Shown here: positions 1 through 64,000 of the stretch, piece by piece
Layout: each line of letters starts with the position of its first letter
Position numbering within the stretch: position 1 is the first letter of the stretch
NCBI GenBank assembly: GCA_001777575.1
Contig: MFEL01000010.1
Coordinates: forward strand, 84,661 to 148,660
Length of the DNA stretch: 64,000 bases
Reading direction: 5' to 3'
DNA from: Candidatus Doudnabacteria bacterium RIFCSPHIGHO2_01_FULL_46_24
GTDB taxonomy: Bacteria; Patescibacteriota; Doudnabacteria; UBA920; O2-02-FULL-48-8
Notes under the pieces: model-generated
The model's database searches: none
What the model was told of the DNA's origin: nothing
The model's input: only the letters and a program-made list of their open reading frames with translations
Translations under genes and position numbers: made by a program

Positions 1-165
1 TTTGGCTTTTTCAAAAAACAAATCCAAAAATTTCTTGCCTATGCCGTCAACGTCGAAAATATACTGGTTGAGGTCAATCGAAACCCGTGCGTTTTGGCAA
101 TCCGAAAGCATAGCCTCCCACGCCTCCATAGGGTTGTTCAGAAATCGCCAACCGGTTTCATTCAT
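1..165 (-). CDS. N-terminal fragment of a phospholipase D/cardiolipin-synthase-like protein; the gene continues past the window edge
   Basis: Minus-strand translation from the ATG near 165 gives MNETGWRFLNNPMEAWEAMLSDCQNARVSIDLNQYIFDVDGIGKKFLDLFFEKAK, resembling the N-terminus of the PLD/cardiolipin synthase family. Partial, so absent from the ORF track. Confidence 0.35.
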   Translation of the reverse strand, partial: MNETGWRFLNNPMEAWEAMLSDCQNARVSIDLNQYIFDVDGIGKKFLDLFFEKAK

Positions 166-183
166 GAGTTTATGCACTTAAAA

Positions 184-663
184 CTATGTTTTTCCTTTTA
201 GTTTTACCGCCACTTTGCGGGGAGCTTTGTCAGCCGCTTGCCTCACCAATTCCGAGCTCGATTGAATCTTGCCGCCGTGGCCGACGTTGAAGATCATCTT
301 TATATCAAGCTTCCTGCAAACCTCTACTTCAGGCACATTGCTTTTGACCCGGTCTCCGCCATTGGCAAAAATGTCAGGTTTTAGTTCTCGCAATTCCTTA
401 ATCACGCTCATATCCTGCGGATCCGGGGGATGATTGGTGATGACCACGTGATCCACGTATTTGATGGATTTGATAATTTCCTTGCGCTCGCGCTCATTCA
501 TGAAAATATAGCCCTTTTTCTTGTATAGCCAGTTATCGTTGTTAAGGATAACCACCAGCTCGTCTCCCAATTTTTTGGCGTCGTGAAAATAGCGGACATG
601 CCCGGCGTGAATTGGGTCAAATCCGCCGGAAACCGCTACTACCGTCTTTTTTTGCTCAGTCAT
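184..663 (-). CDS. Cytidylyltransferase-like nucleotidyltransferase (HIGH-motif family)
   Basis: The N-terminal VVAVSGGFDPIHAGHVRYF motif is the HxGH signature of the cytidylyltransferase/adenylyltransferase family (RfaE domain II / TagD-like). Confidence 0.6.
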   Translation of the reverse strand: MTEQKKTVVAVSGGFDPIHAGHVRYFHDAKKLGDELVVILNNDNWLYKKKGYIFMNERERKEIIKSIKYVDHVVITNHPPDPQDMSVIKELRELKPDIFANGGDRVKSNVPEVEVCRKLDIKMIFNVGHGGKIQSSSELVRQAADKAPRKVAVKLKGKT

Positions 664-1114
664 CTCGGTCAGTTTGTGAATAATAATTATTTTTTTCTAT
701 ATTGGCAATGGCCTCTCTGCTGTCGCGGGTTATATCGTCTGGTAAATCATTAATGTCGAACCACTTCAGTTCCGAACAAAGTTCAGGCTCTTTCAATGCA
801 ATTTCGCCACTCCACTTGCTAATAACGAAATACAAATGCAGGCGCGTGTGATCGGGGCTCAAGATACTGCGGACATGCTTCAGTTCGGTCGAATCCAAAG
901 CTATCTTTACCCCCAGTTCCTCTTCCGCCTCCCGCCTAAGTGTCTTAAGCGCCAGCTCATTGGGTTCCGCATGTCCCCCAAATAAATGGAACTTGCCGTC
1001 AGCCCAGCCCGTGTTCTGACGCCTGCCCAGCAAAATCTTGTCCCCCTCGCGCAACACAAGGTGAACAGCCAATACAACCTTAAATCTGTCGCCCGGACTT
1101 ATCATGTTCTTCAT
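656..1114 (-). CDS. NUDIX hydrolase
   Basis: Nudix box GGHAEPNELALKTLRREAEEELGV (GX5EX7REUXEEXGU). Confidence 0.7.
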   Translation of the reverse strand: MKNMISPGDRFKVVLAVHLVLREGDKILLGRRQNTGWADGKFHLFGGHAEPNELALKTLRREAEEELGVKIALDSTELKHVRSILSPDHTRLHLYFVISKWSGEIALKEPELCSELKWFDINDLPDDITRDSREAIANIEKNNYYSQTDRDD

Positions 1115-1162
1115 GTTCTTGTCGTCATCGCCTTTATTACTCCTAATATATCCTATCTCGAG

Positions 1163-1729
1163 CTATTTGACCTTTTCGATCAATTCGCGTACCAAGTCTT
1201 TTGGCAAACCGGCGATGCTGTCAATTGTGCCTTCAATCTTTTTTACATATGGCTGAAAAATCTCCGTTTCGGCCGCAAAACTCCCCGCGTGCTCAAGCGC
1301 TTCTGGGGTATCGACAAAGTTCTTAAATAAATTCTCATCAAACGGCTTAAACCAGACAGTTGCGATGTCAACGCCGGAAACTCTTCTGCCCGTAGCCGTA
1401 TTGGTTATCACCACGGCGCAGACCGTCTTTGCCGGCCTATCTCCAAAATCTTGAAGCACTTCCCTGGCCTCCTGCTTCGTTGCCGGCTTCTCCAGAACTT
1501 TGCCCTCAAACACCACAATCAAATCAGCGGTAACAAGCAGCGTATCATGGTCAAGTTTTGGAATCAAGGCGTCAGCTTTGGCATTGGCTATATCAAGGAC
1601 CATTTGATTTGGGTTTTCGTGCCTGATCGCCTTCTCGTCAATATCTGCCGTCATCACCTCAAACTTATACCCCATCTCCAGCAAAATCTGCCGCCTCCTT
1701 TTTGATGCTGATCCCAAGACTATTTTCAT
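1163..1729 (-). CDS. maf: Maf-like nucleoside triphosphate pyrophosphatase
   Basis: MKIVLGSASKRRRQIL N-terminus and overall Maf/YhdE family similarity. Confidence 0.8.
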   Translation of the reverse strand: MKIVLGSASKRRRQILLEMGYKFEVMTADIDEKAIRHENPNQMVLDIANAKADALIPKLDHDTLLVTADLIVVFEGKVLEKPATKQEAREVLQDFGDRPAKTVCAVVITNTATGRRVSGVDIATVWFKPFDENLFKNFVDTPEALEHAGSFAAETEIFQPYVKKIEGTIDSIAGLPKDLVRELIEKVK

Positions 1730-1759
1730 GTTAAATAATAATTTACAATCTTTAACTTC

Positions 1760-1790
1760 AATACTACATTACGATATAGTATTGTAGTAA
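1760..1790. promoter_or_regulatory. Imperfect palindromic box (TACTAC-ATTACGATATAGTATT-GTAGTA) downstream of TrpR-like paralog 1; a second copy lies upstream
   Basis: ACATTACGATATAGTATTGTAGTA occurs at 1762-1788 and again at 2259-2282, flanking the gene on both sides. Confidence 0.5.
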
Positions 1791-1796
1791 CCAGTG

Positions 1797-2246
1797 CTAG
1801 CTTCGAGCTGAGCGGCGCTTTCTGCCCTTTTTATAAACCTTGGTTAATTCCTTTGCTGTCCCAACCCAAAATTGCTGCGCCTGTCTTACCTGTCCCGTAA
1901 CCAATCGCCGTTTGAGCTCGCCGGGTTTATGATTAATCTTCCACAAGCGGTCAATTACCAATTTGTAGCCTTCGCCAAAGGATTGATATTGTTCGCTTAA
2001 CTTGGCTATTGTCACCTCGCTCATGTTTAGCTGTTTGCGAATATCAAAGTATCTATATCCTTCGTCGAGCATTCTAATTGCCTCCAAGCGCTTGGAGAGC
2101 ATTTTGATTTCGGTTCTGGTCAAAATGTTTCGGAGGAATTTCCTTACTTCGTCCTTCGTTTCAAGCAAAGTAACCGCCTGCCACAGCTGATTGAGCATCT
2201 GTTCATCACGCTCCAAGGGAAGTTTTTTTCTGGAAATTTTAGTCAT
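1797..2246 (-). CDS. TrpR-like DNA-binding protein (YerC/YecD family), paralog 1
   Basis: The track ORF 1797..2435 has an implausible hydrophobic N-terminal extension. The internal Met (MTKISRKKLPLERDE...) gives about 150 aa with the TrpR/YerC-like core (LSKRLEAIRMLDEGYRYFDIRKQLNMSEVTIAKLS). The other two paralogs also start MTKISRR/MAKFS. Confidence 0.6.
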   Translation of the reverse strand: MTKISRKKLPLERDEQMLNQLWQAVTLLETKDEVRKFLRNILTRTEIKMLSKRLEAIRMLDEGYRYFDIRKQLNMSEVTIAKLSEQYQSFGEGYKLVIDRLWKINHKPGELKRRLVTGQVRQAQQFWVGTAKELTKVYKKGRKRRSARS

Positions 2247-2255
2247 AATTCTTAA

Positions 2256-2282
2256 CCACATTACGATATAGTATTGTAGTAT
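2256..2282. promoter_or_regulatory. Upstream copy of the same box; likely operator in the TrpR-like paralog 1 promoter region
   Basis: Identical 24-nt sequence to 1762-1788, located 10-35 nt upstream of the start codon. Confidence 0.5.
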
Positions 2283-2705
2283 TAGTATAACATATCTTAG
2301 TTTAGCAAGATAAGAGCCGGCATAAATTAATAAAAATTCATCTTGACCAGGCGTTTTGCTTAAACTACCAAAAAGATATAAAATCAAGTCAATACCGGCG
2401 GTACAATTATCTGTGAAGTCACCGGATGATTGCAAGACCCGCCGCCTAGTATTCTAAAAGCACGGAGGAAGCGATTCTAGAACCGCCGCCCTTACCCGAA
2501 TAGGCACGCTCGTGCCGCAAAAATTCGGGCCAAGCGTGCTAGCCGCCTCTACTGACGTTCGTCAGCAAGCGGCTTTCTCTATCCCAATTTCACCATATTT
2601 TACCATTAATTTTTGATGTTCAACCTATCGCTTGAGATAATCGTTCCGCCAAGGCTTTACAAAGCTCAACAAGTCTGTTAAGATTTTTGCTCAAGGAGGA
2701 GTGCT

Positions 2706-2957
2706 TTGGCCTATTCTCATAATAAGAATTGGCGGCTTCGTAACCCTGACAAGCGATACAGCGGAAAAATGAGGTACTACAGGAAACACCGTGACGATCC
2801 TAGTAAGAAAAGAAACTCCGGGCAAAAGTGGGCCATCAACGACATCTACCTGATTACGGCCCCTGATCGACCTTGTGATGTCCAACTGGCTAATCAGCTA
2901 GGTAGATCATTAGAAGCTATACAGGTCATGAGAGCGAAACTTAAAAAACCTATTTGA
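2706..2957 (+). CDS. Small basic protein, possible HTH; TTG start
   Basis: AAGGAGG at 2694-2700 followed by TTG at 2706. C-terminal LITAPDRPCDVQLANQLGRSLEAIQVMRAKLKK looks HTH-like. It is the only plus-strand gene in this neighbourhood. Confidence 0.35.
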   Translation: MAYSHNKNWRLRNPDKRYSGKMRYYRKHRDDPSKKRNSGQKWAINDIYLITAPDRPCDVQLANQLGRSLEAIQVMRAKLKKPI

Positions 2958-2992
2958 ACGGTCAGCCTCAAGGCTAGACCTTTTTTTTTAAG
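2958..2992 (+). terminator. Rho-independent terminator (hairpin GGTCAGCCT..AGGCTAGACC followed by T9)
   Basis: Seen directly: stem-loop followed by tttttttttt immediately after the small plus-strand ORF, abutting the secA stop. Confidence 0.6.
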
Positions 2993-5561
2993 CCAATTTA
3001 GCCATATTTTGCTGGTGTTCCAGCGTGTTCACCAGCCCGCACTTCTTATATTTCTTTCCGCTGCCACAGGGACACGGGTCATTCCTTCCAATATTTTGAT
3101 CTTTGATATTTGAATTTTGATTTTGCGACGGAGTCGCCACCACATCCACCTTAAAAATCGTATAAACCACTTGCTTATCCACTTGCTTAAGCAACTGCTC
3201 AAAAAGCTTAAAGCCTTCATTTTTGAACTCAATCAGGGGATCCCGCTGTCCCCAGCCGCGGAGTCTGACCGAGTCGCGCAGATGCTCCATAGTGTCCAGA
3301 TGTTCTTGCCACAGCGTGTCTATGGAGCGAAGATAAACAAGTCTCTCGAGCTGATGAATTAAATCGTGCCCGAGCTTATCATGTTTGGCCTTATATTCCC
3401 GTTCCGCGATGCTGACCAAATGCGCAGTCAGCTGGTCTGGATTTTTCTCATCCGTCACATCCTCAGGCTTGAGCGGCATAATACTTGCGGCAACTTGATA
3501 TATTTCTTTAATGTCCTGCTTGTCCTCCGAAGCTTTAGCGAAGGAGGAACTAAAGTGAAAATCCACGATCTCCGCGATTTCTTTCTCGATTAAATCCAAG
3601 ATTTTCTGGGACAAATCTTCCTTAGCCTCCAAAAACTCCCTGCGCCTGGCATAGACCACGGTCCGGTGCTTGTTCATGACGTCGTCATACTCCAAAACGT
3701 GCTTGCGCATGTCAAAATTTAAGCCCTCAATCTTGCGCTGGGCGGATTCAATGGATTTGGAAACCAAGCCGTGCTCAATCGGCTGATCCGGAGGAATGCC
3801 AAGCGTATCCATAAGCTTGCCCACCCGTTCGCCGCCGAATAATCTCATCAAATCGTCTTCCAATGAAAGAAAAAACTGCGACTCGCCCGGATCGCCCTGG
3901 CGACCGGACCGGCCGCGGAGCTGGTTGTCGATGCGGCGGCTCTCATGCCGCTCCGTGCCGATGACCGCCAAACCGCCAAGCTCTCTCACTCCCTGGCCCA
4001 AAACAATGTCCACACCCCGGCCGGCGATATTGGTGGCCAGCGTCACCTTGCCCATCTGTCCGGCTGATGCGATGATGTGCGCTTCTTTCTCATGGTTCTT
4101 GGCGTTCAGAAGCTCATGCGGGACACCGGACTGTTCCAAAAGCCGGGAGAGCATCTCGTTCTTTTCAATCGAAATGGTGCCGATCAAAACCGGCTGGCCG
4201 GCTAAATGCTTTTGCTTGACCAGCTGGACCGCGGCCTGAAACTTTCCTCCCACTGTTTTATAAACCTGGTCGGCTAAATCTTTCCTGATCATCGGCTGGT
4301 GAGTCGGGATAACCACGACTTCCAGATTATAAATTTTATGAAATTCCTCAGCTTCGGTTTCAGCCGTGCCAGTCATGCCGGCCAATTTTTTGTACAAACG
4401 AAAAAGGTTCTGGAAAGTGATGGTGGCCAAAGTTTTGCTTTCCTGCTGGATTTTGACGCCTTCCTTGGCTTCAATAGCCTGGTGCAGACCTTCCGAATAG
4501 CGACGGCCGTACATGAGCCTGCCGGTAAATTCATCCACGATCACGATCTCTCCGCTTTTGACTACGTAATTTACGTCTTTTTTGAACAAAGTAAGCGCTC
4601 GCAAGGCGGCATCGGCCTGATGGCGAAGCTTGGGGTCAGTATAAATTTCCTGGCCGAATTTGCGCTCCAGCTTCTCGTTGCCCATGTCTGAATACGCGCT
4701 CTGGCGGTGCTTCTCATCCAAAATGTAATCTTCTTCGGTCAAGCTGGCGGCAAGTTTGGCAAATTCATAATATCGGTCAGTCGGCTCCGTGTCCGGCGCG
4801 GAAATAATCAGCGGCGTGCGCGCCTCGTCAATCAAGATCGAATCGACTTCGTCCACGATGGCGTAATGCAATTCTTTCTGAACCATTTGCTCCTTCTGCC
4901 AAACCATATTGTCGCGCAAATAATCAAAACCAAACTCGTTGTTCGTGCCATAAGTGATGTCTGCCGCGTAAGCCTGCCTGCGGCTGATAGGACGCATATG
5001 CTTAACATCCAAAACCAAGCCTTGGACTTGCGCTTCTACTTGTTTAACTTCTTCCGCTTCCGGCTCATAGGTTGAGTCATACAAAAAAGCCTGCTCGTGC
5101 TGAATGGAAGACACGGACAAACCAAGGTAATGATAAATCTGCCCCATCCACGAAGCTTGCCAGCGCGCCAAATAATCGTTCACGGTAATGAGATGAACTC
5201 CACGGCCGGTCAGAGCATTAAGATACAAAGGCAGTGTCGCAACCAAGGTCTTGCCTTCTCCGGTCTTCATTTCCGCAATCACTCCCTGGTGCAGCACAGT
5301 GCCGCCAATCAACTGGACATCATAGTGCCGCTGGCCGATCGTGCGCTTGGCCGCTTCTCTGACCGCGGCAAACGCTTGGGGGAGAATCTCGTCCAAATCC
5401 AAATCCGACTCTGACTTCCACTCCGCGGTCAGCGCCTTAAGCTCGTCCTGCGATTTTTTCTCAAACTCGGGTTCGAGTGAGTTGATTCTCTCAACCAGCT
5501 TACGATGCTTGCTTACAACCGCCTCATTCGACCCGCCAAAAATTTTGCCAAAGATAGACAT
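2988..5561 (-). CDS. secA: Preprotein translocase ATPase SecA
   Basis: 857 aa with DEAD-like motor motifs and the C-terminal zinc-binding CPCGSGKKYKKC. Confidence 0.95.
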   Translation of the reverse strand: MSIFGKIFGGSNEAVVSKHRKLVERINSLEPEFEKKSQDELKALTAEWKSESDLDLDEILPQAFAAVREAAKRTIGQRHYDVQLIGGTVLHQGVIAEMKTGEGKTLVATLPLYLNALTGRGVHLITVNDYLARWQASWMGQIYHYLGLSVSSIQHEQAFLYDSTYEPEAEEVKQVEAQVQGLVLDVKHMRPISRRQAYAADITYGTNNEFGFDYLRDNMVWQKEQMVQKELHYAIVDEVDSILIDEARTPLIISAPDTEPTDRYYEFAKLAASLTEEDYILDEKHRQSAYSDMGNEKLERKFGQEIYTDPKLRHQADAALRALTLFKKDVNYVVKSGEIVIVDEFTGRLMYGRRYSEGLHQAIEAKEGVKIQQESKTLATITFQNLFRLYKKLAGMTGTAETEAEEFHKIYNLEVVVIPTHQPMIRKDLADQVYKTVGGKFQAAVQLVKQKHLAGQPVLIGTISIEKNEMLSRLLEQSGVPHELLNAKNHEKEAHIIASAGQMGKVTLATNIAGRGVDIVLGQGVRELGGLAVIGTERHESRRIDNQLRGRSGRQGDPGESQFFLSLEDDLMRLFGGERVGKLMDTLGIPPDQPIEHGLVSKSIESAQRKIEGLNFDMRKHVLEYDDVMNKHRTVVYARRREFLEAKEDLSQKILDLIEKEIAEIVDFHFSSSFAKASEDKQDIKEIYQVAASIMPLKPEDVTDEKNPDQLTAHLVSIAEREYKAKHDKLGHDLIHQLERLVYLRSIDTLWQEHLDTMEHLRDSVRLRGWGQRDPLIEFKNEGFKLFEQLLKQVDKQVVYTIFKVDVVATPSQNQNSNIKDQNIGRNDPCPCGSGKKYKKCGLVNTLEHQQNMAKLA

Positions 5562-5652
5562 AAAAGCTTAGTAATTATATCGTTTTTAAGCCAAAAAGAA
5601 AAGGTAAAAAAAAGACGAGAATATCTCGCCTCGAACCATACAGTACTCGCTG

Positions 5653-6300
5653 CTACCACCGCATCGAAAGTCCTCGGTCAATCCGTGCCAGCAGTTGTTC
5701 TCGTTGCGGAAAAGCAGGCATCTTGGCCAAGAATTCCTTCGCCGCCTCAGTCCGACGCTGTGGAACCGAATCAATCACCATTTTCCTTAAATCCCCAACC
5801 ACGCCTGGTATGCGCTTCTCCCACCAATCCAGACTGTGCTGACCGCCCGTGAGTTCGTAACTGAAGAAATAGAACGCCGCCTCTGGATCAAGACGGATTG
5901 CCTGCCGAAACACGCCATGAGCCCAATACTCGCCCTGATAGTGGTCATACATGACCAGGGCCCAATATGGATCAGGGTGCATCGCCTCCAGCAACCTGTT
6001 CTCGACCCACGGCTGGTCCAGGAACGGCGCCACACATCGGAAAGCCTCACGAGGATTTTCGAAGATCTTTTCAGATACAGGCTGGCTGCCTTCGGCGCAG
6101 TTGTCGGGCATCAGCTTGAGCGCCTCGACGCGCGATTCTTCGAGCTTGCGCTGCGCGTTTCGGCTTGTCCTGAGCGCGAGAAAAGCAAAAACTACCAGTA
6201 GTGCCATGGCCAGGACCGTCACAATTCTCGCTCCCCGATCCATTGCCTGATGAACTGTCATACACACTCCTTGAGGTTGTCCAAGCCTAAACTCTAGCAA
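5653..6300 (-). CDS. Hypothetical membrane-anchored protein in a GC-rich island
   Basis: ORF with an N-terminal hydrophobic segment (IVTVLAMALLVVFAFLAL). No recognisable family. Local GC is clearly higher than in the flanking genes. Confidence 0.3.
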   Translation of the reverse strand: MLEFRLGQPQGVCMTVHQAMDRGARIVTVLAMALLVVFAFLALRTSRNAQRKLEESRVEALKLMPDNCAEGSQPVSEKIFENPREAFRCVAPFLDQPWVENRLLEAMHPDPYWALVMYDHYQGEYWAHGVFRQAIRLDPEAAFYFFSYELTGGQHSLDWWEKRIPGVVGDLRKMVIDSVPQRRTEAAKEFLAKMPAFPQREQLLARIDRGLSMRW

Positions 6301-6388
6301 ATCAACAGGAGCTGGTCAAGTCTGCGGTCTGCAGTTCGAAAAAAGCCGAGGCCACTCAAGGGGCGGCCCCGGCAGCACGGCGAGAGAA

Positions 6389-6898
6389 TCAGCGCTTCTT
6401 AGATCCGGTCGCCAGACTGCTCGAGTCCCAGTTGTCCGGGAACACATGAATGTCAAAAACCAGCCGGTACCCGAAGTGCGATACCTCAAGCGTACGCTCG
6501 ACAACCAGTGCCACAAACCGCATCGATCTGAATCCTCCCTGCGTCACGCCTCTGATGAGATCAAGCGCGGAATGGGGCTCCGAACCGTTCCACGACGTAT
6601 CGCCTGATCTCCAGAAGAAGCCCAGCAAGCCTTCGCACACGAGATGGAGACGCTCGTCGTATGCAAATTCCACTTTTCCAAGGCCATAGTGAGTATCCGA
6701 GTATGGAGCCGCCTTCTTCTCCAAATCAAACTTGACTTTGGAGAACCGACGAGCGGTTGCGTGATGGACCTCGGTTGACCACCACTTCTCAACGAACTCG
6801 ATCCTCTTCGCTTGAGATATCTTGGGTGTGGGCCCAAGCCTGCCGCTTAATCCTGCCTTAGTGATCTCATGCCCCCAGGACTGCCAAAGCAGATCCAC
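6389..6898 (-). CDS. Hypothetical protein in a GC-rich island (GTG start)
   Basis: ORF only. A good RBS+ATG lies at about 6936-6953 but in another frame, which hints at a frameshift or gene decay. Confidence 0.3.
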   Translation of the reverse strand: MDLLWQSWGHEITKAGLSGRLGPTPKISQAKRIEFVEKWWSTEVHHATARRFSKVKFDLEKKAAPYSDTHYGLGKVEFAYDERLHLVCEGLLGFFWRSGDTSWNGSEPHSALDLIRGVTQGGFRSMRFVALVVERTLEVSHFGYRLVFDIHVFPDNWDSSSLATGSKKR

Positions 6899-7690
6899 GA
6901 ACCAGGGGTACTTGACGTAGAGCGCGGTGCCTGTCGCGCCATTTCGGTCCTCCTTTGGGCCATTTAGGCGTTAGGGTTGTCTCGCTGCGGCCATCTGGGC
7001 GACAGCGGCTTTGGATAAGCTAATTATTATAGGCTGAAAATGATTCAAGAGTCAAAAAATAAGAAAAACATTCTACCTTTCTGCTCGTACGAGCAAAACA
7101 GTAGAATGTCATTACACTAAAAAATATCACCCAAGCCGAAACAGACGCAAAAACCTCAAGGGTTATTCCGTCTGTATTCGGTCAAGAGTTAGTCCACTGC
7201 CTCCGGCGGCAACATGCGCCTCAATACCGGCGGTACGCAGACGCAATTTGCGTCATGTGATAATTTACATATTTACGTTTACTATCACGTTACTAATCGT
7301 GGTAGTAAATGCACTATAAATATTTTTCGTATGTTCACGCTGTCGAAAAAAGAGATGAGGACGCCTCGTCGTGTTCAGATAGTGTAGGTCTGTTTCGGCT
7401 CCTGACGGTCCATGTAAATCCACCGGGAGCTTGCCCGTCGGTAGGTGAATCGGCTGTTGTCGAAGCCGTCGGCGATGCGAACCGCTCCATGAACTGGTCG
7501 TCACTGAGTTGTGCTCGATAGCATCGGCGCGGCGCCGGAGTGCCCTGGTCAATTCCAGCCTGGTTGGCGACGCATAATGTCTAAAAAATCTCATCCCGTC
7601 CCCGCGAGCTTGCTCGATTTTTTATATCCTTTTTCAACAACTTCGAACATGCCTCACGATATTATAAGTGAAAAGGGCTAACCTTAGCCA

Positions 7691-7730
7691 AAATAAACAC
7701 CTCAACCACGGTTGAGGTGTTTAGTGAATG
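7691..7730 (-). terminator. Rho-independent terminator of metK (AACACCTCAACC-gtgg-GTTGAGGTGTT then TTATTTTGG)
   Basis: Perfect 11-bp stem followed by a U-rich tract on the minus strand just after the metK stop. The same module recurs at 55243-55283. Confidence 0.7.
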
Positions 7731-7737
7731 GCCGCAT

Positions 7738-8709
7738 TCACTCGTCCCACTTAAAACCGTTGCCAAAATGGCCGTAGCGGGCTGTCTGTTCGTACTGAGG
7801 TTTGCGCAAGTCGAGAAAATCTATGATCCCCTTGGGCGTTAAGTCATAACCCTCAATGGGCATCTCTTTGCCGTCCACAATCACTGTGGCCTGCAAGGGC
7901 TCAGCCTTGCCGATGGCATAGGCCAAATACGCATAAACTTCCTTGGCATCGTGCTTGCGAAGGCAGTCCACGGCAATTTTCCTGGCCATGTAAGCGGCGC
8001 TCCTGTCGACCTTAGTCGGGTCTTTGCCGCTGAAGCATCCTCCGCCCACCGGGATTCTGGGTCCATAGTTGTCAATGATAATCTTGCGTCCGGTCAGTCC
8101 AGTGTCAGCATCAAAGCCGCCAATCTGCCAGTCCCCAGTCGGATTGCAATATATCCCGGTTTTCTCAAGACTTAACTGCCGGTTATTAGCCCATGCCTTC
8201 ACGTCAGCTGTCAGGATTTCTTTGCTGACGTTTTGAAAACTGGCTACAATTGCCGAAATCTGCCCGCTTTGGCTGTCCAAAGTAATCTGAGTTTTGCCGT
8301 CATTTGCACTGCCGTGTTTTTCGAAAATGCTCCTGTTTAATTCACGGGCCAGCATAACTTCCAGCGGCATCAGTTCCGGAGTTTCGCCGCAGGCGTAGCC
8401 GACCATAATACCCTGGTCTCCTGCACCGCCCGCGTCAACGCCGCGCGCGATCTGGGGCGATTGCTCGACGATGTTTACCTGCACTCCATATTTGTTCCCC
8501 AAAAGACGGTGGACAATTTCGCGGACATTGACGTAACCGGAAGTGGTGATCTCGCCCGTGACCGTGATGATGCCATGCCCGCCCATGGTTTCCACGGCCA
8601 CGCGCGAATGCGGGTCTTGCTCTAAGAGTTCATCCAAAACCGCGTCCGAGACTCGGTCGCAAATTTTGTCCGGGTGCAGGGGGGAAACTGATTCTGCGGT
8701 TCTGATCAT
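7738..8709 (-). CDS. metK: S-adenosylmethionine synthetase, compact 323-aa form
   Basis: ESVSPLHPDKICDRVSDAVLD and GGGCFSGKDPTKVDRSAAY motifs. Confidence 0.9.
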   Translation of the reverse strand: MIRTAESVSPLHPDKICDRVSDAVLDELLEQDPHSRVAVETMGGHGIITVTGEITTSGYVNVREIVHRLLGNKYGVQVNIVEQSPQIARGVDAGGAGDQGIMVGYACGETPELMPLEVMLARELNRSIFEKHGSANDGKTQITLDSQSGQISAIVASFQNVSKEILTADVKAWANNRQLSLEKTGIYCNPTGDWQIGGFDADTGLTGRKIIIDNYGPRIPVGGGCFSGKDPTKVDRSAAYMARKIAVDCLRKHDAKEVYAYLAYAIGKAEPLQATVIVDGKEMPIEGYDLTPKGIIDFLDLRKPQYEQTARYGHFGNGFKWDE

Positions 8710-9641
8710 GCCTTATTTTTCGCCGATAATTTTTGAGCGCAAAATTTATACAAGATCATTTTCATCAAAAGCTTGGCTGCCATGAAGTCCGGGCCTGGCA
8801 AGCCTTTGAATGGCGACAGCTCCACCAAATCCATGCCGACGATATTTTTTTTGGCGCAAACGGTTCTAATGATAGGCAAAATATCGTCCCACATTGGCCC
8901 CCCGGGCTCCGGAGTGCCGGTGGAAGGAATCATGGACATGTCAAAGCAATCAATGTCAAAACTGATGTAAACGTTCTCTCCAAGCGACGAGGCGATTTCT
9001 TCCGCCCGCCAACTCTTGCGGTCCTTGGCCAAAAAAACTTTCACTCGGTCAGGATTATTTTGCCAAAATTCGTATTCATTCTTGTTGAAATTTCTGATGC
9101 CGACCAGAGTCGCTTTTCTCAAATTGGGCAAATCCAAAGAATATTTCAGCCACGCCGCGTGGCTGAAATCACGGCCCGAAGAACGGTCATGCAAATCCAT
9201 GTGCGCGTCAAACACCAAGACCGAGACATCCTTAAATTTTTCGTTTATGGCCTGGGCAAAACCATAGCTGATGCCATGTTCCCCGCCGATCACGATTGGA
9301 AATTTGTTATCCGAATACAGCTGCAGAATAAGATTCTTAAGCAATGCGCAGGCCTCCATGGGATCAGCCGGCAAACGAGGCTGATCGCAAGTCCATATCT
9401 TGACTCGGTTGAAATAATCGTCCAACAGCTCATCGTCAAAACTTTCGACCTGATAAGACGCCTCGATCAAACCGCGAGGCCCGTTGGCCGCGCCATGACC
9501 AAAAGTCACTGTGCCTTCAAAGCCGAAAGGCACAATCATCGCTTCTGATGATTTGTAATCAGGCAAGACCGGAGGCAGCGGCGGCAATTCCGGGCCCAAA
9601 AACCCCATGGGCTTAAAGCCCTTAGTGAAATCAAAGTTCAT
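8706..9641 (-). CDS. speB: Agmatinase / ureohydrolase (arginase family)
   Basis: Metal-binding motifs GGEHGIS, FDAHMDL, SFDIDCFD and GMDLVE. Confidence 0.8.
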   Translation of the reverse strand: MNFDFTKGFKPMGFLGPELPPLPPVLPDYKSSEAMIVPFGFEGTVTFGHGAANGPRGLIEASYQVESFDDELLDDYFNRVKIWTCDQPRLPADPMEACALLKNLILQLYSDNKFPIVIGGEHGISYGFAQAINEKFKDVSVLVFDAHMDLHDRSSGRDFSHAAWLKYSLDLPNLRKATLVGIRNFNKNEYEFWQNNPDRVKVFLAKDRKSWRAEEIASSLGENVYISFDIDCFDMSMIPSTGTPEPGGPMWDDILPIIRTVCAKKNIVGMDLVELSPFKGLPGPDFMAAKLLMKMILYKFCAQKLSAKNKA

Positions 9642-10627
9642 TGATTCAAAACGTAAGCGAAAATAAGCGGTGCTACAATTGTGGCGTCTGACTCAATCAC
9701 AAACCGAGGCGTCGTGACATCCAGCTTGCCCCAGGTGATTTTTTCATTGGGCACCGCGCCGCTGTAAGAGCCGTAAGAGGTGGTGGAATCCGAAATCTGG
9801 CAAAAATATCCCCAGAGCTTGCAGTTAACCTTCAGGTCCTGTTGAATCAGGGGCACCACGCAAATAGGAAAATCTCCGGCAATGCCGCCGCCGATCTGGA
9901 AAAATCCGACTAATTTTTCCTTAGTATTTTCCAGATACCAGTCAATCAGCGCGGACATCTGCTCCAGGCCGGACTTGATGATGTTGATATTCTTAATGTT
10001 TTCACCGTAGTAATTCTGTCCGCGGCCGCGGGTTAAGGCGACAAAAATGTTGCCCAAGGTTGAATCCTCGGTGCCCGGCGTCCAAATCGGCAAGTTTTTT
10101 TCGCAAGCGGCCACGACCCAGGAATCCTTGGGGTCAATCTGGTAAAATTCTTTGAGCATGCCCTCGCGGATCATCTGATACACATATTCATAATGAAAAA
10201 AACGCTCGCCTTTGTCATCGGCGCGTTTCCAGAGCTTGATGATCTGCTTTTCTATCCGCCGCATGGCTTCCTCTTCCGGAATGGTAGTGTCAGTTACCCG
10301 GTTGAGCCCCTTTTTCAGAAGTGCCACTTCATCATCAGGAGATAATTGCCGATAATGCGGGACGCGAACATAATGGTCGTGGGCGACCAGATTAAAAATA
10401 TCTTCTTCCAAGTTAGCTGCGGTACAGGTAATGGCGTGAACCTTGTCCTGGCGGATCATTTCCGCCAAAGACAGCCCGAGCTCCGCCGTGCTCATGGCCC
10501 CGGCCAGAGTAACCATCATTTTGTTGCCATCATTTAGAAACTTATCGTAAGCTTCCGCGGCATCAACAACTACCGCGGCGTTGAAATGCCGGTAGTGATG
10601 TTTGATGAAATCTTTTATTGTTCCCAT
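9638..10627 (-). CDS. Deoxyhypusine synthase-like protein (homospermidine synthase-like)
   Basis: The MMVTLAGAMSTAELG and HAITCTAANLEED regions are typical of the DHS family; 329 aa. Confidence 0.8.
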   Translation of the reverse strand: MGTIKDFIKHHYRHFNAAVVVDAAEAYDKFLNDGNKMMVTLAGAMSTAELGLSLAEMIRQDKVHAITCTAANLEEDIFNLVAHDHYVRVPHYRQLSPDDEVALLKKGLNRVTDTTIPEEEAMRRIEKQIIKLWKRADDKGERFFHYEYVYQMIREGMLKEFYQIDPKDSWVVAACEKNLPIWTPGTEDSTLGNIFVALTRGRGQNYYGENIKNINIIKSGLEQMSALIDWYLENTKEKLVGFFQIGGGIAGDFPICVVPLIQQDLKVNCKLWGYFCQISDSTTSYGSYSGAVPNEKITWGKLDVTTPRFVIESDATIVAPLIFAYVLNQ

Positions 10628-10649
10628 GTGAGCGGTTAAAAGTTAATAT

Positions 10650-12062
10650 TTACCATCCAAACTGTCTGCCCACGTCCTCTGCCGTCTCTCTCCTGCGCGC
10701 CACTTTGATTTCCCCATTTTGAGCAATAAGTTTCGCAGGCGAAGACAATAAGCAATGATGCGAAGCCAAGGCGTCCTGATACGCGCCAGTGTCAAAAAAC
10801 GCCACAAACAGCTCGTCACAATCCTCCAGCCGCGGCATGGGAATGTAGTCACCTCCAGCCGTGTATTTGTCATCCGAATCACAAGAAGAGCCGGCAAACC
10901 ACACCGGCTGCAGCTTGCGCGAATTCATGCAGTTGACCGGCACCACATGCCATTTCTGGTGGATGGCCCAGGTGTCCAAAAGATCATTCATGAAACTGCC
11001 ATCCACGACATACCATTTTTTATGGTTTTTGACGCTGACGTCTTTTTCGGTAATGATTTTATATATCGTGATCTGCGCCGGCGCTGCCACGTAACTCCCC
11101 CACTCCACAATTAAGTTCGGATGCCGGATACCCAGCTTGTCGCACTCTTTTTTGGCGGTTTTGACAATCTGATGAATCAAGCTCTTGCCGGAATAAAAAT
11201 GCTTTTTCTTCTCAAACGGAATGCCAGCCCCGCCGCCGATATCCAAGATCATCAACCCCGGGTTTTTTTCTTTCATCCCGGCAAACAACCGTAAAGCCCG
11301 TTTCAGGGGCTTGGTAAACCCCTTAATAGTGATGATCTGTTTGGAAATATGATAATGCAAAGTGGAAAGATTGCGAACCTTGCCGATCTTAAGCAATTCT
11401 TCTTCGGTAAATCCGTAACGGTTAAACTTCTTATCCCAATGCGCCTGGACTTTGATATCCAAATTCACCCGGATCCCCACCTCGCCCTTAAATTTCTTCA
11501 ACCGCTCCAGCTCGTTGTAGTCCTCGATGATCGGCACGACGATCAAGCCTTTGCCTTTCAGCTCCTCAATTAAGCTGATGTATTTTTCCGTTTTGGGACC
11601 GTTACAGATGACCCTGATCTTGCGGTTAAACTTGTCCTGCTCAATCATCCTCTTTACCAGATACAGCTCATTGGCCGAAGCTACGTCCAAGTTTGCGCCC
11701 TCGGCCACGGCCGGCAGCACGAATTCCTTGGTCTGGTTGGCCTTCATGGCATAATGGTAATAAAACCGGCCCTTGTAGCCTAAAATTTTGATATAGGCGT
11801 TAAAAGTTTCGATCAGGTCCCGCACGCGGTTCTCCATGATAGTTGGAAACACGATCTCAGTCGGGCTGCCGTATTTTTTTACCAAGTCATGGACATTGTA
11901 CTGGTAATTACCTTCCCTCACGATCAATTCGCCGTCAGGACCAATATCAAAATTCTGGGTGTTGAATTCTTCCAGCCCCAGCCGCCAAAATTTTTTGAAA
12001 CCGTTCTTCTTTTTTCTCTTCCTAACCGTTTGGTTCTTTTTCACTCGTTTATGATAAAGCAA
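10650..12062 (-). CDS. speA: PLP-dependent decarboxylase, fold III; probable arginine decarboxylase
   Basis: YAMKAN PLP-lysine motif, ILDIGGGAGIPF, and CDSDD substrate motif. Adjacent agmatinase supports the arginine-to-agmatine step. Confidence 0.7.
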   Translation of the reverse strand: MLYHKRVKKNQTVRKRKKKNGFKKFWRLGLEEFNTQNFDIGPDGELIVREGNYQYNVHDLVKKYGSPTEIVFPTIMENRVRDLIETFNAYIKILGYKGRFYYHYAMKANQTKEFVLPAVAEGANLDVASANELYLVKRMIEQDKFNRKIRVICNGPKTEKYISLIEELKGKGLIVVPIIEDYNELERLKKFKGEVGIRVNLDIKVQAHWDKKFNRYGFTEEELLKIGKVRNLSTLHYHISKQIITIKGFTKPLKRALRLFAGMKEKNPGLMILDIGGGAGIPFEKKKHFYSGKSLIHQIVKTAKKECDKLGIRHPNLIVEWGSYVAAPAQITIYKIITEKDVSVKNHKKWYVVDGSFMNDLLDTWAIHQKWHVVPVNCMNSRKLQPVWFAGSSCDSDDKYTAGGDYIPMPRLEDCDELFVAFFDTGAYQDALASHHCLLSSPAKLIAQNGEIKVARRRETAEDVGRQFGW

Positions 12063-12085
12063 TCGCAGGCATTGTCAAGCGCTTT

Positions 12086-12424
12086 TTACCTTTTTTTCTT
12101 TGCCAAGCGCGCACCTCGGCGCTGTAAAGTATCGCGCTTGTTTTTGAACTTTGTGATTTGCTCCCGAAGCTTGGGCATAACCAAATCAATTGCCGCGTAC
12201 ATATCTTCACCCAAAGCATCGGCGCGCAAAACTTTCCCGCCGGCAAACATGGTTACTTCGGCGCGAAAGACCAGGCCGCTCTGATGGTGGCGGTCGCGCT
12301 CCAGCTCGACCTTGGCCTCAATCGGGCCAAAAATAATCTTGCCCAGTCCCCCGATTTTTTCCTCGACGTACTGCTTAATCGAAGGCGTTAAATCCAGATG
12401 CGTGGCTTTGATTGATATGTTCAT
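12086..12424 (-). CDS. hpf: Ribosome hibernation promoting factor (HPF/RaiA)
   Basis: MNISIKATHLDLTPSIKQYVEEKIGGL... matches the S30AE family. Confidence 0.8.
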   Translation of the reverse strand: MNISIKATHLDLTPSIKQYVEEKIGGLGKIIFGPIEAKVELERDRHHQSGLVFRAEVTMFAGGKVLRADALGEDMYAAIDLVMPKLREQITKFKNKRDTLQRRGARLAKKKR

Positions 12425-12537
12425 CCCGTTTAGAAATTTAATTAATTAGTTTAAATTAAATTAGCGTTATTATCCCGTTCGACTTCCATTTGCCTGGAAA
12501 GCGGCGCCTGTAAATTTCTAACGGGATTCATGATGTT

Positions 12538-12729
12538 TTAGCGTATATCTCTATTTATATTTTTTTTGGTCCGAGCATCGCGGATGACCACGGCACCGGC
12601 GATTTTCCTAACAATCAACCGCTGATGCTCGCGCCAGGCTAAAGCCGCGATAATCTCCGCGGGAATTACCACTGACATGGATCTGGCATCGCCCACGCGG
12701 GTTAATTTTCTGATTTTATTTTTCGCCAT
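12538..12729 (-). CDS. Small AbrB/SpoVT-like (swapped-hairpin) DNA-binding protein
   Basis: 63 aa; KLTRVGDARSMSVVIPAEIIAAL resembles the looped-hinge helix fold. A perfect palindrome lies just upstream. Confidence 0.35.
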   Translation of the reverse strand: MAKNKIRKLTRVGDARSMSVVIPAEIIAALAWREHQRLIVRKIAGAVVIRDARTKKNINRDIR

Positions 12730-12750
12730 AGACTTTTTTGCTCAGTTCTT

Positions 12751-12774
12751 TAGTCATGAGCATGCTCATGACTA
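12751..12774. promoter_or_regulatory. Perfect 24-bp palindrome TAGTCATGAGCATGCTCATGACTA
   Basis: Seen directly, about 25 nt upstream of the AbrB-like gene start and downstream of the murB stop. Confidence 0.5.
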
Positions 12775-12804
12775 ATTTAATTCTAAAGTCATTTTTTATT
12801 CGCG

Positions 12805-13836
12805 TCAATCGAATTCTCCCACAAACAGCACTTCCTCTTTCAAATTTATCCCAAATTTTCCAAAAACGTTGGTTTTGATCATATCCGCAAGCGCCCTGAC
12901 CTCGCTTGCCTTGGCCTCGTCTAAATTGACCAAAGACAGGGAGTGCTTGGGCGAGATGCCGACCCTGCCCGCTTGATATCCTTTAGGGAACCCGGCTTCT
13001 TGCAGGAGTTTTGCAGCGGCAACCTTAACTCTGCTGCCGGGCATCTCCCAAAACCAATTGTCAACATCTTTAATCTTGAATCTTAAATCTTGAAACTTTT
13101 CGCGGCTTACCACCGGATTTTTGAAAAATGACCCTGCAGTTTTGTAGCATTCATATCCCGGCATGATCACATAGCCTTTGGAGGCGCGAATCTCAATCAC
13201 AGCTTTTCTGGCCTCGGCGAGCGTGGGTTTTTGGCCCTCAAAACGCCTTTGCAAATCCTGATAGGCGATGAAGGGCGCCGCGCCGGAATTCAGCTCAAGC
13301 TCAAGGCTTGTGACAATAAATTTGCCTGGGTTTTTCTTAAAGTGGCTGCTGCGGTACTCAAACTCGCAAGCAGCGGCATCAAAAACTTCCTTTTTGCCAT
13401 CCTTAATCCTTAATCCTTCAACCTTAACAACTCGATCTCCCACGGTTTGCCCGTAAGCGCCGATATTCTGGACCACCGCGCCGCCAGCCGTTCCCGGCAC
13501 GCCGGATAAGCACTCAATCCCCTGCAAATTGCTTTCAACCGCCAGTGCCGCGACATCATCCCAGTTTTCCCCCGCCCCTACCTTAATTATTCCATCTTGT
13601 ATCTTTAATCTTAAATCTTTAATCTTATTCTGGATCACCAGTCCATCAAACCCTGCATCACTGAGCAATATATTGCTCCCGCCGCCCAAAACGAATATCG
13701 ACAAATTCTCTTGCAGCGCAAAATCCAACGCCTCACATGCCATTTGAGCCGTTTGAACTTCCACAAAATAGCGCGCCTGCGCATCGATTTCAAAAGTATT
13801 CAATGTTTTTAGAGAATAATTTTCTAGGATATGCAT
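12805..13836 (-). CDS. murB: UDP-N-acetylenolpyruvoylglucosamine reductase
   Basis: FAD-binding VLGGGSNILL motif and MurB-like C-terminal domain. Confidence 0.85.
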   Translation of the reverse strand: MHILENYSLKTLNTFEIDAQARYFVEVQTAQMACEALDFALQENLSIFVLGGGSNILLSDAGFDGLVIQNKIKDLRLKIQDGIIKVGAGENWDDVAALAVESNLQGIECLSGVPGTAGGAVVQNIGAYGQTVGDRVVKVEGLRIKDGKKEVFDAAACEFEYRSSHFKKNPGKFIVTSLELELNSGAAPFIAYQDLQRRFEGQKPTLAEARKAVIEIRASKGYVIMPGYECYKTAGSFFKNPVVSREKFQDLRFKIKDVDNWFWEMPGSRVKVAAAKLLQEAGFPKGYQAGRVGISPKHSLSLVNLDEAKASEVRALADMIKTNVFGKFGINLKEEVLFVGEFD

Positions 13837-15179
13837 ATTTTCCTCGCTAACAAATCTATATCGCCGGCGCCCATAAACATCACTATATCAAAATCCTTGA
13901 TTTTCGACTTTACAATTTGTTCTGTTTTGTCCAGGTCTTCTGCATACTCAGCTTTTACACCTAGCTTAACCAGCTCAACCACCAAATCCTTGGAGCTTAT
14001 CTGTTCGCCATGCTCGCGGCCTGCCACTTCAAAAATTTCCGGCACGATCACGTCTTGAGTATGACTCAAGGCCTCCACGAATTCGCCGAACAATTTCTTT
14101 GTCCGGTTTCTATGGTGTGGCTGAAAAACAAGCAACACTTTCTCTCCTGGATAAAATTCTTTGGCCGCCTCCAAAGTACCTAAAACAGCGGCTGGGTGGT
14201 GACCATAGTCCGAGATAACCATAGCGCTTCCCAACTTGCCGACAGTTTCAAATCTCCGCCAAGTGCCGGCAAAATCAGCCAGAACTCTCTGGATTACTTT
14301 TATGTCAACTCCCAGTTTGATTGCAGCCAGCGCTGCGCCTAGTGCATTAGAAATATTAAACAAGCCCGGCACTTGCATTTCAAAAATGGCGATTTTTTCA
14401 TCGTCATAATGCACGTCAAATGTCTGCCGGCCATTTTCAGTCTTCAAATTCAAAGCCTGTAAATCCGCGTAGTGGTGAATCCCGAAAGAAAACTTATGGC
14501 AACGGCAGTGATGAATGACGTCTACGGTATTGTGATCGTCAGCGTTAAAAACCACGATCCCGTCTGAAGGCAGTGACTTGATATATTCGATAAAAGCATT
14601 TTTGATGTCCTGCAAATCTTTGTAGCAATCCAGGTGGTCCTCTGCGACATTGGTCAGCACGATCATTTTTGGTTTGGTGGCCAGCATTTTTCTTTGATAC
14701 TCATCCGCCTCGGCCACTACATACTCCCCGCTTCCCAGACGGGCATTGGCCTTGAACTTTCCGGTTTCGTTGACCACTGACAGTTTGGTGCCAATGACCA
14801 CGGTCGGATCCACTCCCGCTCTGTCTAAGATCAGCCCCAAAAGCGCGGCTGTAGTGGACTTTCCATTTGTACCCGTCACCCCAATCCCGTATTTACCCTC
14901 CATTGCTTGCCCAATGGCCTCCCCTTGGCTCATCTTGGGCAATTTTATATCATTGAGCTCGCTCTCGGGAACGGCTGAACTGTAGATGACCAAATCCGGA
15001 TTGCCCACGATCCTGTTTGAGCCGATAAAAATTTGCAAACCCAGTTTTGCCAATTCATCGGTGATCTCGGATGCTTTCAGATCACAACCGCTGACTTGCT
15101 TGCCGGAAGCCAAATACAGCCGGGCCAGAGCCGACATGCCAATTCCTCCGATGCCAATTAAATAAATTTTATTCGCCAT
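13824..15179 (-). CDS. murC: UDP-N-acetylmuramate--L-alanine ligase
   Basis: GIGGIGMSALA and GTNGKSTT motifs. Confidence 0.9.
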   Translation of the reverse strand: MANKIYLIGIGGIGMSALARLYLASGKQVSGCDLKASEITDELAKLGLQIFIGSNRIVGNPDLVIYSSAVPESELNDIKLPKMSQGEAIGQAMEGKYGIGVTGTNGKSTTAALLGLILDRAGVDPTVVIGTKLSVVNETGKFKANARLGSGEYVVAEADEYQRKMLATKPKMIVLTNVAEDHLDCYKDLQDIKNAFIEYIKSLPSDGIVVFNADDHNTVDVIHHCRCHKFSFGIHHYADLQALNLKTENGRQTFDVHYDDEKIAIFEMQVPGLFNISNALGAALAAIKLGVDIKVIQRVLADFAGTWRRFETVGKLGSAMVISDYGHHPAAVLGTLEAAKEFYPGEKVLLVFQPHHRNRTKKLFGEFVEALSHTQDVIVPEIFEVAGREHGEQISSKDLVVELVKLGVKAEYAEDLDKTEQIVKSKIKDFDIVMFMGAGDIDLLARKICIS

Positions 15180-16140
15180 AACTTTCGATCAATTTCTTAA
15201 TTTGGGGCAAGGCTTGCTTCGCCGTCTTCCGACCTTCCAAATAAATCTTCTCCAGGCTCTTGAAGTTAATTTTACCATAGTGTTTGACTCTCGGCTCAAG
15301 CATCAGATCGCAGGCCATATCGGATTCTTGCCATTGCTTGGAGATGACCATGGCATGATCCAAGGCCTTGGTCAACACGGTCAAAACACCTGGAATCTTG
15401 ATATCAGTTTCTTCCAAAAGATCAGACTGGGAATCAAATTGAAAAAAAATCCTCGAAGAAAACTTGGTTAAAATTTTCTCCCGGATGTATTGCAACCCCA
15501 AAAAACGCGTTATGAATCTGTACCCCCGCCAAATTGGCAGCTTGTTCTCATAAATGAATTTATCGGCGGCCAAGTTGACGCCGATTACGATGTCAGCGCC
15601 CATTTCCTTCGTCGGAATGGTCGGCACGATATTGGCCAGCCCACCGTCAACTAAGATTTTATTGCCCCAAACCACGGGCTCAAACAGACCCGGCACCGCG
15701 ACCGAGGCCTTGAAGGCCTTAGTCATATCCCCCATGCTTAACGTCACCAGCTCGCCACTCTCCAAGTCCGTGGCGGTAAAGCCTAAGCGGGGGTAGACAT
15801 CTTCGAAATTCATCCCTTTGGTAAATTTCTTGATCTCGTCGTCCGCGTTATGCAAATGGAACAAACCGCCCTTGCTGTTCTTTGCCGACCAAAGCTTAAG
15901 CAGGCTGCGGAGATTGAGTTTGTAAAACAGGTCCTTGAGCTGTTCCATCGTCCCAGTCGCGTAGCTGACCGCGATCAGGGCCCCTGATGAACACCCAACC
16001 ATATAGTCAACCGGGATTTGATTTTCCCTCAAAACCTCCAAAATGCCAATATGGGCAATCGCCCTGCCCGAAGCGCCGGACAAGGCCACTCCGATTTTAG
16101 GCCTGGTCTTTTCCAACCCGTTAGAAATTTGTGAGGACAT
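15169..16140 (-). CDS. Patatin-like phospholipase
   Basis: Oxyanion hole GASGRA, nucleophile elbow GCSSGA (GxSxG), and a catalytic Asp region. Confidence 0.8.
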   Translation of the reverse strand: MSSQISNGLEKTRPKIGVALSGASGRAIAHIGILEVLRENQIPVDYMVGCSSGALIAVSYATGTMEQLKDLFYKLNLRSLLKLWSAKNSKGGLFHLHNADDEIKKFTKGMNFEDVYPRLGFTATDLESGELVTLSMGDMTKAFKASVAVPGLFEPVVWGNKILVDGGLANIVPTIPTKEMGADIVIGVNLAADKFIYENKLPIWRGYRFITRFLGLQYIREKILTKFSSRIFFQFDSQSDLLEETDIKIPGVLTVLTKALDHAMVISKQWQESDMACDLMLEPRVKHYGKINFKSLEKIYLEGRKTAKQALPQIKKLIESYGE

Positions 16141-16211
16141 AGATTAGAGCGATAAAAAATAAATTATTATTAGCCAGGTCAATAAAACTAGCGGCATCTG
16201 TAACGAGATTT

Positions 16212-17312
16212 CTAACGGGTTCCATTGACGGTTTTAATGATTAATTTCGCCAACCTTGCCGCGGCATCCTTGGGCATCAGTCTGGAGATATTTTCCGAAA
16301 GCAATTTCTGCCGCTGGGGATTGAATTTAAGGCTGTTGACAATGTTCGGCAGGTCAACGGGGTTGAACTCTCGCTCGTCTAAAACTACTGCGGAAACGGT
16401 ATGGCGCAAGATGGTGGCGTTTTCTTCTTGGTGCGTGCCGAACATGGGCACGATTAAGGCAATTTTGCCCAAAGCCGAAAGTTCGGTGATGGTCGAAAGC
16501 CCGCCGCGGGCAATAACTATATCAGCCAGTCTCAAAGCTGTCGCGTATTTATCGAATGGGGTAATCAATTCATATTGATGATAATCGGGATGGATAAAAT
16601 CAATGCTCTTGCCGGTTCCGGTTTGATGGACGACTTGGTGGGATTTCAAAAGCTCGGGCAGGCACGCCCGGATCACATCATTAATCTGTACCGCGCCGGT
16701 TGCCCCTCCGAGGATCAAAAGCAGGGGCAATTTGTCATGCAGATTCAACACTTTCCGGTCCGGGGCGGCATTTTTGGCAAATTCTGAGCGGAACGGGTTG
16801 CCGACCCACTCCGCGCGATTTTTGGGATTTTTGGCGAATAAACCCGAACCAACGTAAAAATTCTTGGCCGAATATTCAAACGCGGTAGTGATGATATCGG
16901 CTATTGGCGCGATCAATTTATTGGTCAGGCTAATTCTGACATCCTGCTGATGAATGATGATCTTGGCCTTATGCAATTTCGCAATCCAACAAATCGGCAC
17001 AGCCACAAACCCGCCGGCGCTGAAGACGGCATCAGGCTGAAAGGAATTGACAAGCCGCCAGGCGGAAATCAGCGAAGCGATAAACACCAAGGGAACAAAT
17101 AAGTTTTTCAGCGAAAAATACCGCCGAAACTTGGCTGCTGGCATGGCTCGAAAAGGAATCCCAAAATCCGAAACCAACTTTTGCTCCATTCCGCCTTTGG
17201 TGCCTATGAACAAAAATTCGCTCCTGGGCTTGAATTTTTTTATTTCTTGGGCCACGGCTAAGACCGGAGTCACCGGTCCGCCTGATCCGCCGCCCGCCAA
17301 TAATATTTTCAT
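16212..17312 (-). CDS. murG: MurG-like UDP-GlcNAc:lipid I N-acetylglucosaminyltransferase (GT28)
   Basis: MKILLAGGGSGGPVTP N-terminus and GT28 architecture, in a mur operon context. Confidence 0.8.
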   Translation of the reverse strand: MKILLAGGGSGGPVTPVLAVAQEIKKFKPRSEFLFIGTKGGMEQKLVSDFGIPFRAMPAAKFRRYFSLKNLFVPLVFIASLISAWRLVNSFQPDAVFSAGGFVAVPICWIAKLHKAKIIIHQQDVRISLTNKLIAPIADIITTAFEYSAKNFYVGSGLFAKNPKNRAEWVGNPFRSEFAKNAAPDRKVLNLHDKLPLLLILGGATGAVQINDVIRACLPELLKSHQVVHQTGTGKSIDFIHPDYHQYELITPFDKYATALRLADIVIARGGLSTITELSALGKIALIVPMFGTHQEENATILRHTVSAVVLDEREFNPVDLPNIVNSLKFNPQRQKLLSENISRLMPKDAAARLAKLIIKTVNGTR

Positions 17313-18415
17313 ATCACGTTTTCATATATCTTAATCGTATCCTCGGCCGCTTTTTTCCAGCTAAAATGCCGGATCCGGCTTAAGGCCAAATTCGCTAATT
17401 CTTCCCGTTTTTTTCCGTCAGATAAAATGTCCCTTATGACATCAGCCATGTTATCGGCGTTGTTTGGATCAAAGTATTCTGCCCCCTGCTCCATAACTTC
17501 GCGCAGGGTCGAAATGTCCGAACAAGCAATTGGCGTCCCGCAGGCCGCCGCTTCCAACACAGTCAAACCAAAACCTTCAGAGATCGAAGGTAAGACAAAA
17601 AGGTCAGCCGCATTATATAAGTATAGCAAGTCCTCGTCAGAAACCCGTCCCGGCATGATTAATGATTCGTGATACGTGATACGTGATACGTGATCCTTAA
17701 TTTCCGGATAATACAAGTCTGGCTCGCCGGCCAAAACAAGCTGGAAATCTAAGCCCCTCTCCTTAAGTTTATCGAATGCCAAAGCTAAATTGGGCAGGTT
17801 CTTATATCGCCGCCAAACCCCGACATACAATATATAGGGCTTGGAGATGCCGAATTTTTTCGAAACATATTCGAATGCCGCTTGTTTGTCCAGCATTTTG
17901 TAGCTTGGGTTTGCTGCTTCATAAACAACTTCGATTTTGGTTTCTGGAATCCTAAAAAATTTCGCTACTTGATTCTTGGTTGACTGGGAGACAGTAATAA
18001 TTTTCTTCGATGAACGAAGCGCGTTGAACATAACGAGGTTGTAAGCTAAGCGCTTAAACCATCGCGATTTTTTCTTGCCCGGGATCAAAGTGTGAGTCAA
18101 GTCGTGGATAGTCACGACAAAAGATTTGCGGTACAAAATCGGCACATTAAAATGCGGGAAGTGGACCAAATCAAGCTTTTCAGCTCTTAAAATTTGCGGC
18201 AGATGGAACTGCTCGGCGTATGAATAATGCGGAATGCCCGTGATGACGATCTGGTGGCCATATTGTCCGTAGTCAGCCGACTTATCAGCTTCTTTGAAGA
18301 ACAAAACATACTGATTACGCCTGTCCTGCCGTAAAATTTCATGCGAAAGCTCCGAGATATATCGATCTATCCCCGACCCCCCTCCCAGCATCCTCAAATC
18401 CAAGCCAATCTTCAT
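17309..18415 (-). CDS. Glycosyltransferase family 4
   Basis: EGFGLTVLEAAACGTPIACSD (EX7E-type GT4 motif). Contains a heptanucleotide tandem repeat at 17668-17694. Confidence 0.8.
   Translation of the reverse strand: MKIGLDLRMLGGGSGIDRYISELSHEILRQDRRNQYVLFFKEADKSADYGQYGHQIVITGIPHYSYAEQFHLPQILRAEKLDLVHFPHFNVPILYRKSFVVTIHDLTHTLIPGKKKSRWFKRLAYNLVMFNALRSSKKIITVSQSTKNQVAKFFRIPETKIEVVYEAANPSYKMLDKQAAFEYVSKKFGISKPYILYVGVWRRYKNLPNLALAFDKLKERGLDFQLVLAGEPDLYYPEIKDHVSRITYHESLIMPGRVSDEDLLYLYNAADLFVLPSISEGFGLTVLEAAACGTPIACSDISTLREVMEQGAEYFDPNNADNMADVIRDILSDGKKREELANLALSRIRHFSWKKAAEDTIKIYENVI
17668..17694. repeat. Heptanucleotide tandem repeat (CGTGATA) of about 3.9 copies inside the GT4 coding sequence
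   Basis: cgtgatacgtgatacgtgatacgtgat, which encodes HVSRITYH. Confidence 0.8.
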
Positions 18416-19530
18416 AGTTTCCCCTTATTCCCTTTATTCCCCTTAACCCCATTATACTTTTCCTCCACAAAAGCTTTTATCTTTTCTTGAAAAATTTTTT
18501 TATCAAACTGTAAAGCATGCTGGCGGATAATCTGATGGTTGTATTTTTTGGGATCAAAAGTCTCAAGTTTTGTTTTCAAAGCTTCCGGTGTTTGCTGGCT
18601 AAAAAACTCACCAGTAATGCTTTCTTTGACGGTTTCCAAAGCTCCACCGGCGCGATATGCGATCACCGGAGTGCCACAGGACTGGGCCTCAAGTGGCATA
18701 ATGCCGGCATCTTCTTCTGCCGGAAAAATAAATGCCAGGGCTTCGGAATATCTTTGCCTCAATTCCTCATCCGATATCCTACCCAAAAATTCTATGTTAG
18801 AACGGGCCAGTTTTCGCAACCGTCCCGAATCGGTTCCTGAACCCGCGACTTTCAGCGGCAGTCCCAGGTCGTTGAAAGCGCGAATCACCAGCTCTATTTT
18901 TTTATAAGGTTCAATCCGGGAGGCCACAAAAAAATAATTTTCCTTTTCGCCATGCGGATGGAAGAGTTCCGTGTCGACCGGCGGTGAAACGACTATGGAG
19001 TCACGACCGTAGTATTTTTTTATTCTGCGCTGAACATTGACAGAATTGGCAATGAAATAATCCGGCCGCTTGCTGGCCTTGTAATCCCAGCGCTTCAAAA
19101 ACGGCAGGATTGCCCGCGCGCCCCATTTTGCATAGGCTGGATACGGCTGAGAACTGATGTAATCATCAGACTCAGTCCACAAAAACCGCGTAGGGGTGTG
19201 GCAGTAGCTAACGTGCAGTTTGCCTTTTGTCTGAACTCCCTTGGCAAAAGATGAAGCGTCGGAAATCACCACGTCGTAATCCTCAAAATTGAATCTCTCG
19301 ACGGCGAATGGCATCAGCGGCAACAGCCAACGGTGGTGACTGTGGGCAAACGGCATACCATCGAGTAAGCTTAAATGTTTTTTATAAGCTTCAAAAATGC
19401 CGAATGTCTTCCCCCGGTCATAAATCAAAACGTGGACCGTGGCTTCCGGCCAAATCTCCAAAAAATTCTGCAAAACTCTCTCCGCCCCTCCCAACTGATT
19501 GAGAAACTCATGCACCAAAGCTATTTTCAT
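18412..19530 (-). CDS. Glycosyltransferase family 4
   Basis: MKIALVHEFLNQLGGAERV N-terminus typical of GT4. A 4-nt overlap with the downstream gene suggests translational coupling. Confidence 0.8.
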   Translation of the reverse strand: MKIALVHEFLNQLGGAERVLQNFLEIWPEATVHVLIYDRGKTFGIFEAYKKHLSLLDGMPFAHSHHRWLLPLMPFAVERFNFEDYDVVISDASSFAKGVQTKGKLHVSYCHTPTRFLWTESDDYISSQPYPAYAKWGARAILPFLKRWDYKASKRPDYFIANSVNVQRRIKKYYGRDSIVVSPPVDTELFHPHGEKENYFFVASRIEPYKKIELVIRAFNDLGLPLKVAGSGTDSGRLRKLARSNIEFLGRISDEELRQRYSEALAFIFPAEEDAGIMPLEAQSCGTPVIAYRAGGALETVKESITGEFFSQQTPEALKTKLETFDPKKYNHQIIRQHALQFDKKIFQEKIKAFVEEKYNGVKGNKGNKGKL

Positions 19531-19561
19531 AGGTAAGTTTAATTAAATCCAGAAAAAATTA

Positions 19562-19594
19562 ATACTTGCATACGGGACAGTATGAAAGTGTTAT
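19562..19594. promoter_or_regulatory. Inverted-repeat box CTTGCATAC-GGGACA-GTATG(a)AAG downstream of paralog 2
   Basis: Near-identical copy of the upstream box, with one mismatch. Confidence 0.5.
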
Positions 19595-19986
19595 AACCGC
19601 CCACCCTTGTACCATAGATTCCTTCGTTCCAGCCGGTTCTGTCTTTCCGTTCGCTTTTGTTGAAAAATTCTTTCTAACTCTAATAGCTTTTGTTCGGCGG
19701 CTCTAAATCCCTTGCCAGCCCGCTCCAGAATGTTGCTGACCGTGGAAATGGTTCGTTCGGTTACCTTAAGATGATTCATGATTGATTGATAAGTCTCACC
19801 AGCCAATAGCCGATGGACAATTTCCAGTCGTTTGGCAAACATCTTGTATTCTGTATGCGTAAACAAATCCTTAAACAGTAGTTTTATTTCTTCTTTGTCT
19901 CTGATCATGGCAAAAATTGACCAGAGGTTACTGACATAATTACCCATGAGCTCGGGGTCAACAGGCCTTCTCGAAATTTTTGTCAT
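19591..19986 (-). CDS. TrpR-like DNA-binding protein (YerC/YecD family), paralog 2
   Basis: Internal start MTKISRRP...; core FAKRLEIVHRLLAGETYQSIMNHLKVTERTISTVS. The track ORF extends 18 codons further upstream. Confidence 0.6.
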   Translation of the reverse strand: MTKISRRPVDPELMGNYVSNLWSIFAMIRDKEEIKLLFKDLFTHTEYKMFAKRLEIVHRLLAGETYQSIMNHLKVTERTISTVSNILERAGKGFRAAEQKLLELERIFQQKRTERQNRLERRNLWYKGGRL

Positions 19987-19995
19987 AGCGGTGTT

Positions 19996-20046
19996 GTTTA
20001 ATGACTTCGCAAGTATACTTGCATACGGGACAGTATGCAAGTATTA
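19996..20046. promoter_or_regulatory. Upstream operator-like region: GCAAGTATACTTGC palindrome overlapping CTTGCATAC-GGGACA-GTATGCAAG
   Basis: Perfect inverted repeats seen directly, immediately upstream of the paralog 2 start. Confidence 0.55.
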
Positions 20047-20078
20047 TTATTTCTCACCGGAAAACTATTCTAAGCTGG

Positions 20079-21491
20079 TTAGTAATCGACTTTAGGTTTC
20101 TTGCCAAGCAAAATCAAAAGCGTCTTGAAAATGATATATAAATCCAGCCAGAGGGACCAATTTTCGAGGTAAAACGTGTCCAGGCGGATTTCGTCCTCGA
20201 AGGACAGCTCAGGCTTCTGGACTTGGGTAATTTGAGTAAGACCGGTGGCCCCCGGCTTGATGGTAAAAATTTTCTTGTGCATGTCTTGAAATTTCACAAC
20301 CTCCTTGACCATATGCACCCGCGGCCCCACCAGGCTCATCTGCCCGCGTAGAATATGCCAAAGCTGGGGCATCTCATCGAGTTTGGTTCGCCGCAAGAAC
20401 CGCCCCAGCGGCATGACTCTGGGGTCATTTTTGATTTTTACAAACGGCCCCGGCCTCGCATTTTGCTTTTCCAACTCTTCCCGCAGTTTATCGCCCTGTG
20501 CCGTTCCTTCGCTCATCTCATAATACATGGTCCGGAATTTGTAGCATTCAAACGACGCCAAGCCCGCAGCGCGCGGCTGATGAAAAAACACAGGCCCCCT
20601 GGAAGTCAATTTGAGGGCAACGGCAATAAGGAAAAAAAACGGACTGAGCATGATTAGCGCCAAACTCGAAATCAAAACATCCAGCACCCGCTTCATAAAC
20701 TTGCCCCAACCCTCAAGCGGCGTGCCCTTCAAAATGATCACAGGCGTCCCCGAAATGGTTTCCATCTGGATATTCACCCGGGATGTTTCAAACACGTTTG
20801 GCACGAAATTGAACAGAATGCCGTAGTCGCGGCAAAATGCGAGCAATCGTTCGTTAACCTCCGACGGATACTTCGGATTAGCCACCATGATTTCGTCTAT
20901 GCCGCTGTTTTTGCGAATTTGTTCCAGTTCTTCCAAAAGTTTGTTTAGGTCAGTCAGTTTAAGCAGGGCCACAATTTTATAGCCCAGCTCCGGCCGTTTT
21001 TCGATCTCGTTAACCAACCCGTTGCCTGACTCGTCGTTAACCACCGCCAGCCGGTGCAGGCCAATCCCCTGCTTGAGCATGGCAATCTGCGTGCGGCGAA
21101 GTATAATCCGGCCGAGGCTGACTAAAACAATGGCCAAGCCCCAGGTCATCAAAATAATTAAGCGGGAGGGAAAAACCGTCTGGTTAAAAAAGAACAAGAT
21201 CACGACGCCGAGTAAACCAGAAGATACGGCCAGAAACACGCGGGAAAACTCAGAGACAAACCGGCGCGTGCCTTTGAGGTTATATAGCCCGGCCAAAGCC
21301 AGAAGCAAAACGACAATCGGGCTTATGAGGAACAAAATCTCCAAATAACCGGACAGGGACAAGCTGTAGATGATTGGACGGAATTCCGTCAGGCGGAGGC
21401 GGAAATAAAAAGCGCCGACTCCAGCCAGCATGATCATGACGAAATCAACGGCAATGGATATAAGGTTGAAGAAAAATTCCGAGCGTTTCAT
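20079..21491 (-). CDS. Exopolysaccharide/O-antigen polyprenyl-phosphate glycosyl-1-phosphate transferase (bacterial sugar transferase, WbaP/CpsE-like)
   Basis: Multiple N-terminal TM segments and a C-terminal catalytic domain with DEMPQLWHILRGQMSLVGPR. Confidence 0.85.
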   Translation of the reverse strand: MKRSEFFFNLISIAVDFVMIMLAGVGAFYFRLRLTEFRPIIYSLSLSGYLEILFLISPIVVLLLALAGLYNLKGTRRFVSEFSRVFLAVSSGLLGVVILFFFNQTVFPSRLIILMTWGLAIVLVSLGRIILRRTQIAMLKQGIGLHRLAVVNDESGNGLVNEIEKRPELGYKIVALLKLTDLNKLLEELEQIRKNSGIDEIMVANPKYPSEVNERLLAFCRDYGILFNFVPNVFETSRVNIQMETISGTPVIILKGTPLEGWGKFMKRVLDVLISSLALIMLSPFFFLIAVALKLTSRGPVFFHQPRAAGLASFECYKFRTMYYEMSEGTAQGDKLREELEKQNARPGPFVKIKNDPRVMPLGRFLRRTKLDEMPQLWHILRGQMSLVGPRVHMVKEVVKFQDMHKKIFTIKPGATGLTQITQVQKPELSFEDEIRLDTFYLENWSLWLDLYIIFKTLLILLGKKPKVDY

Positions 21492-21503
21492 CCGCTAAAG
21501 TAT

Positions 21504-21540
21504 AACAAAAAAGCCTCCTTTTTTGAAGGAGGCTTTCTGA
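21504..21540 (-). terminator. Rho-independent terminator after the RRM gene (AAGCCTCC-ttttttga-GGAGGCTT); U-rich on both strands
   Basis: Seen directly. Confidence 0.65.
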
Positions 21541-21555
21541 AGATACAAGCTAACT

Positions 21556-21840
21556 TTACCGGTCTCTAAAACCGCCGCCACGAGGGCCTTCGGTCTTAGG
21601 CCGAGCTTCATTCACGACGAGTTTGCGGCCGCCCATGTCTGAGCCGTTGAACATCTCGATCGCCTTGTCGGCTTCGTCATCGCTGGACATTTCGACGAAT
21701 CCAAAACCTTTGGATCGGCCGGAAAATTTGTCAGAGATGACCTGAGCGGATGCAACGTTGCCGGCAGCAGAAAAATGCTGCTTCAAATCGTCGCTTGTGG
21801 AGGCAAAAGGAATGCCCCCGACAAACAATTTCTTAGCCAT
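21556..21840 (-). CDS. RRM-type RNA-binding protein (glycine-rich C-terminus)
   Basis: RNP-2 LFVGGI and RNP-1 KGFGFVEM. Confidence 0.8.
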   Translation of the reverse strand: MAKKLFVGGIPFASTSDDLKQHFSAAGNVASAQVISDKFSGRSKGFGFVEMSSDDEADKAIEMFNGSDMGGRKLVVNEARPKTEGPRGGGFRDR

Positions 21841-21987
21841 TGTTCGCTTTCAAAACAAAGGGAAACTCACTAATTATTGAAACTAGGAACCCTTTGCGAC
21901 TTAATGAACTTCCCTTCGACTGAAAGGATCGTGATAATTATATAGCATCTTGACTTTCCCGTCAAGGCAGAGTATGATTATTTGGCT

Positions 21988-22362
21988 CTTTAAGTAAGCG
22001 AGCAGTCGCCCAGCCCCAGTTTGCAAAAACTGGAGCTGGGAGGAAAGTCCGAACACGTTTGTTGGATTGAGTCTCATGAGTTAATTCAGCATCAGGTAGC
22101 GGGTAACGCCCGCCAAAGGGTAACCTTAGAGTTGCGAACAGAAACGACCCGGTTAAGTCCGGCTGAAACGCGCTAAATACTTACCTGACAGTGCAATGTC
22201 GAATAGGTCCTGTACCGGAGCGAAAGCGACTGGTACCAGGGCGGGTAGACAGCTTGAGCCTAACAGCAATGTTAGGCCTTAGATAGATGATTGCTTCCCC
22301 AGCTCCAGTTTGCAAAAACTGGAGCTGGGTCAGACAGAATTCGGCTTACAGCTTGCTTAAAG
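21988..22362 (+). ncRNA. rnpB: RNase P RNA (bacterial type)
   Basis: P4 5' strand GGGAGGAAAGTCCGAACAC and P4 3' strand ACAGAATTCGGCTTACAG. A 12-bp P1 stem forms between 21988-21999 (CTTTAAGTAAGC) and 22351-22362 (GCTTGCTTAAAG). GGGTAACGCC and ACAGAAACGACCCGG elements are present. Confidence 0.8.
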
Positions 22363-22367
22363 AGCAT

Positions 22368-22398
22368 ATAAAAATCGCCATTCTTGGCGATTTTTGTT
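22368..22398. terminator. Bidirectional terminator (AAAAATCGCCA-ttct-TGGCGATTTTT) between rnpB and rpsI
   Basis: Perfect stem with A-run and T-run flanks. Confidence 0.7.
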
Positions 22399-22412
22399 CC
22401 AGTAGCGGATCT

Positions 22413-22934
22413 TTAACGCTTGGAAAACTGCGGAGCGCGGCGGGCTCTCTTCAAACCCGGCTTCTTTCGTTCTTTTACGCGCGGGTCGCGGGTCAGAAAG
22501 CCATGCTTTTTAAGGAGCCGGCGACTTTCCGGGTTCATGGCAATGATGGCGCGGGCAATGGCGTGGCGCATGCTTTCCGCTTGCGCGTGTATGCCGCCGC
22601 CATGGATCTTGCTTCGGACATTGATACTTTTAAGAATGCCTACCGCATTGAGGGGCTGCTGGACAATAACGCGCAGATCCTCAGTGGCAAAATATTTCTC
22701 AAAGGGCAGTTCATTGACGGTAATCGTGCCGTTGCCGCCTGACAGCAAAACTTGCGTGACCGCGGTCTTGCGGCGGCCGACTGCGTGAAAATGTTTGCCT
22801 GGAGCGATTTTGGGTACATGGGGCTTAGCTTCCTCAACAGCGATCGGCTGAACTGCGGTTTGAATTTGTAGCTTGGCCGCGACTCTCTTGCGGACAACTG
22901 GTTTTTTGTGCGCTGGTTTTTTAGCTATTGTCAT
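22413..22934 (-). CDS. rpsI: 30S ribosomal protein S9 with a roughly 40-aa Lys/Ala-rich N-terminal extension
   Basis: C-terminal ...GGGIHAQAESMRHAIARAI...GFLTRDPRVKERKKPGLKRARRAPQFSKR. Confidence 0.9.
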   Translation of the reverse strand: MTIAKKPAHKKPVVRKRVAAKLQIQTAVQPIAVEEAKPHVPKIAPGKHFHAVGRRKTAVTQVLLSGGNGTITVNELPFEKYFATEDLRVIVQQPLNAVGILKSINVRSKIHGGGIHAQAESMRHAIARAIIAMNPESRRLLKKHGFLTRDPRVKERKKPGLKRARRAPQFSKR

Positions 22935-23350
22935 ACTATTTCCTTTTGCACAGGATAATCATGCTTGTCCGACGCCACGACCTTCAGTCTTCGAAGAATG
23001 TCCTTGCGAAGACGGTTAGAATCAACCATGTTAAACACCGCGTCGCGGATGACCTTTTCCGGCTCAGACTTCATCCGGTCGGAAAGCTTCTTGGAATACA
23101 ACCCGCCCGGATATCCTGAAAAGCGGTGGTAGCGCTTCTGCTCAAGTTTGCGACCGGTAAACTTGATAAGACTTGCGTTTTTCACCACCACGAAATCGCC
23201 GACATCCATGTGGGGGGTGAAGGTGGTTTTATGCTTGCCGCGCAAAACCGAAGCGACTTTAGAAGCCAGCCTGCCCAAAGTAAACTTGCTGGCATCAGCT
23301 TCATACCAGATTCTCTGAATCTCTGAAGTTTTCGGCAAAAATGTTTTCAT
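22931..23350 (-). CDS. rplM: 50S ribosomal protein L13
   Basis: MKTFLPKTSEIQRIWYEADASKFTLGRLASKVASVLRGKHK... Confidence 0.9.
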   Translation of the reverse strand: MKTFLPKTSEIQRIWYEADASKFTLGRLASKVASVLRGKHKTTFTPHMDVGDFVVVKNASLIKFTGRKLEQKRYHRFSGYPGGLYSKKLSDRMKSEPEKVIRDAVFNMVDSNRLRKDILRRLKVVASDKHDYPVQKEIV

Positions 23351-23377
23351 AACGTTATGATCTTAGAACTCAGAACT

Positions 23378-23719
23378 TTAAACTAACTCAAGTTGGACTT
23401 TCGGCATGCCGTCTTTATACTTGCCGATTCTGACAATACGCGTATACCCGCCCGGCCGCGTCTTGTATCGCGGACCCAAAACTTCAATAACTTTGCGGGC
23501 GGCATTGTGAGGCAGGGCGGCAAAAATCTGCCGCTTATTGTGCAAATCATCTTTTTTGCCCTTACTAATCAGTTTTTCTACGACTACACGGGCAATTTTG
23601 GCCCGGGCTTCAGTGGTCTGGATTTTTTCGTAAACCACGGTTGAAGCCGCCAAACTTCGCAGGAGCTTGCGCTTCTGATCCCGCCCCTTGCCGATTTTCT
23701 TCTTCTTGAGGTGCCTCAT
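23378..23719 (-). CDS. rplQ: 50S ribosomal protein L17
   Basis: MRHLKKKKIGKGRDQKRKLLRSLAASTVVYEKIQTT... Confidence 0.9.
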   Translation of the reverse strand: MRHLKKKKIGKGRDQKRKLLRSLAASTVVYEKIQTTEARAKIARVVVEKLISKGKKDDLHNKRQIFAALPHNAARKVIEVLGPRYKTRPGGYTRIVRIGKYKDGMPKVQLELV

Positions 23720-23723
23720 GTTG

Positions 23724-23750
23724 CGTGATACGTGTTATGTGATATGTGAC
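23724..23750. repeat. Degenerate heptamer repeats CGTGATA CGTGTTA TGTGATA TGTGAC in the rpoA-rplQ spacer
   Basis: Seen directly. Related to the repeat inside the GT4 gene at 17668-17694. Confidence 0.6.
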
Positions 23751-24683
23751 CTATTTGCCGGCGTACGCCGCCAGCAATCTCTCTATCTCTTCTACCGACT
23801 TTTCCCCCAAGCCCTCCATATTGATCAAATCCTCGTGGGACAAAGCCTGAAGCTGGGAAATTCTGACAATGTTGTTCTTGGCCAAGGCATTGAAAGAGCG
23901 GTTGGACAAACCAAGCGATTTCAAGTCGTCCTCTTCCGGGGTTTTGATTCCTTCTTCTTTGGGTAATTCCAATTCCATAGCTTCTTCCTCGCGGGACAAA
24001 TTTTCCCCGCCCAACAGCGAAAAATGATCAAGCAAAACTCGACTGGCCTGGTCGAGCGCGTCCTTACCGGTAATAGTGCCATCGGTTTCGACCGTCATGA
24101 CCAGTTCATCGTAGTTGGTGATTTGACCCACGCGAACGTGTTTGATTTCGAAATTGACGTTTCTGATCGGAGTGTAAATGGCATCCACGGCGATCATACC
24201 GATTTCCAGTTTTTCGTTTTCCCGCTGTTCGACCGGCACGTATCCGCGTCCGGTGTTGACGATGACTTCCATTTCGAACTCAGCCAATTTGTTGTCCAAG
24301 GTCGCCAAATGCAACTCGGGGTTAACGATCTCCACGTCGCTGTTTTTCTTAAAATCAGCGGCCTTCACTTCTTTTTCACCCTTAACCTTTAGCTCGAGCC
24401 TAACAGGCTCATTTGCATGAACCTTCATGCGCAGCTGTTTGAGATTGAGGATGATCTCAATTACATCTTCCTTGACATTGGGAATAGTGGAAAATTCATG
24501 GTCAACCCCTTTGATCTTGACTGCGGTGGCAGCGGCCCCGGGCAGAGATGAAAGCAGGATTCGGCGCAATGCGTTGCCCAGCGTCATGCCGAAACCAGGA
24601 TACAACGGCTCCATGATTAACTGGTAATGGTTGCGCCCCTGTTCTTGAAACGAAACCTTGTTTGGCAGCGGTATTTTTTCCAT
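23751..24683 (-). CDS. rpoA: DNA-directed RNA polymerase alpha subunit
   Basis: N-terminal domain LGNALRRILLSS; C-terminal domain HEDLINMEGLGEKSVEEI. Confidence 0.9.
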   Translation of the reverse strand: MEKIPLPNKVSFQEQGRNHYQLIMEPLYPGFGMTLGNALRRILLSSLPGAAATAVKIKGVDHEFSTIPNVKEDVIEIILNLKQLRMKVHANEPVRLELKVKGEKEVKAADFKKNSDVEIVNPELHLATLDNKLAEFEMEVIVNTGRGYVPVEQRENEKLEIGMIAVDAIYTPIRNVNFEIKHVRVGQITNYDELVMTVETDGTITGKDALDQASRVLLDHFSLLGGENLSREEEAMELELPKEEGIKTPEEDDLKSLGLSNRSFNALAKNNIVRISQLQALSHEDLINMEGLGEKSVEEIERLLAAYAGK

Positions 24684-24699
24684 AAGATTAAAAAATTAA

Positions 24700-25308
24700 T
24701 TATCTTGAATAATGTTCGACTATAAGCTGGGTATTGATGAGGTTTTCCATCTGCTCTCGGCTGGGATTGGACAAAACCTTGCCGGAAAAATTCTTGGTGT
24801 CAAGGGACAACCACTCGACGACTTTGGCGTTTACTAAAACCGGAGTCAAAATTTTTAAGTACTGCGAATTTTGCTTATTTTCGGCAATGGAGATCTCATC
24901 ACCAACCTTGAGCGCAAGAGACGGAATGTTGACCTTTTTGCCGTTGACTTTGAAAAATCCGTGATTGACCAGCTGCCGCGCTTGCGGCCTGGTCTGGGCA
25001 AAGCCCAGACGGTAAACCACATTGTCCAGCCGGGTTTCGAGCATCTGAAGCAGGGCATCGCCCGTCACCCCGACTTTTTTGCTGGCTTTCTCATAATAGC
25101 GGCGGAATTGGCGCTCCATAATGCCATAAATCGCTTTGGCTTTTTGCTTTTCGCGAAGCTGGAGGCCGAATTCAGAAATCCGCTGCGGATTCTGGCCGTG
25201 CATGCCGGGGCGATAGTTCCTTTTGGCCAAATATTTATCGGCTTTCGGCGTCAAGGCGGCGCCGAATTTTCTGGAAAGCTTGATTTTGGGTCCTGTATAT
25301 CTAGCCAT
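24700..25308 (-). CDS. rpsD: 30S ribosomal protein S4
   Basis: MARYTGPKIKLSRKFG... Confidence 0.9.
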   Translation of the reverse strand: MARYTGPKIKLSRKFGAALTPKADKYLAKRNYRPGMHGQNPQRISEFGLQLREKQKAKAIYGIMERQFRRYYEKASKKVGVTGDALLQMLETRLDNVVYRLGFAQTRPQARQLVNHGFFKVNGKKVNIPSLALKVGDEISIAENKQNSQYLKILTPVLVNAKVVEWLSLDTKNFSGKVLSNPSREQMENLINTQLIVEHYSR

Positions 25309-25351
25309 AACTAGTAATTAGTAAATAGTAAGCAGTAATTAGAATTAAAAA

Positions 25352-25801
25352 TTAAACCCTGCGGGCTTTTTTGGGTCGCACGCCGCCGTGTGGAATCGGC
25401 GTCTGATCCTTAATGCTTAAAATAGTCAAACCCGAGCCTTGCAAGGCCCGAACTGCGGATTCGCGGCCTGTGCCAATGCCTTTGACCATCACATCAACCT
25501 CCATAAGTCCCACATCCTTCAGCCGCGCGAGCGTATCTTCCATGGTTTTTTGTGCGGCGTAAGGGGTGGATTTTTTCGAACCCTTGAATCCCGTCTTGCC
25601 GCTTGATCCCCAACCGATGACATTGCCGTTTTGGTCTGTGACAGTCACGATTGTGTTGTTGTAAGTCGACTGGACATAAATGCGGCCGCGGGCCATGCGG
25701 ACCTTTTCTTTCTTTTTCTTCTTCGGAGCAATGTCAGCAACAGCATCCTGTTTAATGCTTAGATCATCTCCCTTAATTGTCGTGGCCTTCTGTTGTCCCA
25801 T
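25352..25801 (-). CDS. rpsK: 30S ribosomal protein S11 with an N-terminal extension
   Basis: RIYVQSTYNNTIVTVTDQNGNVIGWGSSGKTGFKGSKKSTPYAAQ. Confidence 0.9.
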   Translation of the reverse strand: MGQQKATTIKGDDLSIKQDAVADIAPKKKKKEKVRMARGRIYVQSTYNNTIVTVTDQNGNVIGWGSSGKTGFKGSKKSTPYAAQKTMEDTLARLKDVGLMEVDVMVKGIGTGRESAVRALQGSGLTILSIKDQTPIPHGGVRPKKARRV

Positions 25802-25919
25802 ATATATGATGCTACTTTGCGAATCTTATGCCAATCTGGCGAATTGCCAATGTCTTAATCCTTAGGGTTTGGTTATTCGAAATTTGTAGATTGGCATTAT
25901 ATTTGTAGATTCGCATCGT

Positions 25920-26315
25920 CTATGTTTTTTCTGCTGACGCTCGGCGGCCTGACCCCGCGGTCTTTCGCACATTGCCGCGCCTTGTCCTGGAATTGGTCTT
26001 GGTACGCTGGCCTCGAACCGGCAGACCCTTGATGTGGCGCAACCCCTGCCAGCTCCCGATTTCTTTTTTCAGCTTAATGTTGCCGCTCACCTGCTGCCGA
26101 AGCGCGCCTTCCACCATATAATTCTTTTCAATGAATTCCCTAATCCGGGCAATTTCAGGCTCAGACAGTTCTTGAGTCCGTTTATTCGGGTCAACTTTGA
26201 CCGCAGCCAAGATGCGCCTGGATGCAGACCAGCCAACGCCGTATATGTACGGGAGCGAGGCTTCGATTCTTTTTTGCTGCGGGAGGGTTACTCCAGCGAT
26301 TCTGACTAATGCCAT
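25920..26315 (-). CDS. rpsM: 30S ribosomal protein S13
   Basis: MALVRIAGVTLPQQKRIEASLPYIYGVG... Confidence 0.9.
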   Translation of the reverse strand: MALVRIAGVTLPQQKRIEASLPYIYGVGWSASRRILAAVKVDPNKRTQELSEPEIARIREFIEKNYMVEGALRQQVSGNIKLKKEIGSWQGLRHIKGLPVRGQRTKTNSRTRRGNVRKTAGSGRRASAEKT

Positions 26316-26465
26316 AAGAATTAATTAACAATTTGCATTTTTCAATTTGCAATTAATTTTCAATAAGCCAACTATCAAAGGCTTACGGGCCTAATCTTTG
26401 AATTTTACTTGAAAATTGATCATTGAGATTTATTTGTAAATTGAGAATTGAAACTTGAGAATTAT

Positions 26466-26579
26466 CTAGCCTTGGCGCTGCTTATGCTTGGGATTGTCGC
26501 AGATAATAAAAACGCGTCCTTTTCTTCGGACTACTTTACACTTCTTGCAAAATGGCTTAACTGATGCGCGTACTTTCAT
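26466..26579 (-). CDS. rpmJ: 50S ribosomal protein L36 (37 aa; missed by the ORF track length cutoff)
   Basis: Minus-strand translation gives [37 protein letters not shown], with the zinc-ribbon CxxC...C...H pattern. Confidence 0.8.
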
Positions 26580-26597
26580 AACTTTATGAACTTTCAA

Positions 26598-26807
26598 CTA
26601 TCTTAAGCGTCTAGTCACGCGCCCGCGCGTCAGGTCATACGGCGTGACTTCCACGATCACCCTATCCCCCGGCAAAATTCGAATTTTATTAACTCGCAAT
26701 TTGCCTGCAATATGGGCCAAAATCACCTGCCCCGAGGCGATTTGCACGCGAAAACTAGCGCCAGGCAGAGTCTCTATGACCTTGCCCTCGAGCTCAATGA
26801 CATTCTT
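26598..26807 (-). CDS. infA: Translation initiation factor IF-1; 5' end unresolved (no in-frame ATG/GTG/TTG before the conserved core)
   Basis: Minus-strand translation gives ...[70 protein letters not shown], stop at 26598-26600. The only nearby ATG (about 26801-26803) is in the +1 frame. Confidence 0.65.
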
Positions 26808-26906
26808 AGATTGTGGAATAGACTTCCCTAAGTCTTGTGGAGCAGTGATAGGCGTGTTTCTAATTGCTCGAAAATATTAGCAAATCCAAACATCCCTGTC
26901 AAACGG

Positions 26907-28457
26907 CTAGAACTGGGAAAGGACAGTTTCTATCTGTATCCGGCCATTGAAACGAGGGGCTTTGCGGACGAAAAATGGCGAAAATTTCACGTCCACGCGG
27001 TCTATTTCCGGCTTGGAGAGCAAAATCTCCTTGATTTCCGAAGCTTTTTTGCCGGATAAAATCCGGCTAAGATTGGTCTGGTCAATTTTGTAAGCCACGA
27101 GCGTCTCGAAATGGACAGCCAAAGTCCCTATTCCAACACCAAGATCCAGGGATTTGAATGAAGTTGTGAGTTTCTGTTCAGCGCCTTCCACCAAATATTT
27201 ATCTTCCGAAAGCAAGGAGTTGATCTGCTGGCTGATCAAGCCGGAGGCGTCGCTTTGCTTAAAAACCAGTCCGCTTATCCTGGCGATGACTGTGAAGTCA
27301 AAATTTTCCGCCGCGTCTCCCAAATTCTTGTTCGCGGTTTGAGCCAGAACCTCAACTTTTGCGCCGGAAGAAATAAAACTGTGGCCGGGTGTTTCAGCAT
27401 TCAGTTCGGTCTCGGCGGTTTTGATCAAGTCTTCAGTTGACTGAATTAGGGCCTTGTCCAAATCTTCCCGGGACAACGCCAACTGAGCCGAGGAGGTGCC
27501 GCCGGTTATCTCACCGGAGACAGCATAAACCTCTGGCCGGTTTCCCAATGCCGCGTTTTTGATCTCCAGCCGAGTTTGAGAGGACAAATTATAACGCTCC
27601 CCGCCCTCAGCTGCAACTATGGGCACTGGCTGGTTGGGATTGGAATTTTGGGAAGAAGGTTTGATATCAGTCACGTCTCTGGTGAAATGGTAATTTTTGC
27701 CGTCCACCGTAAATGTCGTGGTCGAAGCCAAAAGTTTTAAGGTATTGTTAGTGCCGTTGTAAATCACCACTTCTCCAGAAGCTTTCTCCCCAGCCACTCT
27801 CGTGCCGGTCACTGGATAATTTTTGGTTTGGGACAGCTCGCGCACAATAAGCTTGCCCGGAACAGTCAAAGTGTCTGGATTAAATTCGCTAGCACTTTTG
27901 TCCACGCGCAAATCAATGTCGCGGGAAATCGGCTCTGATCGGGCATACACCACCACATTGGCCTGAGGCAAGCCAATCAAAACCACGCCGACAATAATGG
28001 CCAGGGCCAGCAGACTGATAAGGCCCGTTTTGTAAACCTTTGCAAACCGGGGTTTAGGCAACCCTTTGGTCAAATATTTAGCCAAAGGAGAAGCATCAAC
28101 TTTGAGGACGGATTTCGGCAGGGTTCTTTTGGCCCGCAAATCTCCAACTCCGGTTCGTTTGGTTTGGCTAAACATCCTAGCTCGCGGCGCTATCCGCTTA
28201 ACATCCTCTTCGGTTTGGTCCAAAAGCACGCCGGCTTTGATGGCCAACAGTCTGCCCAATTCGTCATCAGTCGTCACCGAAACTTTCTTGCCCAAAGTTT
28301 CGCCCGTGCGCTTAATAAGTTTAAGGTTGGCCGAGCTCGACAACAGTAAAGAGCCTTTTTCCAATTCAAAGACCACCTCTTTGTCCTTGAGGTCTTTGAT
28401 GCGCCGGATGACTGAAACAATATCATCTTTTTTGCCGAGTTTGATAACCGTAGCCAT
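26907..28457 (-). CDS. Hypothetical membrane-anchored protein (cytoplasmic N-domain, one TM, large extracytoplasmic domain)
   Basis: ORF with a single hydrophobic segment LISLLALAIIVGVVLIGL. No recognisable catalytic motifs. Confidence 0.4.
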   Translation of the reverse strand: MATVIKLGKKDDIVSVIRRIKDLKDKEVVFELEKGSLLLSSSANLKLIKRTGETLGKKVSVTTDDELGRLLAIKAGVLLDQTEEDVKRIAPRARMFSQTKRTGVGDLRAKRTLPKSVLKVDASPLAKYLTKGLPKPRFAKVYKTGLISLLALAIIVGVVLIGLPQANVVVYARSEPISRDIDLRVDKSASEFNPDTLTVPGKLIVRELSQTKNYPVTGTRVAGEKASGEVVIYNGTNNTLKLLASTTTFTVDGKNYHFTRDVTDIKPSSQNSNPNQPVPIVAAEGGERYNLSSQTRLEIKNAALGNRPEVYAVSGEITGGTSSAQLALSREDLDKALIQSTEDLIKTAETELNAETPGHSFISSGAKVEVLAQTANKNLGDAAENFDFTVIARISGLVFKQSDASGLISQQINSLLSEDKYLVEGAEQKLTTSFKSLDLGVGIGTLAVHFETLVAYKIDQTNLSRILSGKKASEIKEILLSKPEIDRVDVKFSPFFVRKAPRFNGRIQIETVLSQF

Positions 28458-28476
28458 TCTTAAGCGTATTCTAGCA

Positions 28477-29277
28477 TTAAGAAGTGATTCCGGCCAATTC
28501 CATGATGTATTTCTCGGGATTGTTCAAAAAATCCAGGCTTTCAGGGTTCGTCACTCCGGTCTGGTACATAGGCTGGCTGCCGCTGATGGCCAGTTTCGAC
28601 ATAAATTTGGTGTCAATCATGCGCACTGGCGGCAAGTCTTGATAATTGGAATTTGGCACAAACTTAAACAGTTCAACCTCGTCAGAGACGACATAGTAGG
28701 CCATACCGTGATGGATCTTGATCGGCTCGTATAAAGAAACAAACTTATCAGCGCACCAATTGGCCGTGACCAAAACTTCTGAGGCGGTGTTGACCATGAT
28801 ATGCCCGTAATTCGGGGGGTAAATTATTTTGTCTCCTGCCTTGCCGCGGATGGCCAAGACATTCAGCACCTTGTGATAGTCTGGTTCGGTTTTCTGGAGT
28901 AGAAACAGCGCTTCGCCATGCAAGACCTCATAAACTTCCGGGTAAGCAATCGGTTGCGTTAACCCGGGTTTGTACGGATGGTAATGGCCGAGCATTTTGT
29001 TGAATTCCTGCCCCAGCATCGTCGGCGGCGTGACGGTAATGTCATATCTGATGTTGTTGTCGCGGATGGTTTGCACATGTTCGGGCATGTGGATGTTGCG
29101 GTACATGTAATACATTTCCTTGCGCTCTGATTGGAAAGAAGGATCCATAAGTACCGGCACCATTTCGGCAAGAGTGCGCACTGCCGGCTGGATGTCCCTA
29201 AGCGGCGGGTTAAACTTGAGGCGAAAGTCGTTAGTCACTTCAATTGGCAAACTCGAAATTTGTTCAAGGTTTATCAT
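28477..29277 (-). CDS. Cupin-type glucose-6-phosphate isomerase-like protein (archaeal cPGI family)
   Basis: PTMLGQEFNKMLGHYHPY...YPEVYEVLHGEA matches the cPGI signature (...GxEF..TxGHxH...ExY..L.G) seen in Pyrococcus/Thermococcus PGIs. Confidence 0.55.
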   Translation of the reverse strand: MINLEQISSLPIEVTNDFRLKFNPPLRDIQPAVRTLAEMVPVLMDPSFQSERKEMYYMYRNIHMPEHVQTIRDNNIRYDITVTPPTMLGQEFNKMLGHYHPYKPGLTQPIAYPEVYEVLHGEALFLLQKTEPDYHKVLNVLAIRGKAGDKIIYPPNYGHIMVNTASEVLVTANWCADKFVSLYEPIKIHHGMAYYVVSDEVELFKFVPNSNYQDLPPVRMIDTKFMSKLAISGSQPMYQTGVTNPESLDFLNNPEKYIMELAGITS

Positions 29278-31175
29278 ATGGTAGTCGCCTTAATTCTTCG
29301 GACCCCGGCGGACACAGCTTCTTCTTTCTTAATCTTAAATTGGCCAAGCTCGCCGGTGTGCGCAACATGCGGGCCACCGCAGAATTCGCGGGAAAAAACC
29401 GAACCGTCTTTATTATATATGCTATACACGCTTACGACCTCGCCATACTTGGCCCCAAACTCGGCCAAGGCGCCCGATTTCTCAGCCTCGGCTTTAGGCA
29501 TCTCTTCCCTCTTGACCTCAAGGTTCTCTGAAATTTTTTGATTGACGATTTTTTCAGCTTGCTCCAATTGCTCTTTCGTCATTTTCTCGGGATGCGAAAA
29601 ATCTATTCGCAGCCGCTCGGAGCTGACATTTGATCCCCTCTGAAGCACATGGCTGCCCAAAACCTGACGCAATGCCGCCAAAAGCAGATGATGTGCCGTA
29701 TGATGCTTAATAGTCTGCGGTTCGTGGTCCACCAGCCCGCCCTTGAACATGCCACTTGATGCTGTCTGTGAAAGCTTTCTATGTTTTTCTTTGTATTTCT
29801 CCAATTCCACTTCAAATCCTTGAAGTAAACCAATATGCAAATACCCTCTTGATTCCGCAACTTCTTTCGTTAACTCCAACGGGTATCCGAAAGTCTGAAA
29901 TAAATCAAAAGCATCCTTTCCTGAAAGACCGTTATGCTCCTTAATCCTTTTCTCAATCTCTTTTTCACCTCTTTCCAAAGTTTCCATAAATTTCATTTCT
30001 TCCGCTTCAAAAACTTCCTGTATTTTTTTTGTTTGTTGTGAAAGCTCCGGATAAGCGTCATTATAGATGTCAGTAACAACCCGGACTAACGGGTAAAGAT
30101 TTGAAAATCCTGGTGCAAATTTATAGGCATTAAATATGGATCGGCGTAAAAGTCTTCTGAGAACGTAACCGCGTTCTTTATTGCTAGGCAATACTCCGTC
30201 TCCAATCATAAAAACAGCCGCCCTGACATGATCAGCCACAATCCTCATTCGGGATTTTTGATCAATTTCAACTGAACCATAATCCCAGCTGTAATTCTTA
30301 CGAAGTGCGTCAAAAACCCCCTTTAATACATCAACCTCAAAAATATCCGGATCATTATTCGATGCCGCAGCTAACCTCTCCAGTCCGCCGCCGAAATCCA
30401 CATTTTGCTGCTTTAGCTTCTCGAAACCTCTCTCGGTCTTTACATATTCCATAAAAACCGAGTTTCCAATTTCCAAAAAACGGCCGCAATCGCAATTAGG
30501 GTGGCAATTTTTGCCGAATTTTGGGTCGTGGGGCGTTCCAAAATCATAAAACACTTCAGAATCAGGCCCTCCCGGCTCCCCAACCGGCATGTTCGCAGGA
30601 ACGCCGGTTCTGCTCCACCAGTTCTTTTTTGCTCCGTAATAAAAAATTCTGCCTTCCTGCATTCCTTCTTCGCTCCCCTTTTCTTCTGTAATCAGTTCAA
30701 CAATTGGGGCAGGGATTCCGCCTGTCTCGAACAAATTTTGCCAAATCGCCGGGGATTCTTCATCTCGGGGAATGTTATTCTCTGGATCTCCGACAAACAC
30801 CGACACATACAGACGATCGGCAGGCAAACCGACACCTGTTTCTTTATTTGTCAAAAACTCAAAAAACCAGGCAAGCTGGTCTTTTTTCCAATAATCGCCG
30901 AGAGACCAATTGCCAAGCATTTCAAAAAAAGTTGTGTGCCTGTTGTCGCCGACTTCTTCTATATCTTCTGCGCGAAAACTTTTCTGTGAATTAACCAGTT
31001 TCGTACCGTCCGGATGCTTTTCTCCAAGCAAATATGGAACGAGTGGCTGCATTCCTGATCCAATAAACAAGGTGCTCGAGTCTCCTTCAGGGATCAGTGG
31101 CGCGGAAGGGATTACCTTGTGGCCCCTTGCTTGGAAAAATTTAAGATATTTTTCTCTAAGCTCGTGCGATGTCAT
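29274..31175 (-). CDS. alaS: Alanine--tRNA ligase, compact 633-aa form lacking the C-Ala domain
   Basis: N-terminal MTSHELREKYLKFFQARGHKVIPSAPLIP...; editing-domain HTAHHLLLAALRQVLGSHV and ...CGGPHVAHTGELGQFKIKKEEAVSAGVRRIKA at the C-terminus. Confidence 0.9.
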   Translation of the reverse strand: MTSHELREKYLKFFQARGHKVIPSAPLIPEGDSSTLFIGSGMQPLVPYLLGEKHPDGTKLVNSQKSFRAEDIEEVGDNRHTTFFEMLGNWSLGDYWKKDQLAWFFEFLTNKETGVGLPADRLYVSVFVGDPENNIPRDEESPAIWQNLFETGGIPAPIVELITEEKGSEEGMQEGRIFYYGAKKNWWSRTGVPANMPVGEPGGPDSEVFYDFGTPHDPKFGKNCHPNCDCGRFLEIGNSVFMEYVKTERGFEKLKQQNVDFGGGLERLAAASNNDPDIFEVDVLKGVFDALRKNYSWDYGSVEIDQKSRMRIVADHVRAAVFMIGDGVLPSNKERGYVLRRLLRRSIFNAYKFAPGFSNLYPLVRVVTDIYNDAYPELSQQTKKIQEVFEAEEMKFMETLERGEKEIEKRIKEHNGLSGKDAFDLFQTFGYPLELTKEVAESRGYLHIGLLQGFEVELEKYKEKHRKLSQTASSGMFKGGLVDHEPQTIKHHTAHHLLLAALRQVLGSHVLQRGSNVSSERLRIDFSHPEKMTKEQLEQAEKIVNQKISENLEVKREEMPKAEAEKSGALAEFGAKYGEVVSVYSIYNKDGSVFSREFCGGPHVAHTGELGQFKIKKEEAVSAGVRRIKATTI

Positions 31176-31187
31176 ATGATTGACTAA

Positions 31188-32396
31188 TTACCTCAACAAC
31201 TCCAAGGCTTTGTCCATTTGGGGATCACGGTCAGCTTCGATGTCTTCTCTGGTCATCTCAACTTTGATGTCCGGCTCCAAGCCGTTTTTGTTAATATCCC
31301 GCCCTTTTGGCGTGCGCCATTTGCCGGTGGTGATTTTCAAATCCGAGCCGTCTTTCATAAGGTTAAGCTCCTGCACCGAGCCTTTGCCAAAAGTTTTATC
31401 GCCAACCAATGTTGCCTTCTTATGATCCTGCAGCGCCCCGGCCAAAATTTCCGCAGCCGAAGCCGAGCCGCCGTTTATTAAAACCACGGTTTTTAACTCT
31501 TTCAGCCTAGCCAACCCGCTTGATGGATAAGATTTCTCCTCGTCATTAAACCGAACTTCTTTGACCACAACTTTCCCTGAATCCACCCAATTCGAGGCGA
31601 TCTCGATGCTGGTCTCCAAGTATCCGCCCGGGTTATTTCTCAAATCCACAATCAGTCCGTCATAATTGCCGGCCATGACCACATCCACCACATGATCAAA
31701 CAAGCCTTTGGTATCGTCCCCAAAACGATTTAATTTGATAATGCCAATCTTTTTCCCGTCAATCTCGTTGGTTTCGAATTTCAAGCTTTTGATCTCGATG
31801 CGGGCGCGCTGAATAATTTTCTCTTCCGGCTGCCGCTCATCTTTATGCAAAATGCTCAACGTGACTTCGCTGCCGGCAGGGCCGCGGATTTTGGACACTG
31901 CCTGGTCAACTGTCAGTCCGTTGGTCGGCTCGCCATTTATGGCTAATATCCCATCTCCGGGCAGAAGGCCGGCTTTCGCCGCCGGAGTGCCTTCCAGAGG
32001 CGCTATGACCACGAGCTGGTCATTTTTGATGCCAATCTCCGCGCCGATGCCATTAAAACTCCCGGAAAGTTCTTCATCGAATTCTTTCGCTTCTTTCGGA
32101 TCAAGGAAAACCGTATAAGGATCACCAACGGCCCTGACCAATCCGGCAACTGCGCCATATAAAAGCTCCTGTTGGTCAAGCGGTCGGTCCACATATTTCC
32201 GGTTAAGCAAATCCAAAGTCTCCCAAAGCAGCGAGTAATCCCCGTTGGTGGGAACATTGCCGCGCTGGATGGTGATGTTGCTGCCCTCAAGCCTAATCTT
32301 TTGACTACCAACGCCATAGCCAATACCAAACACCAGCCCCAAAATAAGAACTGAGGCAATTAAATTGAGACTTTTTTTCTGGTCCATTATTGTCAC
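31188..32396 (-). CDS. ctpA: Carboxyl-terminal processing protease (peptidase S41, PDZ-containing)
   Basis: N-terminal TM, PDZ region, and catalytic GGSASAAEILAGALQD. Confidence 0.85.
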   Translation of the reverse strand: MTIMDQKKSLNLIASVLILGLVFGIGYGVGSQKIRLEGSNITIQRGNVPTNGDYSLLWETLDLLNRKYVDRPLDQQELLYGAVAGLVRAVGDPYTVFLDPKEAKEFDEELSGSFNGIGAEIGIKNDQLVVIAPLEGTPAAKAGLLPGDGILAINGEPTNGLTVDQAVSKIRGPAGSEVTLSILHKDERQPEEKIIQRARIEIKSLKFETNEIDGKKIGIIKLNRFGDDTKGLFDHVVDVVMAGNYDGLIVDLRNNPGGYLETSIEIASNWVDSGKVVVKEVRFNDEEKSYPSSGLARLKELKTVVLINGGSASAAEILAGALQDHKKATLVGDKTFGKGSVQELNLMKDGSDLKITTGKWRTPKGRDINKNGLEPDIKVEMTREDIEADRDPQMDKALELLR

Positions 32397-32443
32397 TTTA
32401 ACAAATTATATCTCGCAAGTAAAATGATAGTCCTTAATAGACG

Positions 32444-32472
32444 TTGACAAACATTTATGGCAGTTTTATACT
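32444..32472 (+). promoter_or_regulatory. Consensus sigma70-type promoter TTGACA-17nt-TATACT reading into a GC-rich non-coding island
   Basis: TTGACA at 32444-32449 and TATACT at 32467-32472 with a 17-nt spacer, followed by AAGGAGG at 32486-32492. Confidence 0.5.
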
Positions 32473-33126
32473 CGTTTTATCACACAAGGAGGTACCAATA
32501 GCCCGTCGTCACCACCGTTACCCTCTGCGGCGCTCGCGATCGCTCTATCGTTACTGGATCGCCCGCCGCGCGCTCGTGGCCGTTCTTCTCTGTCGCCGGA
32601 GGTGCAACGCTTAGTTCGGCAAGCCTAGCAAGCTTGCGTGGCCTGTAACAGATCCATCAAGATGAAGGAGGTCTGGCATGGCCCGCATCACGCTTGACGG
32701 TTTCGGCCCCGAGGTACGGCCGCCGTGATCTAACTTCCTCTTCAGGCTCCGTCCACGAGACCAATGGCCTGATGGTTGTGAACAGCCTGTAGCTGTTCCA
32801 ATTTCGGCAGTGGCACAGCGCTGCATCAGTCCGTTGCCTCAGACGCAACAACCACGGATTTCGTGAAAGGAGCAGCTATAGCCAGCTAACCCTCCTCAAC
32901 TGGCGAACACTGAACAGCGCGAGCCCGAGCCTCGACTCGGGCGACCAAATCGGCTGCCACTGGGCGGCCGAAGGCAACTGCCTTGGACAGACTTAAGAGC
33001 ACGAACTAAGTGCTGGACTGAAGTCCGGGACAGGAAGCCAAACGACGATGGGAAACCGGGGGTAGGAGCAACCGACGGCACAAGCTGCCATCAACCGCTC
33101 CTCCCCCCATCCCTCTCTCAACGTTC

Positions 33127-33978
33127 TCAATGGACGCTTTTTTTGTTTCTAAACAAATTCACGACAAGAACCAAGAACATTCGCAGATTTATACCAAGAT
33201 AAACCAGCTGGTTAAAAAGCCGGTTATATTTTTGTGCGTAATGCTTGCGGTAAAAAATTTTCATGGCATCATGCGCCAACTTGATGGTACGAAACGGAAC
33301 CAATTGTGCTGAACCGTATTTGTAATGCGTAATCACGACCTGGGGATAATACATTACCTTGTACCCGGCTTCCTTGACGCGCCAGCACCAGTCCAAATCC
33401 TCGCCATACATGAAAAAATCCTCGTCGAGTAATCCGATTTGGTCCATTACGGATTTTCTGATCATCAGATATGCACCCATGACTGAATCAACTTCGGTTT
33501 CCTGGTCAATAGGCCTCGTGATATTGTAATTACTGAATTTTCGCAGTCCAAACAAGCGCAAAAAAGCATTCCGGGGATTGGGAAATTTCCTGCGACAAGC
33601 TTCATCTAATTCCCCATTTGGCAGCAAAACTTTGCAGCCCATAGCCCCGGCTTCCGCATGCAAGTTCATGTATCTGATAGACAGATCAAAAGTATTGGAC
33701 TTAACTTCTGTGTCAGAGTTCAAAAGCAATGAATATCGTCCTTGGGCAAGGCGCAGGGCCGCGTTATTCCCTTTTGAAAATCCCAAATTCGCGTTATTTT
33801 CAATCAATTTCACTTCCGGAAATTCCGCCCCGATCATTTCCTGGCTGCCGTCTTGCGACTCATTGTCCGAAACTAAAACCTCAAACTGAAAATTCGTATG
33901 CGAAGCAAACACCGACTTCAGACATTTTCGCAGAAGATCTTTGGTATTGTAATTAAGAATAATAATTGTTAAATCCAT
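33127..33978 (-). CDS. Glycosyltransferase family 2
   Basis: MDLTIIILNYNTKDLLRKCLKSV...DNESQDGS (DxD region), from the internal start. The track ORF extends 12 codons upstream. Confidence 0.75.
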   Translation of the reverse strand: MDLTIIILNYNTKDLLRKCLKSVFASHTNFQFEVLVSDNESQDGSQEMIGAEFPEVKLIENNANLGFSKGNNAALRLAQGRYSLLLNSDTEVKSNTFDLSIRYMNLHAEAGAMGCKVLLPNGELDEACRRKFPNPRNAFLRLFGLRKFSNYNITRPIDQETEVDSVMGAYLMIRKSVMDQIGLLDEDFFMYGEDLDWCWRVKEAGYKVMYYPQVVITHYKYGSAQLVPFRTIKLAHDAMKIFYRKHYAQKYNRLFNQLVYLGINLRMFLVLVVNLFRNKKSVH

Positions 33979-34028
33979 GATATTATATAAGATGAATCTG
34001 GATACTTTTGCCAAGGAGGAAAGGATAC

Positions 34029-34322
34029 ATGCACTCAGGCATGGTCCCGCGCTTGACGCCGATCGGGTCTGAAATCCAAACTATGATCGACCGTGCCGCA
34101 TTGGCTCCCGTGGTCGATCTGACACTAAGCGTCTTGGATGAACTGGCCAAGTGGCACCGACACTACTTGGAATACCTGCGATACTATGACCAGAGAAAAG
34201 CAGCTATGGCCGAAACTCTGGCCTTTTACAAGACGTTGAAGATCCGGGTCTGCCCACTAGCCATCCATAAGAAGATCAAGCGAATTATTGCGGAGTTGTC
34301 CGCGATACCCCTTAAACCCTGA
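34029..34322 (+). CDS. Hypothetical protein (GC-richer, plus strand)
   Basis: AGGAGGAAAGG RBS at 34014-34024, then ATG at 34029. No recognisable family. Confidence 0.35.
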   Translation: MHSGMVPRLTPIGSEIQTMIDRAALAPVVDLTLSVLDELAKWHRHYLEYLRYYDQRKAAMAETLAFYKTLKIRVCPLAIHKKIKRIIAELSAIPLKP

Positions 34323-34338
34323 TGCCGTAAAGCTCTTC

Positions 34339-35349
34339 CTAGCCTCGGTGCAAAACTGCGGCTCTTTTTTTTAATATTCTGGGAACTTGTCGTAACAACA
34401 GGGGAATCACTTTTAATGTACTAATCTCAAACAGCAGTATATACCCAAGCATGGCGATTTCCCGAACGATAAAAAACGGCAGCCACCGCAACGGGGCATT
34501 TTTAATATACATCAAAATGTGGTTCTTGTAATTTAGTTGCCGAACAACAGGTGAAAGCTGCTTGTGGTGCTTGATAAAATTCCAGACTTTCAGATAACCA
34601 CCCCTGGATGAACCGGCTGCCCGACCGTGATAAGCCACCGCTTCCGGCACGTAAACGTTCAGAAGCCCCGCGCGGTTCAAGCGCCAGGACAAATCCACGT
34701 CTTCCCAGTAAGACCCAAAATCTTCATCAAAGAACTCACACAAATCATCTTCTCCCCTTGCGGGAGAAGATGTCGCCCCAGCGACAGATGAGGGGGAACA
34801 ATACTTCACAGCATCCAAGGTGTTTCGCCGATACATAGGCCCTGCACCGCTGACGCCAAAAACCTTCAAGGTTCGACCTTGATCAAATTGGCCTTGATCA
34901 ACTTGGTTCTGGCCCCGATCACGCCCTCGGCCTGACACTGACATTACAACCCCAGTTGAATCTATAATACCGGTCTTTTGGTTATGCTCGAAATCATAAC
35001 GCAAAAGTTTCCCGGTTGCCGCAGCTATCTTGGGGTCTTCAAAAGCTTTAAGCATTTTTTCGATATAATCAGGCTCCAAAATCAAATCCGGATTCACAAG
35101 CTGGATAAATTCGCCGGAAGAATTCTTTATCCCCAAATTGTTCCCTCCGGCAAACCCAAGATTTTTTCCAGGATCCAAAATCTTAACCTGTGGATAATCC
35201 TTTTGAAGCATTTCCCTGGCCCCGTCATCAGCATTGATCACCGTAATCACTTCCAAGTCTTTGTGAGTCTGCCCCAAGACCGCATCCATCACTGGCTTAA
35301 GATATTTCTTGCTGTTCCAAAGGATAACAATTACGCTAACTTTTGGCAT
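34339..35349 (-). CDS. Glycosyltransferase family 2
   Basis: MPKVSVIVILWNSKKYLKPVMDAVLGQTHKDLEVITVINADDG... from the internal start (approximate to within 1 nt). Confidence 0.75.
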   Translation of the reverse strand: MPKVSVIVILWNSKKYLKPVMDAVLGQTHKDLEVITVINADDGAREMLQKDYPQVKILDPGKNLGFAGGNNLGIKNSSGEFIQLVNPDLILEPDYIEKMLKAFEDPKIAAATGKLLRYDFEHNQKTGIIDSTGVVMSVSGRGRDRGQNQVDQGQFDQGRTLKVFGVSGAGPMYRRNTLDAVKYCSPSSVAGATSSPARGEDDLCEFFDEDFGSYWEDVDLSWRLNRAGLLNVYVPEAVAYHGRAAGSSRGGYLKVWNFIKHHKQLSPVVRQLNYKNHILMYIKNAPLRWLPFFIVREIAMLGYILLFEISTLKVIPLLLRQVPRILKKRAAVLHRG

Positions 35350-36235
35350 TTCGTTCGAGATATTTAATGCCGGTTGCAAATTTCTTTTCGTCCTGATTAT
35401 CGATGCCATGAAACAGATCTACCAAGGCGCTTACGTTCCAAAAAAACATCAATTTTTTCTTGAGCATGCCAGGATTCGGATGCTGATAATATTGCAAAAA
35501 CTCATCCAGAAAATCCGGGGTAAAATCATCGGGATCAACCATCCAGCGGAGATCCAAATCAGGATCGGAAATTGCAATATCGCCGAAATCTATTATTCCC
35601 TCAATTTTCTGGTTGTCCCAATTGTAAATTATATGGTCCGGACTGAGGTCTTGGTGCACCAAAACTGCGGGAGATTCAAACTCGGCAAGTTCCTGAAAAT
35701 AAAACCTAAATTGGGATTCCAAATAGCCGATCAAACGCTGCGGTATTCTGCCTTGAAGCTCGGGGAGACGCTGATGCTTTTTTGTGTAAATTTCTTTTGA
35801 GGTTTCTTCCCATGCTACGCACTGCCGCGCTACATCAAGAGGGAAACTGTGCAGCTTTGAGACAAAATCCGCCAAATCCTTAGCCGCCCTTGTCTTGGCG
35901 GAAGCTGAAAGCGTCCCGAAAAGATCCGGCTTCAAAGGAACCCCAACTATCTGCGAGTAGCCCACAAACGGCAGATCCTTGTGCTTGCCCACGTATTGAA
36001 AATTGGGAATCGCTAAATTGAAAAAATCCTGCAGCTTAGGCATCAAGCATATCTCGGCTTGTATTTGCTTTATTAAATAGTCGCGGCCATCTTGCGGAAA
36101 TCGAAACTCTAAACCCCCATTCGCCAAAAAAGCAAAGTTATCCCACCCTTCGCCTATTTTCTCAATGCTTTTAACCTTAAGGCCGGAAAAGTTTTCTTCG
36201 ATAACTTTTTTATATTCCTCAATTCCCGTAAGCAT
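35336..36235 (-). CDS. Aminoglycoside-phosphotransferase-like kinase (APH/choline-kinase fold)
   Basis: VLVHQDLSPDHIIY (Brenner HxDhxxxN motif) and IDFGD. Confidence 0.65.
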   Translation of the reverse strand: MLTGIEEYKKVIEENFSGLKVKSIEKIGEGWDNFAFLANGGLEFRFPQDGRDYLIKQIQAEICLMPKLQDFFNLAIPNFQYVGKHKDLPFVGYSQIVGVPLKPDLFGTLSASAKTRAAKDLADFVSKLHSFPLDVARQCVAWEETSKEIYTKKHQRLPELQGRIPQRLIGYLESQFRFYFQELAEFESPAVLVHQDLSPDHIIYNWDNQKIEGIIDFGDIAISDPDLDLRWMVDPDDFTPDFLDEFLQYYQHPNPGMLKKKLMFFWNVSALVDLFHGIDNQDEKKFATGIKYLERNAKS

Positions 36236-36246
36236 AAAATTTTAGT

Positions 36247-36283
36247 AAATACTAAAATACTGTAAAGTATTTAAGTATTGTAA
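36247..36283. promoter_or_regulatory. Inverted-repeat box AAATACT-GTAA-AGTATTT(AAGTATT) downstream of paralog 3
   Basis: Identical to the upstream copy. Confidence 0.5.
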
Positions 36284-36804
36284 TTACTCGCTAAAAGCTT
36301 ATCTAATTCCGAATATAACTTGCGCTTAGCACCCAACTTCTCCAAAATTTCTTTCATCTGGCGTTTTTCTTTCTGGGAAGACGACTTTGCCCAGTGCTCC
36401 AGCATGATCTGCGGCCAGAAGTACATCGGGTACTTGCGTTTGAGAGCTGATAATCTTACCGGCTTTTCCGCTTCGCCTAAATTCTTTCTTTTTTGCCTTG
36501 TTCTCTCCAAAACCAGCCTGTATCCTTCTCCCGACTGCTGCGTCCAATGGTTTACCCGGGCAATAGTTGGCTCGCTCACCTTCAACGCTTCTCTGATGTT
36601 CTGATACGTCTCGCCGTTGAGCAGTAGTTCGGCGATCTTAAGCCTCTTGGCAAGCATTTCCATTTCCTGCTTGCCCAAAAGGTCTGTGAGCAATTGCGCG
36701 GCCTCACGCGTATTTTGAATCGCCGCAATAGCTGTGCACAAACTCATAATCATTTCCTGAGTATCTTTATAACTCAATTTTGCTTTCAACGAAAACTTGG
36801 CCAT
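36271..36804 (-). CDS. TrpR-like DNA-binding protein (YerC/YecD family), paralog 3
   Basis: LAKRLKIAELLLNGETYQNIREALKVSEPTIARVN core. Confidence 0.6.
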   Translation of the reverse strand: MAKFSLKAKLSYKDTQEMIMSLCTAIAAIQNTREAAQLLTDLLGKQEMEMLAKRLKIAELLLNGETYQNIREALKVSEPTIARVNHWTQQSGEGYRLVLERTRQKRKNLGEAEKPVRLSALKRKYPMYFWPQIMLEHWAKSSSQKEKRQMKEILEKLGAKRKLYSELDKLLASNYNT

Positions 36805-36816
36805 ATAATTACTTTA

Positions 36817-36853
36817 GCAATTTACTTAAATACTGTAAAGTATTTAAGTATTT
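36817..36853. promoter_or_regulatory. Upstream copy of the paralog 3 box (AAATACTGTAAAGTATTTAAGTATT)
   Basis: Perfect 7-4-7 inverted repeat immediately upstream of the start codon. Confidence 0.55.
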
Positions 36854-36880
36854 TTACTTCAAGAAATATTCAATCAATTT

Positions 36881-37450
36881 CTAAGATTCCAAGACAATAA
36901 ATTGACCTTCGGATAGTTTGTAAATCGGCAGGTCTTCGCCGATGTTTTTTAGCTGGTCAAGAATGTCGTGCTTGCTTTGGTCCCAATGAGCCAAGCCTTT
37001 AATGGGCAGAATGCCTAAGCCTTGCTCGAACTGTTTTCTGTCATTGGAATAATAATGTTTGCAGAGCAAATACATGCCGGCGGAACTGCCGGCATAGACC
37101 TTGCCTTTGATCAAATCGGCGAAATCAGGTGTTTGATTTATTTTGGCCAAAAGTTTTTTCGTATCCCCGCCCCTGACATAAATCACATCAGCATTTTCGA
37201 TCTGCTTACGGAATGTATCCTGATCTTCGCTGGCGATTTCCAGCTCTATATCCTTGTCGGGAGAAGTCGATCGAAAGTTATTTGTATCATCCTGCAATAA
37301 TTCAAAAAAATCTGTTTCCGGCCGCGCGTAGTAAATCAAAAGCACCCTGACTTTTTGCGGCAAGCCCGTGAGTATTTCTTTAAAGAAGCCTCTATTGCCC
37401 TCTAGCTCAAACCTTCTGGTTGCGCCGCCATGAAGAACAAATTTTGTCAT
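36881..37450 (-). CDS. Peptidase S51 family (dipeptidase E / cyanophycinase-like)
   Basis: LHGGA... and nucleophile motif YAGSSAGMYLL. Confidence 0.6.
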   Translation of the reverse strand: MTKFVLHGGATRRFELEGNRGFFKEILTGLPQKVRVLLIYYARPETDFFELLQDDTNNFRSTSPDKDIELEIASEDQDTFRKQIENADVIYVRGGDTKKLLAKINQTPDFADLIKGKVYAGSSAGMYLLCKHYYSNDRKQFEQGLGILPIKGLAHWDQSKHDILDQLKNIGEDLPIYKLSEGQFIVLES

Positions 37451-37457
37451 ACTATAT

Positions 37458-38831
37458 TTATGCTATATTTGTGCTATATCCAGGTATAACTTTTTTACTA
37501 ACGGCCAAGTGGATTGCCAGCAGCAAAAATAAATCCAAATACATCTCTGCTCGGACCGTAAATGACAGGTAAATAGTCATGATAATGAAAAAGCAGGCGT
37601 AGGCGTAGAGGTTTAATGATAGGAAATTTGGACTTGATTGCCAATAGCGCCAGACTGCAGCCAAGATACCAGCAAGCAGGAATGGCACGAAGACAAAAGC
37701 GGCCTTGCCGAAATCCTGAACAAATGGGAAGAGGTACGTGCCCGTGTTCCACCAGCATTTGAAGATGGCGCAAAGGTCGAAGTCAGACTTGTATTTGTTG
37801 AGCGTGGGAATCGCTTTGCCAAAAATGTTCGTGAACGGATCAAGAGAAACTTTGCCACGCTGCAAATCATTTGTCTCATAATATTCCGTGACGTGCAAAA
37901 GCGCCTGCTGGTTGAAAGAAACGCCGACATAAATCGGCAGCAAGGCCTTGCCTATGGGATTGAAGCCCGAAGAATCAATGCTGGTCACTCCGGCCAAATA
38001 ATCAGTTGTGCCATAGCTTTTATACTGCCGATAAAGCGGCACGGCGGCCAGAACCAGAACGGAAATCAAAAGAAAAATCGGATAAAACTTGAGCGCTTGC
38101 TTGAGGTTGGGTTTGCGCATCAAAAGATACAGGGCCATGACCCAAAGATCTACAAAAAATATCTGGGTGCGTGAGGCAAAGAGGGTGAGGCTTATAGCGC
38201 CGATGAGAATTATGAGTATAAGATCCCACTTTGTAGCGTTCCGATTTATCGGCTCTGGGTTTGAGCTCATAAATGGGCGCGCTACATAAAAAATCAGAAA
38301 AAAACTAAGCGGGATAAACAGCCGGGCAAACTGGGCTGTGTAATTGATTAAGCCCGGCACTTGCTCATCGGCCACGAATCGGAAGACGTCGGTGTCAGGA
38401 GCGAGCAGCGGAAAGTTGCCAGCACGGGTATAGAACATTGCAAGGGCAATAAGTGAAATGAAAAATAAGGCATAAATTATTACTCTTAAACTGTTAATTT
38501 TTAACTGTTGGCTGCTAACTCCGCTGTAGCCCGCTGATTTATCAGCGCCCATAAATGGGCGGGTTACATTTTTGCGCCAAATCCAATCAAACACATAAAA
38601 TCCAATCACAAACATACACAAAGACACGATTAAAAGCAGCCAAAAGGCCGGATACCAGTCTTTTTCAATACGCGACAGATGAAGCTGCGGCACGCCAAGT
38701 CCGATCATCCACGTCGAAAGCATGAGCCACAACGGGCTGAACTGATGTTTTCGGTCGCGCAGAAAAAGATAGAAAAACACTGCGAATAAGATTAGGAAAA
38801 TTGAGAATAAAAACATATAATATGCTCCCAT
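37458..38831 (-). CDS. Polytopic membrane protein; O-antigen/oligosaccharide-repeat polymerase (Wzy)-like
   Basis: About 11 predicted TM segments; sits between flippase and GT genes. No soluble-domain motifs. Confidence 0.45.
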   Translation of the reverse strand: MGAYYMFLFSIFLILFAVFFYLFLRDRKHQFSPLWLMLSTWMIGLGVPQLHLSRIEKDWYPAFWLLLIVSLCMFVIGFYVFDWIWRKNVTRPFMGADKSAGYSGVSSQQLKINSLRVIIYALFFISLIALAMFYTRAGNFPLLAPDTDVFRFVADEQVPGLINYTAQFARLFIPLSFFLIFYVARPFMSSNPEPINRNATKWDLILIILIGAISLTLFASRTQIFFVDLWVMALYLLMRKPNLKQALKFYPIFLLISVLVLAAVPLYRQYKSYGTTDYLAGVTSIDSSGFNPIGKALLPIYVGVSFNQQALLHVTEYYETNDLQRGKVSLDPFTNIFGKAIPTLNKYKSDFDLCAIFKCWWNTGTYLFPFVQDFGKAAFVFVPFLLAGILAAVWRYWQSSPNFLSLNLYAYACFFIIMTIYLSFTVRAEMYLDLFLLLAIHLAVSKKVIPGYSTNIA

Positions 38832-38881
38832 CCCCGCTGAAAATTTCTTAAAGTTGAGCGGGGATCTTACAAAAGCCTTTA

Positions 38882-40036
38882 CTAAGATCCCCGATTACTT
38901 GTCATGATTCTTGCCTCGGGATGATTAAGGGCTTTCAAACTCTCAAACAACGACAAAGTTTTTCTTGCTGTATTCTCCCACGAAAACCTCTTGGCTTGCT
39001 CCAAACCTTTCGCAATCATTTGCAAACGTAATTCTTTATCTGTCAAAACCTGCAGCAGGCCTTCGGCCACCGAATCAACAGAATTGGGATCCACGAGGAG
39101 TCCGGCATCCCCTACCACTTCCGGAAGTGACGAAACATCTGAAACCACTACTGGCACTCCGGACTTCATGGCCTCCAGCGGCGGCAGGCCAAAGCCTTCA
39201 TAAAGCGCCGGCAAAGTCAAAAGCGAAGCTCCGGCAAACAAAAACGGCAAATCTTCATCCGTGACATAATCTAAAACCTGCACCGCTTGACCAAGTCCGC
39301 TTTCCTTAATTTTTTGCTCGATCGGCTCCCACAGCCAGCCTTTTTTACCCACAATCACCAGTTTCTCCTCCATATGATTATCTTTCTTAATCTTGATAAA
39401 TGCTTCAACTAAGCGGGGAATGTTTTTGCGCGGCTGCATGGTGCCGACAAACAAAATGTATTTTTGATAGACCAAGCCGAACTTATCCAGCGTTGGCTGG
39501 CAATCTGAATAATTTCGCGGCCTAAACTGCTCTCCCACTGCCAAATGGATAACTTCTATCTTTTGAGGATCAACTTGGTAGTGCTTGATTAAGTCGTTTT
39601 TGGTCGATTGGGAAACGGCGACAACTTTGGCCGCTTGTTTGACCGCGTGCCTGGTGGACCAATCCAGATAATGCCGCATAAATGGCGTGAACGCCTCAGG
39701 AAATAATTTCCAGGCCACATCGTGGACCGTGACCACAGACCTTCTAGGATGCCAAATCGGCAGCGCTGAAGCCAAAATCGCCAACACGTCAACTGCATGA
39801 GTGAGCATTTCCCAGGAAATCCGCAACTGAGTCCAAAATTTTGGGAATGGAATGACTTTAAGCTTAAAATTTGGCCCAAGATGGTAAAACCATTCCTGGG
39901 GCTGGGTTCGAAAGTATAAAACGTATTGATTTTTCGCGTCGAGCCTTGCCAAATGCCTGATGAGATGGGCGGCATAAACCTCCACTCCGGTTTTTTGCGG
40001 TAAATTGGCCCGCTCTGCTTCGATGCCTATGGTCAT
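38882..40036 (-). CDS. Glycosyltransferase family 4
   Basis: YEGFGLPPLEAMKSGVPVVVSDVSSLPEVVG. Confidence 0.8.
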   Translation of the reverse strand: MTIGIEAERANLPQKTGVEVYAAHLIRHLARLDAKNQYVLYFRTQPQEWFYHLGPNFKLKVIPFPKFWTQLRISWEMLTHAVDVLAILASALPIWHPRRSVVTVHDVAWKLFPEAFTPFMRHYLDWSTRHAVKQAAKVVAVSQSTKNDLIKHYQVDPQKIEVIHLAVGEQFRPRNYSDCQPTLDKFGLVYQKYILFVGTMQPRKNIPRLVEAFIKIKKDNHMEEKLVIVGKKGWLWEPIEQKIKESGLGQAVQVLDYVTDEDLPFLFAGASLLTLPALYEGFGLPPLEAMKSGVPVVVSDVSSLPEVVGDAGLLVDPNSVDSVAEGLLQVLTDKELRLQMIAKGLEQAKRFSWENTARKTLSLFESLKALNHPEARIMTSNRGS

Positions 40037-40057
40037 ATTTACTAATGATACTAATTA

Positions 40058-41503
40058 CTAGACCGTTTCCGTTTTTACATCAACTGACTTTCTTATATTC
40101 ACCGCGGCTTTGAACAAATCCCAATCCTGGCGATGGAAAAATTTAAGCAGTAAAAGTGATACCGAATAAGCCAAGGCGCCAACTGCGATAAGCAGCCAGA
40201 CATTGCGGCCGGCAAGCAGAATCAAAGCAACAGCCATAATGCCCCCGGCAATCAAGGGCTTGATAAAGTACCGAAAAAAATTGTACCGGATAATTTTTTT
40301 GTTAACCACATAGGTGTAGGCAAGCAATTGGATGATCTCGCTGCCCACAGTTATGGCCGCGGATGCCACAAACCCGAATCGCGGCAACAAAATAATATTG
40401 GCGGCTAGGTTATAAAAAAGATTGAAGCCCGTGATTTTCATGGCTGTCTTGGTCATCTGCGAAATAATCAGGCTGTTGACCGGCGAGTAAATGATGAGCA
40501 GTGAGACTGCCAGCACCAGAAGCCATAAGGCATTTGCTGCCGGCATAAAAGTTTCGCCGTAGAAAGCCAAAGTTATGGGCTTGGCCAAGATAAACGCGCC
40601 AATGGATAAAGGCACGGCCAGGGCAATCATATAGCGCGAATAGGTTTCCAGGCCCTCTTTGGCGTAATCCTTCAAATTCTTGCTCAAGGCCTCGGCAAAA
40701 AACGGATACAGCGACACGCCGACCACAGCCGGCAAAAACGCCAGCACATCCCAAAATTTATACGCCGCCGTATAATATCCGGTTTCCACGAAATCACGGA
40801 ATTTGGGCAGCAGGAGCGTGTCGATTCGGTTATAGATGCTAAAAAAGGTCAAAAAGATAAAAGGCGCGTTCATCAAAATAAGCTGCTTCCAAAACTGAAA
40901 GTCAAAAGCCGGCTTCAGCCTGACATATCGCTTGTTAACCAAAATCGAATAGACGATCAAATCAAACAAGCCCACTGCAACGCTGATTAAGGACAAGAAG
41001 AACAAGTTTTGCCGGAAGACAATGGCCAAAACCATCATGGAGGCGTTGATGAGGGAATTGAAAAAATTAATCCCGGCCATGATGGTCAGGCGCTGGAACG
41101 CGCTGACCACGGAGCGCAGCGGCAGGCTGAGGGTAGACAGGAACAACCCGAGGCTGGCCATGTATAAGGCATTTTTGACATCCACGGGGTAATCGTTGAT
41201 AAACACCACGGCATTCATAATACCGACGAACACCACGGCCAAAATTGTCTGGATGACAAAATAATTGCCCAGATACTTTTCAGCATGGGCGCGATCCTCG
41301 CTGATTTTTTTGATAACCAGCTGCGACATGCCAAGATCAATAAAAAAATTAAACACCGTAACATAGGCAGCCAGCAAGCCATACTGCCCGGTCACGGTCG
41401 GGCCCAAATACTGCGCCAGCTGGGTATAAACTAAAAACAGGATAACCCCGGCAATTATCCTGGAAACAATCAGGCTCAAAATATTGCGTCCAATCTGCAG
41501 CAT
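40058..41503 (-). CDS. Polysaccharide biosynthesis protein; Wzx-type flippase (MOP superfamily)
   Basis: About 14 TM segments; N-terminus ...RIIAGVILFLVYTQLAQYLGP... typical of Wzx/RfbX. Confidence 0.7.
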   Translation of the reverse strand: MLQIGRNILSLIVSRIIAGVILFLVYTQLAQYLGPTVTGQYGLLAAYVTVFNFFIDLGMSQLVIKKISEDRAHAEKYLGNYFVIQTILAVVFVGIMNAVVFINDYPVDVKNALYMASLGLFLSTLSLPLRSVVSAFQRLTIMAGINFFNSLINASMMVLAIVFRQNLFFLSLISVAVGLFDLIVYSILVNKRYVRLKPAFDFQFWKQLILMNAPFIFLTFFSIYNRIDTLLLPKFRDFVETGYYTAAYKFWDVLAFLPAVVGVSLYPFFAEALSKNLKDYAKEGLETYSRYMIALAVPLSIGAFILAKPITLAFYGETFMPAANALWLLVLAVSLLIIYSPVNSLIISQMTKTAMKITGFNLFYNLAANIILLPRFGFVASAAITVGSEIIQLLAYTYVVNKKIIRYNFFRYFIKPLIAGGIMAVALILLAGRNVWLLIAVGALAYSVSLLLLKFFHRQDWDLFKAAVNIRKSVDVKTETV

Positions 41504-41636
41504 AGCTCAAACATTATAAAGTAAAATAAACATTTATGAAAGTTTGATTTTATTGAAAAAATTAAAATTTTAACGACACTCAGAACGCCTTTTTCGCGAT
41601 CGCGAAATTTGCGTTTTATCTAACTTAGTATTACCA

Positions 41637-42824
41637 CTACTCTTTACTTCTTTTCAAATACTTCTTACCCTTTAGTTTTTCAGGCAGATAGCTTTCCTGG
41701 TCATACATTTCATAATCCTTGCCATAGTCCAAATCTTTCATGAGCTTAGTTGGGGCATTGCGGATGTTTAGCGGAATCGGCAGGTTGCCGTGTTCCCTGA
41801 CATCCTCCACAGCTGCGAAGTAAGCATTGTAGGAATCCCGGCTTTTGGGAGCCAGGGCAAGATACGCCGCACCATGCGCCAAATTGATGGCGCATTCGGG
41901 GTAGCCAATGGTTTCGCAGGCGCGAAACACGTCATTGGCCACCATCAGCGCCTTGGGATCAGCCAGGCCCACATCTTCAGACGCAAACACGACCATACGC
42001 CGGGCGATGAATTTGGGATCCTCCCCAGCCTCCACCATGCGCGCCAAATAATAAAGCACGGCATCCGGCTGGCTGGCGCGCATGGATTTGATAAAAGCGG
42101 AAATAGTATTGTAGTGCTCGTCAGCTTGCTTGTCATAGCGCAGATGCTTGCTCTGTAAAGTGTTTTTGAGATTTTCAACCGTGATGTCCTTGTAAAACTT
42201 AACGGTATTTTCCAGCATGGTAATCGCCTGCCTGGCATCGCCATTGGCCATTCGTATTAGCCATTCCTTGGCGTCTTTGGAAAGCTGGAAGCCTGTCCGG
42301 TCAATGATCCGGTTCATCTCTTCCCCGTTCAGTTCATTCAACACAAACACGCGGCAGCGGGAAAGCAAGGGTGAAATGACTTCAAAACTCGGGTTTTCCG
42401 TTGTGGCGCCGATCAAGGTCAACTTTCCGGATTCCACGGAAGGGAGCAAATAATCCTGCTGCGCTTTGTTAAACCTGTGAATTTCATCAAGGAACAAAAC
42501 CTTAGGCTGGTCGAGGAGAGGCACTCTCCCAGCAGAGCGCTCGTCTTGGAGGGTGCCTCTCCAACCTTTCGACTCCACAATCTTCCGAATATCATCTTTA
42601 CCCGCGGAAACCGCGGACAACTCAAAATATTCCGCGCCCAAAGCGTTAGCATAAATCCTCGCCAAAGTAGTTTTGCCCACTCCCGGCGGACCCCAAAGAA
42701 TAAACGAAAACAAGTACCGACCTTTGATGGCAATGCGCAGGGGTTTGTCTTTCCCAACAAGGTGTTCCTGTCCCACAAACTCCTCCAAGCTCTTGGGCCT
42801 GATTTTTGAGGCTAGTGGTTCCAT
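41637..42824 (-). CDS. rarA: Replication-associated recombination protein A (AAA+ ATPase)
   Basis: Walker A GPPGVGKTT, Walker B LFLDEIHRFNK, and the MgsA C-terminal domain. Confidence 0.85.
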   Translation of the reverse strand: MEPLASKIRPKSLEEFVGQEHLVGKDKPLRIAIKGRYLFSFILWGPPGVGKTTLARIYANALGAEYFELSAVSAGKDDIRKIVESKGWRGTLQDERSAGRVPLLDQPKVLFLDEIHRFNKAQQDYLLPSVESGKLTLIGATTENPSFEVISPLLSRCRVFVLNELNGEEMNRIIDRTGFQLSKDAKEWLIRMANGDARQAITMLENTVKFYKDITVENLKNTLQSKHLRYDKQADEHYNTISAFIKSMRASQPDAVLYYLARMVEAGEDPKFIARRMVVFASEDVGLADPKALMVANDVFRACETIGYPECAINLAHGAAYLALAPKSRDSYNAYFAAVEDVREHGNLPIPLNIRNAPTKLMKDLDYGKDYEMYDQESYLPEKLKGKKYLKRSKE

Positions 42825-42855
42825 GGCTTAAATAATAAACAGAAATCAGCAAACA

Positions 42856-42890
42856 GGCAAAAAAACAAAGCGGCTTTTTTGCCGCCTTGG
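42856..42890 (-). terminator. Rho-independent terminator (GGCGGC-aaaaaa-GCCGC then TTTGTTTTTTTG on the minus strand)
   Basis: Seen directly, about 40 nt after the stop (42933) of the out-of-frame continuation of the 43105-43317 gene. Confidence 0.6.
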
Positions 42891-43104
42891 CTATTATAGC
42901 ACAATGTCTCACCCGAGGTACAGTTTGTTATTCAACTCTGGTTTAACCTATCAATTTGTTCAATAATTCCCGTTAATTTCTGCTGCACATGCTCCATCCC
43001 ATCATTGAGTTCCTTTTCAACTCGCTTCCAAACAGGATGGTTGTCTATGGCCGCCTTGACATCGTCTTCGTATCGAACAGGGGTGCGGCCGACAGGTCTT
43101 GGGT

Positions 43105-43317
43105 TTAATAACCTGTAAGCTTTGACAAATTCTTCCGCTGATCGCGAAGTTTCTTTGCCATTGTCTCTAACGCCTGCAGTGCTGATTCTTTTTCTTTCTC
43201 CAACGCCTGAAGTTCTCTCGGTTTTTGATCTCCATTTTCAACCCGACCTTCTGACACCCTCATCATAGCCTGATCTCTTTCGGACATGCCCCCTATATCT
43301 TCTTCTGGTCTTGGCAT
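43105..43317 (-). CDS. Hypothetical coiled-coil protein; possibly the N-terminal part of a frameshifted gene that continues to 42933
   Basis: ORF1 is MPRPEEDIGG...KLRDQRKNLSKLTGY. The -1 frame continues protein-like without a start (...EEFVKAYRLLNPRPVGRTPVRYEDDVKAAIDNHPVWKRVEKELNDGMEHVQQKLTGIIEQIDRLNQS), stopping at 42933-42935. Confidence 0.3.
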   Translation of the reverse strand: MPRPEEDIGGMSERDQAMMRVSEGRVENGDQKPRELQALEKEKESALQALETMAKKLRDQRKNLSKLTGY

Positions 43318-43501
43318 AAAAAATAAAACTTAATTGGTTAACCTTATAGTAGTCTCTCTCTGGATGTTAAGCGCCAAAAATTGAGGCCTACCTAAATGTG
43401 CCATGGCACAAATAGGTCATTTAACGCCTCACATGCATTTAAGGCGTTAAAATCCCGCCTGCCTACCGGCTCAACTCAAAGGAATTCTTAGCGGGGATGG
43501 G

Positions 43502-45232
43502 TCAGGGTATAACATTTCCTTTTTCGTAAGCTTCAACCTCGGCTTGCGGCAGGATCGTGGCTTTGGGGTAGCGGGCTTTTTTGTAGGAGACAGCTGTGAA
43601 CATGCTCAATACGCCATTTTCGACTTTGTAAATCGCAGTTGACTGGTCGCCCTTAAGCACGGTGCCGTCTTTGGGCGGGAAGGGCACGCCCGTTGGGATT
43701 TGGTTGAATTCTTCCGCCCCGATCATCAGGCGCGGGAAGTTGCCCACGCTTCTTTGTTGGAACACGAACGCGGACACAAACTGTTTTTGCCCATTCTTAA
43801 ACCAAAAGATGCCGGTGTCCCCTTTCAGGCTGATGGAAATCGATTCCGGCGGGTAAACAAACTGGCCCGAAGGAATACCCAAGACTTCGGCGTCTGTCAA
43901 TTTCATCAGCTTGGCAAACGAAAACTTGCGCGCCACAAACACTTCGTAAGAAATCGGGCGCTTCAAGCCGGCGTCAACCAGATACACGGTCAAATCGGTT
44001 TCGCCCGTGATGAGCGTGCCGTCAACCGGGGCAACAAACGAACCGGTTTCGTAAGAGTCAACTTCAGCTTGGGGCAGGGTCACGACATTGGCAAACGAAA
44101 ATTTGCGCTGGACGAATACCGGATAAGAAATGGCGTGCTTTTTGGTGTCTTCAATCAGATAAACGGCCGGACTGACATCACCTTTGATGAGAGTGCTGTC
44201 AAGCGGCGGCATGGGTTTTTCCGAAATATAGGAATCGAACTCGGTCTGCGACACGCTGATGACATTATTCGTGTTGATTTTGCGCTGTGTCGCCACGAAT
44301 TGAGAAAACGGCCGTTTGGCGCCATTGTCAATGACGTAGAAATTCGGATCGCCGACTAACTGGATGACTGTGCCATTGGGATACTTAAACCACAGCGAAT
44401 AATATCGCCAAAAATTGTAATTGCCGTTGAAGACGTGCGGTGTATAACGGTAAAGCGCGGCTGTGGCAAAATTGCCCAAAGAAAGGCTTTGGGTTGCGGC
44501 CACGTTGTCAAAGCCGCCTAAAGTGTTGTCCAAGATGATCGTATCCCCTTTCCGCGCGGTTCTGGCAATGGGCCTGCCAAAAGTCTGGCTGGAGGCATCC
44601 ACGCCCGGGCCGCGGCCCACACGCACGCCGCCGACTTCAGTGCGGAACGATTTCATTAGAGAAGCAGCCGCGCCCAGCCACCGGCTGCCGGAAGAATCAA
44701 AACTGCCGAACAGCTGCCGGTAAAAACCCAAAAAGATTTCGCCGCAGCCTTCGTAATCCGGGCAACCAAACCCCAAGGCGCGGTCCAGGCGGTTCTGCAA
44801 ACTGTTGCCGTTAAAATTGCCCAAAATCAGGCTTTGCTCTTTTTGCAGCATGACCAGCATCACCTGCGGATTTAACCCCTTGGAAACCGAGGCGTCATAA
44901 ATCAACTCGGAGGCAGTGCGCAGCCGGCCCAAATTGGGACTGGGGTCCTCGAGCGCGACCTTGGTCAGGGTGTCCGGCTCTTTGAGTTTGAGCAAAAAAT
45001 CCTGGCTGGTGTCGGCCAGCAAAGAGTTGTGCTGCTCGAAAAATTTCTGAATGCCGGCAGCCGAGCCAAAAGTGCCAACATCGGCAAAAGCCTCGTCAGG
45101 GATCAAAAGGCTGGGATTGAAAGCCGGATCAATCGCGCCCTGTCCTAAGGCAACGAGAGGCGCGGAAATCACAAATCCTAAAGTCAGAACTACCAATATT
45201 TTGGCTTTTGAATTTTGACTTTTTAATTTCAT
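43502..45232 (-). CDS. Secreted protein with four C-terminal tandem repeats of about 45-50 aa, shared with the adjacent S8 protease
   Basis: Signal peptide MKLKSQNSKAKILVVLTLGFVISAPLVALG. Repeats such as YLVDAGLKRPISYEVFVARKFSFAKLMKLTDAEVLGIPSG. 4-nt overlap with the upstream gene. Confidence 0.5.
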   Translation of the reverse strand: MKLKSQNSKAKILVVLTLGFVISAPLVALGQGAIDPAFNPSLLIPDEAFADVGTFGSAAGIQKFFEQHNSLLADTSQDFLLKLKEPDTLTKVALEDPSPNLGRLRTASELIYDASVSKGLNPQVMLVMLQKEQSLILGNFNGNSLQNRLDRALGFGCPDYEGCGEIFLGFYRQLFGSFDSSGSRWLGAAASLMKSFRTEVGGVRVGRGPGVDASSQTFGRPIARTARKGDTIILDNTLGGFDNVAATQSLSLGNFATAALYRYTPHVFNGNYNFWRYYSLWFKYPNGTVIQLVGDPNFYVIDNGAKRPFSQFVATQRKINTNNVISVSQTEFDSYISEKPMPPLDSTLIKGDVSPAVYLIEDTKKHAISYPVFVQRKFSFANVVTLPQAEVDSYETGSFVAPVDGTLITGETDLTVYLVDAGLKRPISYEVFVARKFSFAKLMKLTDAEVLGIPSGQFVYPPESISISLKGDTGIFWFKNGQKQFVSAFVFQQRSVGNFPRLMIGAEEFNQIPTGVPFPPKDGTVLKGDQSTAIYKVENGVLSMFTAVSYKKARYPKATILPQAEVEAYEKGNVIP

Positions 45233-47235
45233 AGTATTGGGCTCCCGGGGGCAATGACCTCAATCTCTGCTTGCGGCAGAATTTTAATGCTCGAAAACTT
45301 GTAGCCGCGGGAAACGAAAGCATTATAAGACAGCGGCCGACGCGTACCGTTTTCAATCACCGAAACTTCAGCAGATGCGGCTGATTTGACCAAAGTACCC
45401 TCCAACGGCGGCAGCCAGTATGAATCGCCGGGTGCCGGAATATGTAAAAATTCATCCTGAGTCACGGAGATGACTTTGGCGAACGAAAGTTGGCGCTGGG
45501 TAAAGATAAAATAAGTCACCGCTCGTCTCACTCCTTGGTTCATAACATATACCGTAGGATCGCCCTTAATCAACACCATGGTGCCATCATAAGGGGCAGC
45601 CCACTCGCCGGTTAGGACATCCGCCACTTCAGAGCTGGAAAGCGTATAGACATTGGCAAAACTGTAGCCGCGGGTTATAAACACCAAATAAGTCAACGGC
45701 CGCTTGAATTCCTGTTCAATGACATACACCGTCGGGTCAGTCTCATTTTTTATCAACGTGCCCTCAAGCGGCGGCAGAGCGGGACCGGCTGGGAAGGCAG
45801 CGAGCTGATTTGAGACCTCATTGGTTATTGAAGTCTCGCTAAAGCCGCGCTGATTGAAGACAAAGCTCGAGATGAAACGTTTGGTGGAACCCGAGATGAG
45901 ATAAATCCTCCCCGTGACGGATTCACGAATAAGCGAGCCCTCGCTTGCCGGCAGGGGTGATAGCGCTTTCAGCGCATTGATTCTCCCTTTCCCCAAAAAA
46001 CCGTTGCAGGAAGAGCCAAGGCAGTTGTCTTGGTTTACGGCATCAATATTATCGGTAGAGCGAAGCAAAACGTTACGCAGTTCGACATTGCTTAAATTGG
46101 GGCTTGCGGATTTGACCAGCGCCGCCATTGCCGAAACTATGGGGGTGGCCAGTGAGGTGCCTGAGCCATAAATTAAGACATTGTTGGCGGGATCCGAAGG
46201 CAGATAGGCGGTGGTTAAAATCTTTTTGCCGGGAGCTGAAACATCCACGCAATTGATGCCAAAGTTGGAAAAGTTAGCCTTGCGATCGGAAACATCAGTG
46301 GCGGCAACTCCCAAAACCATGTTTGAGCCGAGATCCGAACAAATGGGGTAAACCGGCTTGGTGTCCAAATTGCTGCCTTGATCAGCTAAATCATTGCCGG
46401 CCGCGGACACGATCAAAACACCCCGATTAAAGGCATAGGAAATCGCATTGTTCAAAGCCGCGTCAGCGCCAAATCCGGGACCCCCGAGGCTTAAATTGAT
46501 AATCTGAGCACCATGGTCTGAGGCCCAAACAATCCCGGCGGCGACCGCGGCGACGGTGCCTGTACCGTCGGCATGCAAAGCTTTGATCGGCATAATTTTC
46601 ACACTTTGGTTTACCCCGGCGATGCCTCGGCCGTTGTTGGGAATAGCGCCGATCACTCCGGCAACCGCCGTGCCGTGGCCGTTATCATCAGAGTTGGAAT
46701 TCGCCGGGATGGTTTCATTTTTTATTGTGTCGTAGCCTTCGATAATGCGGCCATCATTAAGTTCGATGTGCGAAGCATGAATGCCGGTATCTATAACCGC
46801 AATTGTGACATTGGAACTGCCCCGCGACAACTCCCAAGCCTCAGGAATTTTTACCCTCGCCAAATACCATTGCTTTTCATCCTGAGTCGAATCAACCGTG
46901 AAATAAGGATCGTTGGTGATGATGGTCGCGGCTGCAAGTTGACGATTGGGTTGGACATACTCAAAAACATTATCCGATTGCATCGCTTTGACTAGATAAC
47001 GGCTGATCCTCCCGCTGTAAACGGTTTGCAAGCCATTGTGAGCCTCATACACAAGCTGGTGGCTCTGAAACGGGTACTTCGCCAAAACCGTCTGGCTATT
47101 CCCTGGGTCCTTGAGTCCAAAAACAATATCGACTCGCTGTTCGTTAAAAAATACGAATACGGCACCAAATAAAAAAATCGGCAGAATAAGCGCTGCAAAA
47201 ATTTTCCAGTTCAATTTGTGAAGTGTAAAAGTCAA
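45229..47235 (-). CDS. Subtilisin-like serine protease (peptidase S8) with the same C-terminal tandem repeats
   Basis: Catalytic triad motifs VAVIDTGI (Asp), HGTAVAGVIGA (His), GTSLATPIVSAMAAL (Ser). N-terminal TM/signal. Four C-terminal repeats, e.g. YVIEQEFKRPLTYLVFITRGYSFANVYTLSSSEVADVLTG. Confidence 0.8.
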   Translation of the reverse strand: MTFTLHKLNWKIFAALILPIFLFGAVFVFFNEQRVDIVFGLKDPGNSQTVLAKYPFQSHQLVYEAHNGLQTVYSGRISRYLVKAMQSDNVFEYVQPNRQLAAATIITNDPYFTVDSTQDEKQWYLARVKIPEAWELSRGSSNVTIAVIDTGIHASHIELNDGRIIEGYDTIKNETIPANSNSDDNGHGTAVAGVIGAIPNNGRGIAGVNQSVKIMPIKALHADGTGTVAAVAAGIVWASDHGAQIINLSLGGPGFGADAALNNAISYAFNRGVLIVSAAGNDLADQGSNLDTKPVYPICSDLGSNMVLGVAATDVSDRKANFSNFGINCVDVSAPGKKILTTAYLPSDPANNVLIYGSGTSLATPIVSAMAALVKSASPNLSNVELRNVLLRSTDNIDAVNQDNCLGSSCNGFLGKGRINALKALSPLPASEGSLIRESVTGRIYLISGSTKRFISSFVFNQRGFSETSITNEVSNQLAAFPAGPALPPLEGTLIKNETDPTVYVIEQEFKRPLTYLVFITRGYSFANVYTLSSSEVADVLTGEWAAPYDGTMVLIKGDPTVYVMNQGVRRAVTYFIFTQRQLSFAKVISVTQDEFLHIPAPGDSYWLPPLEGTLVKSAASAEVSVIENGTRRPLSYNAFVSRGYKFSSIKILPQAEIEVIAPGSPIL

Positions 47236-47237
47236 TT

Positions 47238-47969
47238 CTATTGATGGTTATATGGGGCGTACTTCCCAGTCAAGGCTCTCCACTTAATAATAAACAAATC
47301 GCGCAGAGATTCCAAAAAGGCGGTTGGAGGGACAGTGCTTTCCCCGGGATCGTTGCGGATAATGGGCACGGCTTTTATTCTATAACTGAATTTCAAGGCA
47401 ATTGCAAGCAATTCCATGTCAAACGCCCAACCGTGGATAGTCAGATTTCGAAAGATCTGCCTCGCGGCTCCAGCGCGAAAAGCTTTGAACCCAGCCTGCG
47501 TATCGTGAATATGGGTAACCAGCACGATCTGAATCAAATAATTGCTGAGTCGAGAGAGTATGGTTCTAAACCAAGGCTGGTGCGAATGGTGGACGGGATC
47601 CAAATAACGATCGCCTATCACGACTTCCACCCCGGATTCCAAATACGGCCAAAACTTTTCGATTTCGGAAATCGGCGTGGCATCGTCGGCATCCATAAAC
47701 ATTATATACTGACCCGTAGCTTCCGAAACGCCACGCTGGACAGCCGCTCCCTTGCCCTTGCTCCATTCCTCCAGAATCCTTGCGTTCTGGACAGACGAGC
47801 TTTCCATTTCCTTTACAACCCTGGCAGTATGATCGCGGCTGTTGTTGTCCACGACAATGATTTCGTAACCGTAATTTTGTTTCTCGAGATATTGATCCAC
47901 ATCCTCCAGCGTTTTTCTAATCCGTTTCTCTTCGTTGAAGGCTGGGATGATTACTGAGAGTTTTATCAT
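47238..47969 (-). CDS. Glycosyltransferase family 2 (polyprenol-phosphate sugar synthase, DPM1/GtrB-like)
   Basis: MIKLSVIIPAFNEEKRIRKTLEDV...IIVVDNNSRDHT...FMDADD, from the internal start. Confidence 0.75.
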   Translation of the reverse strand: MIKLSVIIPAFNEEKRIRKTLEDVDQYLEKQNYGYEIIVVDNNSRDHTARVVKEMESSSVQNARILEEWSKGKGAAVQRGVSEATGQYIMFMDADDATPISEIEKFWPYLESGVEVVIGDRYLDPVHHSHQPWFRTILSRLSNYLIQIVLVTHIHDTQAGFKAFRAGAARQIFRNLTIHGWAFDMELLAIALKFSYRIKAVPIIRNDPGESTVPPTAFLESLRDLFIIKWRALTGKYAPYNHQ

Positions 47970-48960
47970 ATCCAATATTATAACACACTTTGTGCCAATT
48001 CCAGGCAGTCGAGACAATGGTATTCAAATCCGAATATTGGGCGGAAAAATTCAGATCTTGTTTGATTTTGGCCACATCCGCCATCAGTTGGGCTGGATCG
48101 CCAGGGCGCCGGTTACTATATTCGATCATGACCATTTTGCCCGTCACTTCCATGACCGCATCCACCATTTGCTTAACCGAATAGCCCACTCCAGTCCCGA
48201 CGTTGTAGGTAAAACAGCCGGAATCTTCATCCAGTTTTTTCAGGGCCAAAACGTGGGCTGCGGCCAAATCGACGACGTGAATGTAATCGCGGACTGCGGT
48301 TCCGTCCGGCGTGTTATAATCGCTGCCGTATATTTTAAGCATCTCGTCCTGCCTCGCGGCGACACGCAAAATCTTCGGAATCAAGTGGGTAACAAATGGC
48401 CGCTTCTCGCCCAAGGTGCCGTCTAAACTTGCACCGCAGGCATTGAAATAGCGCAGGCTGACTGAGGAAAGTTCGTGGGCGGATCCATACCAGCCTAAAA
48501 TTTTCTCAAACATGAGCTTGGTCTCGCCGTAGGGGTTGGTCGGCCTCAAGATGGAAGTTTCTGAAATAGGCAGCCGCTCTGGCTCGCCGTAAACAGCCGC
48601 GGAAGAGGAAAAAATAATTTTCTTGACCCCATGCCTGACCATGACATTCAAAAGGTTAAGCCCGTTGACCACGTTGTTTTGGAAATATTTTTCCGGATAC
48701 AACACTGACTCCTCCACGATGATGGAGCCGGCAAAGTGGACGACTGCGCCAATGTTGTGTTGGGCGAAGATCTTGTCCAAAAGAACCGCGTCGGCTAAAT
48801 CGCCGACAATAAGCTGGCAATTGACCGAATCAGCCGAGCCTGTCGACAGATTGTCCAACACCAAAACATCGAAACCTGCCTTCTGCAGTTCTCTGACGGT
48901 CTGCGAGCCGATGTAGCCGGCGCCCCCGGTCACCAAAATTTTCTTCTTGCCTAAACCCAT
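47917..48960 (-). CDS. galE: UDP-glucose 4-epimerase
   Basis: ILVTGGAGYIGSQTV Rossmann motif and the YxxxK SDR motif (YGETK). Confidence 0.85.
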   Translation of the reverse strand: MGLGKKKILVTGGAGYIGSQTVRELQKAGFDVLVLDNLSTGSADSVNCQLIVGDLADAVLLDKIFAQHNIGAVVHFAGSIIVEESVLYPEKYFQNNVVNGLNLLNVMVRHGVKKIIFSSSAAVYGEPERLPISETSILRPTNPYGETKLMFEKILGWYGSAHELSSVSLRYFNACGASLDGTLGEKRPFVTHLIPKILRVAARQDEMLKIYGSDYNTPDGTAVRDYIHVVDLAAAHVLALKKLDEDSGCFTYNVGTGVGYSVKQMVDAVMEVTGKMVMIEYSNRRPGDPAQLMADVAKIKQDLNFSAQYSDLNTIVSTAWNWHKVCYNIGYDKTLSNHPSLQRRETD

Positions 48961-49120
48961 AAGACCAGTAATAAATGAAAAAACCGAATCGCTTTCGGTT
49001 TTTGTTTGGGTTTGTGTTATTTCAATTTAAGAATAAAAAATAAAAACCAGCTTGGCAAATCAGCCGTTTTAAGCTCATTTACCAAGCTGGGTCTGTTTTA
49101 TCCCCATGACGCGGCCTATA

Positions 49121-49744
49121 TTATATTATGCTTCGTTTGAAACGGTAGATGGAAACAGAAAGTGTTATGCCTAAGGCTAGAATGAAGCTTAGCCAGCCAG
49201 ACGGGCCGCTTTGCGGGGCGTATGCCCCTGCCACATTGCCTGGAGTTTCCCCGGGACTGCCGCCAGCGCTTGATGGCGAAGGGGTTGGCGTCAAAGCCTG
49301 CGCTCTGGCCACTGCCACGCTAGTTTCATTCCCGAACCTCAACTTCATTACCAAATCAGAAGAAGCAGGCAAGTCGTTTTTGACCCTCACCGTGATTTTC
49401 TTCTGGATGGACCCGTTAGCCGGCACGTCCAGCGGCGTCCAAACCAGCGAGCCGGTAGCCGAGTTATAATTAGCCCCTTGGGCATCCACAAGCGTGGATA
49501 ATTCCTGCAAGTCCATAATGCTGGCCTCCACGATATATCCGGCCAGAATCTCTTTGCCAGGATTCTCCACTGTGAGAGCGTAAACCACACTCTCGCCGGG
49601 CTGGACCAAAGCAGCCGAAGGAGAGACGGAAGTCATAGCCTGCGGAAGAGATTTGCTCTTTTGCCGTTGGAGGAAATAAACACCGCCTAGAATCAAGAGC
49701 AAAACCACCAAACCGGCAACGGTTTTCGCAATGTTATTGGGCAT
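49121..49744 (-). CDS. Small DUF11-type surface protein with an N-terminal TM and a C-terminal sorting-signal-like YAPQSG + TM + basic tail
   Basis: ...NVAGAYAPQSGPSGWLSFILALGITLSVSIYRFKRSII at the C-terminus. Confidence 0.5.
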   Translation of the reverse strand: MPNNIAKTVAGLVVLLLILGGVYFLQRQKSKSLPQAMTSVSPSAALVQPGESVVYALTVENPGKEILAGYIVEASIMDLQELSTLVDAQGANYNSATGSLVWTPLDVPANGSIQKKITVRVKNDLPASSDLVMKLRFGNETSVAVARAQALTPTPSPSSAGGSPGETPGNVAGAYAPQSGPSGWLSFILALGITLSVSIYRFKRSII

Positions 49745-52700
49745 GATTTCGAAGCTTAAATCTGAATTTCTCTTTTCTTAAGGCATATGATGCCACGGTC
49801 AGCGAGGCAAACAAGAGGCTTAGGGCCAAGGTCGCTCCGGTTTTGGGCGCTATGAATTCCCCGCCCACTCGGGGCACGCGCACATCTACGCGATTGCCGT
49901 AGAAGTTGGTCATGACGAAATCCGACGCGGACGGAAACGCGGACCGGACGCGGACTGTAAAGACTTTATCCACCTTACTGCCAGCGGGAACCGTTACTGC
50001 CGGCCAAGACAACTTGTACAAGCCAAGGTTGAAAGTGGCATCGCCAAAAGAGGTTAATTCCGCCAGCTCCAGGATGTCCCTAATGTCATCTTCCACCACG
50101 AAATTTGTAGCCGCTTGATTGCCGCGATTTTCCACCGAGAGAGTATAGACAATGATATCGCCGCTTTGGGCCGTAACAGTCGTCGCATCCACTCCCCTGG
50201 TCTGGTTAAACGCGCGTTTGCTTTGAAGCAAATCAATGTTGCCGCCCAAGACCCGCCCGATTACCGTTACACTCGCCGTGTCAGTCATGGACGTGGCATT
50301 GTCGGCAAACACGGTTGCGGCATTAATGTATGTGGTGTCAACAGACACATTCACAACGGTAACTTCAAAGGTGATATTTCGGCTCGCCCCAATGGCCATA
50401 TCACCCAGACGCAAATCGGTGTTGAATAAATCACCGCTGAAAGAAGTCGAGCCGTCCAGCCTGACAGAACCGCTGTTCAAGCTTAAGGCTGATGGCAAAG
50501 AATCAATCACCCGGACATTGCGGGCTGTTTCTGTGCCGTTGTTGGTCACGGTCATCCTAAACTCCACGCGCTCAGAAGCCCTGGCTGAAACCGAATCAAA
50601 GAATGAGGTGCCGGCGGTCAAGTTCCGAACTTGCTTGTTAAGCGATAGTGAAGCGAGATTGCCGCCCACTCCCTCGCGAGAGACAATGACAATGGCGTTA
50701 TCCGTCACTGATTGAGTGTTGGATGACGAGGCTGTCGCGGTGTTAACCCAGGAACTGGAGCCAACCGGGAAATTGGAAGCGGAAGCCGCGGTCGCAGAAA
50801 TCCTGATTGTCCGGCTGCCGCCGGCTGACATATTGCCCAAACTGAAGGTCAAAGAACCGGTTTGGGTCGTCCCGCTGTCAGGCGTGACGAAGTTGAGATT
50901 GAAGTTCTGAGGCAAGATGTCGGTCATCGTGACATTGTTGGCAGTTGAATTATTAGCGATGACTATGACACGGAATTCCACCTGCTCGCCAGGACGGGCT
51001 GAAATCGATTCAGTGAAAATGGTCTGGCCCTGCGTGGCGTTACGGACGGTTTTCTCAATGCCTAAGATCGGAGGAGGGGGAGGTGGCGGTGGAGGAGGTG
51101 GCGGTGGCGGTGGAGGCGGCGCAACGCCTCGGTTTACAACCACATGCGCGGTATCCGACACCGGACTTACCTCAACAGCCGCTGCTGTGGCCAGGTTAGT
51201 CCAGGTAGATGTGCCGATTGGGAAATTGGACTCAGAAGCGGCAACTGCAATTAGCCGGACGCTTTTGCTGCTTCCTGACGCCATATTCCCCAAATTGAAG
51301 GACAAGGCAGTGGGACCTGAAGTTACCCCTGTATCAAGCACGACAAAAGCCAAGCTGAAGTTGTTCGGTAGGACATCGTTCAAACCAACGCCATTGGCGG
51401 TCACTGACCCAACAGAGGATACCACAACCCTAAATTCTACTTGTTCGCCAGGCGCAGCAGCCACGGAGTCGATAAATCTGATCTGGCCTTGGGAAATGTT
51501 TCTGACGGTTTTTTGAATGCTCAGCGCAGGCAATCCGGGCGGCGGAGGGGGTGGAGGAGGAGGAGGAGGAGGCGCAGTTGTTCTGGTGACTACAACCTGG
51601 GCATTATCCGTAATGGAATTAACATTGGAGGCTGAGGCTGTGGCAACATTGACCCAGGTGGAAGAGCCGACTGGGAAGTTTGCTTCAGAAGCGGCAATCA
51701 CCCGTAAGAAGATGGTCTTGCTCGCTCCCCCGGGCATGTTGCCTAAATTAAATGAGGTCGGAGTGGGACCGGCAGTTACTCCTGAATCAAGCACCACGAA
51801 ATTGAGAGCAAAGTTGTTCGGCAAGGTATCGCTCAAAACCACGTTCTGAGCCGCAGCTGAGCCAGTGGATGTAACTGTGACCCGGAACTCCACGTGCTCT
51901 GCAGGCAACGCGGCCACGGAATCAATGAAAGTGGTTTGACCCTGCGACACGTTTCTCACGGTTTTTTCAATGCTCAAAGCCGGCACGCCAGGCGGCGGTG
52001 GAGGCGGCGGAGGGGGAATAAAAATATCATTATTGGTTGCCGTGCAGGTTTTATGGTCGCCCGCTGCCAAGTTGATTCTACCATTTGAGTCGCACTGCCC
52101 GCTCCAACCAATAAATTCATAACCGGAGCGGTTAGTTTCCGTGGCAAAGTAAATGCCCGGTGATAAAGTCACAGTCTGGCCGCTGCGCAACTCAAGCCCG
52201 CCGACGAACAGTGGAAAATCGGCAGGTTGGGCAGTGCCGCCGTTGTCATTGATGACTTGTTTGAACAAAGTGACTGAAGCTACTCCTGGCGGCGGAGGAG
52301 GTGGCGACGGCACCGGTGTTGGCGGCGGAGGAGGTGGCGGCGGCACAGGTGTTGGCGGCGGAGGTGGCGTTATCGGCGTGACAACCCTTAATTCAAAAGT
52401 CACGAACCGCAAAAATTCATAACAGCCGTTCATATCGCCCAAAGACGCCCCGCTCGAAACCACACTGTCGGAAAATCCGCCAAGCAAAACCGGGCCGCGG
52501 GCATACACTTGTGCCGAGCCGGGAATGTATTCCAGATAATCGCTGATTCCCATGCCCACGAACACGTCGCCGCCTTTCTGGCCGCTGGTGATGGTGGAGT
52601 GATTATTGGCCCAAGCAGAAGCGGCAAGTGTCGCAAATCCTCTGGAAGAAGGAATGTTCGCGGCAATCATGACATTACGCGCCACGTTTTCCGGAAAATC

Positions 52701-53990
52701 CAGATTGCCGTTATGGACATACAGTCTGACGCGGATAACATCGCCTGAGACAGCGGCAACATCACGCGTATAACCGGAGCCTCGCGTGAGATTTTTGGCT
52801 CTCAAAAGCGGGTAGTCGGTGCAGTCTGCCCCTGATTCGGAAATCGGCCAAATGTTTAGAAGCGGCTGCCCTCTGGGCGGGGTTGGGAAACAGCCTGATG
52901 GCGGAGGCGGGGTCGGGCCTGGCGGAGGCGGAGGAGGAGCTGGAGGTGTAACCAAGGGAATCAAAGACGCGTCAAGTTGGGTATTTGAATCAAGGGTAAT
53001 GTGATAATCGCGGCCATAATAATTCGGGTGGCGAAATTCAACGTTGAAGCCGCCATCATGGACATTGGAAAAATTGACCGTGCCGTTGCCGCCAGTAGTG
53101 CCGCGTGTGCCGTGGGAAGGGTTGCTGCGGTCATCAGCCACGAGCAGCACATCCACGCCTGATATCCGCAAGTCAAGCGACGGATCGCCTTCAAAGACTC
53201 TCACGAAAAGCGTGTGGCTTGAACCAGGAGGCGGCGGGGTCGGACCTGGAGGAGGAGGGACAGGTCCTGGCGGAGGTGTGGGGCCCGGAGGCGGAGTCAA
53301 AAAATTCAAAGACGCATCCAGTTGGGTATTGGAATCCAAAGTAATGTGATAATCCCTACCGTCATATCCGGTTTTCCTAATCTCAACATTGAAGCCGCCG
53401 GCATTGACATTGTCAAAATTAAAAGTACCGTCAGAACCGGTAGTCCCGCGCCATCCGTGCGATGGATTGCCGCGGTCATCAGCGACAAGCAGAATGTCGG
53501 CACCGCTTACCCGCCTGTTTAAAGACGGGTCGCCGTCAAAAACGCGGACAAACAAATCGTAAGTGGCATCTGAAGGAGACGGAGGAGGCGTTGGCCCAGG
53601 CGGCGACGCAATTACAAAAATCGAGGCGTCAAGCTGAGTATTGGAATCCAAAGTAATGTGATAATCCCTACCGTCATAGCCAGACTTCCGAACTTCAACG
53701 TTGTAACCGCCTTCATAAACGCCGCTGAAGTAATATGTGCCGTCTCCGCCCGAAGTTCCCCGGACTCCATGCGACGGGCTGTCGCGGTCATCGGCCACGA
53801 GTAAAATATCAGCGCCGGAAAGCCTCTGATCCAAGGACGGATCGCCCTCAAACACGCGCACAAACAAATCGTGCTGGTTGCCGGTTATAGCCGAGCTCGA
53901 CCCAACGAAAGAAACCACGGATGCCAAAACCAAAGCCGCGCCCATGATGCGCGCGATGTTTGATCTGGAAATGTTCTTGATATATTGCAT
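49734..53990 (-). CDS. Giant (about 1420 aa) proline-rich surface protein: three N-terminal beta-sandwich repeats, three DUF11 repeats separated by poly-Pro linkers, and a C-terminal IAPKTG sorting signal
   Basis: Likely start at MQYIKNISRSNIARIMGAALVLASVVSFVGSSSA (signal peptide). The track's extra 145 upstream codons overlap the neighbouring GC-rich gene. C-terminus is ...FIAPKTGATLALSLLFASLTVASYALRKEKFRFKLRNHAQ. Confidence 0.7.
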   Translation of the reverse strand: MQYIKNISRSNIARIMGAALVLASVVSFVGSSSAITGNQHDLFVRVFEGDPSLDQRLSGADILLVADDRDSPSHGVRGTSGGDGTYYFSGVYEGGYNVEVRKSGYDGRDYHITLDSNTQLDASIFVIASPPGPTPPPSPSDATYDLFVRVFDGDPSLNRRVSGADILLVADDRGNPSHGWRGTTGSDGTFNFDNVNAGGFNVEIRKTGYDGRDYHITLDSNTQLDASLNFLTPPPGPTPPPGPVPPPPGPTPPPPGSSHTLFVRVFEGDPSLDLRISGVDVLLVADDRSNPSHGTRGTTGGNGTVNFSNVHDGGFNVEFRHPNYYGRDYHITLDSNTQLDASLIPLVTPPAPPPPPPGPTPPPPSGCFPTPPRGQPLLNIWPISESGADCTDYPLLRAKNLTRGSGYTRDVAAVSGDVIRVRLYVHNGNLDFPENVARNVMIAANIPSSRGFATLAASAWANNHSTITSGQKGGDVFVGMGISDYLEYIPGSAQVYARGPVLLGGFSDSVVSSGASLGDMNGCYEFLRFVTFELRVVTPITPPPPPTPVPPPPPPPPTPVPSPPPPPPGVASVTLFKQVINDNGGTAQPADFPLFVGGLELRSGQTVTLSPGIYFATETNRSGYEFIGWSGQCDSNGRINLAAGDHKTCTATNNDIFIPPPPPPPPPGVPALSIEKTVRNVSQGQTTFIDSVAALPAEHVEFRVTVTSTGSAAAQNVVLSDTLPNNFALNFVVLDSGVTAGPTPTSFNLGNMPGGASKTIFLRVIAASEANFPVGSSTWVNVATASASNVNSITDNAQVVVTRTTAPPPPPPPPPPPPGLPALSIQKTVRNISQGQIRFIDSVAAAPGEQVEFRVVVSSVGSVTANGVGLNDVLPNNFSLAFVVLDTGVTSGPTALSFNLGNMASGSSKSVRLIAVAASESNFPIGTSTWTNLATAAAVEVSPVSDTAHVVVNRGVAPPPPPPPPPPPPPPPPPILGIEKTVRNATQGQTIFTESISARPGEQVEFRVIVIANNSTANNVTMTDILPQNFNLNFVTPDSGTTQTGSLTFSLGNMSAGGSRTIRISATAASASNFPVGSSSWVNTATASSSNTQSVTDNAIVIVSREGVGGNLASLSLNKQVRNLTAGTSFFDSVSARASERVEFRMTVTNNGTETARNVRVIDSLPSALSLNSGSVRLDGSTSFSGDLFNTDLRLGDMAIGASRNITFEVTVVNVSVDTTYINAATVFADNATSMTDTASVTVIGRVLGGNIDLLQSKRAFNQTRGVDATTVTAQSGDIIVYTLSVENRGNQAATNFVVEDDIRDILELAELTSFGDATFNLGLYKLSWPAVTVPAGSKVDKVFTVRVRSAFPSASDFVMTNFYGNRVDVRVPRVGGEFIAPKTGATLALSLLFASLTVASYALRKEKFRFKLRNHAQ
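52950..53900. repeat. Three tandem repeats of about 310 nt (roughly 90% nt identity between copies 2 and 3) inside the giant protein gene, plus several GGN/CCN runs encoding poly-Pro
   Basis: Near-identical stretches such as ccaaagtaatgtgataatccctaccgtcata at about 53335 and 53648. Poly-G/GGN runs at about 51061-51120, 51521-51575, 52281-52380 and 53225-53290. Confidence 0.7.
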
Positions 53991-54000
53991 AGTTTGGAAA

Positions 54001-54063
54001 AAAGAGTTGTGGTGACGAAATCCGCCGGCTGGCAGAAAGCTATCGCCACCACGATCCCTTGCG
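54001..54063 (-). terminator. Rho-independent terminator after the GC-rich secreted-protein gene (GGTGGCGA...TCGTCACC then CTCTTTTTTCC)
   Basis: Seen directly on the minus strand. Confidence 0.55.
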
Positions 54064-55020
54064 TTATGGCGACCCGCCCGGATTGGTGGGCCGACCATCT
54101 CCTCCTTTGATGGGCTCCCGGTTAATCCGCCTAAAACCTCGATCCTTATCCAGGAGCGCCCAGGCAACGCCGGCCCCAAGCGGCGGGACCCAGCAGCGCC
54201 AGGCATACTTGCCGCAGACACTGCCTCTGCGCTCGTTGACGTACGAGTCACGGATCCGGTACACCTCAGGTGCGCCTTCCGGGATCCGGACAACCAAGCG
54301 TTGCGTCTGGTCGCGGAAGCCCTTGACTTCTCCGAGTTCCCTGATGACAAGCGCGGATCCAGGCTCGACGCCGACGAAGGTGATCTTCGTGCCGTCGAAA
54401 TGGCCACGGATCTTGTCTCTTTCACTCGGCTGGCCGATGAAGGTAACTGAGCTCCACCCCTTGGGCGGATCCAGTTCCTTGTCGCCCTTGAGCCAGAGTT
54501 TGGGGATGAGCACGGTTACGAGCCTCTGAGGCTCAGGAGGCGGCGGTGGCACGAGCGGCGGAGGAACCACGATTGGCTCCTCTCGGATGACTACTGGCTC
54601 CGGCTTGACCGGAATGCTGACCGGCCGCGAATTGCCGCACTGCTTGCCGTTTGACGACCCATAATCGAACAGGTCGCGGCCTTGGGCGTCCTGCGCCACT
54701 TGGGTCCCTTTCGGCCGCAGCACCCAGCGATCCCCATTGCGAGTCCGCATCCAGGTACACTCGTCGTACTCTTGGGTGCGAACCGAAGCGACCTTGACGC
54801 GGCTGGTGTACCGCATCAAATGGACATCGAGCGGCTCGTAGTATTCCTGCGCCACGCATGCCTTGAGATCAGGCAGCGACGGCGGAAAACTGACGAGGCT
54901 CGACGGATAGCCGCGGTAACGGTCATCCGGCGCGATATCCGAAGACTGCGCTAGCGCGAGAACGGGCAGCAGTGCGAACAGCACTGCAGCCGCGACGATC
55001 AACCGTACATGCTGTCGCAT
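54064..55020 (-). CDS. Secreted hypothetical protein, markedly GC-rich relative to the flanking genes
   Basis: Signal peptide MRQHVRLIVAAAVLFALLPVLALAQS; Pro-rich linker PPPLVPPPPPEP. No family recognised. Confidence 0.45.
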   Translation of the reverse strand: MRQHVRLIVAAAVLFALLPVLALAQSSDIAPDDRYRGYPSSLVSFPPSLPDLKACVAQEYYEPLDVHLMRYTSRVKVASVRTQEYDECTWMRTRNGDRWVLRPKGTQVAQDAQGRDLFDYGSSNGKQCGNSRPVSIPVKPEPVVIREEPIVVPPPLVPPPPPEPQRLVTVLIPKLWLKGDKELDPPKGWSSVTFIGQPSERDKIRGHFDGTKITFVGVEPGSALVIRELGEVKGFRDQTQRLVVRIPEGAPEVYRIRDSYVNERRGSVCGKYAWRCWVPPLGAGVAWALLDKDRGFRRINREPIKGGDGRPTNPGGSP

Positions 55021-55242
55021 CTGTGCCCCTCCAAGGTCAGAAATCTAACTTAGGTTGTGAAAATGCCCCGCTCAAAGATACCTGAGCAGAACAGCCTATC
55101 ATACACTAACAATGCTCCTTTTGTCAACCCGCGAATTTAGCATATTGGCCTGATTGCTTATGCTCAATGGCTGAAGGCCACATATTAGCTGGCGTTTTTA
55201 GCTCTTTTTAGACAAATCGTCAATAAATTGTGGATGTAATAA

Positions 55243-55283
55243 CAAAACACCTCAACCGGAGTTGAGGTGTTTATTTTGGCTAA
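55243..55283 (-). terminator. Terminator module AACACCTCAACC-ggag-GTTGAGGTGTTTATTTTGGCTAA; near-identical to the metK terminator
   Basis: About 40 nt near-identical to the reverse complement of 7691-7735, differing only in the loop. U-rich on both strands. Confidence 0.65.
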
Positions 55284-55284
55284 T

Positions 55285-56733
55285 CTAAGCCTTTTTTGCT
55301 TTCTTCAAACGCCGCTGGCCAAAGATCACCCCGCTGCCCACAGTCAGGGCTGCCAGGATAAGGCTCAAGATAGACGAGGGGCCGGTTCTGGGAGCCACAA
55401 ATTGGGTGCTGGCTACGACAGAGGTGCCGGCCACAGCGGCAACATTAATGTTCGTGATGTTTCCAAAGTTGTTAGTCATCACGCGGTCGGTGGCTGAAGT
55501 GTTTCGAACTTTGATTGAGAATCTTTTTTCCATCTTGCTGGAAGCAAGAATATCCGCCGGCTGCCATTTGAGCTTCAAAGTTCCCAGAAAAAATTCCGCG
55601 CCGTTGAAATCCACCAGGTTGGAAAGCTGCAAGACATCTGACAAATCATCCCAAACGACATACGCCTGGGCCGTGCCGTTCCCGGTATTCTGGGCGGTGA
55701 GGGTATAGACGATGAGGTCATTCGGTTGGGCCGTCACTTCTGTGGCATTGCGGTTCTGCGTTTGGTTGAAAGCCTTGTGGCTGAGTACGATATTGATCGA
55801 AGTTCCGGCAACTGATCCGCCGCTCATCGCACCCTGGATGGAAACCTGGGCGCCGTCAGCCCGAACCGACCCGTTATCCATAGTCAGAGTCACAGTATTG
55901 GTAATCATGCTGCCGGTATCTATGCTTGGGATAATAATAACTTCATAGGTAATAACTCTGGTCTGGTTTTTGGCCAGATCACCTAACAGGAGATGGGAAT
56001 TGAACAAATCGCCAAAGAACGTATCCATACCCGCAACCTTCAGGGTGCCGGGAACAAACTTAAGGTTAATCGGCAGAATTTTATTGATGGCTTTAAGGTT
56101 GACTGCGGTGTCGCCGGTATTGCTGATGGCGGTTCTAAATTCCAGCTTATCGCCCAGGCGGGCTGGAATCAATTTGCCAAAAGCCGTGCCTTGCGTGACG
56201 TTGCGGCCTTCCATGGCGACCGCAATCAGCGGGTTGGCATCCCTGGTCACCTGAATCGCCACTGAGTTTATCAGCGGCAGTGTTGATTGAATTATATTGT
56301 CAGCCGTAGCGCTGGCAGTGGATGCATAAACGTTTTGCCCCGTGGGGAAATTGTCCGCGGTCCCTATGCGGGCCAGGAAAGTGCTGAAGCTGTTTGCCCC
56401 GACGGCTAAATTGCCAAAGTTGGTCAGATCGGTCCCGGAAACGCGGGTGATGCCGGCGGGCAAAGAAATTTGCACTCTGGCATTGGTCGCCACATTCCCG
56501 CCCGCATTGCTCAACTGTACGCGAAACTCAAGCTGATCGCCGGGTTTGCCTCCAATGCCAAAGTCAAACTCGGTCTGACCAAAAGTGACGTTTCTGGCCT
56601 GATACTGCAGGAATAATTTTGTTTGCGGGGCGGTTTGGGCGCCTGCCAAGCTGAAGCTGCCGGCTACGGCGAGGATTAATGCCAGACCAACCGGGATGGC
56701 GATTTTGTTTTTGAGTGGCTGAGTCTTAATCAT
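55285..56733 (-). CDS. DUF11-repeat surface protein with a signal peptide and a C-terminal VAPRTG sorting signal
   Basis: N-terminal MIKTQPLKNKIAIPVGLALILAVAGSFSLAGAQTA; C-terminal ...FVAPRTGPSSILSLILAALTVGSGVIFGQRRLKKAKKA. Confidence 0.6.
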   Translation of the reverse strand: MIKTQPLKNKIAIPVGLALILAVAGSFSLAGAQTAPQTKLFLQYQARNVTFGQTEFDFGIGGKPGDQLEFRVQLSNAGGNVATNARVQISLPAGITRVSGTDLTNFGNLAVGANSFSTFLARIGTADNFPTGQNVYASTASATADNIIQSTLPLINSVAIQVTRDANPLIAVAMEGRNVTQGTAFGKLIPARLGDKLEFRTAISNTGDTAVNLKAINKILPINLKFVPGTLKVAGMDTFFGDLFNSHLLLGDLAKNQTRVITYEVIIIPSIDTGSMITNTVTLTMDNGSVRADGAQVSIQGAMSGGSVAGTSINIVLSHKAFNQTQNRNATEVTAQPNDLIVYTLTAQNTGNGTAQAYVVWDDLSDVLQLSNLVDFNGAEFFLGTLKLKWQPADILASSKMEKRFSIKVRNTSATDRVMTNNFGNITNINVAAVAGTSVVASTQFVAPRTGPSSILSLILAALTVGSGVIFGQRRLKKAKKA

Positions 56734-56791
56734 AAGTTTTCTCCATCCCCGCGAAAGCCGACCTATCGGCGGGCAGGCGGGGGTCTAATTA

Positions 56792-57988
56792 TTATAAACT
56801 TTGCAAAATAGCGGTCACAACCAACCTGTCCTTGGCGGTGCCGATAGGCCAGCAGGTAGAGAGGTTGAGCTTGGCCGCGGAATTGTCAACAAACTGGGTT
56901 TGGTCATCGGGCCGATAGATGTTTTCCGAAACCACCTGGTAACGGTAGTTGTAAAGCTTGCCGTCAATGCCGTAGATATCAACGAACACGTCATCCCCCG
57001 GCTCAAGCGCATTAAGCCTGGCGAAGACTTGCTTGTACGGGTGCTTTTTCCAAGGGTAGTCCGAGGAGTGGCCGGAAATATAAACAGTCCCCTGCTCGCC
57101 GGGCATGGCCGTGCCGGGATAATGCACCACCCCTTTAGTTAAGTCAACCTCAAAATCTTTGGGGTCCTTGGTCCAGACAATAGGCACTTGCAAATTGAGT
57201 TTGGGGACGGACAGCCGGCCTTCTTTATTTACATCATACGAAATTTTGGTGGAACCCAAAACGTTCGGCGCTGTGGCGGGCATGAAATTAGTCGCGACAT
57301 TGAAGCTTAAGCGGTTGGAAATTTTGATCAAATCCAGCGCAGCCGCCAGCTTGCTTTGTTTGTCCGTCACCGCTCCCTCTCCCCAAAAATTGGTGCCATT
57401 GAGCACTTCCACTCCGTCTGTCATGCCGTCATTGTCCGAATCGGCCACGATCGGATTGGTACGAACCAAAAATTCGTCCAAATTGGAAAGTCCGTCGCGG
57501 TCAATGTCCTCAGTCGGCTCCAGCGCTTGCCGGTTGCCGACGGCAAAATAATATCCGCCCATCCACGCATAATATTCGCTCAGATCTTCTCCCAAAATCT
57601 GCTCGTCTTCCGGGGGCGCAAACCATCCCTGGACTTGGCTTACCAGGGCCGGGAAATTGAGAGCAGAATAAAAAAACAAAAAAGCGGCGATAAAGATGAT
57701 CGGATAAAATACGAAACTGGAACGCAGTAAGTTGGCTAGCAGCGAGCGGTCAGTCTTGATTGAAACGTGCAGGAGTTCTGGCTGCTCCTCAACCGCTTCC
57801 TGCTCCACAGGTCTGGGTAATCCCTCAGGGGCTTTTTCTGCGGCTTTCCCGCCCACTGTCAAATTTTCGCCGATGTTCAACAATCGGTGGATTTCTGAGG
57901 GGTAATACTCGGGAATGGGTAAATCGTTCATCATAAAATTAAATGTAGCGCAACGTATAAGGTTAGCACAAAAGCTTGAGTTTGTCAA
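56792..57988 (-). CDS. Sortase-family transpeptidase with an N-terminal TM and thrombospondin-type-3-like Ca-binding repeats
   Basis: Catalytic His (TVYISGHSS), Cys (LNLSTCWP, the TLxTC motif) and Arg (KDRLVVTA). DxDxDG repeats DIDRDGLSNLDEF / DSDNDGMTDGVEV. Confidence 0.75.
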   Translation of the reverse strand: MTNSSFCANLIRCATFNFMMNDLPIPEYYPSEIHRLLNIGENLTVGGKAAEKAPEGLPRPVEQEAVEEQPELLHVSIKTDRSLLANLLRSSFVFYPIIFIAAFLFFYSALNFPALVSQVQGWFAPPEDEQILGEDLSEYYAWMGGYYFAVGNRQALEPTEDIDRDGLSNLDEFLVRTNPIVADSDNDGMTDGVEVLNGTNFWGEGAVTDKQSKLAAALDLIKISNRLSFNVATNFMPATAPNVLGSTKISYDVNKEGRLSVPKLNLQVPIVWTKDPKDFEVDLTKGVVHYPGTAMPGEQGTVYISGHSSDYPWKKHPYKQVFARLNALEPGDDVFVDIYGIDGKLYNYRYQVVSENIYRPDDQTQFVDNSAAKLNLSTCWPIGTAKDRLVVTAILQSL

Positions 57989-58034
57989 TACTAGAGCAAA
58001 TAGGTTAATATTTATATGGGTGAAGCTGATAAAA

Positions 58035-59267
58035 ATGCGCCTGAAATACTACCTTTTAGCAAACGAAGAAAATGACTACCAACCATGGATTCTGCGTTCC
58101 AGCGCGTTGGCGATATTTTGTTTGACCCTTTGGGGGCTTAGGATATTAATCCCCCTTTCCTTCACTTATGCTTCTCCCGGCATTGATCCCGTGGATTTGA
58201 TGAACCGGATAAACGCCGAGCGCACCAACCGTTTTGTTCCCGCTCTTATAACCAACCAAAAGCTCATTTCCGCCGCAGCAAGCAAGGCGGGAGACATGAT
58301 AGACCGCGGTTACTTCGCCCACGTCGACCCGGACGGCAATTACGTCTGGCCGCGGATTGAAGCGGCCGGCTATAACCCCTACCTGACTCTGGGAGAAAAT
58401 CTGGCCATGGATTTCAACTCAGCAGCTCCGCTTATGGAAGCTTGGATGAATTCACCCACTCACCGCGCCAACATCGTCAACGAAAAATTCCAGGACCAGG
58501 GCTTGGCTGTGGCTGAAGGCTTGTTTGAGCCTGGGCACAATACGATTACAGTCGCCAGCTTGTTTGGAACCCTGCTGAAACCGGCAACTCCGACCCCACA
58601 GCCAACACCAGCGCCATCATCCGGTCCCGCTCCTTCGCCGGTTCCGACTCCAGTCCCCGCTCCGGCTCCGACTACTCCAGGACCGCAGCCTCAGCCAGCG
58701 CTTCTTCCTGCCAAAACACCACCCCCGCCGCCTGCTCCCCAACTCCCCTTACCCCCCCAACCCACTATAAGCATCAATCCCGACATCAAACTTAACCAAA
58801 AATTCATCGGCGACAACCAAATCCTGGAACTGGACGTAATTATCTCCGGCAACCCCAAAACCGCGACCGCCGCTATCAAAGACAAAAAAATCCAACTTCT
58901 GCCCTCAGCCATCATCGGGCAATACCTGGGAGTTTTGACCTTTCCCGCAGCCGCCAACTTGTCAGAAGAAAAATTAACAATTGCGGCGGATGGCATCAGC
59001 AGCCAATTTGACCTCAATCATTTGAAAGAAAAAAAACCAACAGCCGAAAACTCGGTTGTCGGCGGGCCTGCGGGTCAGGAAACCGCATTTCCCATAATTC
59101 TTAAAATTGTCTTCACCGTCTTTGCCGCCGTCTATTTGACTTTCCTTGTCGTTGATTCAATAATTATCCATCGGTCAAGAATAAAACGGGTCAACCCCCA
59201 TTCGAGCTCGCACTCGCTGTTATTGATGCTGATTATTGCCTTGAATTTCATCTCAATCTGGCTCTGA
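58035..59267 (+). CDS. CAP/SCP/PR-1 domain protein with a Pro/Thr-rich linker and a C-terminal TM
   Basis: From the internal start MRLKYYLL (the track ORF starts 40 codons earlier). CAP motifs ...RINAERTN...GYFAHVDPDG...GENLA...MNSPTHRANIVN. Linker PTPQPTPAPSSGPAPSPVPTPVPAPAP. Confidence 0.65.
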   Translation: MRLKYYLLANEENDYQPWILRSSALAIFCLTLWGLRILIPLSFTYASPGIDPVDLMNRINAERTNRFVPALITNQKLISAAASKAGDMIDRGYFAHVDPDGNYVWPRIEAAGYNPYLTLGENLAMDFNSAAPLMEAWMNSPTHRANIVNEKFQDQGLAVAEGLFEPGHNTITVASLFGTLLKPATPTPQPTPAPSSGPAPSPVPTPVPAPAPTTPGPQPQPALLPAKTPPPPPAPQLPLPPQPTISINPDIKLNQKFIGDNQILELDVIISGNPKTATAAIKDKKIQLLPSAIIGQYLGVLTFPAAANLSEEKLTIAADGISSQFDLNHLKEKKPTAENSVVGGPAGQETAFPIILKIVFTVFAAVYLTFLVVDSIIIHRSRIKRVNPHSSSHSLLLMLIIALNFISIWL

Positions 59268-59274
59268 TAGAACT

Positions 59275-60189
59275 TTAATCTATCCGCGGGGCAAAATCTG
59301 AACCGGCGATCAGGAAAGACAACACCAAAACCATCATGGCCAGATACTCCAAGGCCATTTTTTTTGTGAGCGTTTTTTCCAGATGATGATGCAATAAGGC
59401 CCAAAGGCTGTTATATACAGCCAACAAGGCCAGGCCAGCGGTCAGATAATTTCTGTCCCAATACTGATCCAAGACCAGGCTTCCCGCTGCCATCACCGCT
59501 GCAATTCCAAATATCCAGGGGTAAACCTTGGGCCATAACAATTTATGCTGGAATAATGATTGGTAGACCAAAATAAAAGCCAGGCTAAAGATCCCCAAAA
59601 CCAGCAAGCGGACTTCCAGGCCAAAATACCAAATCACCCCGAAAGTAGCGGAAAAAATAAGGAACGCGGCGAATAATTTCACCAAAAAAAGAGCCTTGAC
59701 TCCGAATTCGTGCATTTCCAATTTCTTGCTCAAAAAATCCTTAAAATACCAGTACGCCACGGTTTGGGCCAAACTAGCCGAAACCACGATCAGCTGCTTG
59801 ATCTCTTCCCGGAAAGGATTGAGAAACAGCAAAATGACCACGGCCCAATAAATGATGGCGGGCAAAACCAAAAAATTCTGGAAATGGCGGATGTAGTGCC
59901 AGTTGAAAACATGCTCAAACCTCTCCTTAAGGGCCTGACGAATGAGTCCTCTGTCCAGCTCCCCGCTCAGATAAGCCCCCAAGACGCTGCGCTTTTTGGC
60001 ATGCAGATCAAAGATAAAGGTCAGCCAGAAGACATGAAAAAAATAAATGTAAAAGGAAACATAAACGTAGGTCTTGATCTGGTAAATTCCGGCAATGAAA
60101 CTGAGGGCCTCAAACCCCAAAAACGCCCCGATTGAGACGATCAGCGTAGAAAGAAACTTATGCTTTGATTCGCTCATGAGCTTTCTCAT
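59275..60189 (-). CDS. Hypothetical integral membrane protein (about 8 TM segments)
   Basis: ORF and hydrophobicity only. Confidence 0.4.
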   Translation of the reverse strand: MRKLMSESKHKFLSTLIVSIGAFLGFEALSFIAGIYQIKTYVYVSFYIYFFHVFWLTFIFDLHAKKRSVLGAYLSGELDRGLIRQALKERFEHVFNWHYIRHFQNFLVLPAIIYWAVVILLFLNPFREEIKQLIVVSASLAQTVAYWYFKDFLSKKLEMHEFGVKALFLVKLFAAFLIFSATFGVIWYFGLEVRLLVLGIFSLAFILVYQSLFQHKLLWPKVYPWIFGIAAVMAAGSLVLDQYWDRNYLTAGLALLAVYNSLWALLHHHLEKTLTKKMALEYLAMMVLVLSFLIAGSDFAPRID

Positions 60190-60914
60190 AAACCTCGAAA
60201 TGTAGCCTTCTTTCTCGCTAACTCTGCGGCTCTAAATAATGACTCAAACGTTCCCGCATCAATCCATTCGCCTTTTAATATTTCCGCCTGGAGTTGGTCT
60301 TTGGCTAGATACCAATTGTTCAGGTCTGTAATCTCAAGCTCTCCTCTAGCTGAGGGTTTCTGTGCCTTGGCCGCTTCAACCACCTGGCTGTCATAAATAT
60401 AGATGCCGGTTTGCGCAAAAGGTGATTTGGGGATTTGTGGCTTCTCTTCAATGCTGATGACCTTATTATCTTTCCCAAACTCCACTATGCCAAGCCTGGT
60501 TCTATCTTCCTTGGGAACTTCTTTGACGAAAATTTTTGCACCGCCGGAGAAACTATTAAGGCTTTCAGTAATGTCGTCCTCGAAAATATTATCTCCCAAA
60601 ATCATGCACACACTGTCGTTCTCGATAAAATGCTCGCCGATAATAAAGGCTTGGGCCAGGCCTTCCGGTTTATCCTGCACTTCGTAGGCAAACCTTGCGC
60701 CGAACTCTTTCCCGCTCCCTAAAAGTTTCAAATAATCACCGGCATGATCAGGCGCGACAATAATCAAAATATCTTTAATGCCGGCGTTTAACAAAGCCCG
60801 CAGCGGATACATAATCATGGGCTTGTCATAAACCGGCAAAAGCTGTTTGCTGGTGACGCGAGTCAGCGGCAGCAAGCGTGATCCATGCCCACCGGACAAA
60901 ATTATTCCCTTCAT
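60186..60914 (-). CDS. rmlA: Glucose-1-phosphate thymidylyltransferase (short form)
   Basis: MKGIILSGGHGSRLLPLTRVTSKQLLPVYDKPMIMYPL; located in an rmlBCDA cluster. Confidence 0.8.
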   Translation of the reverse strand: MKGIILSGGHGSRLLPLTRVTSKQLLPVYDKPMIMYPLRALLNAGIKDILIIVAPDHAGDYLKLLGSGKEFGARFAYEVQDKPEGLAQAFIIGEHFIENDSVCMILGDNIFEDDITESLNSFSGGAKIFVKEVPKEDRTRLGIVEFGKDNKVISIEEKPQIPKSPFAQTGIYIYDSQVVEAAKAQKPSARGELEITDLNNWYLAKDQLQAEILKGEWIDAGTFESLFRAAELARKKATFRGL

Positions 60915-60952
60915 GTTTAGAAATTAGAGCTTGCCCCGTACTTGGTACGGGG

Positions 60953-61786
60953 TCAATTAGAAATTAGAAATTCTTTTAAGGCCTCAGTCCACGGACGAAG
61001 CTCGATAAATTTCGTGTTGTTCAAAATGCCATACTTTGGCCTTTTGGCGAGACGCTTAAGCTGGTCAGAAGAAACTTGGGTAAGCTTCACCTGGATTCCT
61101 TTGATGGTAAGAATCTCATTGGCCCAATCATACCAGCTGGTTTGCCCCGAATTGGTCAGATGATAAATGCCAAACGGTTTCTTTTGCTCAACAAGAGCTG
61201 CCGCGGCTTGTGCCAGATCAACTACGTATGTAGGGTTGCTAAACTCATCATCAATTGCGTCAATACTCTCGCCTTTTTCGGCCTTCTCAAGCATCAGATC
61301 AATGAAACTTCTTTTCCCCGCCCCTTTCCCGCCATACAACCAGGCGGTCCTGACAAGGTAATATTTTTCGCAATTCTTATTAAGCTCTATCTCCCCCATC
61401 AACTTGGATTTGCCGTAAGCATTCAAGGGGTTGGGCAAGTCATCCTCATTATACCCCTCACTTTTGTTTCCATCAAAGACATAGTTGCTGCTGAAGTGAA
61501 CCAGAGTTGCCCCGATGGCATTACAAGCATGGGCAATGTATCCGACCGCAGCGCCATTGATATTTTCCGCCAACAGCCGGCCCTCGCCTTCGGCCTTATC
61601 AACGGCATTATAAGCCGCACAATTAAAAATTAAATCCGGCTTGAGCCCGCTGATTTTTTGCATCACTGCCGCCTCGTCAGTAATATCCAGCTCTTCCCGA
61701 TCCCAAAGCGTGGGCTTGGCGGCCTTGTAAACCTTCCCCAACTCCGGCCCCAAATTCCCCTTGCTTCCAATAATTAAAACCTTCAT
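60953..61786 (-). CDS. rmlD: dTDP-4-dehydrorhamnose reductase
   Basis: MKVLIIGSKGNLG Rossmann fold; RmlD-like YxxxK (YGKSK). Confidence 0.85.
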   Translation of the reverse strand: MKVLIIGSKGNLGPELGKVYKAAKPTLWDREELDITDEAAVMQKISGLKPDLIFNCAAYNAVDKAEGEGRLLAENINGAAVGYIAHACNAIGATLVHFSSNYVFDGNKSEGYNEDDLPNPLNAYGKSKLMGEIELNKNCEKYYLVRTAWLYGGKGAGKRSFIDLMLEKAEKGESIDAIDDEFSNPTYVVDLAQAAAALVEQKKPFGIYHLTNSGQTSWYDWANEILTIKGIQVKLTQVSSDQLKRLAKRPKYGILNNTKFIELRPWTEALKEFLISN

Positions 61787-62241
61787 TTTACGAGGCCTTG
61801 TTCTAATTCTTCCTGCATATATTCTACTTGCTCATCTTTTAATTCCGGATCGTAAGCCGGGTCCGGATAATTGATAAGCCATCCTTCCTCATCGCCGATG
61901 TTTTCCAGACCAGTGGCAACATTGTTGGGAATGAAAAGTCTTTCCGGTTTACCGGCTTCCAAAGTATGCTCTGACCTCACCCATTTTTCCCCTTCCTCCC
62001 CTTTTTCCCTTTGATAAGTAATAATTCTCATTTTTCCCTTCAGGCAAACATACCGCGCCGCGCGAACGCGGTGGAGGTGATAACCCTTAAACGCGCCAGG
62101 CAAGGCCGCCGAAAGATAAACCTCGGTTTTTTTGCCGTCAGGCGACTTAAACATTTCCATGAGCCAGCCATTTGAATTTCCGAAATGGTCCTTGGTTTCG
62201 ATTTTCTCCGCCTGCTCTAACCGAACTTTATCTTCAGACAT
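61783..62241 (-). CDS. rmlC: Cupin-fold dTDP-sugar epimerase/isomerase (RmlC-like)
   Basis: Small cupin with HLH (FKGYHLHRVRAARY), in an rml operon context. Could alternatively be a WxcM/FdtA-type 3,4-ketoisomerase. Confidence 0.5.
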   Translation of the reverse strand: MSEDKVRLEQAEKIETKDHFGNSNGWLMEMFKSPDGKKTEVYLSAALPGAFKGYHLHRVRAARYVCLKGKMRIITYQREKGEEGEKWVRSEHTLEAGKPERLFIPNNVATGLENIGDEEGWLINYPDPAYDPELKDEQVEYMQEELEQGLVK

Positions 62242-62314
62242 ACGATTATATTAAGGTTAAAATACGTTAAAATATTTTAACTATTATACCATGCATAAAA
62301 AACGAAATTATCCG

Positions 62315-63316
62315 TTACCGGCCGAGCTTGAAGTAAAATTTTTCGACTCCGGCTTTCAGCGGCTTCCACCAGGATTCATTTTTTACATACCATTCAACGG
62401 TTTTGGAAAGCCAATCCTCAAAACTATGCTGCGGCGCCCAACCTAATTCCTTTTTCAGTTTGCTCCAATCAACGGCGTATTTTACGTCATGCCCCGGCCT
62501 GTCGGCGACTTCCTTCAACATTGATTCATCCTTGCCCATGATTTGCAAAATCTTCATCGCAACTTGCTTGTTGCTGATTTCGGAGGTCTGTCCGCCAACG
62601 CAATAAGTCTCGCCTGCCTTGCCTTTTTGCAGCACCAGATCGATGGCCTTGCAGTGGTCTTCCACGTGCAGCCAGTCGCGGATTTGATTGCCTGGTTTAT
62701 AAATGGGAACGGGTTTACCTTCTAAAACGTTGGTAATGGCACGCGGTATAAATTTTTCCGGATTCTGGTAAGGACCGAAATTATTGGAGCAATTGCTAAT
62801 GGTCGCTTCCAAACCGTACGTGTTGTAATAGGCTGAAACCAAATGGTCTGACGCGGCTTTGGAGGCGGCATACGGGCTGCGGGGATCAAATTTGGTTTGC
62901 TCATCAAATTTATAATGCTCATCAAGCGGAATATGGCCGAATACTTCGTCAGTAGAAATGTGATGGAAACGTTTTTTGTGCTTTTCCGCCGCATCCAGCA
63001 GCACCTGCGTCCCCACGACATTGGTTTGGATAAATTCATCAGGGCCGAGAATGGAGCGGTCCACGTGACTTTCCGCCGCAAAGTTAACTACAATATCTAC
63101 GTCCCGCATTGCTTCCTCAACCGCTTTCGGATTCGCAATATCGCTGTGGATAAAAGTATAACGAAGATCACCTTCGTAAGCCTTCAGGTTGTCTAAATTG
63201 CCGGCGTAAGTCAATTTGTCCAGATTGACAATTTCGCAATCCGGATATTTGCCAAAAAGATAATGGATAAAGTTAGAGCCAATAAATCCAGCCCCGCCAG
63301 TGATTAGATACTTCAT
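62315..63316 (-). CDS. rmlB: dTDP-glucose 4,6-dehydratase
   Basis: MKYLITGGAGFIGSNF and the YAASKAASD catalytic motif. Confidence 0.9.
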   Translation of the reverse strand: MKYLITGGAGFIGSNFIHYLFGKYPDCEIVNLDKLTYAGNLDNLKAYEGDLRYTFIHSDIANPKAVEEAMRDVDIVVNFAAESHVDRSILGPDEFIQTNVVGTQVLLDAAEKHKKRFHHISTDEVFGHIPLDEHYKFDEQTKFDPRSPYAASKAASDHLVSAYYNTYGLEATISNCSNNFGPYQNPEKFIPRAITNVLEGKPVPIYKPGNQIRDWLHVEDHCKAIDLVLQKGKAGETYCVGGQTSEISNKQVAMKILQIMGKDESMLKEVADRPGHDVKYAVDWSKLKKELGWAPQHSFEDWLSKTVEWYVKNESWWKPLKAGVEKFYFKLGR

Positions 63317-63331
63317 AATAAGCTCATAATA

Positions 63332-64000
63332 CTAGATTACCTTATACTTGCGCAAAAAGCCGACTGCCACAAGTCCGCTTAGGAAAAACAGGATCCCGCT
63401 TAAAAAAAACGCGGTTTGGATCGAATAAGCATCCGCCGCCCAGCCGACAAACGGCCCGACTATGGCAAATATCAGTCGAGCTATCAGGTTTTTTATCGAA
63501 AGCACAGTCGCCCGAATATCGGATGATATTAACCGGTTCACGTAATCCTTAAGCACCGGGGTATTAATGCCGCGGACAAAGTAAAAAATCAAAAATGCAG
63601 GAATGATCCAAATTGCCCCGAACTTTGCAACCAGCATGTACCCAGTCAGTGTCAAAAATGTCAAAGAAACGAGCGAGGCAGTTTTGCCGAAAAATGACTC
63701 AATCCTGTGCGCATAAAAAGCGGTGACAGCCGTGGCAAATTGCAGGATGGCCCAAGCAATGCCAAACAGCGCCAGTGGCAAGCCAACTTGGGCCAGGAAA
63801 GGCTGAATAAACCAAACCACGCCAATTCCCGATGCTGAGATCAGGGAAGAATATATAATCAGCCATTTGACTTCAGCATGTTCGTGCAGGGAAAATTTAA
63901 CCACGCGCCAAAGCGTTTTGAAATTGCCTTCGATGTTATTCAGCGTGCTGCGTGCTGGCTCCACCAAACTGAGGGCGATTGGGATTGAAAAAAATACCAA
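63332..64000 (-). CDS. MFS-type transporter, C-terminal half (gene continues past the window end)
   Basis: Six TM segments; partial ORF open at the window edge. Confidence 0.5.
   Translation of the reverse strand: MVFFSIPIALSLVEPARSTLNNIEGNFKTLWRVVKFSLHEHAEVKWLIIYSSLISASGIGVVWFIQPFLAQVGLPLALFGIAWAILQFATAVTAFYAHRIESFFGKTASLVSLTFLTLTGYMLVAKFGAIWIIPAFLIFYFVRGINTPVLKDYVNRLISSDIRATVLSIKNLIARLIFAIVGPFVGWAADAYSIQTAFFLSGILFFLSGLVAVGFLRKYKVI

Follow-up and report, generated by a model that had tools for sequence, protein, structure and literature searches.

A Doudnabacteria gene pair for an S8 subtilase and a putative lysozyme-like hydrolase that share EccB-like C-terminal repeats

Introduction

WprA-type subtilases and modular autolysins share a simple design, in which an exported enzyme head is followed by a repeated wall-targeting tail; in the autolysins this tail is of the SLH, LysM, SH3b, CW_binding or LGFP type. 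WprA itself, from Bacillus subtilis, is a wall-bound S8 protease that coexists with autolysins. Repeats of another kind are found in EccB1, where each unit of about 51-57 aa consists of a four-stranded sheet and two helices, and the units pack R1/R4 and R2/R3 via hydrophobic faces; peptidoglycan binding by these repeats is a suggestion that no experiment has shown (PMC4769845). PlyCB (PDB 4F87), the cell-wall-binding subunit of the streptococcal phage lysin PlyC, has a related fold and assembles into an octameric ring (PMC4769845).

Here we describe two neighbouring genes in the window, i.e. the 64,000-nt stretch of Doudnabacteria DNA that was analysed, whose products resemble WprA and the modular autolysins in having an enzyme-like head and a repeated tail. 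They differ from them in that the protease and its partner carry one and the same kind of tail and have adjacent genes, and in that this tail matches none of the autolysin tail types.

Results

Gene B (45229-47235, minus strand) is an open reading frame for an S8 subtilase of 668 aa with a TTG start, and gene A (43502-45232, minus strand), directly downstream, encodes a partner protein of 576 aa with an ATG start. Read directly from the sequence, their junction is ...CCA ATA CTA TGA / ATG AAA TTA, so that the B stop and the A start overlap by 4 nt (ATGA, 45229-45232, minus strand), just as a first-pass annotation of this DNA had it; 9 nt before the gene A ATG there is a GGGAG. The translational coupling that this annotation also proposed is not supported as a general property, since just 4 of 72 species-level relatives have the ATGA overlap and the B-A gap has a median of 19 nt. 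What is conserved is the close linkage on one strand: an S8 gene lies directly upstream of the A gene in 72 of the 73 informative loci (species-level genomes with enough sequence upstream of the A gene).

Upstream of gene B, also on the minus strand, Pfam identifies genes for an NAD-dependent sugar epimerase (47917-48960) and a GT2 glycosyltransferase (listed as 47238-48017, but probably starting later), and both probably share a transcription unit with B and A. A promoter-like site (49058-49030, minus strand) and a terminator-like hairpin (42889-42866, minus strand) are consensus matches only. The order epimerase, GT2, S8, A is seen again at one locus of relatives (L003), and the order GT2, S8, A at another (L001). 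Overall, the pair is flanked by wall-polysaccharide genes (epimerase, GT2, flippase, GT4), a Mur ligase, MurG and SecA are encoded in the same window, and there are no T7SS genes among the neighbours of the pair.

Both proteins end in tandem repeats. In B, an iterated HMM, alignment and the family profile place four units in residues 426-668 (45232-45960, minus strand), namely 426-483, 484-542, 543-604 and 605-668 (45787-45960, 45610-45786, 45424-45609 and 45232-45423, respectively). In A, HMM, structural model and Foldseek place five units in residues 279-576 (43505-44398, minus strand), namely 279-337, 338-396, 397-455, 456-514 and 515-576 (44222-44398, 44045-44221, 43868-44044, 43691-43867 and 43505-43690), with the fifth being the most divergent. 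The first-pass count of four repeats in each protein is thus right for B and one short for A, and the unit is longer than the 45-50 aa given there, with a period of 58-62 aa (about 59) and a core of ~54 aa. That the two proteins share the array is borne out by BLASTP, which finds their C-terminal regions homologous in several registers (E 6e-38, 3e-34 and 5e-22); compared pairwise, the units are 12-46% identical. All nine units were detected (E 6e-17 to 4e-4) by a profile made mostly from other proteins' repeats, and the repeats are therefore beyond chance. Besides S8, no Pfam family matches A or B at E<=1, and this includes SLH, LysM, PKD, choline-binding, CW_binding_1/2, SH3b and LGFP, in agreement with the earlier impression that the repeat is not of the SLH, LysM, PKD or choline-binding type.

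Structure prediction, one of the checks that the first-pass annotation had suggested, turned the array of A into five beta-beta-beta-alpha-beta-alpha units, each of four strands and two helices, and also supplied a family for a repeat that had been considered to belong to none known. When the model of A was compared with the PDB by Foldseek, the sole significant matches were 11 EccB structures from ESX-1, ESX-3 and ESX-5 (E 6e-7 to 2e-4, probability 0.96-1.00), with TM-scores that are low (0.10-0.18) because the repeat arrays are differently arranged. PF05108 (EccB) does not match A or B themselves at E<=1, and the repeat profiles found no EccB chain among PDB sequences; the link at the sequence level comes from intermediate members of the family that do match PF05108. 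One of these, P0302, which the window repeat profile finds with E 4.8e-33, matches PF05108 with 61.4 bits over residues 180-244 (profile positions 183-247), i.e. on its first repeat (173-232), and the PF05108 matches of P0309 and P0356 likewise fall on or among repeats. The best explanation is that the A and B repeats and the R1-R4 repeat domains of EccB are distantly homologous, the common features being a unit of about 51-59 aa, a four-stranded sheet and two helices. At the same time, A and B lack the N-terminal membrane helix of EccB and its central beta-sheet core with flanking repeat pairs, and their units instead form a plain tandem C-terminal array on an S8 protease or on the A N-terminal domain, at a locus without T7SS genes. 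PlyCB, which is not among the 50 Foldseek matches listed for A, differs in being a separate subunit in a ring, in contrast to a tandem array fused to an enzyme as seen here.

A search for other carriers, likewise suggested at the outset, showed that the repeat is widespread: the window repeat profile recovers 2,862 cluster representatives at E<=1e-3, counting protein clusters at 50% identity, with carriers in Patescibacteria, Actinomycetota and further lineages. In 104 of 147 representatives no more than 30 aa follow the array, and the heads recognised in 66 sampled repeat proteins were SpoIID (13), Peptidase_S8 (11), Amidase_2 (9), M23 (4), Glucosaminidase (3) and CHAP (1). With peptidoglycan hydrolases and S8 proteases as its main fusion partners in this sample, the repeat is best read as a wall-targeting module, close to the wall-binding and co-localising one first imagined, and we infer that the arrays of A and B bind the cell wall.

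The head of B is a protease, as first annotated. Peptidase_S8 (PF00082) matches residues 141-397 with E 1.5e-52 and 179.1 bits (cut-off 21.8), within a catalytic domain that we delimited to residues 111-425 (45961-46905, minus strand) from motifs and from an alignment with Ak.1 protease; the catalytic triad is D149 (VIDTG), H187 (GHGT) and S361 (GTSLA), and the oxyanion residue is N281 (AAGND). Ak.1 protease and thermitase are the top PDB sequence matches. More than 100 orthologues, mainly from Doudnabacteria, are 50-71% identical to B. Residues 32-110 (46906-47142, minus strand) are a putative subtilase prodomain; they have no direct Pfam match, and the assignment is made because a conserved block of ~70 aa separates the signal peptide from the TNDPFFT...QWYL catalytic start in all B orthologues and because Fervidolysin_NPro-like matches occur in 5 of the 66 sampled repeat-bearing proteins. 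At the N-terminus, hydrophobicity and comparison with orthologues indicate a signal peptide or signal anchor in residues 1-31 (47143-47235, minus strand), where the strongest hydrophobic window begins at residue 12 and the segment spans residues 12-30. AxA-like cleavage sites follow the equivalent segment in B orthologues; this copy shows no clear cleavage site, and its segment may be a signal anchor rather than a cleaved peptide. Taken as predicted features, these are best explained by a thermitase-like subtilase that would be synthesised as a pre-pro-enzyme.

We also considered whether B could be a T7SS mycosin (TIGR03921) and rejected this: its score of 186.3 bits is below the equivalog cut-off of 278.75, its C-terminus consists of repeats, its only strongly hydrophobic segment is N-terminal, and its neighbours are polysaccharide-synthesis genes. 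Mycosins are absent among the 60 best PDB sequence matches of B, where thermitase and subtilisins are found instead.

The partner begins with a Sec signal peptide, read directly from sequence features, in residues 1-30 (45143-45232, minus strand), consisting of a Lys-rich N-region, the hydrophobic core ILVVLTLGFVISAPLVAL and then ALG/QG; the AlphaFold model has a low-confidence helix at 7-22 and a disordered stretch at 25-28. Secretion, originally proposed for both proteins, is hence well indicated for A by a typical signal peptide and for B by a hydrophobic segment that is possibly a signal anchor, as predicted. Residues 31-283 of A (44384-45142, minus strand) form a conserved, mostly helical domain. 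The gene A product has no Pfam or NCBIfam match, its N-terminal domain has no PDB sequence match, and every one of more than 100 A orthologues is named 'hypothetical'. The AlphaFold model of whole A has a mean pLDDT of 91.2 and a pTM of 0.73, and the N-terminal domain modelled alone reaches 92.2 and 0.90, respectively. Homologues of this domain carry LGFP, SLH, dockerin, DUF5648 or EccB-type tails.

Several observations are in line with a divergent lysozyme-like fold for this domain. Throughout the wide domain family (Patescibacteria and more distant relatives) there is no variation at K131-E132, Y263 and P265, with E132 being invariant in 54 orthologues and 13 distant relatives, while C157 and C163 are invariant only among the 54 close orthologues. 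E132 sits at the C-terminal end of helix 122-133 in the model, a helix preceded by an 'A..y.iNP..l....' pattern, and an invariant Glu in this position on a helix is a feature that the domain has in common with GH73 and GH23 SLT enzymes. Foldseek against the PDB listed 15 weak matches, none of them significant (best E 1.9), and 10 of these were GH73 autolysins or lytic transglycosylases; in BFVD, where again no match was significant (best E 1.3), GH73, SLT or peptidoglycan hydrolases made up about 19 of the 35 listed. An hhalign comparison with three GH73 domains had a probability of only 0.9%, and set E132 opposite the GH73 catalytic Glu. Unlike GH73 and SLT enzymes, the domain contains an additional beta-rich stretch, inserted at residues ~176-251, and, among close relatives, the Cys157/Cys163 pair. 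On the model and these likenesses, we regard it as a putative lysozyme-like glycan hydrolase that would use Glu132 and would have glycosidase activity.

Discussion

Our preferred reading, to which we give a probability of roughly 0.6, is that the locus encodes a wall-bound protease and a wall-bound autolysin-type enzyme, both targeted by a shared EccB-like repeat module; the best reading of the pair is that it follows the familiar design of an enzyme with wall-binding repeats. B and A would close a cell-envelope operon (sugar epimerase, GT2, S8, partner) as its final two large genes, and both products would be exported by Sec. The arrays, four units in B and five in A, would then tether the enzymes to peptidoglycan or a wall glycopolymer attached to it, and the shared module would place protease and glycan hydrolase on one substrate. 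Functional interplay between the two enzymes could follow, for example if the protease trims or turns over the hydrolase.

One could argue instead that the arrays are protein-protein assembly modules, and that those of A and B pair into a heteromeric complex, with the wall not being their ligand. The pairwise packing of the EccB1 repeats and the octameric ring formed by the PlyCB fold would fit this idea (PMC4769845), as would the adjacency of the two genes in 72/73 informative genomes and the pTM of whole A, which suggests rigid repeat-repeat contacts. We consider it unlikely, however. Thousands of proteins of very varied domain make-up bear the repeat (those with CHAP, SpoIID or amidase heads are examples), and theirs is usually the sole repeat-bearing gene in view; A-type proteins bearing these repeats also occur where no S8 gene is adjacent, and between the units of A and those of B there is no colinear, co-evolving match.

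It also seems improbable to us that the pair serves an episymbiotic CPR bacterium as a weapon, with repeats that have a host or prey envelope as their ligand and enzymes (protease and glycan hydrolase) that open it for attachment or nutrient uptake. Patescibacteria are generally thought to live on other cells, and the organism belongs to this group (Doudnabacteria/Patescibacteria). The repeat also matches the phage protein family phrog_9616, and the related PlyCB fold is that of a phage wall-binding subunit (PMC4769845). But the genes lie within a housekeeping envelope-biosynthesis block (the epimerase, GT2, flippase and GT4 genes), the organism's own Mur ligase and MurG are encoded in the same window, and the same modular designs are present in free-living Actinomycetota; a host is not identified by these data.

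The poorest candidate is the first-pass proposal of a non-catalytic partner, with an N-terminal domain that inhibits the protease, acts as its chaperone or recruits its substrates, or else is a plain adhesin: the tightly conserved gene order with its occasional start/stop overlap, the lack of a significant match of this domain to any enzyme family and the legacy name 'hemagglutinin' of some of its database homologues would suit such a role, but the protease has its own prodomain, the conserved domain is also found in other phyla, where it is joined to other wall-binding tails and no S8 gene is adjacent (Parcubacteria-type genomes and Actinomycetota), and both the Lys-Glu pair, invariant and placed where a helix ends, and the mostly lysozyme-like weak fold matches point to catalysis, so that A is probably neither a protease inhibitor nor a chaperone.

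A broader version of the wall-targeting reading is one that we offer tentatively, as somewhat short of an even bet. The EccB repeat would be a widespread, uncatalogued wall-binding module, the periplasmic part of EccB would be built from it and would anchor the T7SS to peptidoglycan, and the N-terminal domain of A would represent a new family of lysozyme-like hydrolases linked to wall-polysaccharide genes.

If the reading of a wall-targeted protease and hydrolase holds, it would give a probable function to a repeat that has no stand-alone Pfam or NCBIfam model and is found in thousands of secreted proteins, and it would add evidence from association to the peptidoglycan binding suggested for the mycobacterial EccB repeats (PMC4769845). 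The N-terminal domain of A, found in Patescibacteria and Actinomycetota, would be a second unannotated family and a candidate wall glycan hydrolase. For the poorly known CPR bacteria, the pair would amount to two conserved envelope enzymes, which may have a part in cell separation or, perhaps, in host contact.

The protease-partner pair and its operon

The pair consists of B, the S8 protease with C-terminal repeats (45229-47235, minus strand; 668 aa, TTG start), and its partner A, which combines an N-terminal domain with repeats (43502-45232, minus strand; 576 aa, ATG start). B stops and A starts within one ATGA, and GGGAG stands 9 nt upstream of the ATG of A. Genes for a GT2 glycosyltransferase and a sugar epimerase lie 5' of B, a polysaccharide flippase and a GT4 are found further downstream of the pair, and this gene order is seen again in distant Doudnabacteria. 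A consensus scan, which returned no more sites than it did in shuffled sequence, placed a promoter-like site 5' of the epimerase; 3' of A it placed a strong terminator-like hairpin (42889-42866). A 70-aa ORF (43105-43317, minus) sits between A and this hairpin. At two loci from distant Doudnabacteria (L001, 5236-6748; L002, 4405-5890), four small genes come after A; they encode 74-135 aa and have no Pfam match.

A one-genome-per-species scan found 468 relatives of A, and we fetched the best 80 of the 468. Sequence on the upstream side was sufficient at 73 loci. At 72 of them the next gene upstream is an S8 gene in the same orientation; the remaining one, L064, is labelled Uhrbacteria. The median S8-A gap in the 72 loci was 19 nt; the 4-nt ATGA overlap occurred in four and overlap of any kind in eight. 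Translational coupling through the ATGA overlap, as proposed in the first-pass annotation, is thus a local trait, while the spacing makes conserved co-transcription of the pair plausible. Homologues of A and B carry the names Candidatus Doudnabacteria or Patescibacteria, and all those of A are annotated 'hypothetical'. Many species-representative MAGs with close orthologues of the pair (L007, L008, L010, L011, L019 and many more) bear the label 'uncultured Candidatus Saccharibacteria', 'Acidobacteriaceae' or 'Verrucomicrobiae', probably through mislabelling or mis-binning of the assemblies.

The C-terminal repeat arrays

BLASTP aligned the C-terminal part of A with that of B in several registers (E 6e-38, 3e-34 and 5e-22). 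An iterated HMM and MAFFT alignment resolved five units in A (residues 279-337, 338-396, 397-455, 456-514 and 515-576) and four in B (426-483, 484-542, 543-604 and 605-668), with a period of about 59 aa, so the initial description of four repeats of 45-50 aa in each protein needs correcting: the count was right for B only, and the unit is longer. Identity among the nine units is 12-46%; all nine are nonetheless detected by a profile built mostly from repeats of unrelated proteins (E 6e-17 to 4e-4). A profile search found no repeat-bearing ORF in the 64-kb window besides A and B. A rival reading, which we consider unlikely, is that the two arrays pair with each other; a colinear correspondence of A units with B units was looked for and none was found.

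A profile of the nine repeats, searched against representatives of 50%-identity clusters, matched 2,862 representatives at E<=1e-3; of these, 916 also pass E<=1e-10 and 83 pass E<=1e-30. Each protein has 2-16 stretches that match. A taxonomic look-up named few of the representatives. The heads found in 66 diverse repeat proteins were SpoIID (13), Peptidase_S8 (11), Amidase_2 (9), M23 (4) and Glucosaminidase (3), and CHAP, SH3_3 and LGFP were also among their domains. In 104 of 147 repeat proteins, no more than 30 aa separated the end of the array from the C-terminus. This position, and the company of hydrolases and proteases, are classical for a cell-wall-binding module, which suggests that the repeat binds the wall. 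Another reading, which seems to us improbable, has the arrays aimed at a host envelope. Since SecA, a Mur ligase and MurG are all encoded in the window, the organism possesses Sec export and builds peptidoglycan.

The repeat is also matched by phrog_9616, a functionally unassigned family of phage proteins. Four metagenomic cluster representatives, P0241 (1423 aa), P0248 (3254 aa), P0254 (2072 aa) and P0278 (2471 aa), carry very long arrays (up to 16 units) or are giants with repeats in mid-protein. When the array of another representative, P0302, was searched against plasmids, it found a PGF-pre-PGF domain protein on an archaeal plasmid (Methanomethylovorans hollandica) and CDP-glycerol glycerophosphotransferase (TagF-like) family proteins on Priestia plasmids. 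These matches hint that the repeat is not confined to bacteria and that it is linked to teichoic-acid enzymes.

The repeat is an EccB-type unit

An AlphaFold2 model of A (54 homologues; mean pLDDT 91.2, pTM 0.73) shows the array as five beta-beta-beta-alpha-beta-alpha units. At E<=0.001, Foldseek returned 11 PDB matches, every one of them EccB, a type VII (ESX) secretion component (E 6e-7 to 2e-4). They include crystal structures of EccB1 (3x3n, 5ebd, 5ebc, 3x3m, 5cyu, 4kk7), EccB5 in ESX-5 complexes (7nps, 7np7) and EccB3 (6sgy). TM-scores of the A model to EccB were low (0.10-0.18), as expected because the same units are arranged differently.

Direct sequence searches did not reach EccB. Neither A nor B matched its Pfam family, PF05108; against PDB sequences, a profile built from the nine window units found no EccB chain, and one built from 89 diverse repeats found only spurious short BurrH matches. 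P0302 alone, as a query for EccB structures, gave only CHAP-domain matches, and tblastn found no annotated EccB among plasmids. At the same time, P0302, which consists of a CHAP domain and five repeats, matches PF05108 with 61.4 bits over residues 180-244, on its first repeat; the profile positions matched are 183-247, and the R2 repeat domain of EccB1 covers E185-P241 in protein numbering. The PF05108 matches of P0309 and P0356 likewise overlap their repeats, and that of P0351 falls between two detected repeats. As judged from these profile matches, the link from the window repeat to EccB is closed through intermediate family members. The repeat is an EccB-type unit, very widely used as a tail of peptidoglycan hydrolases and proteases; we found no description of it outside the T7SS in the literature searched.

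The protease

B has a Peptidase_S8 domain (PF00082, E 1.5e-52, residues 141-397) with catalytic-domain residues D149, H187, N281 and S361, and a conserved block of about 70 aa at the position of the subtilase prodomain. Its N-terminus contains a hydrophobic segment, and in orthologues AxA-like sites follow the equivalent segment. The closest PDB matches are Ak.1 protease and thermitase. We also considered B as a T7SS mycosin, its best NCBIfam match, and rejected this: the score (186 bits) is below the cut-off (279), mycosins are absent from the top, thermitase-like PDB matches, and there are no ESX neighbours. A 'mycosin plus EccB' parallel is therefore unsupported.

The N-terminal domain of the partner

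A as a whole matched no Pfam or NCBIfam model at E<=1. Its N-domain (residues 31-283) is well modelled alone (pLDDT 92.2, pTM 0.90); searches with A and distant homologues found no match to it in Pfam, NCBIfam or PHROGs, and its profile found none among PDB sequences. By profile search it occurs in Patescibacteria and Actinomycetota (Mobiluncus, Agromyces, Litorihabitans, Geodermatophilus, Cellulomonas), followed by an LGFP, SLH, dockerin, DUF5648 or N_BRCA1_IG tail or by EccB-type repeats. Going by these architectures, it is a constant head with interchangeable, putatively wall-targeting tails.

Thirteen distant members share invariant K131, E132, G154, Q173, T257, Y263, P265, F274 and F282, with E132 at the end of helix 122-133 in the model. 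Foldseek gave nothing significant for the domain (best E 1.9 in the PDB, 1.3 in BFVD). Among the weak matches, 10 of 15 in the PDB are lytic transglycosylases or GH73 autolysins (SltB1/2/3, Slt35, MltC, Acp, LytB), and about 19 of 35 viral ones (BFVD) are GH73, SLT or peptidoglycan hydrolases. An hhalign comparison with three GH73 domains was not significant (probability 0.9%); it set E132 opposite the GH73 catalytic Glu.

In genomes of other phyla, the setting of the N-domain gene likewise concerns wall glycans: it lies near GT2, epimerase, GtrA and LGFP/VanY proteins (Litorihabitans, L085), near a WecG/TagA-family transferase and an M23 peptidase (Parcubacteria-type, L004 and L087), or abuts a CW_binding_2 protein (Mobiluncus, L086). 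The GT2-epimerase association of the window thus recurs in an actinobacterium. No S8 gene neighbours it at any of these loci, and therefore the N-domain has a function of its own; the earlier proposal that the partner assists the protease, as inhibitor, chaperone or recruitment factor, is improbable. The most likely function is to hydrolyse peptidoglycan or a wall-linked glycan. That A is a non-catalytic adhesin or helper, as the name 'hemagglutinin' in some Actinomycetota records might imply, is the least probable reading, given the hydrolases among its weak fold matches; literature searches on Doudnabacteria and on 'hemagglutinin' offered nothing relevant.

Other genes of the window

The minus strand carries nearly all long ORFs, and most of the window has a negative GC skew. 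Minus-strand housekeeping envelope and secretion genes (2988-5561, 13824-15179, 16212-17312 and 31188-32396) encode SecA, the Mur ligase, MurG and a PDZ-containing C-terminal processing protease of family S41. DUF11-repeat surface proteins are clustered at 49121-56733 (minus). Among them are two smaller members (49121-49744 and 55285-56733) and a giant ORF (49734-54425), whose listed length of 1563 aa probably includes an over-extension at the GTG start; this ORF has long poly-proline linkers besides CarboxypepD_reg-like domains. In the giant and the 207-aa protein at least, the C-terminus is a hydrophobic segment followed by basic residues. Three minus-strand ORFs, 37458-38831 (457 aa), 54064-55020 (318 aa) and 26907-28457 (516 aa), had no Pfam match at the thresholds used.

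What the pair may do

We favour, at a probability of roughly 60%, a reading in which the last two genes of an envelope operon encode enzymes exported by Sec, one a thermitase-like protease and the other probably a lysozyme-like glycan hydrolase, and EccB-type repeat arrays would hold both on the wall. Enzyme heads on wall-binding tails are an ordinary design; less ordinary is that the tail and one of the heads are both uncatalogued families. The tail ties the periplasmic repeats of EccB to a large set of wall hydrolases, and so speaks indirectly for contact between EccB and peptidoglycan, an idea still unproven.

Follow-up and report, generated by a model that had tools for sequence, protein, structure and literature searches.

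A candidate dedicated sortase/substrate cassette with an [F/Y]-x-[A/S]-P-x-[T/S]-G sorting signal in Candidatus Doudnabacteria

Genes and proteins of the cassette

The window (the whole stretch of DNA analysed, 64 kb in length) comes from a Candidatus Doudnabacteria bacterium, an uncultivated, ultra-small organism of groundwater, and it contains one sortase gene. This gene and the genes of three secreted DUF11-repeat proteins are carried on a single strand (Table 1). The window also encodes SecA, MurB, a Mur ligase, and MurG, so the cell has the means for Sec export and for making lipid II.

Table 1. Positions of cassette features in the window
Feature	Position	Strand	Remarks
Sortase gene, start at ORF Met20, 379 aa	56792..57931	-	PF04203, TIGR01076, AlphaFold, Foldseek
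N-terminal transmembrane anchor, residues 73-93	57653..57715	-	FVFYPIIFIAAFLFFYSALNF
Two TSP3-like/EF-hand-like predicted calcium-binding loops	57380..57520	-	between TM helix and catalytic domain
TSP3-like loop	57473-57508	-	DIDRDGLSNLDE
TSP3-like loop	57407-57442	-	DSDNDGMTDGVE
Catalytic domain, residues 238-379	56792..57220	-	
Catalytic His288	57068-57070	-	
Family-specific beta6/beta7 loop	56870-56917	-	YRPDDQTQFVDNSAAK
Catalytic Cys360	56852-56854	-	
Catalytic Arg369	56825-56827	-	
Substrate 1, secreted 482-aa protein	55285..56733	-	signal peptide, three DUF11 domains
Sorting signal of 482-aa protein	55288-55401	-	FVAPRTG at 55381-55401; hydrophobic segment and basic tail
Hairpin, 12-bp stem, directly 3' of 482-aa gene stop codon	55245..55272	-	consensus scan
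Secreted 318-aa protein	54064..55020	-	function unassigned; without sorting signal
Substrate 2, giant 1418-aa surface protein	49734..53990	-	
Sorting signal of giant protein	49737-49856	-	FIAPKTG at 49836-49856
Substrate 3, 207-aa protein	49121..49744	-	
Sorting signal of 207-aa protein	49124-49225	-	AYAPQSG at 49205-49225
Hairpin, 10-bp stem, then T-run, 3' of 207-aa gene	48979..49003	-	consensus scan

The sortase open reading frame, 56792-57988(-), reaches a TTG at 57988, and an identical database protein (P0001, 100%; annotated as a hypothetical protein of Ca. Doudnabacteria) starts at Met20. The original prediction that this is a sortase is borne out by matches to Pfam Sortase PF04203 (E=3.7e-21, 75.6 bits) and NCBIfam TIGR01076 sortase_fam (45 bits; cutoff 39), and by an AlphaFold model (catalytic-core pLDDT 85-95) that Foldseek matches to solved sortases (E about 1e-12). 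The motifs ISGHSS, LSTCWPIG, and KDRLVV are all present, the TLxTC of class C sortases falls on LSTCWPIG in a profile alignment, and the His-Cys-Arg triad (H288, C360, and R369) is invariant in an alignment of 34 sortase homologues, as is the loop D343-Q344-x-Q346-F347. The product is predicted to be a type II membrane protein that has its N-terminus in the cytoplasm, a single TM helix after it, and none at the C-terminus; the TM stretch, within a long helix (residues 62-91) in the AlphaFold model, is hydrophobic in the 34 homologues, with Y76, F80, F84, F87, and N92 invariant. The helix is followed by a TSP3-like module, a helical linker, and the C-terminal catalytic domain.

The TSP3-like repeats noted originally are present as two loops, one repeat of which matches TSP3_bac PF18884 (25.4 bits; cutoff 25). 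The 34 homologues all share D142, D144, D146, G147, D164, S165, G169, D172, and G173, and at least 90% of them have D166, D168, and E175; the loops may bind calcium. They are invariant in the near clade only, being degenerate in a far sister clade that retains FVAPKTG and intact, in two or more copies, in the outgroup sortases L075, L078, and L071; they thus characterise a clade rather than determine the specificity.

All three substrates have signal peptides, and their terminal domains are homologous, aligning at 32-45% identity. The 482-aa protein matches PF01345 in three stretches (E=8e-16) and TIGR01451 (E=1e-17), and ends in FVAPRTG-PSSILSLILAALTVGSGVIFGQ-RRLKKAKKA. The open reading frame of the giant protein spans 49734-54425, but the real start is likely the ATG at 53990 (MQYIKN...), which gives 1418 aa and was chosen because a signal peptide begins there and overlap with the 318-aa gene is avoided. 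It contains, in this order, the signal peptide, three CarboxypepD_reg-like domains, an unassigned central domain, a SpaA_2 prealbumin-like domain, five DUF11 stretches with poly-Pro linkers between them (runs of up to 17 residues), and the sorting signal FIAPKTG-ATLALSLLFASLTVASYAL-RKEKFRFKLRNHAQ. Pfam matches are to PF01345 (E=1e-44, in five stretches), PF13620 (E=2e-15), and PF19403 (26.4 bits). The 207-aa protein is composed of an N-terminal TM/signal segment, one DUF11-like beta-sandwich (AlphaFold pLDDT about 75), a Pro/Ser/Thr-rich linker, and a sorting signal, AYAPQSG-PSGWLSFILALGITLSVSIY-RFKRSII, in which Tyr occupies P5, slightly out of register. It scores 23.7 bits against PF01345, just below the 24.6 cutoff, and P0271, which is 100% identical to it, has a precomputed PF01345 assignment.

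The 318-aa protein has no Pfam or NCBIfam match, and its relatives adjoin the sortase in four related loci (L002, on the opposite strand, L006, L010, and L012); it is possibly an accessory component, its membership of the cassette being uncertain. The hairpin behind the 482-aa gene and a promoter-like site at 55098-55127 (11/12 matches in a consensus scan) suggest two transcription units, the first with the sortase and 482-aa genes and the second with the 318-aa, giant, and 207-aa genes, and the hairpin behind the 207-aa gene is likely the end of the cassette. Terminator-like sites overall are not enriched over shuffles in the consensus scan, and both hairpins are only suggestive.

The sorting signal and its conservation

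A scan of the window for xxPx[TSA][GANS] ahead of a hydrophobic run and basic tail recovered only the three substrates and one spurious alternate-frame ORF. AP[KRQ][TS]G occurs exactly three times in six-frame ORFs of at least 80 aa, always in a cassette substrate, whereas 200 residue shuffles gave 0.26 on average and never more than 2. The motif, TM segment, and basic tail described earlier on these three proteins are thus real and non-random, and no LPXTG, LAXTG, or LPNTA was found.

We compared 80 related loci, covering some 10 kb to either side of each sortase gene. The order of sortase, large DUF11 protein(s), and ~210-aa protein is kept as sortase identity drops from 67% to 30%, within a longer conserved arrangement of rmlA, a membrane protein, a CAP protein (opposite strand), sortase, DUF11 giant(s), ~210-aa protein, epimerase, GT2, and S8 peptidase. 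In 42 of these loci the motif recurs beside an orthologous sortase, with the substrates strictly adjoining it on the same strand; in 12 loci an orthologue of the 207-aa gene comes after the giant gene. Each examined locus has one sortase, a second paralogue being present in one MAG (L062 and L073), and one group within the sortase clade lacks a DUF11 substrate next to the gene (e.g. L069 and L072).

Of 57 complete substrate homologues, 55 have the signal, whose consensus is [F/Y]-x-[A/S]-P-x-[T/S]-G. Residue counts in 58 tails are F40/Y16 at P6, A54/S4 at P4, P58 at P3, K42 at P2, T53/S5 at P1, and G58 at P1', and the motif lies 24-39 residues from the C-terminus while the neighbouring sequence varies. 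In the small proteins the signal reads Y-x-A-P-x-[T/S]-G, then P or I, and the aromatic residue stays beside the motif even though the preceding linker varies in length and sequence, so this residue is part of the signal and not of the domain fold. The motif first proposed, [V/I/Y]-A-P-[K/R/Q]-[T/S]-G, stands for the three window substrates, but the conserved signal is longer and includes the P6 aromatic.

An independent set of relatives, clustered at 50% identity, contributed 40 [A/S]PxTG tails, and F or Y occupies P6 in 36. Relatives from other lineages with the same domain end in LPxTG (18) or LAxTG (14) and lack the P6 aromatic, and a single VPxTG tail belongs to a 3751-aa protein (P0179) that groups with them.

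Interpretation and alternatives

These genes probably form a dedicated sortase/substrate cassette belonging to a clade of Patescibacteria (CPR), for the most part Doudnabacteria, with the signal [F/Y]-x-[A/S]-P-x-[T/S]-G. The sortase would be a membrane-anchored cysteine transpeptidase whose catalytic domain stands outside the cell on a stalk, which in the sub-clade of the window would include the two TSP3-like calcium loops, and the neighbouring genes would supply Sec-exported DUF11-repeat surface proteins with a C-terminal tripartite sorting signal in which the longer motif replaces the LPXTG pentapeptide. The clade-consensus tail passes the generic anchor models TIGR01167 (24.4 bits; cutoff 15.9) and PF00746 (20.6 bits; cutoff 20), so this signal still belongs to the LPXTG-type family, as one of its variants. 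The exported precursor would be retained in the membrane by its hydrophobic segment and basic tail, Cys360 would attack the Thr-Gly (or Ser-Gly) bond, and a peptidoglycan-precursor amine would resolve the thioacyl intermediate, leaving the proteins covalently fixed to the wall. Enzyme and signal may have co-evolved, with a P4 pocket suited to small residues (mostly Ala, sometimes Ser or Pro) and a P6 aromatic that supplies a hydrophobic contact. Such an enzyme would discriminate against LPXTG, and the giant protein may be adhesive; attachment to a host or partner cell is wholly conjectural.

It is unlikely that this is an ordinary LPXTG-type sortase with relaxed P4, with Ala as lineage drift, LPXTG accepted equally, and no new specificity class. 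Consistent with such relaxation, Ser is found at P4 in 4/58 tails, and Ser (5) and Pro (2) in the independent set, P2 is variable, and sortase A evolved in the laboratory accepts APxTG after beta6-beta7 loop changes (PMC9126251). The passing of the generic anchor models by the clade-consensus tail also fits this reading. With relaxed specificity, however, Leu should reappear at P4, yet Leu, Ile, and Val are all absent from this position in both the 58 locus-derived and the 40 independent [A/S]PxTG tails, across sortase divergence to 30% identity, and the conserved P6 aromatic accompanies only [A/S]PxTG, never the LPxTG or LAxTG relatives. The beta6/beta7 loop also bears the family-specific invariant DDQxQF motif; this loop reportedly sets P4 specificity in S. 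aureus SrtA, a finding ascribed to Bentley et al. in 2007.

Assembly of a pilus or fibre, with the giant as tip, the 482-aa protein as shaft, and the 207-aa protein as base, joined through Thr-Lys isopeptide bonds by a class C-like enzyme, is improbable. Class C pilus sortases are the closest solved structures and best PDB sequence matches, one sortase accompanied by a large, a medium-sized, and a small substrate recalls a pilus operon, the signal of the small proteins is slightly different, and there is a weak match to the isopeptide-forming fimbrial D2 domain TIGR04226 (E=9e-4, below cutoff). The sortase nonetheless lacks the DP[WFY] lid motif and a C-terminal TM segment and scores 47 bits against the class C model (cutoff 160), and the YPK-type pilin motif and E-box are absent from all substrates. 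No Lys is invariant across 18 aligned full-length small-protein homologues (one that is invariant in an 8-sequence alignment is Gln in L005), and most loci have just the giant and small proteins, without a shaft candidate.

That the C-terminal segments are plain membrane anchors with an unprocessed APxTG-like sequence, the sortase acting on other proteins, is very improbable: all three window tails fall below curated LPXTG-anchor thresholds (14.5 bits for the 482-aa protein against TIGR01167 LPXTG_anchor, cutoff 15.9), but Pro P3, Gly P1', and Thr or Ser P1 occur in 58/58 tails at a bounded distance from the C-terminus despite varying flanks, the substrates strictly adjoin the sortase, and the homologous domain elsewhere precedes bona fide LPxTG or LAxTG signals.

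Comparison with known sortases and signals

The sortase lies beyond all curated classes. It scores 45-71 bits on NCBIfam class C, D, and E models, whose cutoffs are 140-165, with class D the best for the clade (about 70 bits), and has no match to the class A and class B models; 34/34 aligned clade sortases are far under every class cutoff, and identity to any solved sortase is only 20-25%. With class D, C, and E enzymes (PF04203, MEROPS C60; e.g. B. anthracis SrtD, S. agalactiae SrtC1, and S. coelicolor SrtE1) it has in common the eight-stranded fold and His-Cys-Arg triad, and the TLxTC-like active-site strand is represented by LSTC. Classes A, D, and E likewise have an N-terminal membrane anchor, and the genes of classes B, C, and D likewise lie beside those of their substrates, but the class C lid and C-terminal TM are absent, and neither the class D (LPNTA/LPxTA) nor the class E (LAxTG) motif ends the window substrates. 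The window sortase further differs by its extra TSP3-like module and its family-specific DDQxQF beta6/beta7 loop. The DxDxDGxxDxxE loops resemble, with weak matches, those of bacterial TSP3 repeat proteins (PF18884; e.g. Myxococcus CglD and MtsD), but here just two putatively calcium-binding loops form a juxtamembrane stalk of an enzyme.

The pairing was originally called undescribed, and we likewise found no description of a natural APxTG-type sorting signal in the searchable literature, in which APxTG appears only as an engineered sortase A specificity; comparative genomics suggests that it may constitute a specificity class. There is no curated model for an Ala variant of LPXTG. A similar lineage-specific swap of the first residue in a standard tripartite signal is seen in the NPXTG-anchored ruminococcal proteins (NCBIfam NF033846), although these belong to another phylum and have Asn rather than Ala at P4, and the clade-consensus tail scores 19.3 bits against that model (cutoff 23.5). 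The (S/P)PXTG signal of C. difficile SrtB (PMC4155245, PMC5118464) resembles the present one in its Pro P3, its Thr-Gly P1/P1', and a small P4 residue where LPXTG has Leu, and its SPKTG and PPKTG types occur as minor variants in the family studied here (FVSPKTG, YYPPKTG). In contrast, P4 in this family is dominated by Ala (54/58) and P6 is a conserved aromatic, and SrtB is a class B enzyme, whereas the window sortase is matched by no class B model. Finally, the evolved S. aureus sortase A variants F40 and cW11 (PMC9126251, PMC8248031, PMC11638967) recognise APxTG, the core of the window signal. These were engineered from class A through beta6/beta7 loop changes, whereas the window sortase is a candidate enzyme of a natural, unrelated clade and probably needs the longer [F/Y]xAPxTG context.

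The sortase and its cassette

The window carries five genes in the same orientation on the minus strand, coding for the sortase, the 482-aa protein, the 318-aa protein, the giant protein and the 207-aa protein. The sortase is 100% identical to database entry P0001, annotated as "hypothetical protein" of Candidatus Doudnabacteria bacterium RIFCSPHIGHO2_01_FULL, which places the window in the genome of a groundwater CPR/Patescibacteria member. Its assignment to the sortases in the original prediction is confirmed by a PF04203 search of the product (75.6 bits against a cutoff of 26.6, E=3.7e-21), by the fold, and by the catalytic His, Cys and Arg; TIGR01076 also matches above its cutoff (45.2–45.4 bits against 39.35). 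In an alignment with 34 homologues (49–69% identity), His288 (SGHSSDY), Cys360 (NLSTCWPIGT, a TLxTC-like strand) and Arg369 are invariant, the N-terminal TM helix is conserved, and the beta6/beta7 loop has a family-specific form, PDDQxQF(I/V)DN(S/T). The AlphaFold model has a catalytic core with pLDDT 85–95 behind a helical stalk, and Foldseek matches it to many solved sortases in the PDB (E about 1e-12, probability 1.0) with the eight-stranded beta-barrel sortase fold. No second sortase is present in the 64 kb.

Features of the window discussed in the text, with positions in the whole stretch
Feature	Position	Strand	Remarks
Sortase	56792-57931 (ORF 56792-57988)	-	379 aa from Met20, where database homologues begin
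482-aa protein	55285-56733	-	DUF11 (PF01345 / TIGR01451), 58.8 bits (cutoff 24.6)
318-aa secreted protein	54064-55020	-	Between two sortase substrates; no family match
Giant protein	ORF 49734-54425; 49734-53990 from likely start	-	1418 aa; DUF11, 151.6 bits (cutoff 24.6)
207-aa protein	49121-49744	-	DUF11, 23.7 bits, marginally under cutoff 24.6
304-aa polytopic membrane protein	59275-60189	-	No Pfam/NCBIfam match
CAP/YkwD-like protein	57915-59267	+	PF00188; Pro-rich linker, C-terminal TM; divergent from sortase
Two tandem S8 subtilases	43502-47235	-	Downstream of cassette
Poly-Pro coding tracts of giant gene	51070-51119; 52287-52367; 52899-52943		Short imperfect GGN/CCN repeats
Hairpin	55245-55272		Promoter/terminator scan
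Promoter-like site	55098-55127		Promoter/terminator scan
RNase P RNA, bacterial class A	21990-22364	+	119.6 bits
Deoxyhypusine synthase-like gene (PF01916) beside Orn/DAP/Arg decarboxylase	9638-12062	-	

Class placement relied on scores against the NCBIfam class HMMs (A, B, C, D, E, F and GN; cutoffs 140–166 bits). The window sortase reaches 69–71 bits for class D, 47 for C, 45 for E, 26 for F and 23 for GN, all under cutoff, and has no match to the class A and class B models; the generic sortase model is the only NCBIfam sortase model that it passes. All 34 aligned clade members are likewise under the class cutoffs (best class-model E-value 4e-21), as are the sortases of L036, a locus of the far clade, and of L075, an outgroup locus. 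The disagreement among database names of homologues ('class D', 'class E', 'sortase A', 'sortase') mirrors this low scoring. By these scores, the clade appears to fall outside the curated classes.

All three substrates have signal peptides, and the domain of the 207-aa protein is clearly homologous to domains of the 482-aa and giant proteins (32–45% identity). The giant protein comprises three CarboxypepD_reg-like domains, an unassigned central domain, a prealbumin-like domain and five DUF11 stretches, with seven poly-proline linkers of 5–17 residues between domains; it probably acts as an extended adhesin or spacer, and we note that the repeat tracts coding for the linkers are potential sites of length variation. 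The AlphaFold model of the 207-aa protein is modest (mean pLDDT 62, about 75 in the domain), with Foldseek returning generic beta-sandwich or CBM-like matches alone (E>1e-3), and a terminal-domain profile matched no PDB sequence below E=0.18; neither a specific fold nor an isopeptide triad is claimed for this protein.

The sorting signal and its conservation

The three substrates end in FVAPRTG (482-aa protein), FIAPKTG (giant protein) and AYAPQSG (207-aa protein); behind each motif come some 20 uncharged residues and then a tail rich in Lys and Arg. A window-wide scan for xxPx[TSA][GANS] with a hydrophobic run and then a basic tail behind it picks out these three alone among real genes. Counted over all six-frame ORFs, AP[KRQ][TS]G has three occurrences, where shuffling leads one to expect 0.26. 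No LPXTG, LAXTG or LPNTA motif was found in the window, and the original observation of a sortase with three substrates bearing a non-canonical motif, TM segment and basic tail is borne out as written.

The tripartite LPXTG-type layout is present: motif, hydrophobic segment and basic tail all lie in roughly the last 40 residues, 24–39 residues follow the motif, and every tail has a Lys/Arg-rich end. Of the window tails, one scores 14.5 bits on TIGR01167 (cutoff 15.9) and the other two have no match; the clade-consensus tail passes both TIGR01167 (24.4 bits) and PF00746 (20.6 bits). These generic LPXTG-anchor HMMs accept the clade consensus but none of the three tails in the window. The signal is best classed as a novel form within the LPXTG type, and the sortase clade that serves it would lie outside the curated classes.

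A scan of related loci, taking one genome per species, yielded 80, nearly all from Patescibacteria MAGs labelled mostly as Doudnabacteria or generic Saccharibacteria. The catalytic triad is kept in nearly all of them. A strikingly stable gene order persists as sortase identity to the window drops from 67% to 30%. It begins with rmlA, a polytopic membrane protein of ~300 aa and, on the opposite strand, a CAP/YkwD-like protein; the sortase comes next, in some loci with a secreted protein like the 318-aa one behind it, then one or two large DUF11 proteins and a protein of ~210 aa, and the series closes with a GalE-like epimerase, a GT2 glycosyltransferase and S8 subtilases, either one or two. Five loci with Doudnabacteria-type synteny (L006, L007, L009, L071 and L078) are labelled Verrucomicrobiia, Binatia, Acidobacteriaceae, Bdellovibrionales or Micavibrio, which probably reflects binning or labelling errors in the source MAGs.

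Substrates were collected from these loci by an unbiased search for C-terminal hydrophobic segments with basic tails, followed by homology-based gathering. The signal is present in 55 of 57 complete homologues, the exceptions being an APTVG variant and an unanchored paralogue; 12 further homologues are cut by contig ends and stand outside the 57. Numbering the Thr (or Ser) as P1 and the Gly as P1', a logo of 58 tails has Phe (40) or Tyr (16) at P6, Val, Ile or Thr at P5, Ala (54) or Ser (4) and no Leu at P4, Pro (58) at P3, Lys (42) and then Thr, Pro, Gln and Arg at P2, Thr (53) or Ser (5) at P1, and Gly (58) at P1'. Large proteins typically end in F-[V/I]-A-P-K-T-G-A and small ones in Y-x-A-P-x-[T/S]-G followed by Pro or Ile, the window's 207-aa protein, which has its Tyr at P5, deviating slightly. 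The aromatic residue of the small proteins keeps its place beside the motif despite a preceding linker that varies in length and sequence, and therefore belongs to the signal and not to the domain fold. The core of the motif first proposed, [V/I/Y]-A-P-[K/R/Q]-[T/S]-G, thus stands; its length does not, the conserved signal being longer by the P6 aromatic. LPXTG-type tails are absent from the ~1.3 Mb of loci, save for an FtsW/RodA-type false positive in L064. The proposed pairing of the sortase with substrates bearing a signal of their own holds, refined in three respects: the motif is longer, the TSP3 loops do not go with specificity, and contact with a host is still speculation. The finding is real, non-random and evolutionarily conserved.

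Two further arrangements were seen among the loci. One MAG, ERP119705_co23_139, has two sortase paralogues of this clade's family (L062 and L073), one in the conserved cassette and the other on a separate contig without an adjacent substrate, and some clade members therefore have more than one sortase. A sub-group without an adjacent DUF11 giant (L051, L054, L056, L059, L060, L063, L064, L067, L069, L072 and L074) has the active-site strand VALSTCWPVGT[VT][DA]RR; in L069 and L072 an anchorless protein of ~400 aa takes the giant's place, ahead of the GT2 and S8 genes.

A profile of the window's three terminal domains, searched against 1.84 billion representative proteins, found 5206 relatives. 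Among the best 150 of these, 40 end in [A/S]PxTG, with Phe or Tyr at P6 in 36, and giant multi-repeat relatives elsewhere end in LPxTG (18) or LAxTG (14) without the P6 aromatic. Surface proteins of the same kind thus use canonical signals in other lineages, and [F/Y]xAPxTG is a switch confined to one lineage and tied to this sortase clade.

TSP3-like loops and flanking genes

The thrombospondin type 3 (TSP3)-like DxDxDG repeats noted earlier in the sortase are real: PF18884 matches the second loop, marginally (25.4 bits against a cutoff of 25), and both loops (residues 142–153 and 164–175) fit DxDxDGxxxxxE; within the near clade most of the ligand positions never vary, and conservation at the others is 90% or higher. 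The loops are intact and nearly invariant throughout this sub-clade (L001–L021, window included). In the larger sister clade (within L020–L077) they are degenerate, e.g. DNSGNGLSNFQK and DTLGLGMADS in L036, and the substrates still end in FVAPKTG; the outgroup sortases L075 (Moraniibacteriota), L078 and L071 have at least two intact repeats, L075 and L078 having no adjacent substrate. As the sister clade has FVAPKTG with decayed loops and outgroups without such a neighbour keep them, the loops are rejected as the basis of signal specificity. From this distribution the module seems to date back to the ancestor of a broader set of CPR sortases, and it plausibly serves as a stalk, stiffened by calcium, that links the membrane to the catalytic domain. 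We found no paper in the searchable literature that combines a sortase with TSP3 repeats.

Relatives of the 318-aa secreted protein adjoin the sortase in four loci (L002, L006, L010 and L012); they have in common a Cys pair, a short Gly/Ala-rich hydrophobic stretch, and a C-terminus in ...PGGSP, ...PGVP or ...GRP, and the protein may be an accessory factor of the cassette. Almost every related locus has the 304-aa membrane protein and the CAP/YkwD-like protein in synteny with the sortase; the membrane protein was considered as an alternative sorting enzyme and set aside, having no family match and nothing in its favour. The tandem S8 subtilases are syntenic across the clade, and the 668-aa one has four C-terminal repeats of ~70 aa (...PTVYVI...) that match no family and could be wall-binding or substrate-processing domains. 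The hairpin and the promoter-like site within the cassette weakly suggest two transcription units, terminator-like sites being not enriched over shuffles in the same scan. Elsewhere in the 64 kb, the RNase P RNA is the sole Rfam match at gathering threshold and no tRNA genes were found; the pairing of a deoxyhypusine synthase-like gene with a decarboxylase is unusual for a bacterium and probably serves homospermidine or polyamine metabolism.

Proposed mechanism and relation to known systems

The best-supported reading is standard sortase chemistry on a variant signal. The three signal-peptide-bearing proteins would be exported by Sec and, following what is known of sortases, their C-terminal TM segments and basic tails would hold the precursors in the membrane, Cys360 would attack the Thr-Gly bond, and the amine of a peptidoglycan precursor would resolve the intermediate. 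SecA, MurB, a Mur ligase and MurG are encoded in the same 64 kb, so that Sec export and lipid II synthesis, the two prerequisites of sortase anchoring, are available. The Ala at P4, where Leu is wholly absent, together with the additional P6 aromatic, argues for a co-evolved binding groove in the sortase. In S. aureus SrtA the beta6/beta7 loop reportedly sets P4 specificity (Bentley et al. 2007), and the invariant DDQxQF of the corresponding loop is for that reason the obvious candidate for the P4-specificity determinant here.

It is possible that the enzyme is a housekeeping sortase of relaxed specificity, but then the lack of any Leu at P4 is hard to explain: none of the 58 tails taken from the loci has it, nor do the 40 [A/S]PxTG tails of the independent set, where this holds by definition of that group. 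Pilus assembly was suggested by the large, medium and small substrate set and by the class C-like structural neighbours of the sortase: Foldseek ranks class C first, then C. diphtheriae SrtA, C. perfringens SrtD and class E (20–25% identity throughout), in agreement with a profile search of PDB sequences in which the best match is class C (38 bits). We reject it, as a motif search found no DP[WFY] lid in the sortase, which also lacks a C-terminal TM anchor, ending 10 residues past the catalytic Arg, so that on both counts it falls outside the class C pilus sortases; furthermore, regex searches found no YPK-type pilin motif or E-box in the three substrates, and no Lys is invariant across the small-protein homologues. 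The invariant Pro and Gly, whose distance from the C-terminus is fixed, contradict a third reading, in which the C-terminal segments are simply unprocessed membrane anchors.

A broader proposal we advance tentatively and think somewhat likelier to fail than to hold: the Doudnabacteria-type enzymes would form a separate sortase class that reads a seven-residue signal (P6 aromatic, P4 Ala, Pro-x-Thr-Gly) and rejects LPXTG. For the sub-clade of the window it would add calcium gating of activity or reach through the TSP3 stalk, and the cassette would present the chief adhesin by which these episymbiont-like bacteria make cell contact. If this were so, APxTG sites would have a natural ligase that works orthogonally to sortase A. 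A host-contact role of the cassette is speculative. The large DUF11-repeat substrates are prime candidates for contact surface structures of these ultra-small bacteria.

Sortases occur in more than half of CPR genomes (PMC6744442), and literature searches for APxTG-type motif strings and for sortases in CPR/Patescibacteria yield only general statements of this commonness (PMC6744442). The cassette provides a concrete conserved enzyme-signal pair with named substrates for a group in which sortase recognition had no description, and bears on CPR surface biology, annotation and sortase engineering, where its interest is moderate. Predictors built on LPXTG, and the HMM cutoffs, overlook these proteins: none of the three window tails passes TIGR01167, so that CPR surface proteomes are probably under-annotated.

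The Pam pilus of CPR (bioRxiv 10.64898/2026.03.03.709456) is a different, donor-strand-exchange system and is unrelated. The nearest known pentapeptide is the (S/P)PXTG signal of C. difficile SrtB (PMC4155245, PMC5118464), a class B enzyme related to the window sortase at the superfamily level alone. The searchable literature has APxTG solely as a motif recognised by evolved sortase A variants, one use of which is on histone H3. APxTG-specific sortases are sought as tools, e.g. for ligation at the native APATG site of that histone, and have so far been evolved sortase A variants with reduced activity; if the predicted activity is confirmed, a natural enzyme family tuned to [F/Y]xAPxTG would be an obvious source of orthogonal ligases.
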